From contig JBHGNT010000015.1 in assembly GCA_043228905.1 (NCBI GenBank), positions 19,654,001-19,718,000 of the forward strand: a stretch of 64,000 bases of DNA, read 5' to 3'. Of the stretch, positions 1 through 64,000 are shown piece after piece (position 1 is the first letter of the stretch; each line of letters starts with the position of its first letter). The notes beneath the pieces are model-generated. The model did not search any database, was not told where the DNA came from, and worked only from the letters and a program-made list of their open reading frames with translations. The translations under genes and the position numbers were made by a program. The DNA is from Azolla caroliniana. Taxonomy: Eukaryota > Plantae > Polypodiophyta.

Positions 1-429
1 TTTCATATTTACTCATCTGTGCTTTGGGTTCACATGCTGATAGTTATTATTAGTCTTCAAATGAAACAAAACCTTCCATATTTTCTTTTGGAAAGTATGA
101 TTTGGATGAAATGTATATTGTGACTCATGTCAAGGTAGTTCCAGCATTCCTTTTCCTCTGTCCTTCCTTCTACAACGTTCTCTTTACCCTAATGTTGATG
201 TTGGTTGAAAGTTTATTGATAGTTGGCTATCTTTCTTTCCTATTTTCAAAGTAAAATAGATTTATGCATATGAACCCATATGCTTTATGCAATTGAACCG
301 ATTTGGCACGCTTTCAATTAATAATTGAGGTCTCCTTTTTGCAACTTCAGCTGCATGGTTTGGTAAGTTATTTAAAGGCACACATCATCTGGAATCACTA
401 AAAGTAGTACTAATTTTGCTGTTTGATAG

Positions 430-2543
430 GTATCTTTGAATGCGCTTGGTCTTCTTTTGCGCCTTGAGTTGCGTGGTTATGGGGATTGCATACGGACCCA
501 CATTTTTGAAGTAGCAGAGCATCTATGTGATCCAGTAAGGCAGATTCTGAAACAATGAACTGTTTTTGTAATTAAAGAACTGAACATGATGCTTCAGGAA
601 GAAATGCTTATTATCCTTTTTTTGTCCTTTTCTAATATACTTGGTCATGCCTAGATGTTGTGGCACAATGAGTGGCTCTTGGATGGCCTGGCTGTTTGGG
701 CTTTAGCTTATGTGGGCCAGTTGAGCACATCAGAACAACTTCTAAAACAGATACAGGAAAGGTGAGGCATATTTATTATTAGTTGACACGAGTTCTTATA
801 TGGATAGCAAGCTGACTGTGGAACTTTTGAACAGAGTCCATTCCTTGGGTCCAAATGAACAAGGAAACCTACAGGTGTTTGTAAAGGTACGTCTTTGAAT
901 GCTAAATAGATCTGGTTATGGCGAACTTTCTGCTATTTTTAGTGGAACTTTCTGCAAGTCTTAGCGATATTGGAGAATTTGATTGTTAATGGTACACACT
1001 CTCTGCTGGCTGAATATGATCCCAAATGAAAAATAAGGAGGCATCCAGACTTCCCTTTCTATATGTCAGCTCAAAGTAATGATAAAAACATCAAGCTTCA
1101 AAATTAAAAATGCAAGTTTGGACAGTTTTTGTTTAAGTTTGATAGATTTTATGAGACTGAATGAGATATGCTGTGTCATATTTGCAAACAATAAACCAAA
1201 ATACATATAACTCAATTAGTAAAGCTGTGTAAGGTACTAGCTATTCTTGTTAGCTAAGCACTTAACATTCTGAGCTTAGATGAACTTAAACTTCTGCCTT
1301 GAAGGATTTCCAACATAGGCCAATCCAAGATGGAGTAGTCTCCAGAGTGAGGCAAGCACCGTTGATGTGGGAGGGATAATTTCCTTGATTGGTTGATAAC
1401 AAGGGTGATGGGGGGCATGGTCTAGATGGAGGTGTCTTACATGCACGATAAAATGTCTATTGTCCGATTTATTGCAATCCATTTGAATGTTGTGGTCGAA
1501 ACTCTTCTTGTGTAGCCCTTGGTTGACCTGTAACGTGAATGTTGCAGCTAAAGAAGGTTGTGATGGTTTTTTGCTGATGAATTTTTGTAGTTGTATTGTT
1601 AACATTCCACAAGTTCTGTCTATGTCTCTCGATTTCTAATAAGAACAAGAACAATCATAAGTATCCTTGCTCTTTATATTCCATTACCTTGTGAAGTGGA
1701 CTAAACCCGTCTTCAGAGAGACAGTGGTATCTCCCTTGTATTTCATAAAAAACACTACAATGAGAAACATAAAGAGAGATGAAATGTTACATCCCAATGA
1801 TATTTGTTACAAGGTCTTATTTTTGCAGCTTGCTGAGAGCATGTATGAGTATGGGAAAGGTAACCCTGAAGAAGCCTTCAATGTCCTGGGCGCTTCCTTT
1901 GATACTCTTCAGCTCAAGGTGTGGTGGTTGGCTCAATTTCAATGCATATATTGTAACCATTTTCATTATGCAGAGACAAAATCCTGGTGGTGTTATTTTT
2001 TTAACAATTAGGTTATTGGAGCATCAGATGAGCAGCTAGATGTGTTTGAAGAGATGATGTGTATCGCTGCTCTTCGTTCCAATCAATTCCAACAAGGTTT
2101 TACAAATTTCTCTCTGTTTTTTTCATATTAGTTTAGGAAATATTGGCTCGTTTTCAGAGATTAGTTTGAGAAATTTTGGGTTTATTTTAAACTAGCAATT
2201 TATTTTCTAGTGTCAGCGGTATTACAACGGCGTGCTACTACATTTCATGGATCTCCTTTTGTGTGGGAACTGATGGTATAATAAGTCTTTCTAAAAAGAG
2301 ACATCTTTGAGATCTTTCAATTGTTAGAAGTCTGAAAATGACTGAAATTTTGGCTTAAGACCAAATCCGAGCATCTTTTTTTAGCTTAAGGCTCAAAATT
2401 ATTTTTGTTTTTTCGTTTAGGGGGAGTTTTACAACAAGACAGGAATGCTAGAAAAAGCTAAAAATGCCGCGATGCGTGCAACCTCTATTAAAGAGCACTA
2501 TCTGAAATCAATCTCTACAATACAAGCTCAAATCTCTTCATAA
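430..2543 (+). CDS. TTC38: Tetratricopeptide repeat protein 38 homolog, 3' portion (5' exons upstream or unresolved)
   Basis: GT-AG exons 430-534, 655-761, 835-886, 1829-1918, 2012-2096, 2211-2275, 2421-2543 splice in frame to VSLNALGLLLRLELRG...WHNEWLLDGLAVWALA...LAESMYEYGKGN...VIGASDEQLDVFEEM...GSPFVWELM...SS*. The NALGLLLRL and IGASDEQLDVF motifs match plant TTC38. Confidence 0.9.
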
Positions 2544-4445
2544 TAATGTTTTCAATATTTTCACAAATCACCTACTACTGAAAAGAAAGAGTAAAAAACA
2601 GTGTAAATATGTTATGTCATTTAACAATATAAAAACCTCATCAGAAGGCAACTCCTTGTTGCCACCTGACCTTGGATTTCCTTGAAATGATTATTTGTTA
2701 CAAATGTCCTGTTTACTTTTTGGCGATCATTGCCAAAATGCTTTATACAAGCATCAAATGGGAAAAAACTATTGGGATAAGCGATGCTTTATTATCCTTT
2801 TTTTATTTGTAAAATGATGGGGTAGTTTCCGTCATTGAGAGTGGTGGGAATCAAACTGATGTTGGTTTTTTATGGATTTTAACATGAATATACTTTTGAA
2901 GATACTTCTTCTCACAGAGAGTTTTGTGTGGGTGATTCTTATATTTATTGTTGGTATATCCTAATGAATCTCGAATCAATAGATGAAACCTTGTTATGTA
3001 AATATTATTTTGATTATATCTTCTTACAATGACTTGCATAGACATCTGGGAGGGTGGAACAAGTCATCTTCTACTATTGCTTTAGTTCCCAAATGAAGGG
3101 TTTGAACAAATATCTTTATGATTGCACTTAATAATCAAGTTCTATCATCAAAATGCTGAGTAAAAAACAAACTTTTTGAAAGAATAAGCAAGTAGATAAC
3201 ATGAAACTGTGTGACATTTCACAAAACTTGAAGCATTGTATGTCAGCAATATTTTATTTTTATTTTATTTCCAAAAAATATATCAGCAATAATTACCCCA
3301 TTACTTTTCTTTGTTTCACTAATATTTGTGTACGCATTAGGGATTTTCATGTTTATCCTAATAAGTATTAAAATCTATATTTTTGTGTGAATATACAAAT
3401 AAATAACTATATAATGAGGATTTTGGCCAAGAAAAGATAATCATTCATGAATATTTAGAGGGCAAAATGATAGACAACAGTCACAAAAGAGTCAAACAAA
3501 AATTAAAAGAATTAGGAACTAATTTGCATGCTTGGTAGGAGCCTAATCTACAGGTTGCTTCATTATCGTTATTCAACTTGACTAGACAAGAAAAGCTAAA
3601 ACCAAGAACCTAGTCCGTGTTGCACATTTCATGACCTTACCCTAACTTGATTAAATCTTAGAATGCATCACACGTTTCATTATTTCACCTCAACCTCAAC
3701 CTTGACATCACTTCAATCCCAATTCTATAACCTGCACCCCAACCTCAACTCAGTTAGAACCTAGTTCGCATCACATAATTGAGTTGACCCCAACCTCATT
3801 ATCAAACCCCAACCTATACCCCACCGAACCTCATTGTTAGAACCCCAACCTAGACCCCACTAAACCTCATTATCATACTCTGAACTTAAACCTTAAACCC
3901 TAAACGATCATGACCCAACCTCAATTTGAATAGAACCCAATATGCATCACATATTTCATTATCTAGTCTCAACCCTAAACCCTCAACCCGACCAAACCCC
4001 ACACACGTCATTATCCATCGTCAACTTGACCAAACCCTAGAACACATTCAACGATGTCTAGACACTGAGAAAAAGTGTCGCTTTTGAGGACCATTATATG
4101 TATGTTGGGTAGTGTGTGTGTGTGTGTATGTGTGTTTTAGTAACACTTTTATTACTAGTGGGAAACCTCAATGTGAGCTGAAAACCCACAAAGAATAAAG
4201 AGAAATATACAAGTGTTGATTAGACACTAAAGAGCTTGGAAGCACTCAAAGTAAATAGTGTAAATTTGCAGTGTGATGTCTCTAAGTTGTAGACAATCAA
4301 ATAGAGATGGGTGTGTGTGTGTGTAAGAGAGAGAGAGAGAGAGATTGCCTAGATGGATGTAGTTCAATTGGTAAGGTTGTTCAATGGAGACTAGGAGGTC
4401 ATGGGTTCAATCCCAACATTCCATAGTGGCATCTAGTGAATTAAG
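2535..4445. repeat. Copy 1 of a ~1.6-1.9 kb dispersed duplication
   Basis: Colinear similarity with 13183-14780 from 'ctcttcataataatgttt' through the C-rich aacct/aaccc region, (GT)n(GA)n and the tRNA-like element. Copy 1 has extra inserts. Confidence 0.9.
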
Positions 4446-4525
4446 ATATATATAATTATGAAGTATATAATAAAGAGGTGAGGATGCACTAAACCTACCA
4501 CTAAGGTAGGCTAATTACGATAAAG
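4347..4525. mobile_element. tRNA-derived short element (internally deleted copy) next to (GA)n
   Basis: ggatgtagttcaattggtaag (A-box-like) ... gggttcaatccc (B-box-like); homologous to copies at 14688, 14882 and 27878-28400. Confidence 0.75.
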
Positions 4526-4559
4526 AACAAAACTAAAAACAAAGAGAGAGATTGGGGGC

Positions 4560-5710
4560 TACAAGACATGTGTTCAGACTCACAAACATGGATATCTATT
4601 GTTCAATATTTCATTGCCACATGGGAGGACACCGATTAAGGCTTCATGGTGGCAATTATTGAATGTATGTATTTCACTTAAGTTTCCGGGCTCTTCATGT
4701 GTTCAACAATTGGTTATCTCATTGCAAGAAGCACTCTTGTTATGCGTATGGAAACCATCATCTAGTATAGAGCATTTTAATTCTTTGCAAAAAGAGTTAC
4801 TTGTGTCTTATCGGTTATTATGTTGGCAAGAAAAGGAGAGATTACGCTCTCAGTTTAATCATTTGTTTCGTTTGGGGGTAAAAGAGGTGGGAGATATAGT
4901 TGAGGCTCCATCTCAAAGAATTTTGGAGTTTGTTAAAGTGCGAATATTATTACGCATCCCGCCTAATTATGAGTTTACTTAGCAACATCTACAAAATATT
5001 GCATTGATGCAAGGTCCTTTACCTCTACAACACCCCATGGATCGATTGGTGTTTACGAGGATAGACGTCATTGTTACAAGTGACTACTAATGTTTTGTAT
5101 CATTGCTTCGTTGAGCCTCTTGGATGGCTATTATCTAAGGCTGAAGAAGAAGGAAAATACACAAAGGTGATCATGGGTGGTGGTAGATCTTAAAACGTAG
5201 TTGGCATTCTAAATTGTCACTTGTCACAAAGGTCTTCATTTGGAGAGTTTTGATTGGATGATTGCTTGTGGGATCAACTCTAAAAGTGTCATGGACTAGC
5301 AATGAGTAATTGCTCCATTTGTGTTGTTCAAATGGAAGATAGTACTCATCGTTTTATACAATGTCTGATTGCTTGTCAGATTTGGAGTTACATTGCTCAA
5401 ATTTGGCCAGTGTTATCACGATGTTATTTGACACATAGACAATGGGTGTTTCCACAATTTACATATGTTGACTCAAAATCAGAGATGGAGATCATTTTCC
5501 TATTTCCCAGGTATTGGGGATTGTGTCATAATCGGGACATGTGCAATGATTTTGTACTCAATGGTAGACATGGAGTGAAAGCATATCTGCGAAAGTTGAA
5601 CGGAGTACAAAGGTGACAAATTTTCTTTATTGGAGCAAGTGGAAATTCATTCGTTAGTGGAGTGTTCGTGTTGCCTATTGACAATTCAACATGTTCTAGT
5701 ACCCATGTAG
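4560..5710 (+). mobile_element. Degenerate L1/Tx1-type LINE ORF2 3' fragment (zf-RVT region)
   Basis: Broken ORFs 4599-4982 and 5302-5616 with CSIC..EDSTHRFIQC..ACQIW (zf-RVT type) and upstream KVFIWRV; stops and frameshifts. Confidence 0.75.
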
Positions 5711-5811
5711 CGTAGTTAGTGCGTGACCATACTCCATTGTGATACCCATTGTAATTTGTAAGTAGTGTTTTTCACACACATTTATTAATACTTATTACTA
5801 ACAATCGACAA

Positions 5812-6302
5812 TGGTTCGGTTTAGTTTGAGAGGGTCAAAACCGAACTGTTAATTTTTTTTGAAAACTGAACCGAACCGAACCGAACCACAAAATCGTTAA
5901 ACTGAACCATTAAAAAAATTTCACGCTGTTAAGCCATTAAACCAATAAAATCGCGGTTTCATGGTTCATTTTTGGTTTTCAGCTTAGGTCAAAATTTAAA
6001 TTAAAAAATTGTAAATTTTAAAAATTTAAACTATTTCATTATTTAAAATTTCAATATTTCAAAATTTAAAATATTTTATTATTTAAATTTTTCAAAATTT
6101 CAAAATTTCAAAATTTTCAAAAAAATGTGAGAATATGGCATGAAAATGAAAAGATTGTTTAAAAAAATGAAAAAAAAATCACTAAACCATTTAAACCGCA
6201 GTTTCTAACTGTTGAAACTGAACCAAACTGTTAAGAAAAAAACCCGAACCTTAACTAAGCCGAACAGTTTTTACCGTTAAGTTGCGGTTTTGCGGTTCGG
6301 TT
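5812..6302. mobile_element. Non-autonomous DNA element/MITE with AACCG/GGTT subterminal repeats and AT-rich core
   Basis: Clusters of aaccgaaccg/ggttcgg at both ends flanking an A/T-rich core. Confidence 0.55.
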
Positions 6303-6361
6303 ATACATAGTATATAATTGTGTGTTTTCACCAAAGAAAGAGAGAGAGAGAGAGAGGGACA

Positions 6362-7002
6362 TAAGTAATTATTTCTGCCCAAGGTTGGGTACCTATGCAC
6401 ATACCTTTGAAAAGATTGAATCTTCGAGCCACCATATGATCTTCTAAATTTAGTAAAGTAGCACCCCCTAACCGTTTTGGGGTACAAATATTGTTCCATG
6501 ATACCTAACTCATACCAAGGTTTGTGTCTTTCTTCCATAGTGTATATTTAAGTGAACGAGCTAAATGATCAAGTGATTTCTTTGTCCACGGTAACAATGA
6601 CAAAAAATAAGAAATCATTGGAATCATTGGAATCATTATAGATTGTACCGCTTTGAGACGAGTACTAAATGGCCATGCTTGAGACTTCCAATACATAAAT
6701 TTGTCCAAAATGGTTCCCGATATCCAATTCAAACTTTGTGATGATGAGATATCAACACCAATAGGGTAACCAAGTGTCGACACACATTCCCTTGATCTAA
6801 TATTTGGCCACCCCATCCAAGCTCCACCAGATCACTCTCAATGCATCTAATGAACATCGACTTTTGCATATTTATATGTAATCCTGATGCCAATGCGAAC
6901 ACATTCCACACCTCCATGGTTTTAGCTATGTTATCAAGTGTTGCTTTGAGAAATAAAAATGAATCATTAGCCAATGCTTGGGCGATCAAATGTTTCCCTG
7001 AT
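6362..7002 (-). mobile_element. L1-type LINE RT fragment (inverted segment)
   Basis: Minus-strand reads AQALANDS (degenerate FADD), FALASGLHINMQKS, LGYPIG, VSWNNICTPKRLGG, GTQPW; frameshifted. Confidence 0.8.
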
Positions 7003-7534
7003 TGTTACGAGCATGACCATATAATATCCCGTGGTAAGAATTTACCGTAGTATTCTATACACGTGGATAAGTGTGAGGGTTAAATGAGAGTGTAAAGAAG
7101 GGGAGGATTACTTTTAATCCTCGGGATTGAGACAACCCATTAGGTCAAGTGTGAACTTGCCTGGGGGCCTTGGGTATCGCTATAAATAAGAGGCCTAGCT
7201 ACCCTCATTTGATGATCTTTTGACTACATCGAGACTCTGCTCGTGTGGTGGGTCAACTCTTGTAGCGAGCGCGCCAGCACCAGGTACGACTCGACGCCAC
7301 GGCGGTGGTATGGGACGCTGATCGAGGCTCGAGTCCGTCTCGATCCCTTCGCTCGGGGGTGGTCGGGTGGATCGGCACCCTTCTTTCTCTTTCTCCTTTC
7401 TATCTTTCATTTCTTTATCCTTATCTTAAGCTTACTTTAGTACATAGATCTATAATACTGATGGTAGAGCTAATCCAACTATTTCCCCACGTGTCGCCAA
7501 CTCATGCATCCTCACCCAAATCAGGTGTGTAGCA
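7003..7534 (+). mobile_element. LTR-like segment (~530 bp, possible solo LTR)
   Basis: Starts tgttac, ends gtagca (imperfect inverted termini, TG...CA); internal tataaat; GC/CpG-richer than flanks; no convincing TSD. Confidence 0.5.
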
Positions 7535-8420
7535 ATTGCAAACGAGAATTACAACTTTCGTGGTGGCATGTTGTTAATAGTACCCGACAATTTAAGTGTT
7601 CAGAATCTAGTGTGGTTCAACAATTGGTGCTTTCTTGGCAATAGTGTTTGGAGTTGTTTAATTGGAGGCCTCCTGAGTGTAGAAAAGATATAAATTCATT
7701 GGCAGCAGAGGTGTTAACAGCTTCAAGGATATTACACTGGGAGGGAAAAGAAAGTCTAAATTCACGGTTCAATCAAATGGCAAGGCTAGGTTTGATAAAT
7801 GTAGAAGATGGTATTTTAGAGTCACGTAGGAAAATGATGGCCTTTCGGACAATCAGAAATAAGTTTCATATACCGCGTGGATATGGGTATATTTGGCAAT
7901 CAATATTGGCATTCATTGCCTACATTAATTTTCCCAATTCCAGAGTTGGTGGTCGAGGAACCATGGAAAGATTGGTCATTTGGTAATGGGAAATCAATTT
8001 ATGTGGTGCATACTAATGATGTGTACCATAAGTTGGTTGAAGATAGAGCTTGGTTAGAAAATAAGGTGTTGGATACATGGAGCATTACTAGAAATGTAAA
8101 GTGGTGGTGTAGAGTTTTAGATGCAGGGTGGGCAGTCTCATCTTCCATTCCGTGCAAAGGTGTTTCTTTGGCATGCCACGGTTGGTGGGTTGCCTTTGGC
8201 GATGGCCTTAAAACGAAGACATATTTCGAATATGGGACATGTTTTTTCTGTACGGTGTGTTTGAAGAAGAGTGCCTTGCCAGACATAGGGTTCATTACAT
8301 GTTCGGTTGCTAAGGCCATTTGGGTGATTATGTCAAAAATTTGGGCATCGATAGGGAGCCGATGTTTCGCCATGGAATCCGTCCGTGGTTGCGCCAGATC
8401 GCAAAAGATCACCACCTGAT
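7535..8420 (+). mobile_element. L1-type LINE ORF2 3' fragment (forward segment)
   Basis: CKRELQLSWW..SVVQQLV is homologous to 4620-4720; downstream KVFLW-like region and CFFCTV...FITCSVAKAIW zf-RVT. Confidence 0.75.
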
Positions 8421-8742
8421 GCAGACAATGGATATCACACTCCAGGTATTTGTTATGTGAGAAGTCTAAGGTTTTGGGTTTTTTTGCCAGTTTCATGTTT
8501 CTCCTGAGTTTTGTGATAATGTATGTCAATTAATAACAATTGATAGAAGCGTTGATTTTATTAATGAGTATAAGATCACGACCTGATGCAGACAATGGAT
8601 ATCACACTCCAGGTATTTATTCTGTGAGAAGTCAAGGTTTCGGGTTTTTTTTGCCAGTTTCATGTTTCTCCTGAGTTTTGTGATAGTGTATGTCAATTAA
8701 TAGCAATTGATAGAAGCGTTGATTTTATTAATGAGTATAAGA
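8414..8742. repeat. Tandem duplication, ~165 bp x2
   Basis: acctgatgcagacaatggatatcacactccagg...ttaatgagtataaga at 8414 and 8581. Confidence 0.9.
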
Positions 8743-9008
8743 CTATTAAATATTCAGATATAAGATATGAAAAGTTATTTCGGATTTGAACAGTTATTTC
8801 TGGATTCATGTGAATTAGTGTTCACATTCTCCCTACCTTTTGTGAGAATTATAAGCTATGGCTGTTTTTATTTGAAGTTACATTAATAAGTCCAATAGCT
8901 TTGCAGCAAAAGTCAAATTTGGGTTTTGGTACTGCTTTTGTGCTTTTGTAGGAGTATAATCGATGGCGAGGATTGGTTGACCTTCTTTGGTTCCTTCTAT
9001 CAGTTCTT

Positions 9009-9660
9009 TTACATAAAAATACTTGTAGTCAATTGTTTAGTATTTTTAGGATTGTAAAGTTGACATCCTTTCTTGCCGAAGTGGTCACCATAGCCGATAA
9101 AAATTTGCTTGGTTGCTCGATCTTCTAGTTCATTTCTGGTTGCATCGGGTACATATGAGTATGCTGTACTACCAAAGATATTTAGGTGAGAGAGATCGGG
9201 TTTGATACCTGACAATTTTTCGAATGCTGAGTGTTGTCGTAGGCAATCTATTTTGTAAATAGTAAGCTATCATCATGGATTCTTCCCAAAAGGTGTTTGG
9301 GAGGTTTGCAGTAGCATTGATCGAGCAGCATCCATGAGTGTACGATTCTTTCTCTCTGCTTTTCCGTTTTGTTGAGGATGTGGTATGGTTGTCTGATGCA
9401 GGAATCCTTGTGATTGTAGTATGTTATCGAATTCTTTTGAAGTGAATTCGCCTCCATTATCACTTTGTAGGATTTGGATTTTTTGATTTAATCGGTTTTC
9501 AACAAGATTTTTATAGGCTAAGAAATGGGATAGGGCTTCAGATCTCTTTTTAAGGAAAGTGGTGATGGTGTAGTGTGTGTAGTCATCGATAAATGTGAGA
9601 AAGTAAAGAGCTCCGGTGAGGGAGGATATGTCTGATGATTTGGGATAGAGATGAGACAAC
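9009..9660 (-). mobile_element. Ty1/Copia integrase fragment
   Basis: YFLTFIDDY, ILQSDNGGEF, QQNGKAERKNRTLMDAARSML, KPDLSHLNIFGS, FIGY; frameshifted. Confidence 0.92.
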
Positions 9661-10906
9661 TTATGTTCCAGGCTTCAGTTGTTTACTTATGATGTTCAAT
9701 TTCTAGTTCTAAATTTACATTGGATCCATTTCTCGAGGAAAGAAACATCAACAGGAGTATTTGTGTTGAAGCTGACTCTATTTTTTAGTTCAGTGGTGGT
9801 TTGTGTATGTCTGTCTCGTAATGGGTTATATGGCAATTTAAAAGGTGCTATTATTTTACGATAGCCTCAATTGTGGTTTTTCTTACTCTTTTTCAACAGG
9901 AATTAGATTAACATCATGCCAATGTAGTAAGAGATTTATATCTATTATATAGATACATGCATACATGTAAATATGTACAAGCATCTTTGCATGTATATAT
10001 ATATATATACATTAATGTATGTACTTATGTATGCGTTTATATGTACTAAACTTCAGGCATTGTATATGGCTGTGAAACCTTAGAACTATTCTGGCAGAAT
10101 AAACAGAACAGAAAAGTTTTTGGCGATGTGCTTGATATATATCTTGGTATGCAATTGATTTTAGAACAGTTTTCAGGATCTGTAGCATGTCAGGTTATTT
10201 GTCTCAACGTTGCCCTAGCTGCACAGTGGATGTTCCCATATTTGCAATAAGAAATTCGTGTGAATACTGTCTTTGTATGTGTTTTATGTAGCTATAATTC
10301 TACTCTCAGAGAAGTTAGGGTTTCTGTTTATTTAGCATCAGATGTTGTTTTGAATGTCCTAAATGCACACAGACATTCCATTCCACCTGTTAGGTTCTAG
10401 TGTTTTTTTTTTGTGCCTGATGAAATAATAGGAGAAATGACTGCAAATAATGTCTATGAGCCACCGAATATTAATGCAATTTGCACAAAGTTCTTTCATT
10501 TGATATATTATGCCATATCCTTTGTTTGTGAGAGAAATGAGCTCAGCAAGTTTTTGACAGTAGGTTGTGCAGTTAAGATGCATGATGAAAAAGCTGGAGT
10601 TCGGTTAAAATTGTGACAGGATATTGATGGCATTATGTTCTTGTCTTCTATAGGTTCTGCTGCATACGAGCAAAGCGTGTCAAAGCCATGCGTGAGGCTC
10701 TTCAGGTTAGTTTGATGACGCAACATATGGATTGAGTGGGTAAGCAACAGATAATGTATCCATCAAGAGTATTTATTTTCTTGTGGGGATGCAATGCAGA
10801 CATAAAGAGTGTTAGAAACTTTAAGTGTAAAGGAAAGTTTTTGGATGCTGAATATGTTAGTTTTGAAAATTCTAGGAATTGAAAGAAACTTGTTCAATGA
10901 ATGCAG

Positions 10907-12273
10907 AGTTTTGGGCCCATCAAGACCATCTGCAGAGATGCTAGAGGCTGCAGCTAGGTTAACTGAGGCAGGGTCAATGTTAAGGTGAGCAATTCAAACG
11001 TTTTCCATCGAACAATCCAAACTTAGGGAAAAACCTTGAGCTTTTCTTTAGTTCCTTCGAATGCTCCTGACCTTTCATTATTAAGCCCTTGGCTAACCCC
11101 CGGCAGATAGAACAAAGACAATGAAAGTAGCACATATAATTGTTAAAAAGGGAAGCATGATCCTATAATTACTTAAAAGATGGACCTCATCTTGCTTTTC
11201 AGGGTAGACCAAGGGCATTTGGGGAAATAAAAAACCTCAGTAGCAGTCTGGAGTTTTTCTCTAAAACTTACCATATTCTAATTAGCATAGTGATTTGCAG
11301 GGCAGACGATGAAGAGCTCAAACAAAGGTGAGTTGACAAATCTGCTCCTGTATAATGAGGCTTTAAAGATCTTCAAGATCCCATAAAGGTGAGTTGACAA
11401 ATCTGCTCCTGTATAATGAGCTATCACAAGTCATTACATGCACTGTGAGTTAATGTTTTGCTTTAACTTAAATTTCCCTGCTTTTGTTTATGCAGCGCTC
11501 TATAATTGATTAGGAGGTTGAGGACAAAGAGACAAGGGAAGAATTTGAGGTATTTTTGACTGTAAAATTCTTCTTTTTCTCAAATTTGAGGGATGCTCTT
11601 ATTCTAATTTCGGTTACTGGATAAATGTATTCAAGTAAAATCTGTTACTATTATAAATGGACCTTAGGCAACTTGTTTTGATTTAAGTTATGCTTCTGCA
11701 GGCTGAACAGAAGGCAAAAGGAGAAGCAGCCCAATGGCGTAATTTTTTTTTAGCAAATCGACTAGAAGTGGCAGAGGTGATACAAGTGCATGGACGGACA
11801 CTCCTTTAGAAAAGGCTCATAAAGCAAAGATGGTGTAAGTGAAATTGATTTATTATGGAAGTGGAGTTCTTTGCAAAACATTATGTGCTATGTGTTTGAA
11901 ACTTTTCTTCCTCGCGTGAAGGTATTGGAAGCATACAAACAAGCATCACTGACATGAGGTATGGAGGATGGTAGAAATATCAACAATCGTGACCTTGAGG
12001 CAGCAGATATTATCGATCAATTTAACACTGTAAAACGTGTGATCTCTCTAAAAGCACCGAGCTGAACGGTCTAAGAAAGTTAAGAAAGAAAAGAAGAAAG
12101 AAGCATCAACGTCAGCGCCACCTGAATGGACCGAAGCTCATCCTTGGAATCCTTGGGATCGGGAAAAGAACTTAGCAGCAGGTAGAAAAAGTGTAAATTT
12201 GGACAAGAAAAGTATGGTTGAAGGGTTAACTTCAAGATTCTTGTCTTCTTCTACGAAACGGAGCTTCCTTTGA
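10907..12273 (+). pseudogene. Pseudogene of plant DnaJ-domain/GPALPP1 (DUF3752)-like protein (Arabidopsis AT1G65280 type)
   Basis: Exon remnants VLGPSRPSAEMLEAAARLTEA, DLQDPIK, AAQWR, GRGDTSAWTDTPLEKA, LEAYKQ, HPWNPWDREKNLAAGR..GLTSRF..RSFL*. In-frame TAG 11511 and TGA 11955, frameshifts; the J-domain core (HPD) is missing. Confidence 0.85.
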
Positions 12274-13182
12274 GACCTACATGCATATACTTGCTTTTGG
12301 GAGGCTTGGTATTGCAACACAAAAAATTGAATGAATTTATCCAGTTATTGTCAAAACAAAATTCTCCATGTACGTTCCTGATTGTGCTCTTATCCACAGC
12401 ATCTATTATTTATTATGACTGTATTGTGAGTTTTGACTATACTGTTGGTGATGGTGCAGTGTTTATGTAGGAACTTGAGAAAGTAAAAAAGGGCGTCCGA
12501 TATAAAACTCTAGTTTTGTGCAAATCAGGGAGAGTTAGGTGGCATATGATTCACTTTGAGTGTCAGTATAAGGAACTGTGCACGAGATTTCCACTCCCAT
12601 GTAGCTTCTTGTCATTCAATTGCCATATAAAAGAAAAGGACATGTAAGTTGCTCTTAACTGTTGCAATTTGTTTTTAAACATATTATGGATGGAGCACAA
12701 GGGCATTTTTATGTCTCCTTATCCAAGCATGTGTTCATTTGGATATGGACTAATAAAATGCGGAACAATACTCTTTATGTGAGATGTGGGTGAAGAGGGA
12801 GAACTGGAACGTATGATGCTAATGTCTCGAATGCAAAAGAGCAAAATGAACTTCAAGGAAAAAGCCATGACCATACTTGCACCAACTGTCGTATCAAAGG
12901 CCTACAGATGCAACACGAATTATGGATGTTGAGGATTCCTTTCCATTGCATGATATTCTTTACAAGCTTCTTGGGGGATCAAGTGTGATGGCAAGAATCA
13001 AACCAATGAGGCACAAATAGTGTTAAAGCATGATAAAACTCAAACATTTAGTGAATTTCATCTTCTCCATTTAGGATAGACAGCCCAATGAAACATAAAA
13101 AATGAGTGGAAGTCGAATCACTCTCATATTCTTGTTGGGTTTACCTACAGAAGACAATTAATTGATGAACAATGGAGTAGTA

Positions 13183-14644
13183 CTCTTCATAATAATGTTT
13201 TTAATATTTTCACAAATCACCTACTGAAAAAAGAGAGGAAAAAACAGTGTAAATATGTTGTCATTAGCAATATAAAAACCTCATCAGAGGCAACTCCTTG
13301 TTGCTACCTGACCTTGGATTTCCTTGAAATGATTATTTGTTACAAATGTCTTTTTTACTTTTTAGCATCATTGCCAAAACGTTTTATACAGGCATCGAAC
13401 AGGGAAAAAATTATTTGGATAAGCGATGCTTTATTAGCCTTTTTTATTTGTAAAATGATGGGGTAGCTTCCATTACTGAGGGTGGTGGGAATCAAACTGA
13501 TGGTGTTTTTTGTATGGATTTTATCATGATTATGCAATGACTTTTGAAGATACTTCTTCACAGAGAATTCTGTGTGGATGATTCTTATATTTGTTGGTAT
13601 ATCCTAATGAATCTTGAGTCATAGGTGAAACCTTGATACATAAATATTATTTTGATTATGTCTTCCTTACAATGACTTGCATAGACATCTGGGAGGGTGG
13701 AACAAATCATCTTTTACTACTGCTTTACTCTCCTAAATGAAGGGTTTGATAAAATATCTTTATGGTTGCACCTATTAATCAACTTCTATCATCGAAATGC
13801 TGAGTAAAACAAACCATTTTGAAAGAATAAACAAATAGATAACATGAAAACATGTGACATTTCACAAAGCTCGAATCATTGTCTATCAGCAATAATTACT
13901 TTATTACTTTTCTTTGTTTCACTAATGTTTGTGTGTGCATTATGGATTTTCATGTTTGTGTTAATACTTAGTGTTAATACACAAAACTAGGGAAAGGATT
14001 TTGGCCAAGAAAAGATAACGGTATGAGAATATTTAGGGAGAAAAATGATAGTCAACTATCACAAAGAGTCAAACAAATCAAAAGAATTAGGAACCAATTT
14101 GCATGCTTAGTTGGACTAGAGTCTAAAATATATGTTGCTTCATTATCATTATTCGACTTGACTAGATGAGAAAAGCCAAAGTCAAGAACCTAGTATGTGT
14201 TGCACATTTCATGACCTAACCCTAACATGATTGAAACTTAGCATGCAACACGTATATCATTATTTCTCAACCTCAACCTTGACATCACTTCAATCCCAAT
14301 CCTATAACTTGGACCCCAACCTCAACTCAATTAGAACCTAGTCCACATCACATAATTGAGTTGACCTGAACCTCATGATCAAACCCCAACCTAGACCACA
14401 CTAAACCTCATTATTAGATTCTGGACCCTAAATAGTCCTTACCCAACCTGGATTTGACTAGAACCCAATATGCATCATATATTCATTATCAGTCTCAACC
14501 ATAAACCCCAAACCCTAAAACCTTGACCCAACCAAACCTCACACATTTCATTATCTAGCCTCAACTCGACAAAAACCTAAAACACATTCCACAGTGAAAA
14601 AAAGTATCACTTTCGAGGATCATTGTATGTATGTTGGGTTGGGT

Positions 14645-14693
<49 letters not shown>

Positions 14694-14780
14694 TGTCACT
14701 AAGTTGGTAAGGTTGCCCAATGGAGACCAGGAGGTCATGGGTTCAACCCCCTACATTCCACAGTGGCATCTAGTGAATAT
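13183..14780. repeat. Copy 2 of the dispersed duplication
   Basis: Colinear with 2535-4445. Confidence 0.9.
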
Positions 14781-15075
14781 TTTTGAAGTATATAATAGAG
14801 AGGTGAGAAAATTGGGTTTCAAACCCAAGGCGTAGTGCTTTGGTAGTATAACAACTTACCAAGAGAGAGAGAGAGAGAGAGCCTAGATGGATGTAGCTTA
14901 GTTAGTAAGGTTGCCCAATGGAGACTAGGAAGTTATGGGTTCAACCCCAACATTCCACAGTGGCATCTAGTGAATTAAAAGAGATATGTATGAAATATGT
15001 AATAGAGAGGTGTGTGAGATAATTGGGTTTCAAACCCAAGACATAGTGCTTTGGTAGTGTAAACAACTTACCAGT
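14688..15075. mobile_element. Two tandem copies of the double tRNA-like element, each preceded by (GA)n
   Basis: ggatgtagcttagttagtaag...gggttcaacccc...acattccac, then ttgggtttcaaacccaa...caacttacca (second tRNA-like half on the opposite strand). Confidence 0.8.
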
Positions 15076-15223
15076 ATGATAGGTAGAGGAGACTAAGAAG
15101 TGTTGTAAGTTGAACTTGTAACTATTGTGGATTTTACATACAATTAATATAATCGTGTGCTTATACCAAAGAAAAAAAGAATGGGTTCAAGTTTCAACTC
15201 CTACATTTCCAGAGTGGGATGTA

Positions 15224-16167
15224 GTGAATTAAGAGAGATATATGTATGTAATGTAGTAAGAAAGAGGGGAGAATAAGAGAGGTCGTGGGTTCAACCCCCT
15301 ACATTCCACAAATTATGTACATATGTAATAATGTATGAATGTAGAGTCTAGACAATGTGAATTAAGAGAGATATACGTATGTAATGTAGTAATAAAGAGG
15401 GGAGAATAAGTGAGGTCGTGGGTTCAAGCCCCTACATTCCACAAATTATATACATATGTAATAATGTATGAATGTAGAGTCTAGACAATGTGAATTAAGA
15501 GAGATATATGTATGTAATGTAGTAATAAAGAGGGGAGAATAAGAGAGGTCGTGGGTTCAACCCCCTACATTCCACAAATTATATACATATGTAATAATGT
15601 ATGAATGTAGAGTCTAGACAATGTGAATTAAGAGAGATATACGTATGTAATGTAGTAATAAAGAGGGGAGAATAAGTGAGGTCGTGGGTTCAACCCCCTA
15701 CATTCCACAAATTATATACATATGTAATAATGTATGTATGTAGAGTCTAGACAGTGTGAATTAAGAGAGATATACGTATGTAATGTAGTAATAAAGAGGG
15801 GAGAATAAGAGAGGTCGTGGGTTCAACCCCCTGCATTCCACAAATTATGTACATATGTAATAATGTATGTATGTATGTAGAGTCTAGACAGTGTGAATTA
15901 AGAGAGATATATGTATGTAATGTAGTAATAAAGAGGGGAGAATAAGTGAGGTCGTGGGTTCAACCCCCTACATTCCACAAATTATGTACATATGTAATAA
16001 TGTATGTATGTATGTAGAGTCTAGACAGTGTGAATTAAGAGAGAGATATGTATGTAATGTAGTAAGAAAGAGGGGAGAATAAGAGAGGTCGTGGGTTCAA
16101 CCCCCTACATTCCACAAATTATGTACATATGTAATAATGTATGTATGTATGTAGAGTCTAGACAGTG
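15224..16167. repeat. Satellite array, 7 x 133-137 bp, each unit carrying gaggtcgtgggttcaaccccctacattccac (B-box half of the tRNA-like element)
   Basis: Unit starts (gtgaattaagagag) at 15224, 15357, 15490, 15623, 15756, 15893, 16030. The last three units are 4 bp longer (extra gtat). Confidence 0.95.
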
Positions 16168-16229
16168 TCACTGTAGTTAGTAGTAAAGAGGTGAGAAAAG
16201 TTGAGTGTGATAGAGACAGAGAGACGTCT

Positions 16230-16512
16230 TTAACTTTGATACTCTGCCTCTCCTTTGAATTGAACCTTTCTTTTTTATATGCTTCTTCAAAAAAAAAGAG
16301 GTTTTTCTGTGCGTGTCTACAGTCTAATTTTGATACTCTGCCTCTCCTTTCAACCTTTCTTTTTTTATATGCTTCTTCAAATAAAGAAGAAGAAGAGGTT
16401 TTTTGTGTGCGTGTCTACAGTCTTAACTTTGATACTCTGCCTCTCCTTTCAACCTTTCTTTTTTTATATGCTTCTTCAAATAAAGAAGAAGAAGAGGTTT
16501 TTTGTGTGCGTG
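16230..16512. repeat. ~94-99 bp tandem repeat x3 immediately 5' of the CHFR ATG
   Basis: gatactctgcctctccttt at 16238, 16332, 16431. Confidence 0.9.
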
Positions 16513-16555
16513 AAGCAGCTCTTGTTCTGAGAGGGAGGGGGAGGGACAGAGAGAG

Positions 16556-19500
16556 ATGAATCTTGAAGAGAACGCGTTTAACGATGGAGACACCATAAGG
16601 GCTGATTCTGATCACGACTCTGAACATCATGCCGATCAAGAAGAGCCCCCAAAGAGGCCATGGGCTTGCTTAGGTAAATCGGGTCGATAAATTATGCATG
16701 AGAGACAGACAGGGCATATATTATTGTCTTTTAAGAGGCCACAAATTGCTTATATGACCAAACCAGAGATTACATCTTCAAATGTTGTCTCATCATTGAA
16801 AAACACAACAAACCAAAATAAATTCTTGATATCCATTCATGTAAGATTTTTCAAATCAGATATATTGTAATATTTTTCTTCGAAAGATTTCTAGCATTGG
16901 AATTGAGAGGTCTCTAAAATGAGGGAAGCACTGCAATGGTGGAAAATATGGCCTTTCTCTATGATGACAAGGGGGATGAGATTGTGATCCAGGAGGTTCA
17001 GGCCTATGTGCATGACAAATTGCTATTGCCTGATCTATTATAACCCTTTGCAATGTCCTTGTCGGGAACCCATTTGTGTATCCCTTGATTGACTTGTAGC
17101 ATGAGTAGGAGTAATGGGGCTAAATAAAGATGTGATTGTTCTTTGTTGATTAAAGAAAAGTAAGAAAGATTAGCCTCTACTAGTGGCCAAAATCAGCCTA
17201 TGAGACAAATCATGATTACAGGAATCATTTGAGACATGATTTCTGCGTCTGATATAAGCTCATGTGAAAACAAAATAGCAATCCTAGAGATGGGAAACAA
17301 GCATTCAAGTTAGAAAACACGCATTTGATCATGATGCATGGAATACTAGAGAGTAAAGTGAGATGGTGATGTTGTTGTTGAGGATACTGATGATGATCCT
17401 GAATGACCCATGGGGCTTCCAAGTTGTAAAAATTACTCTACCCACAACAAATGAAGAGAAAACTAGGAAGCTAGTTACAGAAATGAAATAATAACTAAAA
17501 AAGTGCACTACCTAATAGTAATCAGGCATCCGAATTTACCACGTGTAAGGGTAAGATATTTGCTCTTGAAACTCTTAATGACCATGTAGTGAAAGATTCC
17601 CCACAACTGTGGTTGAAGGGACTATCATTTCTCTTGTAGCAGGAGTTGTTCTTGCAATGAGACGCGCTCAAGTAGTAATTCATGAGAAACCTCTCTAATT
17701 TTAGCATGGGCTGGGTACCCATTTCTATTCTCAGCAGCTGGGAACCTGTAATGCATCAGCTTCACGCTCCTGAGCTTAGTGGTATGGGCCTCTGATATTG
17801 AGGTTACGTGATGGCAGTAGCATTGCTCTAGTGTATTGTTTCTTTGATTTGTACATCGTATAACTCTTCTACATTCCACCATGCAAATCATTTTTGAATG
17901 TCAAGAAACCAACCTCAAGAAAGAAGCTTTCTTTTGTAGTTTTATCTCCTATTTCCCTTGCTACCCCAGATACGCAGTGTTGAGGCATGGTCTCCCAAGT
18001 CACCAAATGCAGCTATTCATTCATGTGTTTGAGGGTGTGTAACTCTCTTGGTATCCTTCATGTCTCTAGGAGTATAACTGAGAATGGGTTTGTGTTTCTT
18101 TATTTTAAGATTCCTGGATAACAGCTTTTTCTATATTTTCTTCATCTCATTCCAAGAGTTGCCGGGAATACTTCCCCAATACCTTGTTTTCATATAAAAG
18201 GTTTTGCACTGCACAAGCGCCAAAAACTATGTCTCTGATATGCTATCCATCTTTGTGTTGCACTGTTGTTGCACAATCTCGCGACTGCAATATATTAAGC
18301 CTTACCTCCTTGCTTCAATTCCCCGAATCAAGGTTTTGCTATGCTAATGGAGTGTAGACTGATTATCAGGTTTATTGATGCTGATGATCATTATTTGTTC
18401 CTGGCCACATTTCTCAGAAAAAAACATGCATTGCACTCAGAAACTTCTGTAATGACTAAACAAACAATACAGCATCATCGGCATAAATTAATAAGTCGAT
18501 ATATTTTATTCATGTCCCCCAAGTGCCTTTATTATCTTCTCCACCTAATCAATGCATAAGCCAAAGAGAATAGGAGAAAGTGGGGAATCTTGTTTGCAGC
18601 CACATTGCTCATGAACTCCTTGTAGAACCCCTTATTGGTTTTTGCTCATGGATTCCCTGTAGAATATAATGACAGGAACGAAGTAGGAGAAGCAGTTCAA
18701 GCATAACAAATAGGACTGCAAGGGAAGCACCTTCAATGTTTGGCCTTGATTTTCAGTAACAAGGGTCACAGGGTTGTGGTTCAGTTGGATGTGGCATAGG
18801 ACTGCAAGGGAGGACCTTCAATGTTAGATGATATTTGGCCTTGATTTTCGATAACAAGGGTCACGGGGTTCTGGGTCACAGGGTTGTGGTTCAGTTGGAT
18901 GTGGCATAGGACTGCAAGGGAGCACCTTCAATGTTAGATGATATTTGGCCTTGATTTTTGATAACAAGGGTCACGGGGTTCTGGTTCATATCAAATTGCT
19001 ATTGCCTGATCTGTTGTACTTGTTTCTTAGCTATCCCCTCTTATTGTTACTCCTTTGTTTTTCTATTTTTATTTCTTCTTTGATTAGGTTGGCAAAACCT
19101 TTCTTTATTTCAAGTTTCATATTGTCAAAGTTGATCATCTTCTTTGACCAGGGCACCTCTTCTTTAATTGATGTCCACCCAACTTCTTTTCAAGTTGAGG
19201 GTAATGTTCTCCCTTTTTGTTGTAAGAGATGTTCATCATCATTGCTTCATATTCCACTTACATATATTTGTCAGCTTCTTTGAGGATGGAGTCTTAACAT
19301 TGGAATGCATTAATGGTTGTAATTGACCATTTGTGTAAGTATTATAGACCATGGGAGTGGGTGGCAAAATGGCTTGTTCAGATTGCTGACGAACAAGTGC
19401 ATGAGGTGACTGCAAAAAGCAATGTTGATGATAAATAAACATCCATGTGGGGCAGGGACCAGCAATTGTTAGGAAGGACAGCGCCCTGCTGTGTGGGTGG

Positions 19501-22500
19501 GCCTTTCAAATTTGTAGAATAAAAAGAAAATGTGAAAGCATTGCTTAATTTCACGGTTTTTATTTTCAATGTCTTTGGTCCTGTGATCATGTAGACAAGC
19601 AAAGAGCAAGCTGCATGCCTAGTATCACCAGAAACCTTTCTGCCCTCAGTAGAGCTTCTTGGAAGCTCTTACAATCTTGTACAAATTCCTGAAAATCATG
19701 CTCAAGGCATTCTAAAATGACACCTTCTGGTTGTGGTATGTTGAGAGAGTGTAGTTTACGTATACTCTTTTTCTGCTCAATACTAAGGTAAACCCCAGTC
19801 TCTATTTTCAATGTGGTTCTGTGTAATGGCATGCCTCTCCCTCTCTCACATGGGTACCCTGATGTAGCTTGGGTATTGGCCTGCCATCCTCAAGTTATTT
19901 TCCCATAAATTGTAACATACAAAAGTGCATGTTCTAGATTCTAGGTATCATTTGTTAAATCAAAGTATTGAAAAATAAAACATGATTTGCATTTGATATC
20001 TCAACTCACAAGAAAAATCTAAATAACGCTGAAATGGAGAGTACATCATAAGGTAAAATTTATGAAAAGCTTTCACTCGTGAAAGACATAAAAGATGATG
20101 TGTTATAATTCATGGTAATGGTCATTTAATAGCATATCCCAAGAGTGCCTTTATTGATGTCATTCAAAAGTCATCTGAAAAACGTTTTCAACCACAAAAT
20201 GAATAATATTCAATGTTAATTTTGCAGTTGCAATTGAAAGATCAAATCCAGACATAGTACTCTGGGAGGATGATACCATTGTTGGTCGAGGAGATGTGAA
20301 TGGGAACACGAGGGTTAGCAAGTTCCATTGCAGGATTTTCAAGAACTCATCTGGAAATATATTTGTCAACAATTTTGGGTTAGTACTTTGCTTGGTTCTT
20401 CTAACCAAGTTGAAGATTGAACTCATCACTTTCATATTTATATCATTATTTCAACAGATTGTTGAATGTCTATCATTCTTAATTTAAGTACCCAGAGTGT
20501 GTGATTCATGCACATGTGCATTTGTGGTCAGTTCCTTGGAAATTGTATATGTTGGAACTTTGAAAGAAAGATCTTAGAGGAAAAGGTCATTCATGTACCA
20601 TATATTGAGAATTGATTTATTGTTTCCAAAGGAATTCTTGAAGAGAAATTACATGCATCTATTACTTTTGTACTGTAGAGGTAATATAAGAACTGTGTTA
20701 CACAAGCCAAAAGATAAAAATAGATTATATTATAATTTCATGCTAGTAGAAGCATAGCTGGTTGATCGACATATCACTGTTTTATACACACATCTAGTCT
20801 TATTTATTTTTCTGGGCCATTTAGTCTACTTTCATTTGTTGCAGAGAAAGTTGGCTTTGCCGCGCCCATCTAGAAAATAGTTATTAGATAAAGCATCATT
20901 TTGGGATCCCCATGTGTTTCTAGATCCTGTGCAAAAAGCATTATAAGAATGCTCTTTAATTCAGATTGCAGATAGATAATTATTAATGCAGCTAAAGTAT
21001 GGAACCATAATTGTATATTAATTAATATAATACTTTCTGTCTATTTCATGTGGGAATCTGATTTCACGTGCAGTAAAAATGGAATCCTTATCAATGGTTC
21101 ATGCCTCGAGAATGCGGACAGCAGATCTTTAAAAAATGGCGACAAGATTTCCTTAGGACTTCTTCCTGGTAATGTTTACTCCTAATATATCTGATTTGAT
21201 AACTTTGGGGCCTTTTTTTTCATTTATGTGTGGTAACTTGTTTGTAGGCTTACCTCAGTACATCTTCCATATACGTGATAATCGACAGAATGTCTTAAAA
21301 AATGGTACTGTTAATGGGAGAAGAACAAATGAGGTAAATGGAAATTCTCACAATGTACAACTATTGCCTTTGCCTTTGCAATGATGAAATGAATGACATT
21401 TTTCTTGTAGTGCATGGATATAATTACAGAATCCAAAGATGTGAAACACTTGAACATGTGATATAACCTTACATTTGTTTTGGCTCAGAAAAATGAAGTT
21501 TAATGGTTTTCCCTTAATGTAACAGCTTTCAAAAGTCAAGGATGACTTCAAATGCTGCATATGTCTCAGCCTCTTGCATGATGTTGTTACTGTAGCGCCT
21601 TGCCTTCACAATTTTTGGTGAGCTTAATGTTCTCATGTGACTTTGGTTGGTTTTTACACTGTTTTGTTACTTTGTGACTAAACAACTTTTTAATGTGTTT
21701 AACTATATGCAGTAATGGTTGCTTCTCTGCATGCTATAAAAACAACAGAACGCCTAGGTTCAAATGTCCTCAATGTCGACAACCAATAGTCTTTGCGAAG
21801 AGAAACCACACCTTGTGTAACATAATTCAGGTACACAACACATGCAAATGCTCAATTAGCATTGTATCCTTTTACTGCAAGAACTGTTTGCAGTCTAAAG
21901 TTGCATTGTTTCATTGTGGCGTCATATCTCTGAGGATTGGAATTGCCACAAGTTTGTAAGATACGAAAATGTTCCTCATTAGATTTTCCTTTTAATCTCG
22001 TGGATCCAATCTTATCAAATCAGCTAATAGTTCTTCACTGAATGTGCTATAAAGATAGGTATGATTCAAGATGAAATCCTTTTCCACCAAAAAATTAAAA
22101 ATTCTATGTAGATGCCAAATGCCAAGTCAAATTTTGAAGGAAATTCTTCAGTTTGTAATTGGTTTGCAAATTCATCTTCTTCATGGGAAATAATAACGTG
22201 TTCAATTCAAAAACTTTGCTACTCTTCATGATTCATAAACTTTGTTATTGATGTTATCTCATTGCTATCATTATTATTATTTTTGTCGATAATTTAGTGT
22301 TTTGTGCCATGAGGTTTGTGGTTTGTGGTATGTTTCAGGGTTATCTGGAGAAATATCCCACGTTGAAAAGGCCTGCTGAAGAGATTACACATCTGGACCA
22401 GATTTCAATTGTGGGCAGTAACTTCGTACGTGTTCTGAATTGACTAAATACAATCCTAAATTTTTGCATTCATTTCATTGTGTAGAAGGCATTCTAACAG

Positions 22501-23794
22501 CTACCATAATATATAGGTCAAGGTAGGAACATATGATGATGACTCAGCACGTGATGATGATCTCTATCAATATTGTCCACAATGTCTGAGATCAAATGGT
22601 GCAACGTTTATCCATTTATTTCTACTAAAATTAGAAATGCCGTTCCCATTGTCGGTTACACAATCTTTGTGGAAATGTTTTTAATGGATAGAAGAGTTCC
22701 TTGATTAGCTGACCCCAACCAATGAATTGCAGTCACAGATGGTGCTTTTCGCTGTAGAGTGGGAACTCACCATATTCAATGTAGTACATGCGATATGTTG
22801 ATGCCAGATAGATCGGACATAGATGTTCCTCAAAAATGTATTTCTCTCATTTCACCTTTTTTTCTTTGTCTTCTAATTTGGGGAGAATCTGTTCTGGAAC
22901 CTGGAGCTTTGTAGGTGCTGGATGCTGCAGAGCCTTTTGTGGATTGTATTGGAATTCCCAAAGTATTATAAGAAGTTTCAATTCTTCATGTATAATGAAA
23001 AAGGTGCCCTGCAGGTCGCTTTGTTATCTTTCCTTTTTCACCCTTTTGAACTCTCATATTATCTGTTGAATATTTCAGATGGATGAACAAATTATAATAG
23101 ATTTTCCGATGGGGGCATTTCAGGGCAATGCATATGAGCAGGATGTGAGCTGTCAATGTACTCTCTGTTAAGGTTTATAACTCTTTAATTGAAAGATAAA
23201 GTTTTCTTGCTTTCTTTATTTTACAGGTTACAAAACGCTATTTAGAAGAGTATGGAATTAGTATTCATGATATTGTGCAAGCAGACTTTGGCAAGATGTG
23301 TATGGGTGTAATTGGTAGGGAGAGCTACTTTCATTGACGTCGAACAAGTTGGGAATTCTGACTTTATATCCATGCAGGAAAACCGGAGTCTCTTGGTGGA
23401 TTATTTACTACAGAGTCCTACTTCTGCGAGTAATTCTCAAAACGGATGCTATTTTAACCCTACAATATTTTAACATTTTATGAAATTGATTTAGCAATAT
23501 TTTGCAGGCACTGTATAGAAATCATCATTGCCCACCTTTTATATGAATTCCGACTGTCTATCCCACGGAAAGTGAGTTAAAGCTGAATTTGGTATTCTCA
23601 ACCAATGACTGATTCATAACTCATTATTAATTCTTGTTTTTTTGGTTTCTAACTTCATGTAGGAGCTCCCCCCAGATGCAGCTGGAAGGGAAAATTGTTG
23701 GTATGGGAGACTGTGCAGAACACAACGACATAACACTTTACATACACAGAAGTACAACCATGCTTGCGAACCGCGTCCTAGAGATGATCATTAA
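16556..23794 (+). CDS. CHFR: CHFR-like E3 ubiquitin ligase (FHA - RING - Cys-rich - PBZ), 14 exons
   Basis: Exons 16556-16673, 20228-20378, 21074-21168, 21248-21333, 21526-21617, 21713-21830, 22339-22425, 22517-22598, 22733-22837, 22915-23003, 23079-23144, 23227-23314, 23378-23429, 23508-23571 and terminal 23663-23794 (14 plus terminal). They give WACL/IVGRGD..VSKFHCRI..KNG (FHA), CCICLSLLHDVVTVAPCLHNFCNGC..CPQCR (RING) and RENCWYGRLCRTQ..KYNHAC (PBZ). Exon 1 is the least certain link. Confidence 0.9.
17520..19880 (-). mobile_element. Decayed RTE-type LINE fragments inside CHFR intron 1
   Basis: Minus strand GCKQDSPLSPILFGLCID (~18600), LLIYADD (~18480), TGSQLLRIEMG (~17730) and a second LKIETG tail (~19800); many stops. 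Confidence 0.7.
18711..18990. repeat. ~86-110 bp tandem repeat x3
   Basis: aggactgcaaggga..accttcaatgtt..ggccttgatttt..taacaagggtcac recurs three times. Confidence 0.85.
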
Positions 23795-24728
23795 CTGAAA
23801 ATTCATGCATGTGTCACCATTATCTGTCTTCAGGAGAGAAAAGTTGAAAATGGATGTTCTTGTATAGTACAATCTTTTTTTGTTTTTGTAAGCCAACAGC
23901 TGCTAGCCATAGCTAGCTATATTGAGGAGCATAAGGGCTGTTTTAATGTCTTTAATTTATACACACCTTCTATCGCTGGTCATTGGTTTGGTTTGTATAT
24001 TTTTATGATTTAAGATTTTCAAAACTTTTTTGAAAATAAGTATGTTTATCGATGCTGCATAGATTGCTCTTAATGCTTTCGACATTTCAAAAACTTATTA
24101 AAATCAATAATGAAATATTTTGAGATTTACATAACCTACCAATGGCATAGACTTGAGATTTATATCTTTAGACACTACCGAAAGAAATTTTTAAAATAGA
24201 TCAATGTATCATGATGAACTCCCTATTCATTATTTTCTCTTGATTCTTTGCTTGCTTGCCAAGAGAAACCATACTGCTTGCGAAGAAACATCATGTGTTC
24301 TTTGTTTTTCATGTTAAGGTAACAAACATGGATTTCTTGCCACTTGTTTTTTTTTCAAACAGGAGATATGCTAGACAGTCTTCAGCTAGTAAGCACATAG
24401 CTGAAGACCAACTTTTTTCTCTGTTAACAAAACCATTAATGTTACTTTTTTACTCACAGTAATAATTTTAGATGCTTTTGCAACACACAGGTCTGTTTCT
24501 CTCCAGTTCCTCTTCCTTTCCTTTCTGAGTTGTGAAAACAAACTGATCAAATTCTGAAATTAGTTATCAGAGATACTTTTGGTGCTCTAAATATATATAG
24601 TTATATATATATTGATTTTTTTATTAAACCAAACAAAACTCCGGTATCATTAAATGCTCCTTGCAACGCTGAAGCCAAGTAGGTATCACAACAGACAGAC
24701 AAGGAAGCAATACCCATTGTGTCAAACA

Positions 24729-24762
<34 letters not shown>

Positions 24763-25583
24763 CGAAACTCTGGAACCATAAAATGTTCCTTCCAATGCTG
24801 AAGCCAACTAGCCAGCATGATAGACTGGGAAGCAATACCTGTCATGCCAAACTTGTCTTTCTCATTTGTCCCTTGTGATACTCAGTCCTGCTTTATTGGT
24901 TGTTCACAGGAACTCCAGTTTATGCTGTATCGGTCTACAACCCTGCTATAAGCTCTTGGTATTTATGGCATAACTATCTTGCTCATGAGATATAATTTTG
25001 GTTTTCTTAAAATTCATGTGGCATTATTGGTCGCAACAGAGTCTCTAGAGTATTTCCTCGTGTCATGTGAACGGCAAAAGAATGTAACGTCACAACTAAT
25101 GACCTAATAATCAACAAAAAAAGAGCATTTCTTATCCCATTCATTTTGCTGGTCATGGATGCTGAAGACTACACTCAGAAATATGCAATTCTTCTATAAT
25201 TTTGGCATGCACAATATCATGCAATAGCTGTTCAATTTATGACATCATTGTTATCCTCCAAATGTACATTTCTTTTTAAATATGCAACTTTGACATTCGT
25301 ATACCTGCCAATTGCTAATGTCTAGCCTTCAATGCATATTTAGTCCATCAACAATATATCCTTGCATATTCCAATGCAAATTTCTTTGGGCTCTAGTCAC
25401 ATCCTCCAAATGATAGTCTCTTGGCTTCAATGCATACTTCGTCCATGAATAAATCCTTGCATATTCCACAGCATATTTCTATGGATATGTGTCAGCTGAT
25501 AACACATCCTTGAATATTCCGATGCAAATTTGTATAAACATTAGTACACCGGCAACATATCTTTGTATATTCAAATGCATAAA

Positions 25584-27365
25584 TTAGTCCACCCAAAACA
25601 TCCTTGTATCTTCCCAAGCTTTATTATTTATTCTCCGAACTTCAATCTTATTTGCTTCTGCATACATTCCAACAGCTGAATATATGTTCCGCATGCAAAC
25701 ATATGCAGCTCCACATTTTCCATCCAAGTGAACCGACTGTTCAAATGCCCATCTACCAAGATCTACATTAATCCATTTGTGACAAGCACCTAGGAAAGCC
25801 AAGCATAATGTGAGGCGTTCAGATGATGGCACCTTTCCTATCATAATCATGGCTTGGTTAAAGTGCCCAGCTCGGCTGAAAAGATCAACCATACAAGCAT
25901 AGTGTTCTGAAACTGGAGTAAGTGAGTAGGTACTACCCATTTCCTTGAAAACCAACTGCCCTTCTTTGACTAGACCTGCATGACTGCATGCAGTTAGCAG
26001 AAGAAGAAAACTGACCAGACTTGGCATTATACCTTCTGCCATCATTTTGCATAACAAGTAAAATACTCTTTTGATCTGACCTAGTTGGGCATACCCAGAT
26101 ATTAATACATTCCAAGATACAACATCTCGCATTGGAAGGACCTCGAACACTTCTTGAGCTTTTTTAAGAGCACCGCACTTTGTATACATATCAACCAAAG
26201 TATTGGCAAGCACAAGGTTTCTTTCTATTAAGCCTTGTTTGCAAACCTCAGCATGTATCTCTTGACCCATCTGAAAAGAACCCATGTTACCACAGGCTTT
26301 GAAAATGCAAATAAAAGTAACTGCATCTGGAGCAATGTCTTTATCTTGCATCTTCTGAAAGCATTTCAACGCTTCATAACCGAGTCCATGGTGATCATAT
26401 CCTGAGATCAATGCACTCCAAGACCCAACGTTCTGTGTTGGAAGCTCTTCAAATACTTTTTCAGCTTTCATAAACTCTCCACATTTAACATACATATCGA
26501 TCAATGCCGTGCCAAGCACAACATTCTTTTCAAGCAAGCCTTGCTTTCTGACCTCATCATGTATCTCTTCCCCTAATTCTAGAGATCCTACACAGCCACA
26601 AGATTTCAAAACACAAATGAAAGTGACTGAATCAGGTGAGATACCCTCGTCTCTCATCTGGCCAAAGCATTTTAGTGCTTCACCACCGAGACCATGATGG
26701 GCATATCCAGTTATCAATATACTCCATGATATAACATCCCTTACCGGAAGTTGATCAAAGATTTCTTGTGCTTTTCTCAGTAAACCACATTTTGCATACA
26801 TATCTACCAATGCATTACCAAGTATGATGTTCTTTTCTAGCAATCCTTGTTTTGTAACTTCAGCATGTATTTCTTCTCCTGCCTGAAGAGACCCCGTGCT
26901 ACCACAGGCCTTCAGAGCGCACGTAAAAGTAACAGTGTTTGGTAAGACTCTATGTTTTCTCATTTCTTTGAAGATTTCTAGAGCTTCATTGCCAAAGCCA
27001 TGTTGGGCATATCCAGATATCAGTGCATTCCAAGAAACCACACTTAAAAGAGCCTCAGGAATGTTGTGGAAAACTATATTAGCTTCTTCAAAAGCACCAC
27101 ATTTGGCATACATACTTATTAATGCAGTTCCCACATAGATGTCTTCAGGAACCAATCCTTTTAGAATCACATCGGAGTGCATAATTCTTCCTTTGCGCAA
27201 ATCTTTTGTTCTCCCATAAGATTTCAATAGGTTTAGATGAGCGGCCTGCTCTTCGCGAAACCCTAATTTGTCATATTTTCCTGACCTCCTGTCATTGTGC
27301 TTGTGTTCTTCCCAATGAAGCACAAACACACTACCACAAGAAGCATGGATCAAAGACACGGGCAT
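25584..27365 (-). CDS. PLS-class PPR protein with E1/E2 extension, no DYW
   Basis: Repeated ALVDMYAKCG/VSWNALISGYAQHG P-L-S triplets, LTACSHAGLVKEG, EHYACMVDLFSRAG, AAYVCMRNIYS. ORF track opens at TTG 27389; first ATG at 27365. Confidence 0.93.
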   Translation of the reverse strand: MPVSLIHASCGSVFVLHWEEHKHNDRRSGKYDKLGFREEQAAHLNLLKSYGRTKDLRKGRIMHSDVILKGLVPEDIYVGTALISMYAKCGAFEEANIVFHNIPEALLSVVSWNALISGYAQHGFGNEALEIFKEMRKHRVLPNTVTFTCALKACGSTGSLQAGEEIHAEVTKQGLLEKNIILGNALVDMYAKCGLLRKAQEIFDQLPVRDVISWSILITGYAHHGLGGEALKCFGQMRDEGISPDSVTFICVLKSCGCVGSLELGEEIHDEVRKQGLLEKNVVLGTALIDMYVKCGEFMKAEKVFEELPTQNVGSWSALISGYDHHGLGYEALKCFQKMQDKDIAPDAVTFICIFKACGNMGSFQMGQEIHAEVCKQGLIERNLVLANTLVDMYTKCGALKKAQEVFEVLPMRDVVSWNVLISGYAQLGQIKRVFYLLCKMMAEGIMPSLVSFLLLLTACSHAGLVKEGQLVFKEMGSTYSLTPVSEHYACMVDLFSRAGHFNQAMIMIGKVPSSERLTLCLAFLGACHKWINVDLGRWAFEQSVHLDGKCGAAYVCMRNIYSAVGMYAEANKIEVRRINNKAWEDTRMFWVD

Positions 27366-27877
27366 GCTTTCTTTTAAACTGGAGGTCAATAACAGTCATT
27401 TGAGACCATAATTCCATTGAAACTGTGGAGGAAACATAGTTCCATCGAAACCATGGAGGAGCTTTAATCCCATTGAGACTGCAAAGAGACTGTAATTGAA
27501 TGAGACCCTAAGTCCATTGAAGGTCAGATTTTTTGAAGCGGTTTTTCAAAATATAGATAGATAGACAAATACCATTTTGATTTCCATGGAAGACCGATTG
27601 CGATCTAGGTGACAAAAACAGAGGAGATCAGAGCACTTAGAGCAGAGCGGAACAGAGCAGGGTCTATCTCTCATTCATTCATTCATTCATTCATGGGGTG
27701 TTTGTTTATAAAAACTCAGTTTCTCTTAAATGAACCCTGATTTTTGGATATTTACAAAACTAGCCCTTTTCCCATTCCCTCACTTCTTCATAGACTCTTA
27801 GAAATATACCCCCATGTTAGTCAATTCAAATACGCAGACACATTAATAAAGGTCTCTTTGTCTCTCTCTCTCTCTCT

Positions 27878-28400
27878 TATTGTAATTATCTGTGGAATGT
27901 AGGGGGTTGAACCCATGACCCCCTAGTCTCCATTGGGCAACCTTACCAACTGAGCTACATCCATTTGGGCCTTTATCGTAATTATCTTACCCTAGTGGTA
28001 AGTTGCTCCACTACAAGCACTACGCCTTGGGTTTGAAACCCAATTTTCTCACCTCTCTATTATATACTTCAAATATATTCACTAGATGCCACCGTGGAAT
28101 GTAGGGGGTTGAACCCATGACCTCCTGGTCTCCATTGGGCAACCTTACCAACTGAGTTATATCCATCTTCGCCTCCCTCTCTTTTTTTTTATTGTAATTA
28201 CCTTACCCTAGTGGTAAGTTATTAGCATCACAAGCACTGCGTTGTGGGTTCGAAACCCAACTTCCTCACCTTTCTATTATATACTTCTTATATATTTCTT
28301 AATTCACTAGATGCCACTATGGAATGTAGGGGTTGAACCCATGACCACATGGTCTCCATTGGGCAATCTTACCAACTGAGCTACATCCATCTGGGTTTGG
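27878..28400. mobile_element. Three tandem copies (first internally deleted) of the double tRNA-like element, bounded by (TC)n
   Basis: cttaccctagtggtaag..gggttcgaaaccc on +; AT spacer; then ggaatgtagggggttgaacccatgacc..cttaccaactgagctacatcc (tRNA-like on -). Confidence 0.8.
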
Positions 28401-28435
<35 letters not shown>

Positions 28436-28437
<2 letters not shown>

Positions 28438-30537
28438 ATGACTTATCTATGCATTGTAAGAATTTATATGAGTTATCTCTTGTCAAAAAGATTATGTGTT
28501 ATGATTGTCTTTCACATATGTCTCCCTTCTTTACAATTGAAGATATCTACACAGGACTTAAGAAATTGGCCTCTCGAAACGCAAGTGATCTTCAATGTAT
28601 AAAGGTTGAAATGCTCAAATGGACGGGACAGGAAGCATATGTATGGATAGACGATATGTTTAATGATGCATTGCAACATGGTATGCCGTATGATTGGACT
28701 ACAAATTAGATCAAACCTTTACATAAAGGTGGAGATATAAATAATGTAAACAATTATGGAACCATTATGGTTGGCTCATTAATGGCAAAACTATTTGGAT
28801 GTATAATGGAATCAAAGATAAGTGTATGAGCTAAAAAAAATGGTAAGAGAGCTTATGCACAAGCTGGCTTTCGAAAACACCATAGCACCATTGATCACCT
28901 TGTCACCCTTCAAGCATTAATGGAGGAAAGTCGTCTGAGAGGTAAAGGTTTATATTGTTGCTTTGTAGACTTTAAGAAAGCTTTTGATATGGTACCTTGT
29001 GAGCATCTTTGGAGGGGAATGGAAGAACTTGAGGTGCCAAGTGAATATATGCTTGCAATTTCTCGAATTTATGAGAAAGTTATATGTTGTGTGTATGAGA
29101 GATAAACTTTTAGATTTTTTCAATAGCACTATTGGTGTTAAGCAAGGATGCCCACTCTCACCAACACTATTTGGTCTATGCATTGATGAATTGGAATAAA
29201 TGGTTACCAAGTTTGCAAAGGAAGAATGTGTTGAAGAAGTTGCCATTGGGAATGTTGTGATTATACTTTTGCTATATGCAGAAGTAGTGCTTTTTGCAAA
29301 TACTTTAGGAGATGCACAAAAGCTTATGAAGACATTGGAAAAAAATTGCATGCATAATAAATTAAGTGTCAATAGCTCTAAAACAAAAATTATGCTTGTG
29401 AAGAGCCAAACAAGAGATAAACCATGCATTATGTACAACAATGAGCCACTTGAATGTGTGGAAAGCTTCAAATATCTTGGCCTTGAAGTTCCTTCAAATC
29501 ATAGATGGAATGAATGTGCTACACGCCGCTTAGAGGGGGGCAAGCGAGCATACTATGCCTTTGAGAACACGTGCAATTGGAGATATTAAATGTTGGGTCC
29601 TCAAGAAATATCTTTTCGACACTTTGGTGACACCGGTTCTTCTCTATGGGGTGGAAGTATGGGGCGGTAGCATCTCTAAATCTACGTGGAAAGAGTTTGA
29701 AAATGTCCAAAAACATTTTCTTACAAAGTTTCTACAAGTTAAGAAACAAACGCCCTACACCCTCCTCCTCCTTGAGACGGGATCGTTTCCCATTGAGTTC
29801 ATGGCCATGGAAAGGGTTGTTGAATACATGCTTAAGGTTCAAAAAAGTTTGTTACATTGACTTCCTAGAATTGCATGGGAAGCAAGCAAAAAGATCCAAA
29901 AGACGCATAAAAGAAAAATTGTGTGTTCTGGTTGGATGCAAGATATGGTTTGGTAGATGGGATGCGAGACACTTGCTTCATGATGCATCACTAGATTCCT
30001 ATATAAATGAGGCCTTTTTGCAACGCCAATGTATCATGACATGGGACAAATGTGGAGGCTCACGCTTCACACATTATACTACACATGTTGCACCTAACTA
30101 CAAAACCATATTCTTTGTGGAACGGGGAAACCGTACACATTGATACATGTTAGAGCCCATCCCGTTATCTGCCATTCGAACCATTGCTTCCATTCGACTT
30201 AGTTCACATGCATTGCGATATGAGACAGGGCGTTGGGGCACAGGTGATGAGAGTGGTCAACTATGCACACTTTGCCCTAAACAAGTTTGTGAGTCTAAGT
30301 ATCACACTTTGATACAATGTTCTACCTTTGATCATGTTCGACTATGCTTTCCACATCTCTTCGACCGAACCCAATCCTTGCACGAATTTCTCTCACAACC
30401 ACAATGTGCACTCTCAATTGCAACATTCATTGGTAAAGTTCTTGAACATCGAGAGTCACTACTCACTTTCACACGTATCACGTGAAATGTAATATTTTTG
30501 GTCCCATAGGTCATATTTGACCTCCGAAGACGATAAT

Positions 30538-30541
<4 letters not shown>
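28436..30541 (+). mobile_element. 5'-truncated RTE-type LINE (RT plus C-terminal region), inactivated
   Basis: CCFVDFKKAFD, GVKQGCPLSPTLFGLCID, LLYAE (degenerate YADD), FKYLG, LYGVEVWG, RLSSHALRYETGRW, CTLC..E..H..C; stops and frameshifts; (TC)n on both sides. Confidence 0.92.
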
Positions 30542-30596
<55 letters not shown>

Positions 30597-32199
30597 TTTC
30601 TCTTTTTTATCCTTCCGTTTTCTTTCTCTTGTTGGCATGTTTGAGCCCAAGAAAACATTTATGTAACCACATTTTTAAGTTAAAACCTAGGTTTTGCTTG
30701 TTTTTCGTTTACTTGTCGGCTCTTGGAATGCCTACGAGAACACCCTTCCTTTCTCAAATATGACACAAATACCCATGAAGCCTTCTTACATCCATATCCC
30801 GAAGTCTATTGTGAGTGAAGTATCCAATTGGTTGGAGGTATTCTTGTGTTTTCTCTTGCCTTATGCCTCTAATTGTGTTTGCATTGTAGCGAAAACACAC
30901 CATTCAAACTTTTTTTACTATCCGTTGAGAAAAAACACCTTCAACTTGATGAGCATTTATGTGTGAAGATACTGAAGTTTGTCAAAATGACAAAAAAACC
31001 CTCCTTTATGGTTAGAAATTGATTGCCTCATGAATATATGTGTAAGAAACTCATTAATGTTAAGGAAATAAAATAAGGAGGAATAAAGAGACATATTTGA
31101 GTTCCCAATCAACACCCCATACCACATGAGTATAGAGGAGGATCACACGTATGTAGCTAGAGCTTTCTCACATTGACAGAGTCTCCACGTAGTAATTCTT
31201 CTATACTTCATGAAGGCCCTTGACCATTCACACCAAACGACTTCATTCAAAGTGGTGAGTTGATGAAATACTCATTAAGTTATCTCTCATTATAGGATCG
31301 AGAATAACACAACCTTATCTTTTATTCCTTGTGAAATAACCCTTCATTATACCATGTGGTTATGCTTGTCACAATTATAGTCAAGGTTTTTTATTTACAT
31401 AACGATTTTCTCTAGTGAAATTAGTAATGGTTGAAACCTGAAGGGTTATTTTTTCAATCTAGGGGTATGTGCATCCCGGATACATTGTAATGCACATATA
31501 ATGTCATATAGGATAATGACCAATGCAAATAGTAGACAATATCCTCTCCAATCCTACACATCCACAACTTCTTGTGTCAAGCTCTTAGAAGTCTCCAACA
31601 AGGAGAACCCTATGTTGATTGTCAAAGACAAAAGCATATTGCCTATTCGAAATATGCCATTATCCTCAATGCCTAAAGAACATACATATGTTTCAAATAT
31701 GCAAAGAAGTATTTCCTAACTCCATTTGAGGAAACACTTATTGTAAAGGGGAATTTTGACACTTCACTTGATGAAGTTCACACTAAGATATATAATTCCT
31801 AAATCAATGTTGACTATGCTCCTTTGAAACCATGAAAAAGGATGTATCCTATAGATGATGCTATTTGTCAGAAAGCAACTTCTGGAGGAAATCCACCCAC
31901 CATAACCCCTTGAATAAAATCATTCGTTTGGAAGGAAGGCGAGACTTTTGCCACCCTAAGTGCATAACAATTAGCCACAAAAGTATTGAAGCTTTATTCC
32001 CAATTCTCTATTGCCCTCTTTGACCATGCATGCATAATTGGTTTTTACTTTCCCAAGGCTTTTACAACTTGCAAATTGCAATAGTTCAATCTACTACAAG
32101 TGTAACCTTAGTCAAGGCAGGGTAGGGTATTGCATAGTCTGCATTTGTTTTGCAACCTGGGACCATATAACTCGGCATTTCTTTTGAAACTTGGTATGA

Positions 32200-33000
32200 A
32201 TCCAATTCGGTGTCTTGGTCTTGAAACTAAACCAAACCATTTATACATAACGAAAACCTAACCGAAACGTTTTAAGAGCTTCCCACTTCCAAGCCCTTTA
32301 AACAAAACCTTTTATAGAAAAGGTGAAACTGAATCATTTAACGAAAAATAGAACCCAAACCGAACCCTTTAATAAAAAATGTAAACGAAACCATTTAAAC
32401 TAGTTAATTAAACGAAAAAAACATTTAAATAACTAAACATTACGTCAAATTATTGAAATAACTAAACATAAAAAAACCATTAAATCAATCCATTAAGGAA
32501 ATAAAAAACAAAAGGAAAAACCAATAAACCGTGGTTTGAGAACCAAACCTAACCAAATAATTAAGCCATTCAATTAATTAAAACAGTAAACCATTACGGA
32601 GATAAAACCAACTGAAGTAAAAACTAATAAACCTTAGTTTGAGAACAGAACCAGAACGAAACCAAACCGTTTAATCATAATTGAACAACCTAATTGAAAC
32701 CAAATCATTTAATTACAATTGAAACCAAACCAAAATGTTTAATAATATTTGAAAACCAGACCATTTAATTACAATGGAAACCGATAAACCTTAGTTTGAG
32801 AACCAAACCAAAGTATTTTCGAAGCGCTTAATGGTTTGGTTCGGGTTTGAGCCGAAGCAGCAGGTCCATACCTATTGAAAACCAGACCATTTTATTACAA
32901 TTGAAACGGATAAACCTTGGTCTGAGAACCAAACCGAATTATTTTCGAAGCGCTTAATGGTTTGGTTCGGGTTTGAACCGAAGCAGCAGGCCCATACCTA
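32200..33000. repeat. AACC(G)-rich non-autonomous DNA element with terminal ~120-bp tandem duplication
   Basis: Dense aaacc/aaccg motifs; ttttcgaagcgcttaatggtttggttcggg..ccataccta at ~32816 and ~32942. Confidence 0.55.
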
Positions 33001-33377
33001 CATGCTAAACCTTGTCGTAGCTATCCAAAGAGCCATTGTTCTTCTTTGGGATCCCCAACCATGGCATCCCTGCAGATTTCTGATTAAGCAGGCCTAAGGT
33101 TGGGAATCCGAAACAGAGATTATCCATTTGTGTACTTATCTCATGTCTTGAATGAAGACTTGGGTTCTTCTAAAGTCAGTTAGTCTTTCTCCACCAGATG
33201 CTTTGCTGCTTGTTGGGATCCATAACACCATTGTTTGTAAAACAGAGACATCCTATATACTAAAAGAAAGAAAGATAGCAATTCATTCAAAAGGAAAGAA
33301 AGGAAATGCTTAGGAAAGAGAGACAGGTTATGCAAATGTAAGAAAGTAAGATTATCTATGAAAGTTCACGTTGTGGC

Positions 33378-35339
33378 ATGGGTCAAGCCTCCATGGTATG
33401 CCCTCCAGAGGAGATGCTGTGTATACCACATTTGCAAGACAGAAATGCTCTTCTAGGATTGATCAAATCATGTGGAAAGCATAAGGATCTAGTTCGAGCA
33501 AGAAGTATTCACACTGGCATACTTCAAAACAATGCATTGTTTCTTCAAAAGGACATCTATGTATGCACTGCTCTGCTAACCACCTATACAAAATGCGGTG
33601 CTCTTGAAGAAGCACAAAAGCTTTTTGATAACCTCCCCATAGAGTGGAATGTTGTATCTTGGAATGTGTTGATATGTGGTTATGCTCATCATGGCCTATA
33701 TAGAGAAGCGTTGTCTTGCTTCCAGAAGATGCGAGATATCAAGGGTGTCTATCCAAATGTGGTCACCTTGTTATGTGTTTTGAGAGCTTGTAGAAGTACA
33801 CAATCTCTAGATGTTGGAGATGCGATATATGATGAGGCTCGAAAGAAGGGTTTGCTTAGAAAGGAATTATTACTTGGCACTGCATTGGTCAATATGTATG
33901 CAAAATGTGGCATGCTTTTGAAAGCACGAGAAGTGTTTGAAGAACTTCCAGTACGAGATGTTGTGGCTTGGAGTGCCCTTATTGGAGGGTATGTTCACCA
34001 TGGGCTCCCTGAAGAGGCTCTGAAATGCTTTGTTCGGATGCAAAATGAAGGTATATCTCCCAATGCATTCACTTTTGTGAGCATTTTGAAATCTTGTAGC
34101 AACATGGGATTTCTCAAGATGGGAGAAGAGATACATACTCATGTTAAGAAGCAAGGATTATTGGGGAAAAACACTATACTTGGAACCTCATTAATTGATA
34201 TGTATTCAAATTGTGGTGTTGTGGGAAAAGCTCAAGATGTGTTTGATCAACTTCTCGTGCGAGATATCGTATGTTGGAATGCATTAATAACTGGGTATGC
34301 AGAGCATGGAATTGGTCATGAAGCATTGAAACTCTTCAAATCTATGCAAGAGGAAGGAATCATCCCGAATGAGATCACATTTCTTTGTGTTTTGAAAGCT
34401 TGCAGCAACATAGGATCTCTGACGATGGGAAAACAGGTACATACTGAGATTAGCAAGCATGGATTATTGGAAAACAATTTGATGCTCCAAAATACGCTTG
34501 TTGACATGTATGCGAAGTGTGGCGCCCTAAGAGAAGCACAAAAAGTATTTGATGAAATCCCGAAATCTAATGCTGTATCCTGGACTTCACTTATTGCTGG
34601 ATATTTGAGACACGGATGCATTGATAAGGGATTGAGTTTCAATATCAAGGAGATGTATGATAAGGATATTTCTTTAGATGCAGCATCGTTGATGTGCATT
34701 GTGAAAGCTTGTGGGAGCATGGGCTTGGTTGAGTTAGGAGAAAAGATTTACACCGATGTTAGAAAGAATGTATCATTAAGAACAGACATGGCACTTGGTA
34801 ATACATTGTTGGACATGTATGCAAAATGTGGTATGCTTGGAAAAGCTCAAGAAATATTCGAAGAGCTCGAAGCACAGGATATTGTATCATGGAATGCACT
34901 CATGGCTGGGTATGCTCACATGGGTGAGGCAAAAAGGGTTTTGGAGTTATTCAGGAAAATGATGACAATAGGAAGAACCATGCCAGATGTGGTCACTTTC
35001 CTTGCTATGCTCACAGCATGTAGTCATTCAGGTCTAGTAGAATGGGGAAATTTTTTGTTGAATGAGATGACTACTTGCTATTCTCTTACTCCAACTCTAG
35101 AACATTACACTTGTGTTGTTGATCTATTTGGTCGAGCTGGACAGTTTGAAGAAGCTTTAATTTCTTTTGAAAAGGTGCCATGTTCAAATCATCTTCCACT
35201 TTGCTTGGCTCTTTTGGGTGCTTGTAGCTGTAAATCAGTAAACATGAGGCTTGCAAGATGGGCCTTTGAGCAATCACTGTGCATGGATGAAAACTGTGCT
35301 GCTGCATACATTTGCATGGGCAATGTGTATGCATTCTAG
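33378..35339 (+). CDS. PLS-class PPR protein ending in the E region, no DYW
   Basis: 653-aa ORF of PLS triplets, ACSHSGLVEWG, EHYTCVVDLFGRAG, AAAYICMGNVYAF*. Confidence 0.93.
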   Translation: MGQASMVCPPEEMLCIPHLQDRNALLGLIKSCGKHKDLVRARSIHTGILQNNALFLQKDIYVCTALLTTYTKCGALEEAQKLFDNLPIEWNVVSWNVLICGYAHHGLYREALSCFQKMRDIKGVYPNVVTLLCVLRACRSTQSLDVGDAIYDEARKKGLLRKELLLGTALVNMYAKCGMLLKAREVFEELPVRDVVAWSALIGGYVHHGLPEEALKCFVRMQNEGISPNAFTFVSILKSCSNMGFLKMGEEIHTHVKKQGLLGKNTILGTSLIDMYSNCGVVGKAQDVFDQLLVRDIVCWNALITGYAEHGIGHEALKLFKSMQEEGIIPNEITFLCVLKACSNIGSLTMGKQVHTEISKHGLLENNLMLQNTLVDMYAKCGALREAQKVFDEIPKSNAVSWTSLIAGYLRHGCIDKGLSFNIKEMYDKDISLDAASLMCIVKACGSMGLVELGEKIYTDVRKNVSLRTDMALGNTLLDMYAKCGMLGKAQEIFEELEAQDIVSWNALMAGYAHMGEAKRVLELFRKMMTIGRTMPDVVTFLAMLTACSHSGLVEWGNFLLNEMTTCYSLTPTLEHYTCVVDLFGRAGQFEEALISFEKVPCSNHLPLCLALLGACSCKSVNMRLARWAFEQSLCMDENCAAAYICMGNVYAF

Positions 35340-35349
35340 TGCTGCCCAC

Positions 35350-35611
35350 GTGATCTATTTGGTCAGCTGGATAGTTGTTGATCTATTTGGTTGAGCTGGA
35401 CAGTTTGAAGAAGCTTTAATTTCTTTCGAAAAGGTGCCATCTTCAAATCATCTTCCACTTTGCTTGTCTCTTTTGGGTGCCTGTAGCTGTAAATCAGTAA
35501 ACATGAGGCTTGCAAGATGGGCCTTTGGACAATCACTGCGCATGGATAAAAACTGTGCTGCTGCATACATTTGTATGGGCAATGTGTATGTATTCTAGTG
35601 CAGCCCACGTG
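35350..35611 (+). repeat. Tandem duplicate of the PPR 3' end (E region), frameshifted
   Basis: Near-identical copy of ~35115-35351 (gatctatttgg...cccacgtg), preceded by a short partial copy. Confidence 0.9.
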
Positions 35612-37180
35612 TCCAAATTCAAAAGCTTCATCAAACGGAAAACTTGAATATTGAGAATGGACATGGAATTATTATGATATGAAAGCTACAGCTAAGATAA
35701 GAGATTTTCAGAATATTGACGAAAAGCTAGAGGAAAGGCAGGGAAAAGATTCTACATGAATTCCCCTCTGTGACGATTACCTTTTGGCACCTTGCTTCAA
35801 AAAAAGCCACTCAAACTTAACACTTTTGAAATCACCAAGGTGGAGGTTGGTATTTTTCTGGTGAGTGACATTATTCTACAGATATGTAATTTACTTTGAT
35901 ATTTCTGGAGTCATTAACAAAGTGTCCCTCCACCCCCAGGTTTTGTTTCAAGAGTAAACAAATTCAAGAGTAATCATGTGTTGAATGCTTCTGGAACAAT
36001 TGTCATTCTGAATGCCATGCTAATGGGGATGGATTCTTTGATTAACAATAACAATGGTATGAGTCTTGAGATAATATTTGCTTTGAATTGTTTTGATGTC
36101 AAGATGAATTTCCAAGTGATAGTCCAGACATAACAGCAGCCCTAACCTCATGGATAAGCGTCTAAAGTTGTATGCAAAAAGTCACTCTCTTTGAGAAGCA
36201 ACCAAAATACTTCGAATACAGTTAATACTTGTGCCAAGGATTACAGGAAGCCGGCATACTAAGATTTATCCTTGATCAAAATGTAATTATAATGATAATT
36301 ATGCCAATGTAAAAGGGACCACATATAACACTCTTGCAGTTTAATGACTTATTTAATTCCACCTTGAACAAGTTTGTGTCAACTAAATCAGCGAAGTGGA
36401 TACTTTACTCCTACCTTTCTATTATTCTGAACAAATTTAGCACAATAACAATTCATTGACAAACCAACCACTTAGGAGGAGACCACAAAAATTAAGAATT
36501 ACAGTTATGATCCTCATGATGCATAGATTAGCATTGACAACCATGCCAGCTTGTAAAACCTTGAACTGTTGAACCACATCATAATAGATGTTAGCTGAAA
36601 GAATCATATGAGATAGATAGATTGAGATAAATATTTTATAGCAGACCACAAAGAGGCCAATATTGATCCATGTGACCTAAAAATTTGGACCATTTCTCAA
36701 TTTATGCCTGTCATCCCCAAACCATACCATTGAATAGAGGAGATTAATGACAAGAAATTGGAACTTTTCCATTACCAGCAATCCAGAATCATAATTGAAG
36801 CCATAGGCTTCCTTATCATAAAATCATATATATTTGACATGCTAGATCATAAAACCATACACCTTTATAGATTAGATCATAGAACTGTAACCATAAGCTT
36901 TTACATAATCATAAAGCCATATACCTTCAGATGTGATGATCATAAGACCACACTCCTTTCCATACTAGTTCAAATAATATACTCTACATTCTAGGCTATA
37001 AAACCTACAAACTCCAAACTAAAACCATAGAAATCACATACAAGTTCATAAAAGCATGTAGGTCACATTAAAAAAATCATGAAACCATATAATTAATCAT
37101 AGCACATAATAGATGCTAGACAAGCATATATCTAAGAATCATAACACATTATATGATTGATGAAGTGGACCTTTTCATTA

Positions 37181-37900
37181 TTATTCAGAGGCATGATCAT
37201 GATCTCCTAGGAAAATCAAACCATACTCATTACCCAACTTCAAAGCAAGTGTTAGGTCTTCTTTGGTGACTTGAGGAGATGGTTCCGAAGGATCAGTGAC
37301 TTGTTTACCGATATCAAGGAACCACTTCTCAAACCCTCCGGGCGCATATGTAAGCACCATGTGTGCATTCTTGTTTGATCGATTTGCGAATGTATGCGGA
37401 ACATGTCTTGGTAAATGAATAAATGAACCTTTGGTTGCATTGAACTCTTCATCCCCAACTTTCCATACTAGCTCCCCATCAAGCATATACCATGTCTCAT
37501 CTTCTTTGGTGTGTATATGAGGGGGAGGGCCAATGCCAGGTGGCACTATGTCTTCAAAGAGAGAGTATGATCCTCCGGTCTCATTACTAAGGGCTTTGAG
37601 AGTAACCAACACTCCTAAGACCCATAGAGTTATACCTTCTCCTGTAAGAAAACCATTTGATGATCATAGATATATGTGTATGTGTATGTAGGACAGCACA
37701 TATGCATATGCGGATATTATATTTGTATATGTATATGGTCACACCCTATAATGGAGAGATCTTATTAATCTTAAGGTAATCCATTTCAAAACATGGAAAG
37801 AAAAGAAATGTATGGAAGTACCTTCATTGACAATATTCACTGGTGGTGGAGTAAAGAGAGCATTGAAATGGGTCACAGAATTTGCAAACATATGATCCAT
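37181..37900 (-). CDS. Quercetin 2,3-dioxygenase (QueD)-like monocupin, 179 aa, 2 exons
   Basis: Exon 1 37900-37822 (MDHMF..PPVNIVNE), GT-AG intron 37821-37642, exon 2 37641-37181; 540 nt in frame. Metal motif PPPHIHTKEDE (HxHx4E) plus PHTF; ETGGSYSLFE and PGGFEKWF motifs. Confidence 0.88.
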
Positions 37901-38699
37901 TCTCTTGAATGTAATGAGAGAGAGGGAGGGGGAAATGCTAGTGAGTGAGTGTACTTCCTTCACTTGTATTGATCAATGATGAGTAATGATGACAATGATG
38001 ATGAGCTCATCAATATAGTTGTGTGTGGTTGTGGACACTTTTGACTAGTTATGTACATGCTCTTTTTTAGAGCTCCACTAGCCTAGACCATACACACCAC
38101 ACATTATTATTTTCTTCATCATCGATTCACATATCTATTCCTCGTAAAGGTACTTGAATAACAATTCTTTTTGTCAACCAACTAGGCTTTGTTCATCTGA
38201 CGTTCAAGCTTCAGGGCTTCGTGCAATTGTTTCGAGAAAAGGAAGTACACACACAAGACAAGAGGAAAAACACTGGCATTGAAATAACCGCTAGCTATGA
38301 ACGGATATGCAATTTTTTATGAATGTGGCACCACTTTCGATCAACAAGAAGACTAAGTTGAATGCTTAACACATACGCCACAAATGCTACTTTATATATA
38401 GGTGTTTACTTTAACATAAAAAAAATTAGACACGACCAACAATAAGAATGGCAAAAAATTCTTACATTTCTTGTCACAGCTAAAATGGCATAAAATACTG
38501 CTATTTTTATTGCTACTAACATGCCATAAACTTTTGCAACTTTGTACTAGTTAAGAATTCCATAAACTTTCCCATTCTTAAAGAGTGAAAGTAAACTTAA
38601 AGAGAAATAGAAAAACCGGAATGTTGGAAATCTATACATATTGTTGTCCATGGGTAACAACATTTTTTAATGGTTTTTCTAGGTTCTACATGCCATCTT

Positions 38700-40010
38700 A
38701 TACAAGAAGAGATTAAGGTACCACACATACAAATACGTAAAGAAAACAACATTTATGGATTAAAGTCTTGGTTACAAACAAACCATCAGTCGTAAACAAA
38801 TGTTGAGCTATAGAAGTAACGCAATCACTCACACTAAATACATGGAGGGGATACAAAGTATCACTTTTACAACTTGTGGACAAGGTTTGGCAATATTTCT
38901 AGCTACCTTGTGCTAATCAAGCTCTTCTTGCGTTGAGGTCTGTGGTGTACATGTTGAAGTGTGAAGACAACCATATTAGAACTACAACTTCATAGTGCCA
39001 ATAACAACAATGTCATATACACGGTTGTCCACAAGATGGATACCACCATGTCAATAGCATGTGTAGAAGAAAACCACTCATGATGAGGTGTGCGTGACAT
39101 GCAAAAGAAGCACATGAATTGAGAATTTGTGCGTGATGTCACCATTTGTATCTATAAGTAAAGCGTGCAGTTTATAGTATGTAGGGACATACAGAATGTC
39201 ATTGGGCCATTGTTGTTATTATGTGTGACTACATTCAACCCTTCATATTTAACATCGTTGTTCTTAGGTTGACTCTCTTTCATTTGTTCTTCGCTATCAT
39301 CTATCTTATTGCCCTTTCTTTTCTCTTTCTTCCACTTGTAGTAGTCACTATCTTGCCATAATGATGGCATTTTACATCTTTACTGTCCCTTTGCTATCAT
39401 ATTTGCCTCTTTGTTGTGACCTACCCCTAGTATGTAAAGGATTGTAGGACTAATTGATTTATCTCTTCCATGAGTAGAGAACTCTCTACATCGATGTACA
39501 AAAGCATAGCATTTCAATTGCTCATGGTAGTCATAAAGATATCCCCACTCCATGGCAAAGTGCAAAGCAAAAATGTAGCCTTAAACTCATCATCAATGAT
39601 GAATTTCACGGGAACCACCTAGTTGGAAATAGACCTAAACTCACTCAAGTCAGTTGACATGGGCCTCTTTTATGCGCAAATCCATAAGCTTTTTCAACCA
39701 ATAAACTTTGCTAGCTACACTCTACTAGCGTACAATTCTTGGAGTCTAGTCCATATCACATAGGCATAGTCCAAACCTTATTAAATAGCAAGGCATGACA
39801 CACTGATAGGTCAATGGTAAAACGTGCGAGTTTGTTTAAGTTCTCCCATTCATCTTGATCCATATCTATAGGCTTTACTCATTTGACCTTGATTGGCTTT
39901 GCCTGCTTCTTTTGCAATAGGATAATGTAGCACTGCTTTTGCCGCACAACAAAACTGTGTGCACCCTCAAGCTTCTTGTGTATGAGATGGTTGTTATCAC
40001 TGCTCCCATC
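38700..40010 (-). mobile_element. Highly decayed Copia gag-protease
   Basis: Minus-strand KLEGAHSF, IIDDEFKATFLLCTLPWSGDIFMTTMS (UBN2-type gag) and ILNSCASF..TPHHEWFS (protease WxxDSGA-like). Boundaries approximate. Confidence 0.65.
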
Positions 40011-41253
40011 CATAATTTTTAGCCAGAGGAAAATGCCAAATGCAATCCCAAAGCCCATGAACTCTTGTCGATGTGTGAAGAACTTTCTTGCAAAGAACCT
40101 GTGTGGGCAAAACATGATAAACTATAACACATTGCATGTCTCTTGCATGGGTTGACTTGTAGCGAACTATGCTAACTATCACCTACTCCGAAAATGTGAC
40201 CTACCACGCCAATTGTTTCTTGCACTAAAAACGCAACCTAGCGTGTTGACTATCACATGCATTGAAAACGTGACCTCTCACGTTGATTGTCTCCTACACT
40301 GAAAATGTGACCTATCGTGCTAATTGTCATGAAGGCTCCCTTTAGTTTTCCGATCTTTGCTCGATTGCTCCTTGGAATGAGCATGTCTTCTACGTATATG
40401 ATCAGATAGATCCAGGACTCGTCAGCCAATTACCGAATATACATGCATGGGTCGGAGTCGGTCCGATGGTAGCCAAGCTGCCGAATGTAGGAGTCATTTG
40501 TAGGGAATTGAGAGTAGATTAGGGCACCATTTAACTACATACACAAAGAGACAACTATTGAGACACAACAATCTAGCAATCTTTCCTTTTTGTATATATG
40601 AAAGTTAGTGTGGTAAGGGTGTGTTCACACCCATGCACTGATAAAAGGCATGATAGCCCTAAGTTATTCCTAGTAGTATTAATCACAAAGGATTCTAACC
40701 AAAGACAATAAAACTATCTATGGAATGGTATTACTTAACAATCAACACAACCGAAGGATATGATGGTGTCTAACCAAAACAAACATCCAATCATCCTCAA
40801 GCAGCAACGATCAGAGGCGAGATTTCTAACAAGAATTGTCGGAGCAACCTACCTTACAAACGTTCGGATATTATCTCTTTGCACTCCAGATAGGGGATGT
40901 CGAAGAATGAGAATTATGTTCACATACTCCATATGGCACCTATACATCCCCTCCTTGCAATGAAGAAGAAGGATTGTGTTGCCTTAAACTGTGAGGCAAC
41001 ACCATCAAACCAAGCCCAATGTCGATTAAAGGTAACACCTATGGACAATAAATTTGCATGGTGAAGCTTAAAACAATGTTGAACAAAGAGTGTATCTTAT
41101 TTTAAACTTCAAGGCCTGCCCTGCCCTGCCCTGCCCTGCTACTTGTTTGGGCTTGTGGTGATGGTTGTTGCGGCCCAACCTAAGGAGACATCCATTGGAA
41201 TGTATTATATATAGATATGCCGAGGCACACACATTGTGATACTGGACAGTGGA

Positions 41254-41535
41254 CACCCATTGGAGATGTAATATATATGGATATGTCCAGGCAAACATTG
41301 TGATACATACTAGACACCCAATTGGAGATGTAATCTATATAGATACATATGTCCAAAAACCGAATTGGAGATGTATTCTATATAGATACATATGTCCAGA
41401 CACCCAATTGGAGATGTAATCTATATAGATACATATGTCCAGAAACCCAATTGGAGATGTATTCTATATAGATACATATGTCCAGACACCAAATTGGAGA
41501 TGTATTCTATATAGATACATATGTCCAGGCACAGT
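41254..41535. repeat. 43-bp minisatellite (5 copies plus 1 degenerate) upstream of SUFE1
   Basis: cacccaattggagatgta(a/t)tctatatagatacatatgtccaga at ~41315, 41358, 41401, 41444, 41487. Confidence 0.9.
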
Positions 41536-41751
41536 GTGATACTGGACAAACCTATATAAGGCTTTGGGCCATATATATATATATAAATTCATTCCTCTCT
41601 TCCTTCAAGCATATCATAAAGCTAATCAATCCCCTTCTTCATCATAACCCTCCTCAGAAAACACCATATCACAGAGGAGGAGGTGGAAGAAGAGGAAGAA
41701 GAAGGGGTGTTAGAGAAGAAGAAAACACCCTTCACCAATCAGGGTTTGGCT

Positions 41752-43081
41752 ATGGCTATGGCTTCTTCTTCTTCTTCCTTCCTCCCAGCTTCTTCTGCAG
41801 CTGCATCTCTGCACCGTCTCCATCTCCACCTGTTCTTCATGAGGAGGAGGTGTATATCACTAGTTTGTAATCCGAACCCTAGCCCTAAATATAAACCTTT
41901 CCTTAAACCTACCTCCAAATCTAGCCCTTACCCATTTTTCTGTCTCTCTGCTGATATTGTCGATGGAAGCTTTGGGTCACAATTCCGCCGACCACGACTC
42001 TTCTCATTTGCGATGTCCAATTCGAATTCCAATCCTGTTGCCTCTGATACTGCTTCCTTGGGTTTCGGTGATGAGAATCTACCATTGAAGCTCGCAAAAA
42101 TAGTTCACCTCTTTCAGATGGTTCCAGATCCGAGGGCGAAATACGAGCAGCTCCTTCACTATGGAAAGAAGCTTGAACCGCTCCCCAAAGAATTCCAAAC
42201 CCTTGAAAACAAGGTCAATGGCTGTGTTTCTCAGGTATGAGTTTTTTTTCCCTTTATCCTGACCATGGTACCCATATCTTTGTTTGTTGTTCTTTTAGGG
42301 TAAATCGGAATCTGATTCTTTGTACACTAAATTGCAGGTATGGGTCCGTGCATTCCTTGATCAAGACCAAAAAGTCTTCTTCCAGGCTGATTCTGACTCG
42401 CTGTTGACCAAAGGTCTCGCTGCCTTGCTCGTAGAAGGCTTATCAGGATGTCCGCCGTCAGAAATACTTCGTATCTCGCCCAATTTCGTCCATTTATTGG
42501 GGCTTAAACAGAGCTTAACACCTTCTCGGAGCAACGGATTTCTCAACATGTTGAAATTGATGCAAAAAAAGGCTCTAGAATTAGCCATGGAAGGAGCTAA
42601 GCTTTCTGATGATGTGGTTGTTGCCTCACATGGCATTGGAGACCAGGGCAATGCTGATGGCATGGATGTACAGACTGTTTCTTCTACTACTAAGATCAGT
42701 GGAGACATTGAGGATTCTTCTTCATCATCATCATCTACAAGGGGGGCTTCACGCGGAGACTCTGGTTCTGGCTCAGAATATGGTTCAATTGTTTCTACAA
42801 GACAAGAGAGAATGAGACAAAAGCTTGAATCCGGCCTAGTCCCCACTTTATTAGAGATAGAGGATGTTTCTTATCAACACGCCGGTCACTCTGGTGTAGA
42901 GAAAGGGGCTTCCGAGACACATTTCAATGTAAAAGTTGTCTCAAGCAAGTTTGAAGGCAAGAGTCTTGTGAAAAGACATCGACTTATTTATGATCTTTTG
43001 CAAGAGGAGCTCCAGAGTGGTCTTCATGCACTCTCCATTGTAGCCAAAACTCCTGCTGAAGTTGAGAAAGCTGGAGTTTAA
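41752..43081 (+). CDS. SUFE1: Plastid SufE-like protein 1 (SufE + BolA domains)
   Basis: Ser-rich transit peptide; exon 1 41752-42234 (YEQLLHYGK..ENKVNGCVSQ); exon 2 42338-43081 (VWV..ADSDS..TKGLAALL..LTPSRSNGF; BolA HAGH..ETHFNVKVVS..KRHRLIY..LHALSI). Confidence 0.96.
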
Positions 43082-44005
43082 GAAATACAAGGCCTTGCTA
43101 AAATAGGTATGGAGGGAATTTCTAACTTTTCCCTTCACCTTCTTATTATGTTACTCTACGCTTAGTTCACACAGCACCAACTTGTTCATGTCCATAAATT
43201 GATTCGATAATTCATATGCTAGTTCATAAACAAAATACACATTGTTCATGTCTATTTAATCAATTTGGGAATGTCCATATGCCATAGCTAGCTCGTGAAA
43301 CAGCATTCTCATGAGGTTTGTAATATTGATGGGAAAATGTATGTTTAAATGCTCGGTTTTTGGTCTTGGTTAACTTTTTGGCAAACGTATCTATCCTGTT
43401 TATAGGTTGCTTTTGTCTCTCCAATGCTTCCATTGTCTGGGTTTTAAAACATTAACATTAGTGAGTATATATAGAGAGATGTCTTCATCTTGCATTTAGG
43501 TACAACATTCGAAAAGAAATATTGCATGTACAGAATTTGTCATCTCTCACTTCCTTTCATGTAAAGTCAAGGATATCAGGTTCTTTAGCTGAGGCTCATT
43601 TAATGCACATTAGTTTTCCACTAGGTAATATGTTCCCTATTTCAAACGATCACGAATAAGATAGATTTGTTGATATCAATGCCTTGAATGGAATAGAGTT
43701 AAATTATGAATGTATGGTATTGCCACTAACTTTTGGATTTCTAGTCTTGCAACTCCATTTGATTCATTTGCCCCTTTTATACTAGTCATTCTTGTTTGCA
43801 TTCTTTGCAATACTCATTAATATGCATTTGTCTAGTAAGACTATCCTGTGTTTCATATGACCATTTCAAAATTGAATAAACTTGTCATATCATCAATACA
43901 TGTTACGAAGCCCTGAGAGAAAGTAGTTAGCCACAAGCAAATTCTTTTGAACAGTTCAGTGGTAATTGAGGATCTGGAAATATTGTTCTGGTAATTTGGT
44001 AATAC

Positions 44006-44220
44006 TTCCCAAATATTTCTACATTTCCAGAAATTCCAGTGATACCCTAGAGCCCCAAAGATATTGAATATGGCAACAAAGAAAAGGGGAAAATATAATA
44101 AAGTGTTCACAAATTTGACTGGAAAACTTGTTCAGAGGCATTCTCTTCCCAAATATTTCTACATTTCCAGAAATTCCAGTGATACCCTTGAGCCCCAAAG
44201 GTATTGAATATGGCAACAAA
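44006..44220. repeat. 75-bp direct repeat x2, 140 bp apart
   Basis: cttcccaaatatttctacatttccagaaattccagtgataccc...gaatatggcaacaaa twice. Confidence 0.85.
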
Positions 44221-45636
44221 ATAGAGTTTATGGTCAACATAAACATAAAATCATGTAGCTTTCCTTTTCCATCTCTGGTTATAGGTTAATACCTGCAAAA
44301 CAGACATTCCCAAAAAATTAGTGCTGCTGCAAATTTATACCATGAGAGGTCGAGATGAGTTTCAGTATTTTTTGGCATATTGATTTAAAGCCATTTATTA
44401 CCACCAAGAACTCCTTCACAAAAAGCTATGTTGTTGCTGGAGGCTTCAGCACAAAGATGCCATAAGTGCATACATATACTTCATGAACCAGTGCAAATAC
44501 TTCATGAAGCATTCTATCATTTATAGAGGAAAACAATTATTAGGCAGACGAAGTTACAAAAAAGTACTCGAGGTGCATATGCATTTATAAGCAAACAAGG
44601 GATGATAAGTAGTAACAACCTAAACTATTCTAATACAAAGATGCTATAAGTGCATATACTTATGAAGCATTCTGTTATTTCTACAGGCAAATATTTCTTT
44701 GTGAAGGCAGTTGCAAGATGTTCGAGGTTGTGTAATTATTATAAACAAACAAGAAATATTATATCAGTATCAAGAAACTTACCTGATGTATTTGATGTGG
44801 TACATTGGTTCAATCCCACTTGCATTGGACTCCCATACGTCATCCGCATATGTTGTTCTTGCCTTTTTCTCCCAAATGCAAATTAGGATGATTTAATTGA
44901 TGGGCATTCTAGGTTCCCTCATTGACCTTTGGATATATTATCTTGGTGCAGTATGTGCCATTCGTAAATATTTTGACCTGCCAATAAACCATACTAAATG
45001 CCTATATTGGTGTAGGTGCTATAGCCAACCTTTCGATTTATGTGATTTTTTAACCTTCTCAACCTAGCACTGGGCAATAGGTGTTGGGAAATTTTGAGGT
45101 TATTCCAAGTATACTTCATGTGTTCCCCAGATTGATGTATCTCTGCCATTACTGAAGCTGTACATGGTCTCTAGCACATACATTTTAAACTTCTAATCCT
45201 ATCAGCCTTGCATTTGGCTATGGCTACACTAGGACTAGTTCATTTGATTTGTTTCTCAAATTGGTTTAGCTGTCATCATTGAATCATCTTCATGTTATCC
45301 AGAGGCTAGACTCATGTCATTGTCTTTAATCTCTTCAACCTTGCATTAACCATGGCTACACAAAGATTTTTGAGGTTAAATCAAGTTGATTTGATTTGTT
45401 TCCCAAATAGCTGTAGCTGTCATCATTGAATCCTCTTTATGTTGTCCAGAGCCTAGAGTCATGCAGTTGATTTAATCTCTTCAACCTTGTATTAGCCATG
45501 GTACTGACTTTTGTTTGTGAAATCAAGTTTATTACCTCATTTGTTTCCCACCCTCATATGAACAGTTGTGCATGAATTCATTCAGCTTGTGTTGTCCCAT
45601 CAAGCTAATAACATACCAGAAAGTTCTCTTTTCTCT

Positions 45637-48600
45637 TTAAAGGTAGTTCTCTCTATGTAATCCTGCATATGCATTCGACATCAGCACATAACCGGCAGCT
45701 ATATTAGGATCCTGAGTAATTACTTGTTCAAAGGATTGTCCTGCCAAATGCATGTTTCCATAGGATATGCAGGAAGCAAGCAAAGATGTCTGGCTAATTA
45801 TGTCAGGTATCATTGGCATACATGCAAGTAATTCTTGTGCCTTATGAAGCTGTCCAGAACATGCAAGTAAATGTGCCATAGAGTTAAAATGCGCTGCAGT
45901 AGGTATGATCATATTATCTTCGAACATGGACATGAACTGTATACTAGCTTCATCCACTTGGCCTGTGAGGCTGAAGGCAGATAAAATACAACTGTATGTG
46001 CTGCTATCTGGCCTCAAACCTTGCTTTTCCATTGTTTGAAGACACTTTCTCACTAATGATAAGTTACCCATCTTAGAAAACCCTGAAATCATGGCACCCC
46101 AGGCTACAGTGTCCTTGAGTGGCAACTCATCAAACAGTTTGGATGCTTCCTTGAAATTCCCACATTTTCCATACATGTCGACGAGACCACTCCCAATAAC
46201 TATATCATTTTCAAGGCTGTCTCTTATGATACGATCATGTATCCATTGTCCCTGAACTACTGCTCCCACACTAGCACAAGCTTTCAGAGCACACGAGAGA
46301 ACCATTCTGTTTGGCTTCATGCTCTGCATCCCCATCCTCTCAAAGAGTAGAAGAGCAAGGAGTCCATGGTCAAGCTGAACATAACCTGCAATCATAACAC
46401 TCCATGATACCTGATTTTGATGAGGTAAGTGATTAAATGCATGGCATGCCTCCTCCAAACTTCCACATTTCAAGTACATATGCATAAGGGCAATCCCAAG
46501 ATCCATATCCACTTCTAGTCCACTTTCAAGAAGCCCATTGTGTACCAATAGACCCCTTGCAATGTCTTGAAAATTACCACATGCACTCAATGCACATGAA
46601 AATGCTATCTTGTTTGGTTCTATGACCTCATGTTGCATACGCCCAAAGAGTTCTAGAGCAGTATGTCCATGTCCATGCATCATATAACCTGCAATTAAAG
46701 AGCTATATAATACAGAATCTTGAACCATCATCTGACTGAAGATTTTGCATGCCTCATAAAAAACTCCCAGTTTAGCATACACATTCACCAGAGCATTTCC
46801 CATGATTATATCTGAAGAAAAACTATTCCTTATAATATGATCATGTACCACCATGACAGAGGATACAAATCCAGAGTTGCCACATACCTTCAATATAGAT
46901 AAAAACATTGCTCTGTCTGAAACTACACCATGCAAAAGCATTTTCTCAAAAAGCTTCAAGGCAATAATAGCTTGCCCATCTTCAGCATACCCTGTAATCA
47001 ATGCACTCCACGATACAACATCTCGATATGATAGGATCGAAAACATGCTTTCTGCCTCATCTAAGACCCCACATTTTGCATACATATCGACTAAAGTGTT
47101 TCCTATTTGTACATCTGTCAATAAGCCACTCTCAATCACTAAATGATGCAATAACATAGCCTTTTCTATAGAGCCTATATCAGCACACCCTTTCATGACA
47201 CCAAGCAATGCAACTCTGTCTGGGATAATGCATTGTTGCTGCATCCTCCCAAAGAGATGAAGTGCATGACTTGTGTTTCCATGTTGTGCATATCCGTCAA
47301 TGATGATCCCCCATGATGAAGGATCCTGATGATTTTGTAGACATTCAAACTCCTTACTAGCCTCTCCCAGATTCCCACATTTGGCATACATATCAATCAA
47401 GCTATTTGCAATGATTATGTCAGACTCAAAGCCTGCTTGTATTACTAGTCTATGCATCTGCATACCCTCATGTAAGGCTCCTATGCCACTGCAAGCATTC
47501 AGGACACATGCAAATATAACAATGCTCTGCTTAATGTTGTCTTCTTGCATTTTTTCAAATAACTTCAAAGCCAAGGCATTCTCTCCAAGATGCACATATC
47601 CTACAATCATGGAACCCCATGACACTACATTTCGCTTTTCCAAACTCTTAAAGATCACATAGGCATCCTCCATAATACCATGCTTAGCATATATATTGAT
47701 CAATGCACTTCCAACCACCACATCAGACTCCAATTGGTCTCTAACAATGAGATCATGCACAATTCTTGCTTGTGCTAAACTTCCTACACCACTGCAAGCT
47801 TTCAAGATTGAGGAAAATGCAACCTTATCTAGCTTCATCTTGTGTTGTTGCATTTGCCAAAAGAGTTCGAGTGCCCTTTCATTATTGCCATTTTCAGTGT
47901 ATCCAACCAACATTGTGCACCATAGTATAATATCTTTATTCCCCAATCCATGGAAGACCTTTTGAGCATCCTCAATGCAACCACATTTACAATACAATTC
48001 CACAAGAGAGCTTCCAATGACAATGCTGATTTCCATTCCTGTTTTCAAAACCTGATTGTGAATTTTCCTGCCTTGTAAAATGGCTCTTGCATGATTGGAT
48101 GCTTTTAGAACAGACATATATGAGACCTCATCAGGCAAGAAGCCATCTAGTTGCATTTTCTCAAAAGCTTGCATAGCTAATAACTCATAACCATGCATGG
48201 CATAGGCTGAAATAATTGCATTGTAAGACAATACATTTCGATATTGTAACTCTTCAAACAACTTCTGTGCCTCACTTAAATTCCCACATTTTGCATACAT
48301 ATCTATGAGGGCACTAGCAAGACGTAAATCCGACATAATCCCATTGATTTTAATCTCTTCATGCATGGAGATCCCCAGCTTAAGAGATTTAATACTAGCA
48401 TAAACCTTCAATATGCATACATATATAGCTCTGTTTGGTATCAAACCCTCATGTTTCATTAAAAAGAACAAATCTACAACCTTCTTGTTTTCTTGAAATT
48501 TGGAATGCATCTCTATGATCACTTGCCATGTCTGAACACTGGGGGCTTTAATGGCTGCAAAAGCCAGATTCGCTTCAAAGAAGCTTCCACATAGGATGAA

Positions 48601-49111
48601 AAACCGAACAAGATGATCTCCTAGACTTATGGCAGAGCTAATGCCACATGCTATAAGGAGAGAATGAACTCTCCTACCACTTTTTAGATCCTTTGTAGCA
48701 GCAGATTGCTGAAGAAAGGCATGCAATCTGTGTGGTGGGGGTATCCCTTGCAAATGCATGGGATCTTTCATGCAGAAAGTAGCCACTAACTGTACCAAAT
48801 CCCTATTTGATACACCTCAACTGTACAAAGTTCAAACCCGAACATAAAAACCTGCTGACCCAAGGCCCTTAATTGCACAATCGCTGAGTGATAAACCCTA
48901 ACTACCCCCAGAGATCAAACCCTAACTTTAACCTTAAATTTACAGAACCCTAGCAAAAAAAGAACAAAATTTTCCAAAACAAAAAAAAAAAAAAAAACAA
49001 TTTTCACATAAACCCTATCTGAGAAGCAATAACTGTGTAAACCCTATTCTGAGTAGAAGCTCGATTTGCAGGAAATCTCTTGACTATCAGTGTCAAACAT
49101 TTGGTCGCCAT
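45637..49111 (-). CDS. Long PLS-class PPR protein (~1080 aa) with E region, no DYW; probable 5' exon encoding a targeting peptide
   Basis: Main exon 48802-45637 of PLS triplets ending AAGYVLMSNAYA. Putative exon 1 49111-49014 (MATKCLTLIVKRFPANRAS..) joins in phase 2 across a T-rich GT-AG intron. Confidence 0.88.
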
Positions 49112-49144
49112 CACAAACTCAGCTTTTGCAAAATTATGAAGACT

Positions 49145-49405
49145 AACCCTCCCTTGTATTTTACGTAATTCCCAAATTACCCCCCGTATTTTGGATCAAT
49201 TACCAAACTACCCCTTGTATTTTCGTAATTCCCAAATTACCCCTCGTATTTTTTTATCAATTACCAAACTACCCCTTTTATCGTGACAATTCCCAAAATA
49301 CCTCTCCCATTACAAGTAGTGCTAATTAGTTCACGACCCCCTTGTATTTTCGTAATTCCCGAATTGCCCCTCGTATTCTTTTGGAAATTCCCAAACTACC
49401 CTTCT
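49145..49405. repeat. Short degenerate tandem repeats (ttcgtaattcccaaattacccc)
   Basis: The motif caaa(t/c)tacccc recurs about 7-8 times; resembles DNA-transposon subterminal repeats. Confidence 0.7.
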
Positions 49406-51585
49406 CACATGTTTACGTCGGAAAAAAGGCTAGGTTTTAGTGTCACAATTGGTTTGTCTGTTTCTTGGACCTTCCTATGAATGCACAAGCCCTTCGCCTA
49501 GGCGCCCAAGTGACCCACACAATGAGAACAATCCTAAAACAAACTGAGATGCTATCAACCAACTTCAGGGAAGTATTACAACATAGCTTATAACACTGGT
49601 CTTAGCAAAAACTCAAGAGTCCATGCACAGGGATTTTAAAGAGCCCAAAGGCCTGGTCTTCGTATATCACTTGTCCCCTAATTATTTTTCATGAAATCCC
49701 AAAAAGGCTACATACATCGTCTTTTCGAAATTTCTTGAACTACCCCTTACATGAAATTAGTCATGGACAAGTTTATGAAAACTAAAGTGATTACTATTCA
49801 CAAAACTCTGACAAATACCCCCTTTGTATTTTTCCAAATCTCGAGCTACCCTTCCCAAAGTTTAGTTTGAGATAATGTTACTAAAACATCCCCCTATATA
49901 TTGTTCATGAAACAACTCCCAAATTTGGCTATTGTATTTTCTCAAACACTTGACCTACCCCTTCCATAAACTTTGCCTACAAAAAATTCCATGAACCTTA
50001 TTGTAAGACTAATTTCTAAACACTTAGTTACGCATAAAAGACACAAAATGCATCAACATATATTATGGTTAGTTTAGCATGGGTTACATATATTGAACTA
50101 ATGTCTTATCTACATAACTCTTGTAAGGCACAACACGATTGATAAATTTGAATTTGTCATATAGATATTTGGCAAGAAACAAAAAAGTAGAAATGGAAAA
50201 TCTAGTTTTCATCGATACATTAGGACCAATGTTATATGACATTGGCTTTAAGGGTCACCCCTAAAATACATATAACCAAAAAAATGCCATTGAACTCATG
50301 GATCCTTTCTGGCATTGTTAATATAAAGTAGTCAATATTGAGACATGATCTTAGGCAGTGCACATTGAAAAGCAAAACATTAGAAATATGGCTTTGAAAA
50401 GTTAGTGATCTAAACCAACATGACACCTTTGCCGTCTAAGCACATCGCCAATACATGCGCATCATAGGAAGATTGGATGCATTCGTGTTTGTTCGTGACA
50501 TCTAAGAGTTTGACATAATTTTTTAATGAAGAGCATTTATTCGATCGACTCTATCAGCTCAAGGTCAACTCCATCCCCTCCAATTTGTAATTGAGGGACT
50601 AAAGAGCAGGTTTGGCTACAATTTAGGTGATTCTACAAGGTAGGCACATGTTGAGTTGATAGGGTAACATTTGTCAAAGCTTCAAAGTGTGAAAAGTTTG
50701 CTACATGTTGATGAGGTCCATTTTAAAGATTCATATTGTAAGTCTATGAATGAAATGAATACAAAAGGTAAATGCATTAGCATATCTTATGTTTAATAGA
50801 GATACAAAACATTCATTCATAGACTTACAATATGAATGTTCAATCTCTCAATTAGTAAATGAAACATATCTTATTTCTATTAATACATAAGTCCCTACCA
50901 GTGGGAGCATGGCAACTTGGGAACCTTAGCTCTCCTAATTGTGTAGAGTGCCCACATGTAGTAGAATCAATACGACACGCTCTGTGGGATTGCCCAATGT
51001 CCCATTGAATATGGGGGGGGTTGGCCGCTTGTTGCAATTATGCCAGGTGCAAGGCTCAATCAAGTGGGGAAATATATGTTGGTTATCATGGTAGACCGCA
51101 ATTGGCAGATATGAGCATCAGGAGGAGGGAATGACTTTGATGATAAAAGCACAAGAGGTATTTTTCTCCTCCAGCGGCAATGTCCACTCCACTCCTCTTA
51201 ATGACAAATCTCAAGAGGTGTTGGAATTGGTCAACCCAATAACTCTTTGGATTCTATGGAAACAATGATGTAGGTGAGTCTTCTCCAACCAATTTGCACA
51301 TCCAACAAGGTTACTGCAAGAGATATGGAGTGAAATTGTAGCCACTCTAAAGAGCCAATATGATGGCCTCAAGGGCGGCTCCGATGGAGTTGAAAGACAA
51401 CGAATAGCCTTCATCCAACAATGGTCGTCCTCTCCCTTTCTTGAGTCAGTGGGCATCCACATAATATGGAACTATCATGTCCCTACAGGGATTTGTACAT
51501 AATCGTCTCATTTGTAAAATTTTATAACTAATGGAAGGAGTTTTTTTTTGGAAAAAAAAAAACATATCTTATCTATAATTTAATT

Positions 51586-51820
51586 GAGAGACTAAACGTA
51601 TCTTATTGTAAGTTCAATTAGTAAATGGAACATAACTTATGTTTAATTAATCGAGAGACTAAACATATCTTATTGTAAGTTCAATTAGTAATTTGGAACA
51701 TATCTTATGTTTAATTAATCGAGAGATTAAACATTATCTTATTGTAAGTTCAATTAGGAAAATGGAACATATCTTATGTTTAATTAATCGAGAGACTAAA
51801 CATGATCTTATTGTAAGTTT
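51586..51820. repeat. 67-69 bp tandem repeat x~3.5
   Basis: gagaga(c/t)taaac at 51586, 51653, 51721, 51790; related remnants at ~50780-50890. Confidence 0.9.
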
Positions 51821-52097
51821 GCGAATGAATGAAAAAAAAATGGAAATCAATGGAACTGAAAAACGATAAAAGAGTTTTTGGAAAAAAAAGAAACAAAAGA
51901 AGAAAAACGATAAAAGAGAACACTTGGCTCGCCAAGAACGCAAAAAACAGAAAGCAAAAAAGCAGAAAAGCAGAAAAGCAGAAAAGCAGAAAAGCAGAAA
52001 AGCAGAAAAGCAGCCCTCACACTGATTTCAAGCTATGCCGGAGAAGCAAGAGTTACAGCCCTCACCAAGAAGAGACAGAGACAGAGACAGAGACAGA

Positions 52098-52350
52098 GAG
52101 AGAACCATAGCTCTTCTCGTGTGAATCGAGATAAGAGCTCTACATGACTATGTCTTGGAAGGGTTTTATGGAGATTAGAGCTATGGGTTTCTCTCCCTGT
52201 ATCGAGATTATAGCTCTACGAGAGGGAGAGAACCATAGCTCTTCTCGTGTGGAACGACGAAATAAGAGGTTTGCATGACCATGTCTTGCAAAGGTGCAAT
52301 GGAGATTAGGGCTATGGTTTTCTCTCCCTGTATCGAGATTAGAGCTCTAC
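52098..52350. repeat. Two tandem ~130-bp units, each a ~100-bp inverted-repeat hairpin
   Basis: gagagaaccatagctct ... agagctatgggtttctctc (52098-52195) and a second copy at 52224-52328. Confidence 0.8.
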
Positions 52351-52504
52351 GTGATCATGCCTTGCAACCTTCTATGGCCACCGCCATAACGAGCTGGTTT
52401 TTCAGCTTCGTGATCAACCCATGTGCACTGCAGATTTTATATACACTTGTAGACAAAACACACCCCTGAGCTTTGCCTCTTTCCATGTAGAAAAGGATGA
52501 ATGA

Positions 52505-55500
52505 ATGATGATTCCTCTCCTTCACAAGAAATCATCAAGAGCTGTTACCAATGCAACATTTATAAAAAATGATGTAGCAAGTGATTCTCTTTCCATTTCC
52601 ATTGCAAATTGCATGATTCAACAGGGTATACCATTATGTAGAGACCATATATATAGTCTTTTACAGTCATGTTTGGGTGTCAAAGATAAAATTTCTAGCA
52701 TTAGGATGATTCACACACATATTTTGTATAGTGGCCTTGATTCGTTTACAGTTTTCAACGATCACCTCATTCGGATCTATGCATCATGTAAGTGCCTCAA
52801 AGAAGCTGAGGTAGTGTTCAAGAATGTAGAGAAACCTAGTTCTCACACATGGAATGCTATCATCTCCGCACATGCTTCATCTGGTGAACATGAGAGAGCT
52901 TTTGAATTCTATGAACAAATGCAACAAGTTGAATTTGCTGCGAATAAGTACATATTTCAATGTATTTTGAATGCATGTTTGGATGTTGAATCCTTGCAAA
53001 AGGGTTTGCTTATACATGACCACATTATTAGAGCTAGTCTGGAGTCAGATATAGCTGTCAGAAGTGGCATTGTAGCATTGTATGTGAGACGTGGAATATT
53101 AGATGAAGCAACAAAGGTTTTTGAGAGTTTGCCGAACCGTGATGTAGTGTTGTGGGGAATAATAATAACAGGGTATTATGAGAATAAACAAGATCTCATT
53201 GCTCTTAAACTTTTTCACCAAATGGAAAAGGAGGGTATAAAGGCTGATGTCATCATCTTTCTCGGCATTTTAAAAGCATGTGGTAGAGTAGAATATTTAG
53301 AGCAAGGGAGACTTATGCACTGCCGGATCATTTTATATGGACTCGAGTCAGATATTTCGCTTGGTAGGACTCTTATTGATATGTATGCCAAATGTGAGGG
53401 CTTATTAGAAGCACAAAATGTCTTTGACAAATTGGATGACAAAGGTATAGTTTCTTGGAACTCATTGATAGCATCATATCTACCACGTGGATATGCAGCC
53501 ATTGAAGTTTTTGAAAGCATGCAAGAACAGGGCATTCAGGCTGATAAGATCACATATCTATATGTCTTGAAAGCATGTGGGAATTCAAAAGCCTTTCGAC
53601 ATGGCATATGTCTACACAACCAGGTTGTCCGGGATGGGATGGAATCAGACATAGAGATTGGAAGCATACTTATTAGCATGCATGCCAAATGTGGAAGATT
53701 ACATGAAGCCAGGAATGTGTTCAACAAGATGCTGAATAGAGATATCGTTGCCTGGAGTGCAATGATTGGCAGCTATGTTGATAATGAGGAAGCCAATCTT
53801 GCAATTGAATTATTTGATCAAATGATGAATAAGGGCATAACTCCCATCAAAGTGACATTGATTTATGTTTTAAAAGCTTGCGGTGACACAAGGGACGTAG
53901 AAAAAGGCAGGTTGATACACAACCATGCTATTCAGAATGGTCTGATACTGTATAATAACATTGTAAGTGCTGTTGTAGATATGTATGCCAGATGTTCAGA
54001 ACTTTCTGAGGCAAAGAAAGTATTTGATTCTTTATCGTGTCAAGACATAGTAGCATGGGACATAATTATTTCAGCTCATGCCCAGAATGGGCATGGTGAA
54101 TTTGCTCTAGTGTTGTTCGAGAAGATGCAAAGACAGGGTTTGAATGCAGATAAGTCCATGTTTTTATGCATTTTAAAAGTATGTGGCACTTCAAGAGCCA
54201 TAATACAAGGTAGGCTGATGCATGATCAACTAATGAAGAGTAAATATCCATGTGATGTAAGCATCAGTAATGCACTTATTGGCATGTATGCAGAATGTGG
54301 TATGCTGGAAGAAGCTTGCAATGTCTTCAATGCCTTACCAGATCAAGATGCCTCATCTTGGGGTGCATTGATTGCAGGATGTGCTGAAAATGGTTATGAG
54401 ATTCTTGCACTGAAGCTGTTCTTCAAAATGCATGAACGGGATTTGATCCCAGAGAAGGCCACAGTTGTGTGTGTTCTGAGTGCTTGCAGCTGTGCAAAAT
54501 CAATAAGGCAAGCTAGATTGATGCATAATTATATGATTTTAAATCAACTTGATAAGGATGTTGTAATCGGAAACTCGTTAATTGATATGTATTGCAAGTG
54601 TGAAAGCATAAGTGAGGCACAGAGTGTTTTCAACCAAATGCTAGATCGTGATGGCAACTCATGGAATTTAATGATTTCAGGTCACAGTCAGCATGGGCAA
54701 GGCCTTGCTGCACTCAAGATTTTTGAGAAAATGCAGAATCAGGATGAACATTTGAACACAGTTGTGTTCTCATGCACCTTGAAAGCATGTAGCATAGACC
54801 GATTATCAATTCAGGGCAGAATCCTGCATCATCGGATCATAGCCAATAGAATGGAAACTGATTTGGTAGTGGCTAACACTCTTATCGACATGTACTCAAA
54901 ATGTGGGTATCTCTGTGATGCAAGAAAAGTGTTTGATAATTTGAAATGTAGAGATGAGTTCTCATGGGGTGCTATTATAATGTGCCATGCCCTTCATGAT
55001 GATAATTATGAGGTATTGAAACTTTACATGAGAATGGAAGTAGATGGTGTAAAAGCAGATGTTGTGACATCATCCTGTACATTAAAAGCATGTGGTGGCA
55101 TTGGAGCTCTTAAGCATGGAAGGCTGCTTCATGACCATGTGATTAGGTCAGGAATCGATGTGGATGTGGTGATTAGTACTGCATTGATCGATATGTATGC
55201 AAGATGTGGCAGCTCAATGGAGGCACACCGAGCATTTGAGAAAGCACATATCCGAAATGAAGTGTCATGGACAGCTTTGATCTCAGCATTTGTTCAGGAT
55301 GGGAACTTTGAGCTTGTAAGAAAGTGTCTTAAACATATGCTACAAGATGGCTTTATGCCAGATGGTCAAACATTCACCAGTATTCTTGCGGCATATAGCA
55401 ATTCAGGTCGAATGGATGCGAGCTATCAGTGCCTGGAATCTATGAATGACGTTCATGAAATTTCACCTACCATTGAACATATGAATTGCATCATTGACAC

Positions 55501-55714
55501 TCTTGCTAGAGTTGGACACTTGCATGAAGCTGAGGAGCTTCTGCAAACCATGCCAATGCCACCTGATTCCACTGGGTGGGTATCTTTGCTAACAGCTTGC
55601 CAAACTTATGGAAATATGGGGGTTGGGTGGCAATGCTTGAATGAAGTGGTTAAGATGGACCTTTGTGGCACTGGTAGTTACATGACGATAGCAAATATTT
55701 GTGCTGTTTCTTGA
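52505..55714 (+). CDS. Long PLS-class PPR protein (1069 aa) ending in the E region, no DYW
   Basis: Uninterrupted PLS triplets; EHMNCIIDTLARVG..MPMPPDSTGWVSLLTACQTYGN..SYMTIANI. Confidence 0.94.
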   Translation: MMIPLLHKKSSRAVTNATFIKNDVASDSLSISIANCMIQQGIPLCRDHIYSLLQSCLGVKDKISSIRMIHTHILYSGLDSFTVFNDHLIRIYASCKCLKEAEVVFKNVEKPSSHTWNAIISAHASSGEHERAFEFYEQMQQVEFAANKYIFQCILNACLDVESLQKGLLIHDHIIRASLESDIAVRSGIVALYVRRGILDEATKVFESLPNRDVVLWGIIITGYYENKQDLIALKLFHQMEKEGIKADVIIFLGILKACGRVEYLEQGRLMHCRIILYGLESDISLGRTLIDMYAKCEGLLEAQNVFDKLDDKGIVSWNSLIASYLPRGYAAIEVFESMQEQGIQADKITYLYVLKACGNSKAFRHGICLHNQVVRDGMESDIEIGSILISMHAKCGRLHEARNVFNKMLNRDIVAWSAMIGSYVDNEEANLAIELFDQMMNKGITPIKVTLIYVLKACGDTRDVEKGRLIHNHAIQNGLILYNNIVSAVVDMYARCSELSEAKKVFDSLSCQDIVAWDIIISAHAQNGHGEFALVLFEKMQRQGLNADKSMFLCILKVCGTSRAIIQGRLMHDQLMKSKYPCDVSISNALIGMYAECGMLEEACNVFNALPDQDASSWGALIAGCAENGYEILALKLFFKMHERDLIPEKATVVCVLSACSCAKSIRQARLMHNYMILNQLDKDVVIGNSLIDMYCKCESISEAQSVFNQMLDRDGNSWNLMISGHSQHGQGLAALKIFEKMQNQDEHLNTVVFSCTLKACSIDRLSIQGRILHHRIIANRMETDLVVANTLIDMYSKCGYLCDARKVFDNLKCRDEFSWGAIIMCHALHDDNYEVLKLYMRMEVDGVKADVVTSSCTLKACGGIGALKHGRLLHDHVIRSGIDVDVVISTALIDMYARCGSSMEAHRAFEKAHIRNEVSWTALISAFVQDGNFELVRKCLKHMLQDGFMPDGQTFTSILAAYSNSGRMDASYQCLESMNDVHEISPTIEHMNCIIDTLARVGHLHEAEELLQTMPMPPDSTGWVSLLTACQTYGNMGVGWQCLNEVVKMDLCGTGSYMTIANICAVS

Positions 55715-57383
55715 AACTGGGTGAAAGGGTGAGGTGGGTGATGGGATACATGAATTTACTGCAGCGGAGCATCAGGTTTGTGAAAGGATAGCAATGTAGA
55801 CAATGTAGTGACCATGTCGAAATTGTGAAAGAATGCTTGAGCTGAAATTTGATGTATGCACATGAATTGAGCAAAATGATGTAATAATGCTACAAATTCA
55901 AGTATCAGATAAACAATTGTTAATGATAATTCAGGATTCAAGCAGAGCTTGAGATACACATCACAAGTGCTCGATTTTTCTTCCCATGTCATCGTAAGGA
56001 GGAATAGCAGGAGCTGTTGGCCAGCAAATCAATGCAGTACATCAATTTTGAGGGGAATGACTTTGGTGAATAATTTTGGTGTACTAGAATCTCTCTTCAG
56101 TCTTGTAAAGCATGCAAGTTTCAAGTTTTCTTAATCAGCAGATACTTGTTCTTGTGTATGTTCAACCAGGGAACATCACTCTTCGTCACATGATCAATCT
56201 TGGCATGCCACTTTATGTTGGTAACCCTTCATACCTATGTATAGGATCCTCGATGCATGTTACTGGAATAAGAATCTTAATTCTAAAACCCAACGAGGCA
56301 ATTTCAATTGGTGCAAGACATATATCACTAGTGTTAATTATGTTATCCACAAATTCTGTGGGTTGTATCATGAAGAGACCTATTGAAAGGTCATGATGTA
56401 AGAAATATGTTCATACCAAAAAGATGAGCTAACAGAACATAAAATAGACAAATATATGAAATCTGACCAAACATGGCAAGTGGGGTTGCATGCAATTTAT
56501 ACTGTAGCTTAACATTAGAATGAATGAATCCATGTGGAAGTCATAGTAAAACTAAAAGCACTAGTCTTTTGATTGGAGGCGACAAAAAAAGCATAAGAGT
56601 GTCTTTAGCATGCTTTGATACTGAATCTAAGAACAATATATGTTTCAAAAACTTAACCAATCACATCAATCTTTGACAAACAAGATCAGGACATAATAAT
56701 ATCCTGCTGTCAATTTTGGGAATGATGACATAAAAAAGGACCAGGGGTTTGGACTAGGGTGATCCATTCCCTATTTGCATAGTAAAAATAGACATAATAA
56801 ATAATAGGCTATTTGTGCATTTAAATTGTGAATCAGCATCAACCACCTTCATATGTAGCAATGCTGAGACTGCCACTTGAACCAAAATTTAGTATCAGAA
56901 CAGCTATCATGAAGAAATAGCGCCTTCTAAAGCAGCATAATTGAAGAACTATCTATATAAAATGGCATTGACGACAATATATGGCATAAACCTAAAGAAA
57001 GGCGCAGAGAGAAAAGAAAATCACTTAAATCATTACTATCTCAAAGATGGTTTTTTATTTCAACCAAAAGTTTAACAAGAGCCTCAACAGTTATGCCATT
57101 ATTCACATTTTTTGCCAAAGCAATGCAATATCCACTTTGTTTGAGCTTTAGCGATGGTATCATGATATGGTATATGTTCGCAAAAGGTATGAGCAAATAT
57201 ACCAAAATCACTTGAACAAAAGTATCGCCCAAAACTTACATATCTATGTGACAGATTAAAATACACCCTTGAGAATTCAATATAAGCAGTGTTTTTACTA
57301 GATAGCTGTCTGCTCACATATATGCAACATGCAATCTATGTGCATTTTTAAGCTTCAACAGCATATACAAACTTTTTAGGTTA

Positions 57384-60300
57384 TTATGAACTATCCATTG
57401 TGCTATCCATGGCTGTAATATTGCCAGATCCAACCTCTTGCTCTTGTCTTGATGCTCCGAAAACAAAATCGCTCAGAGGCATCACAGAAACACTACTGGA
57501 ACCAAATGATAGGAGGTTTCCTGAAGATGGAGAGAAAGCTGATGTGTTAGAAAATGCAAGGGGGTTTACAGTTGGTGCCGTTGCTGGAAATCCAAATCTA
57601 AATCCTACACCAGTTTCAGTTGGAAACATGGTTGAGAGCAGCCCATCAGATCCGAAGACCTCTGCCTCATACGCTTGTAGTTGTTGACCTACAGCTGTGT
57701 CACATATAAAAGTTCTGAGAACGTGTGTGAAAAAAGTCTAACAAATCAGACATTTCGTGCAAAGCACACTTCATATACATTACAGATCGAAAGTTTGAGC
57801 AACCATCTGTCAAATTAATGAGCAGTCAATAAAAACCATGAAAAATTAAGAGTGCAATTATATATATCATTTGAAGTAACGCTTGATGCAGCCACACTTT
57901 CTATAACAGTTAAGTTGGTTTTAAGAACTTCCCCCACTGAATTTCTTTTGCTTGACTTGGAAGTCTATACACCAGATAATAAATATTCTTCCTTTGTGAA
58001 GGACACACAAAATTCAGAAGAACTTCTAAAACACTCTTCCTTCAGGAAATCTCCAAATCATCACACACTTGGATGATATGCTCATCAATCAGGAGTACAG
58101 ATGTATGCCTTGACCATTTTACAGAGTGTTTTGAGTTACTCCTAAAATTTGAAAGCAGATCTTTGAATAAACAGGTTGCTTATTTATAGTCAAACCAAAG
58201 GATCACAAAAGATGTGACCATCAAAGAAAAAGAGTTCAGTTTATTCTCGAAAGTCAAGCTACAATAGCAGAGTTACCAAAATAGGAAATCTACACATGAT
58301 TTTACCAAGGTAGCAAAGGATAACAGTTTTGTGTGGAAGAGAGTATGGACTGCATAGATGACACTACATTGAGAAGAAAAGAGCTAAGTGCAATATGGAT
58401 TACAATGAGTATTGACTGTATAGAATGACACTATATTGAAGAGTAAAGAGCTAAGGGCAATATGGATTATAATGAGTATGGACTGCATAGAATAACAATA
58501 TTGGGAAGCGAAGAGCTAAGTGCAATATGGATTATAATGAATAACAGTACATTGAGAATAAAAGAGCTAACTGCAGGATTAAGATCGACCTGCAATTACT
58601 TTACAAAAGGGCAATCAGAATGTCGGAAATATTGCTAATTTCTCGAAATGCTAGAATTTAAGGTTAAGCGATTTCCAGATACATTAACTCAGGGAGAATT
58701 CAACAACAACCAGAGAAGATTTATATTTCAGAATTGAATGGAAGACTGAGGAAGCTGGAACTAGAATGATAGATTTTGGTGAATGCATCTGTAAAGAAGC
58801 TTTAGGGAAGCATGTACAATTGTCAATAGTTGATCAGAGGACTGATGACAGACAGGATTTGTGAGTTTTTTGTTACAAATCTTTCCAATTAAGCTACTGC
58901 AGGTCAGTCATATGCACAATTTCTCCACCAGAGAACTGAATTTCTCTTTCGTCAATCTTACTAGCAGATCCATAGAATAACTTAAGGTTGCATACAGGGA
59001 AAGCTTATCTCTGATCATTTTCTACGTATGTTTATTGGTTCATCTCCAACCTGGACTCGCTCCCCTATCATTTTCTTGGCTGTTTCTTTCCACACAAATA
59101 TTGTTGCATGAAATGATGGAACATAGGCATTCCATCTACCCTAAACATTATCAAAGATAGGTACTCCTTTCTTTGAGTGCAAGGTATACATGCCAAAACC
59201 AGACATCAGACTGATCTTGTTGTGAGATATGTCAGTAGACAATGATCCAATCAAAACTAGAAATAAATTACTACAAATGAAGAATGTAAATTGCAAAACA
59301 TCTCAAGATTCGGCTCAAAATAATACAACTCTTCAAGAAGACCCATCAGACACAACTTCAAGAAAATGAGAGTGAACCTGAGGACAGGTTGACACAGGGT
59401 CTTCTATCTTTCACCCATTGGTAGCTTTGGGAAAGCCTCCACCCTTTGTATCTCATTAAATATGCAATAACAACTGCGGGTGACCTATTAAACAAACAAC
59501 AATAATGTGATATAATCAGCCAAGTATTCTTAACACTTCGCAAACATCACCACAAAAACTTTTATTATCTTAGTTGAGCACCTGTTTTGCCCAGACATAC
59601 AATGGACCAAAATGCGTGCATTCTCTAATCTGCTTTGTTCTGCATTAAAAAATTGAAGGAATCCTTTAACTGTAATTTCAGAGAGTTACAGTGTTTCAAT
59701 CCTTTCTAAGAGAGCAGAGTTTGGGTTTTACATCACATTCGTAAGAAACTCAATTGTAGAAAATACACTACATGTGACATAATACTACCACAATAATAAA
59801 ATTTACATGTGCTAGTATTCTTAGGTCAAAACTCATCTTTGCAGATAAGATTAAAGGTAATATCCTGGGCTCAATATGTTAGTATGCATACCAATAAACT
59901 CAACACATTCATCAAACGGCAGCATCTGGTCTCCCTTTATGGTTTTATAAGTGAATGAATTCTTGTAAAGGTTTTGGCATGTTGGCACCATCTGCAGGAG
60001 AAAGAATACATTAGATTTGATGTAAGTATACAAAGAGTAAAAGAGTAATAAAATATTGTGAAAATATGTCTTCACTTATTGAGCATGTATTGAAAAGTAA
60101 ATTTATGTACTTTAACCCTCATATCACTTCTCTCAAAATGAATTTGATAAAAAGTATGATTCGTCTCAATGTCAAATTAAAATTCCAATTGTTCAATTCA
60201 GTCTCGAGACATGCAGTCAACATTGAGCATAGAATAATACTGATGTAATCATTAGTTTCATTGGCTTAAGAAGGGTTCCTAATGTTGTAGACTCGTGCAT

Positions 60301-61244
60301 ATTATTGATAAAATCATTGCAGGCATTGATCCAAGACAAGAAAACAATGCCAATTGATCATCACGTAATCATTACTACTACTGAATGAAGACAAACACGC
60401 AAGCAATGCGAACAGATCAACAGATGTAATTGTTAATATCATCGATTTAAATGGCAACTACTTATTGTATATGTGGCTATTAATATCACTAATCCAGATG
60501 CATGCAGATCATCATTGCATGCAATTGATCCAAAATTGAAATACAAATATATCATCATCACACGCAAAATATTAATATCATCCATCCAGATGCAAGCAGA
60601 CCAACATCCCATGTAATAATGAATACCATTGCTCCAAATGTAACCATCCAATGTAATCAGTACAATGATTGAAACAGATCATCATCATAATATGCAAATA
60701 TCACAATTATCAATCCACATTGCATTAGATTATCATCACATGTAATCACTACTACCATGGATCAAAATGCAAAAGATCATCATCAATGCGATCATTACAA
60801 TCATTGGCCATCACAAACAATCAAATAACGCACAAGGAAAATAATGTGACTACTGCTACCAACAGATCTGAAACCAAAATGAACGAAAGGATTAAAAGGA
60901 GAGAGGAAAATGACAGGACTTACATTGAGGATGCGAGAGATACCCTGAGCCTTGAGGAGCTCTGCACGGGATGCATTATCATAGCTGCCAAGATAGAGGA
61001 ATAAAGGCAGAATCTCTGAGGAGAAAGCACTTGGTGTATGATGATAAGTGGATGACGATGGTGATGTGGATGATGCTAGCGAAATTGACGAAGACGACGA
61101 TCCATTACCGCTACCATTAAGAGGGTTTCTCTCTCCCGCCTCTTGGAGGCGGTGACCGCAGATTCCACAAACTTCTCCTTCCTCGTATTTGTGATAGTGC
61201 CCACAAATGAAACATGGGTTTTCTCTCTCACGCTTCCGAACCAT
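57384..61244 (-). CDS. IBR5: Dual-specificity protein phosphatase IBR5, 5 exons
   Basis: Exons 61244-60924, 59991-59892, 59639-59582, 59484-59378, 57694-57384. N-terminus RKRERENPCFICGHYHKYEEGEVCGICGH, YLGSYDNASRAELLK, catalytic VHCMSGQNRS, C-terminal FVFGA..MDSS. Confidence 0.96.
58341..58575. repeat. ~66-bp tandem repeat x~3.5 in IBR5 intron 4
   Basis: gagtat(g/t)gactg.atag..aagagctaag.gcaatatggatta at 58341, 58407, 58474. Confidence 0.85.
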
Positions 61245-61580
61245 GGCTTTCTCCTCCTCTTCCTCTTCCTCCTCCTCTGTTTCTTCTTCTACTCTGTTTC
61301 TGTCTGTTCCTGTAAAGGTCGATCTTCTTCTCCTCCTCCTCTGTTTCTGAGTCTCTGTATCCTCTGATTATCTTTCTTCTTCTAGGTTTCTGTTTGCTCC
61401 CCCTCCTCCTCTGTTCTGTGTTCTTCTTCTTCTTCTTCTTTGATTCTTCTGCCCTGTTTGTTCTGCGTTGTCTTCTTCCGTGTGTTTGTTTAGTTAGAGC
61501 CTCTTGTTTTTTTTACACCTAAACAAATTTCCTTCCTTCACAAGAAAGAACACAAATTACAAAGAGATTTTGATTGATTC

Positions 61581-62262
61581 AATCCTCAACCATTTCCTCT
61601 AAGTCTTGACTCACCCTTGACTCTGGTCAAGTCTTTCCTTTGCCTTCCCTTATGTATGTGCACTCTCTTGGTCAAGGTTCACCGGACCATCGTGACCTTT
61701 GACCGTCCCTGAGGGCTTTTCATCCATGGCCATGCCGAAGACCCACAAACCAAATGAATCCTCAACCATTTCCTTTCAGACTCTCACTCTTGACTCGGGT
61801 CAAGTCTTTCCTTTGCCTTTTCCTATGTATGGGCACTCTCTTGGTCAAGGTTCACCGGACCATCGTGACCTTTGACCGTCCCCGAGGGCTTTTCATCCAT
61901 GGCCATGCCGAAGACCCACAAACCAAATGAATCCTCAACCATTTCCTTTTAGACTCTCACTCTTGACTCGGGTCAAGTCTTTCCTTTGCCTTCTCCTATG
62001 TATGTGCACTCTCTTGGTCAAGGTTCACTGGACCATCGTGACTTTTGGCCGTCCCTGAAGGCTTTTCATCCATGGCCATGCTGAAGACCCACAAAGCAAA
62101 TGAATCCTCAACCATTTCCTTTCAGACTCTGGTCAAGTCTTTCCTTTGTTTTTTACTATGTATGTGTACTCTTTGGGTCAAGGTTCACCGGACCATCATG
62201 ACTTTTGACTGTCCTTGAGGGCTTTTCATCCATGGTCATGCTGAAGATCCGCAAAGCAAAGC
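61581..62262. repeat. 173-176 bp tandem array x4 upstream of IBR5, rich in TTGACY/RGTCAA
   Basis: aatcctcaaccatttcct at 61581, 61757, 61930, 62103. Confidence 0.93.
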
Positions 62263-62279
62263 ACCAACTAACTGGATGA

Positions 62280-62810
62280 TCTATTGATTTATTCAAAAAC
62301 ACAAGAGGATCATGATTCTCATGTTCGTCAAATACTAAAACGATTACGAGAATATTGGTTTTATGCAAAACTGGAGATTTGTAGTTTTGATTGCAAATAG
62401 GTAGATTTTTTAGGCTATGTCGTCTCCACCGAAGGAATGTCTATGGATCCAAGTAAAGTTGAAATGGTGTTGGAGTGGCAGACTCCACAATCCCTGCAAG
62501 GTGTGCAAGTTTGGTAGGGTTCACAAACTTCTATCACAAGTTTATACAAGATTACCCAAAACTTATATTGCCTCTTACACAATTACTCACAAAGAACGAA
62601 CAATCATTTGTTTGGACCGATTATGCAAATGGTGTTTTTTTGAATCTCATGAAAGCATTTACATCCGTCCTATTCTAGCTCATGTTGATCCACAAAAACC
62701 ATTTATTATTGAAGTAAATGCATCAAATTTCGCACTTGGTAGTATTTTGTCATAACAAGGTGATGATGGGAAACTGCATCCAGTGGCTTTTCATTCGCAT
62801 AAATTTGGCA
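62280..62810 (+). mobile_element. Ty3/Gypsy RT-RNase H fragment
   Basis: DDLLIYSK, VDFLGY, GFTNFYHKFIQDY..PLTQLL, PFIIEVNASNFALGSILS..HPVAFHS; frameshifted. Confidence 0.88.
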
Positions 62811-62881
62811 TAAATTTGGTAGCACAACAACTGTCTGCTGCCAAGCCGCCAGTCAAGGAGCACTTGGGCTCGCCTACGCGA

Positions 62882-64000
62882 TGTTAGAGGTTTGACAACT
62901 CTATATGCACGACGAAACACGTAATAGGCCCCAAAGCTCAACAAATAACATATATGTATAGAAATAGGAACATAGACATAAACAAATGATGTAGATATAG
63001 AGGGAAGAATCAATCTATTATAACATAAGAATGAAACATGGATGTGTATACAATGTAGAGAGGAAGAGCTCTTGCACATAGGACTATGCTCCACTCAAAA
63101 CTCTATCTAGCCTTCTTTTATAGTTGTGAAGGACTTTTGCATGAGCACCACTTGTCACACATGTATTTTGCATGCATACTACTTTTGTATGCATATACTA
63201 CATGCATTTATCATTAAGTAATATTGAATGTTAAATATAATAAACCAATAATGGCGTGATGGTTAAGCTTGATAACTATGAACACATATGTCATGTGTTC
63301 AAGTCCTTCCAAGTACAAGCTTGATTTCCAACACTCTCCCTTAAGCTCGAGATGATGTATCTCCTATCTTCATTTTACGCATAAACTTCTTTGACTTTTA
63401 AAAACTTTGTAAATATATATGCAACTTGATCACCTTTGACAAATAACGATGGATCTGTATCTGACTCTTTGAATTCTTGCTTCATCAAGCATGGAACCAA
63501 CATGTGATACCAAGCTCTCGGTGAGCTTTAAACCATATAAAGCCTTTTTCAACTTACACACATAATCAGGATAATCTGGGTGCACATAACCTTGTGGTTG
63601 CTCCACATATATTTCTTCTTCTAAATCACCATTAAGGAATGTATTCTTTACATCTAGGTGATACAATTTCCATTTCTTTGCGGCTGCAATTGCTAACAAA
63701 GTTCTAGTAGTTGTCATTTTTGCTACTGGACTAAAGGTTTCCTCATAGTCAAACCCATACTTCTGAGCATAACCTTTCACAACTAACCTTGCTTTGTATC
63801 TCGCGATAGTACCATTTGAATTGTGCTTAATTTTATAAAGTACCCACTTACATCCACTTGTCTTGATTTCTTTATTTCTTGGCACCAATGTCCAAGTACC
63901 ATTTTCACGTAAGGCTAGTATCTCCTCATCCATTGCTTCCCGCCATTCTTGTTTGCTTTCTGCTTCTTCAATGTTAGATGGCTCTTCTACTTTAATCACT
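62882..64000 (-). mobile_element. Ty1/Copia 3' end: RT fragment, PPT and 452-bp 3' LTR (62882-63333)
   Basis: RYKARLVVKGYAQKYGFDYEETFSPV, LDVKNTFLNG, KLKKALYGLK. Minus-strand purine tract aagggagag directly before tgttgg; LTR bounded TGTT...AACA with internal tataaaa. Confidence 0.9.

What the first reader, a model, noticed from the sequence alone, without database searches (positions are those of the whole stretch)
37181..37900. Bacterial-style quercetinase (QueD)-like monocupin with a spliceosomal intron: horizontal-transfer candidate
Seen: an intact 179-aa two-exon gene (phase-1, 180-nt GT-AG intron) among plant genes, with HxHx4E plus a distal His. Known: the layout (IV.EGEG..LWVLG..VTLK...ETGG.YSLFE...PPPH.H..EDE...PHTF...PGGFEKWF..G....P.......L...YGL.F) resembles bacterial monocupin quercetinase-like proteins such as Streptomyces QueD, not plant germins, vicilins, ABP1 or pirins. 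Inference: a domesticated bacterial gene that could give the plant a flavonol-cleaving, CO-releasing enzyme. The intron and plant neighbours argue against contamination. No signal peptide is evident.
Basis: partly seen in the sequence, partly recalled or inferred. Interest (0 to 1): 0.82.

Follow-up and report, generated by a model that had tools for sequence, protein, structure and literature searches.

The report
Ancient bacterial cupin in non-flowering plants

Summary
In detail: a 179-aa two-exon gene with a 180-nt phase-1 GT-AG intron, spliced at exactly that junction in 7 of 8 runs laid. Its closest solved structures are quercetinases (QueD, YxaG; Z about 19, 19-24% identity), and the 3His/1Glu metal site is intact. 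It is not a recent or lineage-specific capture. Homologs occur in ferns, a lycophyte, mosses, liverworts, a hornwort and gymnosperms, a sister family occurs in Zygnematophyceae algae, and Sphagnum-type contigs share the intron position. No named hit was an angiosperm or chlorophyte. Plant rows group with a small set of exported bacterial monocupins (100/96), so an ancient bacterial origin is likely; donor and number of transfers are unresolved. The flavonol-cleaving role is doubtful: liverworts and hornworts, reported to lack flavonols, keep intact copies, and two positions differ from QueD/YxaG across the family. Conifer copies carry Arg for the second His. Verdict: an uncharacterised member of a known kind of ancient transfer; possibly already in transfer catalogues I could not read.

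The parts
37822..37900 (-). Exon 1, 26 codons + 1 nt; conserved land-plant N-terminus, no signal peptide evident
   Evidence: homolog N-termini
37642..37821 (-). 180-nt phase-1 GT-AG intron; same position and phase in Sphagnum-type contigs
37181..37641 (-). Exon 2: cupin barrel plus C-terminal helices of QueD/YxaG type, stop codon
37496..37519 (-). Metal motif 1 codons: H68, H70, E75 (align to QueD H69, H71, E76)
37394..37396 (-). H109, fourth predicted metal ligand (aligns to QueD H115)
37553..37555 (-). E56, near-invariant in the family; Thr in QueD and Ser in YxaG C-domain at the aligned position
37352..37354 (-). L123; Gly in QueD and YxaG C-domain, Gly in 0 of 114 family rows
37901..38007 (-). 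Likely 5' UTR, covered by the spliced contig of run X1
36879..37180 (-). Likely 3' UTR, covered by contigs of runs X1, X3, X5, X10

Best explanation
[quoted passage not shown] Shown: gene structure, splicing, host-like codon GC, ligand residues, spread across non-flowering land plants, shared intron, grouping with bacterial monocupins. Predicted: QueD/YxaG fold. Inferred: a cytosolic, probably dimeric protein binds a divalent metal (Mn, Fe, Co, Ni or Cu); a small enolic or phenolic aromatic compound binds the metal, E75 takes its proton, and O2 is added to cleave the ring, serving detoxification or turnover of phenolics under stress. Its bacterial relatives mostly look exported (twin-Arg or lipoprotein N-termini); the plant copy has no such signal. 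Conifer copies likely lost catalysis (His to Arg), and the gene was likely lost in flowering plants. Odds of the parts: ancient non-plastid bacterial origin about 0.8; O2-dependent QueD-like chemistry about 0.55.
For: Fold: the top four of 48,161 chains are YxaG (Z 19.3, rmsd 2.9, 149 aligned), QueD (19.2, 2.6, 149), CucA (17.3) and fungal quercetinase (16.5); other cupins are at 15.5 or less, ABP1 13.2, vicilin 12.6, pirin 12.3; Foldseek agrees; model pLDDT 92. Ligands align to the QueD residues shown to be needed for activity (PMC4416304 passages). Spread: named homologs in Ceratopteris, Adiantum, Diphasiastrum, Sphagnum, Ceratodon, Calypogeia, Riccia, Nothoceros, Araucaria, Cryptomeria, Taxus, Picea and a Gb_ gene read as Ginkgo; Closterium and a Mesen1 gene read as Mesotaenium in a sister family. 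Same intron position and phase in 4 of 4 Sphagnum-type contigs tested (L007 exon 2 is 100% identical to a Sphagnum magellanicum protein). Tree: plant A (32 rows), B (9) and 14 bacterial-type rows form one side of a branch at 100/96 against 40 other domains; 99/99 in a second set. Bacterial contexts seen: an Acetobacteraceae genome (L001) and a contig whose two tested neighbours match cyanobacterial plasmids (L004); nearest Atlas clusters are 75-100% Bacteria. dN/dS 0.18 against a close relative, on 13 differences. Several bacterial relatives sit beside flavin oxidoreductases, SDR, pirin and DoxX genes.
Against: No activity was tested and a shared fold shows no function; identity to quercetinases is only 19-24%. 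The root inside the plant-plus-bacteria clade is open, and 17 of 19 bacterial rows group together weakly (82/48), so the tree alone does not prove nesting or name a donor. One origin of plant A and B is neither recovered nor rejected (p-AU 0.30); a grouping with the cyanobacteria-context rows is not rejected (p-AU 0.115). Most rows are unnamed and I labelled them by inspection; QueD and YxaG were not in the trees. The lack of angiosperm and chlorophyte hits rests on named hits only (about a quarter of records carry names) in word-limited searches. The bacterial neighbourhoods differ from locus to locus and give no conserved pathway. That E56 and L123 line the pocket rests on alignment and recall, not on a docked model.
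Confidence: 0.5

Rival explanations
1. It is a true flavonol 2,4-dioxygenase that degrades the plant's own quercetin and kaempferol and releases CO.
For: All four nearest folds are described as quercetinases (CucA per a passage of PMC4335983). Ligands intact. Mosses and ferns have flavonol pathways (passages of PMC9670752 and PMC9477723).
Against: PMC9670752 states that liverworts make no flavonols and hornworts lack flavonoids, yet the named Calypogeia, Riccia and Nothoceros rows all keep His-His-Glu-His. The Gly shared by QueD and the YxaG C-domain is Gly in 0 of 114 family rows, and E56 has no counterpart. No named hit in flavonol-rich angiosperms.
Confidence: 0.2
2. It is a metal-dependent cupin with non-oxygenase chemistry (isomerase, lyase, hydrolase) or a small-molecule binding protein, with E56 as a second catalytic or binding residue.
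For: E56 is Glu in 42 of 43 plant A, 9 of 9 B, 20 of 21 near-bacterial and 34 of 41 other rows. The same 3His/1Glu site serves many cupin reactions (established knowledge; PMC3765361 abstract listing). Conifer copies are kept although the second His is Arg (8 of 43 A rows), which fits a role that does not need the full metal site.
Against: Non-quercetinase cupins align over only about 80-118 residues and score Z 15.5 or less; only the quercetinase group matches the C-terminal helices.
Confidence: 0.3
3. The gene came from the cyanobacterial plastid ancestor (endosymbiotic transfer) and was lost in other algae.
For: A near relative at 52% identity lies on a contig with cyanobacterial-type neighbours; the forced grouping is not rejected (p-AU 0.115); sister family B has long N-terminal extensions that could be transit peptides.
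Against: In the free tree the cyanobacteria-context rows sit inside a bacterial subgroup on starred branches (98/87, 99/89), and forcing them to plants costs 23.5 log-likelihood units. No named chlorophyte, red algal or glaucophyte hit.
Confidence: 0.1
4. It is a recent, fern-specific capture or a bacterial contaminant.
For: Only the bacterial look of the protein.
Against: Spliced in 7 studies; host-like GC3; plant neighbours; closest named homologs are plants at 54-73%; intron shared with Sphagnum-type contigs.
Confidence: 0.01

Closest known systems
Streptomyces sp. FLA quercetinase QueD (PDB 5FLH/5FLJ)
   Same: Monocupin of similar size; predicted fold matches over 149 residues (Z 19.2); 3His/1Glu ligands and the PxG-FE helix motif align.
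   Different: 23-24% identity; Thr where the fern protein has E56, Gly where it has L123; no activity shown here; separate, uncharacterised clade.
Bacillus subtilis YxaG/QueD (PDB 1Y3T, 2H0V)
   Same: Best sequence hit in the PDB (E 2e-14) and top fold (Z 19.3).
   Different: Bicupin; 19-21% structural identity; Ser and Gly at the two positions above.
Synechocystis CucA (PDB 2XL7)
   Same: Same fold group (Z 17.3); periplasmic, like the exported bacterial relatives appear to be.
   Different: 18-20% identity; not found by sequence search.
Plant pirins (for example Arabidopsis PRN1)
   Same: Cupins reported to have quercetinase activity in plants (PMC4867686 passages).
   Different: Bicupins of another family; no Pirin Pfam hit; pirin YhhW only Z 12.3.
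Ancient microbe-to-plant transfers kept in seed-free plants (GH88, fungal fruit-body lectin, aerolysin-like)
   Same: Same pattern of early acquisition and later loss (passages of PMC12890914, PMC12448838, PMC9477723).
   Different: This family persists in gymnosperms, with a changed metal ligand in conifers, and has an algal sister family.

Membership tests
QueD-type quercetinase (flavonol 2,4-dioxygenase) | Cupin barrel with the two conserved motifs | tested here: met
   Pfam Cupin_2 above cut-off; model
QueD-type quercetinase (flavonol 2,4-dioxygenase) | 3His/1Glu metal ligands | tested here: met
   H68, H70, E75, H109 align to QueD H69, H71, E76, H115; metal binding itself not measured
QueD-type quercetinase (flavonol 2,4-dioxygenase) | Full-length fold including C-terminal helices | tested here: met
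   Z 19.2, rmsd 2.6, 149 of 152 residues to 5FLH; exon 2 only was folded
QueD-type quercetinase (flavonol 2,4-dioxygenase) | Flavonol-binding pocket residues | tested here: inconclusive
   Aligned positions differ (E56, L123, Y125); that they line the pocket is recalled, and no held paper listed the pocket
QueD-type quercetinase (flavonol 2,4-dioxygenase) | O2-dependent cleavage of quercetin with CO release | not testable with these tools
   needs an enzyme assay
QueD-type quercetinase (flavonol 2,4-dioxygenase) | Homodimer of monocupin subunits | not tested
   no complex prediction was run; a pass would be expected by likeness to solved structures
Pirin | Bicupin with Pirin and Pirin_C domains | tested here: not met
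   179-aa monocupin, no Pirin Pfam match
Germin / seed-storage Cupin_1 proteins | Cupin_1 domain above cut-off and a secretion signal | tested here: not met
   Cupin_1 21.6 bits, under the cut-off of 22; no hydrophobic N-terminus; germin ranks 47-50 in Foldseek
Ancient bacteria-to-streptophyte transfer | Integrated, spliced host nuclear gene | tested here: met
Ancient bacteria-to-streptophyte transfer | Plant clade grouped with bacteria to the exclusion of other eukaryotes | tested here: met
   100/96 and 99/99; most non-plant rows are unnamed and judged bacterial by context or sequence
Ancient bacteria-to-streptophyte transfer | Donor identified, plastid origin excluded | tested here: inconclusive
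   p-AU 0.115; basal forks open
Ancient bacteria-to-streptophyte transfer | Absence from chlorophytes and other eukaryotes | tested here: inconclusive
   none among named hits; searches are word-limited and most hits are unnamed

The most novel reading that the evidence does not exclude
An exported bacterial quercetinase-like enzyme was captured by the algal ancestors of land plants and became a dedicated CO-releasing dioxygenase for flavonols or related phenolics in bryophytes, lycophytes, ferns and Ginkgo; conifers turned it into a non-catalytic binder through a His-to-Arg change and flowering plants discarded it, giving a datable gain-decay-loss series for a branch of plant phenolic catabolism that angiosperm models cannot show.
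Probability: 0.2. Interest if true: 0.8.

Novelty: new member of a known kind. Interest (0 to 1): 0.47.

Why it matters
Ancient bacterial gains are a known kind, but few have a clear enzymatic hypothesis and a visible decay. This family is kept across non-flowering land plants, appears only as 'hypothetical' or 'Cupin_2' in the records seen, and can be tested cheaply in Ceratopteris, a moss or a liverwort. If it cleaves phenolics it would add a catabolic step, and perhaps a CO source, missing from flowering-plant models. If it does not, it would still define the function of a large bacterial group now auto-named 'quercetin dioxygenase-like'.

Tried and rejected
No whole genome is held for the window, so copy number outside it is unknown. 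NCBIfam gave only sub-threshold matches. The named-genome scan found 3 loci among 48 pattern matches; its patterns were plant-biased, so this is no count of bacterial range. 9 of 301 genomes drawn from the phylum of G003 (record title: Planctomycetaceae) matched the near-bacterial profile at E <= 1e-30, best 2e-47, and at most 10 candidates a genome were scored: no donor found. Plasmid search: 173 records, all under 60% identity, the 25 listed at 35-41%. No earlier scan finding matched. Ten paper searches returned no paper on this plant family; this does not show it is unpublished. Ma et al. 2022 and Eom et al. 2023 are not held. For PMC12513842 one supplementary file was held and had no 'cupin', 'quercetin' or PF07883; its transfer tables (Supplementary Data 8-11, 1,809 families) were not seen and may list this family. 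Zygnema supplements gave no relevant row among those shown. The Atlas search with a family-B protein scored under 0.9, a lead only. AU tests settled neither one origin nor plastid origin. dS against Sphagnum was saturated. Rejected: contamination, recent capture, germin, pirin.

Full report
Observation. The minus strand carries exon 1 at 37900-37822 (79 nt), a 180-nt GT-AG intron at 37821-37642 and exon 2 at 37641-37181. Spliced, they give 179 aa with one terminal stop; HxHx4E begins at residue 68 and the distal His is H109. Assembled contigs skip exactly this intron in 4 of 4 runs and 3 of 4 runs; the seven runs belong to seven studies, one is on record as RNA, and the eighth run's contig stops 6 nt before the joint. 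The gene is single in the window. It lies between PPR genes and a SufE-BolA gene (Pfam on two PPR genes and SufE-BolA). Its GC3 (0.355) matches five neighbours (0.34-0.37). Against a close relative on contig L011, dN/dS is 0.18 on 13 differences. The source is not named; 70-73% identity to Ceratopteris and Adiantum proteins against 66% or less for other named plants suggests a fern.

What it resembles. Pfam gives Cupin_2. The best PDB sequence hits are Bacillus YxaG, fungal quercetinase and Streptomyces QueD. An AlphaFold model of exon 2 (pLDDT 92) matches YxaG (Z 19.3, rmsd 2.9, 149 aligned), QueD (19.2, 2.6, 149), CucA (17.3) and the fungal enzyme (16.5) along its whole length, at 19-24% identity; other cupins reach 15.5 or less, ABP1 13.2, vicilin 12.6 and pirin 12.3 (Foldseek agrees). 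H68, H70, E75 and H109 align with QueD H69, H71, E76 and H115, whose replacement cuts or abolishes activity (PMC4416304, passages).

Where it occurs. The first search gave 46 hits among 55 candidates; two profile searches gave 60 and 119 hits, each among the 7,997 candidates scored. Named homologs: Ceratopteris, Adiantum, Diphasiastrum, Sphagnum, Ceratodon, Calypogeia, Riccia, Nothoceros, Araucaria, Cryptomeria, Taxus, Picea, and a Gb_ gene that I read from memory as Ginkgo. An Anthoceros gene is annotated as Cupin_2 with the Picea homolog as best hit and appears once in the held, cut supplements of PMC7027989. A sister family B, mostly with long N-terminal extensions, holds Closterium and a Mesen1 gene that I read as Mesotaenium; its other rows are unnamed. 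Four of four Sphagnum-type contigs have a phase-1 intron at the same codon (L007 exon 2 is identical to a Sphagnum magellanicum protein). The intron therefore likely predates the split of mosses and vascular plants.

Origin. The whole-library search found 287 representatives at E <= 1e-30; most of the 150 listed are two-domain proteins of bacterial look. I built trees from 95 of 376 extracted domains plus one algal row among them (near-duplicates and most bicupin domains left out) and from 63 rows. I assigned groups by inspection beforehand; QueD and YxaG were not available as rows; the roots are arbitrary bacterial rows. Plant A, family B and a small set of bacterial-type monocupins form one side of a branch at 100/96 and 99/99. 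That set includes an Acetobacteraceae genome, a contig whose two tested neighbours match cyanobacterial plasmids and intron-less, gene-dense contigs; 13 of 21 such rows have twin Arg in the first 20 residues and 2 a lipobox. The forks inside the clade are open. One origin for A and B is not recovered and not rejected (p-AU 0.30); grouping plants with the cyanobacteria-context rows costs 23.5 log units but is not rejected (p-AU 0.115). An old bacterial origin is the simplest reading (about 0.8 for a non-plastid donor); donor and number of events are unknown. The closest non-plant-looking rows, P0019/P0271 (60% identity), are unidentified.

Function. For quercetinase chemistry: fold and ligands. 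Against flavonols as the conserved substrate: PMC9670752 (passages) says liverworts make no flavonols and hornworts lack flavonoids, yet their named copies keep all four ligands. The Gly that QueD and the YxaG C-domain share after the second motif aligns to L123 and is Gly in 0 of 114 rows; E56, which is Thr in QueD and Ser in YxaG, is Glu in 42 of 43 plant A, 9 of 9 B, 20 of 21 near-bacterial and 34 of 41 other rows. That these positions line the substrate pocket is recalled from the fungal enzyme and was not confirmed. Some bacterial relatives lie beside flavin oxidoreductases, an isochorismatase-family gene, or a MarR-SDR-pirin-DoxX cluster, a weak hint of detoxification. I therefore favour a cytosolic, metal- and O2-dependent ring-cleaving enzyme for a small phenolic or enolic compound (about 0.55 for the chemistry), with endogenous flavonol breakdown (0.2) and non-oxygenase roles (0.3) as rivals. 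All four ligands are intact in 34 of 43 plant A rows; 8 of the 9 exceptions have Arg for the second His and are the named conifers (Araucaria, Cryptomeria, Taxus, Picea) and four unnamed conifer-like rows, while the Ginkgo-labelled row is intact. The matching QueD change to Ala leaves 0.9 U/mg and 0.18 Ni per monomer, so conifer copies are likely non-catalytic or altered.

What is known. Early transfers later lost in seed or flowering plants are a described kind (passages of PMC12890914, PMC12448838, PMC9477723). PMC12513842 counts 1,809 transferred families, 115 events in the streptophyte and 90 in the land-plant ancestor (passages); its tables were not held and Ma et al. 2022 was not held, so this family may already be catalogued. 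Ten searches found no paper on it. Other papers seen as passages only: PMC4867686, PMC10488974, PMC7027989, PMC3765361, PMC4335983, PMC4462102; PMC9915684 by supplement search only.

Verdict. A real gene, correctly modelled, of likely ancient bacterial origin, uncharacterised, and not a recent capture. It works like a quercetinase by fold and metal site; membership is unproven. New member of a known kind; interest 0.47.

Noticed in passing
proteins P0009, P0012, P0018, P0021, P0159, P0165, P0197, P0281, P0305, P0306, P0308, P0311: Many liverwort, hornwort and moss-type copies end in KDEL or similar xxEL tetrapeptides although the complete ones show no obvious signal peptide; unexplained.
   Followed up: no
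proteins P0150, P0162, P0164, P0171, P0188, P0204, P0232, P0245: Sister family B (Closterium, Mesen1, unnamed) keeps all four ligands, has Tyr after E56 and Cys at position 125, and mostly long N-terminal extensions that may target organelles.
   Followed up: partly
proteins P0019, P0269, P0271: Unnamed cluster at about 60% identity to the window protein, one member on a 52-kb contig; weakly next to plant A in the trees. Could be the nearest bacterial lineage or an alga.
   Followed up: partly
window 37173-37346 and 37858-37892: Runs X3 and X16 hold a second version at 90-95% identity: an allele, homoeolog or paralog in related plants.
   Followed up: no
window 25587-27395, 33342-35336, 45640-48816, 52505-55711: Four long PPR genes; two confirmed by Pfam, two by eye.
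   Followed up: partly
window 35089-35668: The 3' end of the PPR gene at 33342 appears duplicated in tandem: two similar frames.
   Followed up: no
window 41626-43078: SufE-BolA gene with a 103-nt GT-AG intron skipped in runs X5 and X10.
   Followed up: yes
window 6500-8500, 9012-9674, 28800-30500, 63433-63999: Decayed LINE-like and copia-like retroelement fragments, judged by eye from the frames.
   Followed up: no
window 60804-61367: Frame that looks like the start of a plant dual-specificity phosphatase (by eye); no Pfam hit on this piece.
   Followed up: no
L002 1411-4435: Planctomycetaceae cluster MarR, SDR, pirin, DoxX, then the related cupin: two quercetinase-like proteins in one run of genes.
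   Followed up: partly
L010 1529-2700: A near-clade cupin directly follows a more distant cupin of the same group on one contig.
   Followed up: no
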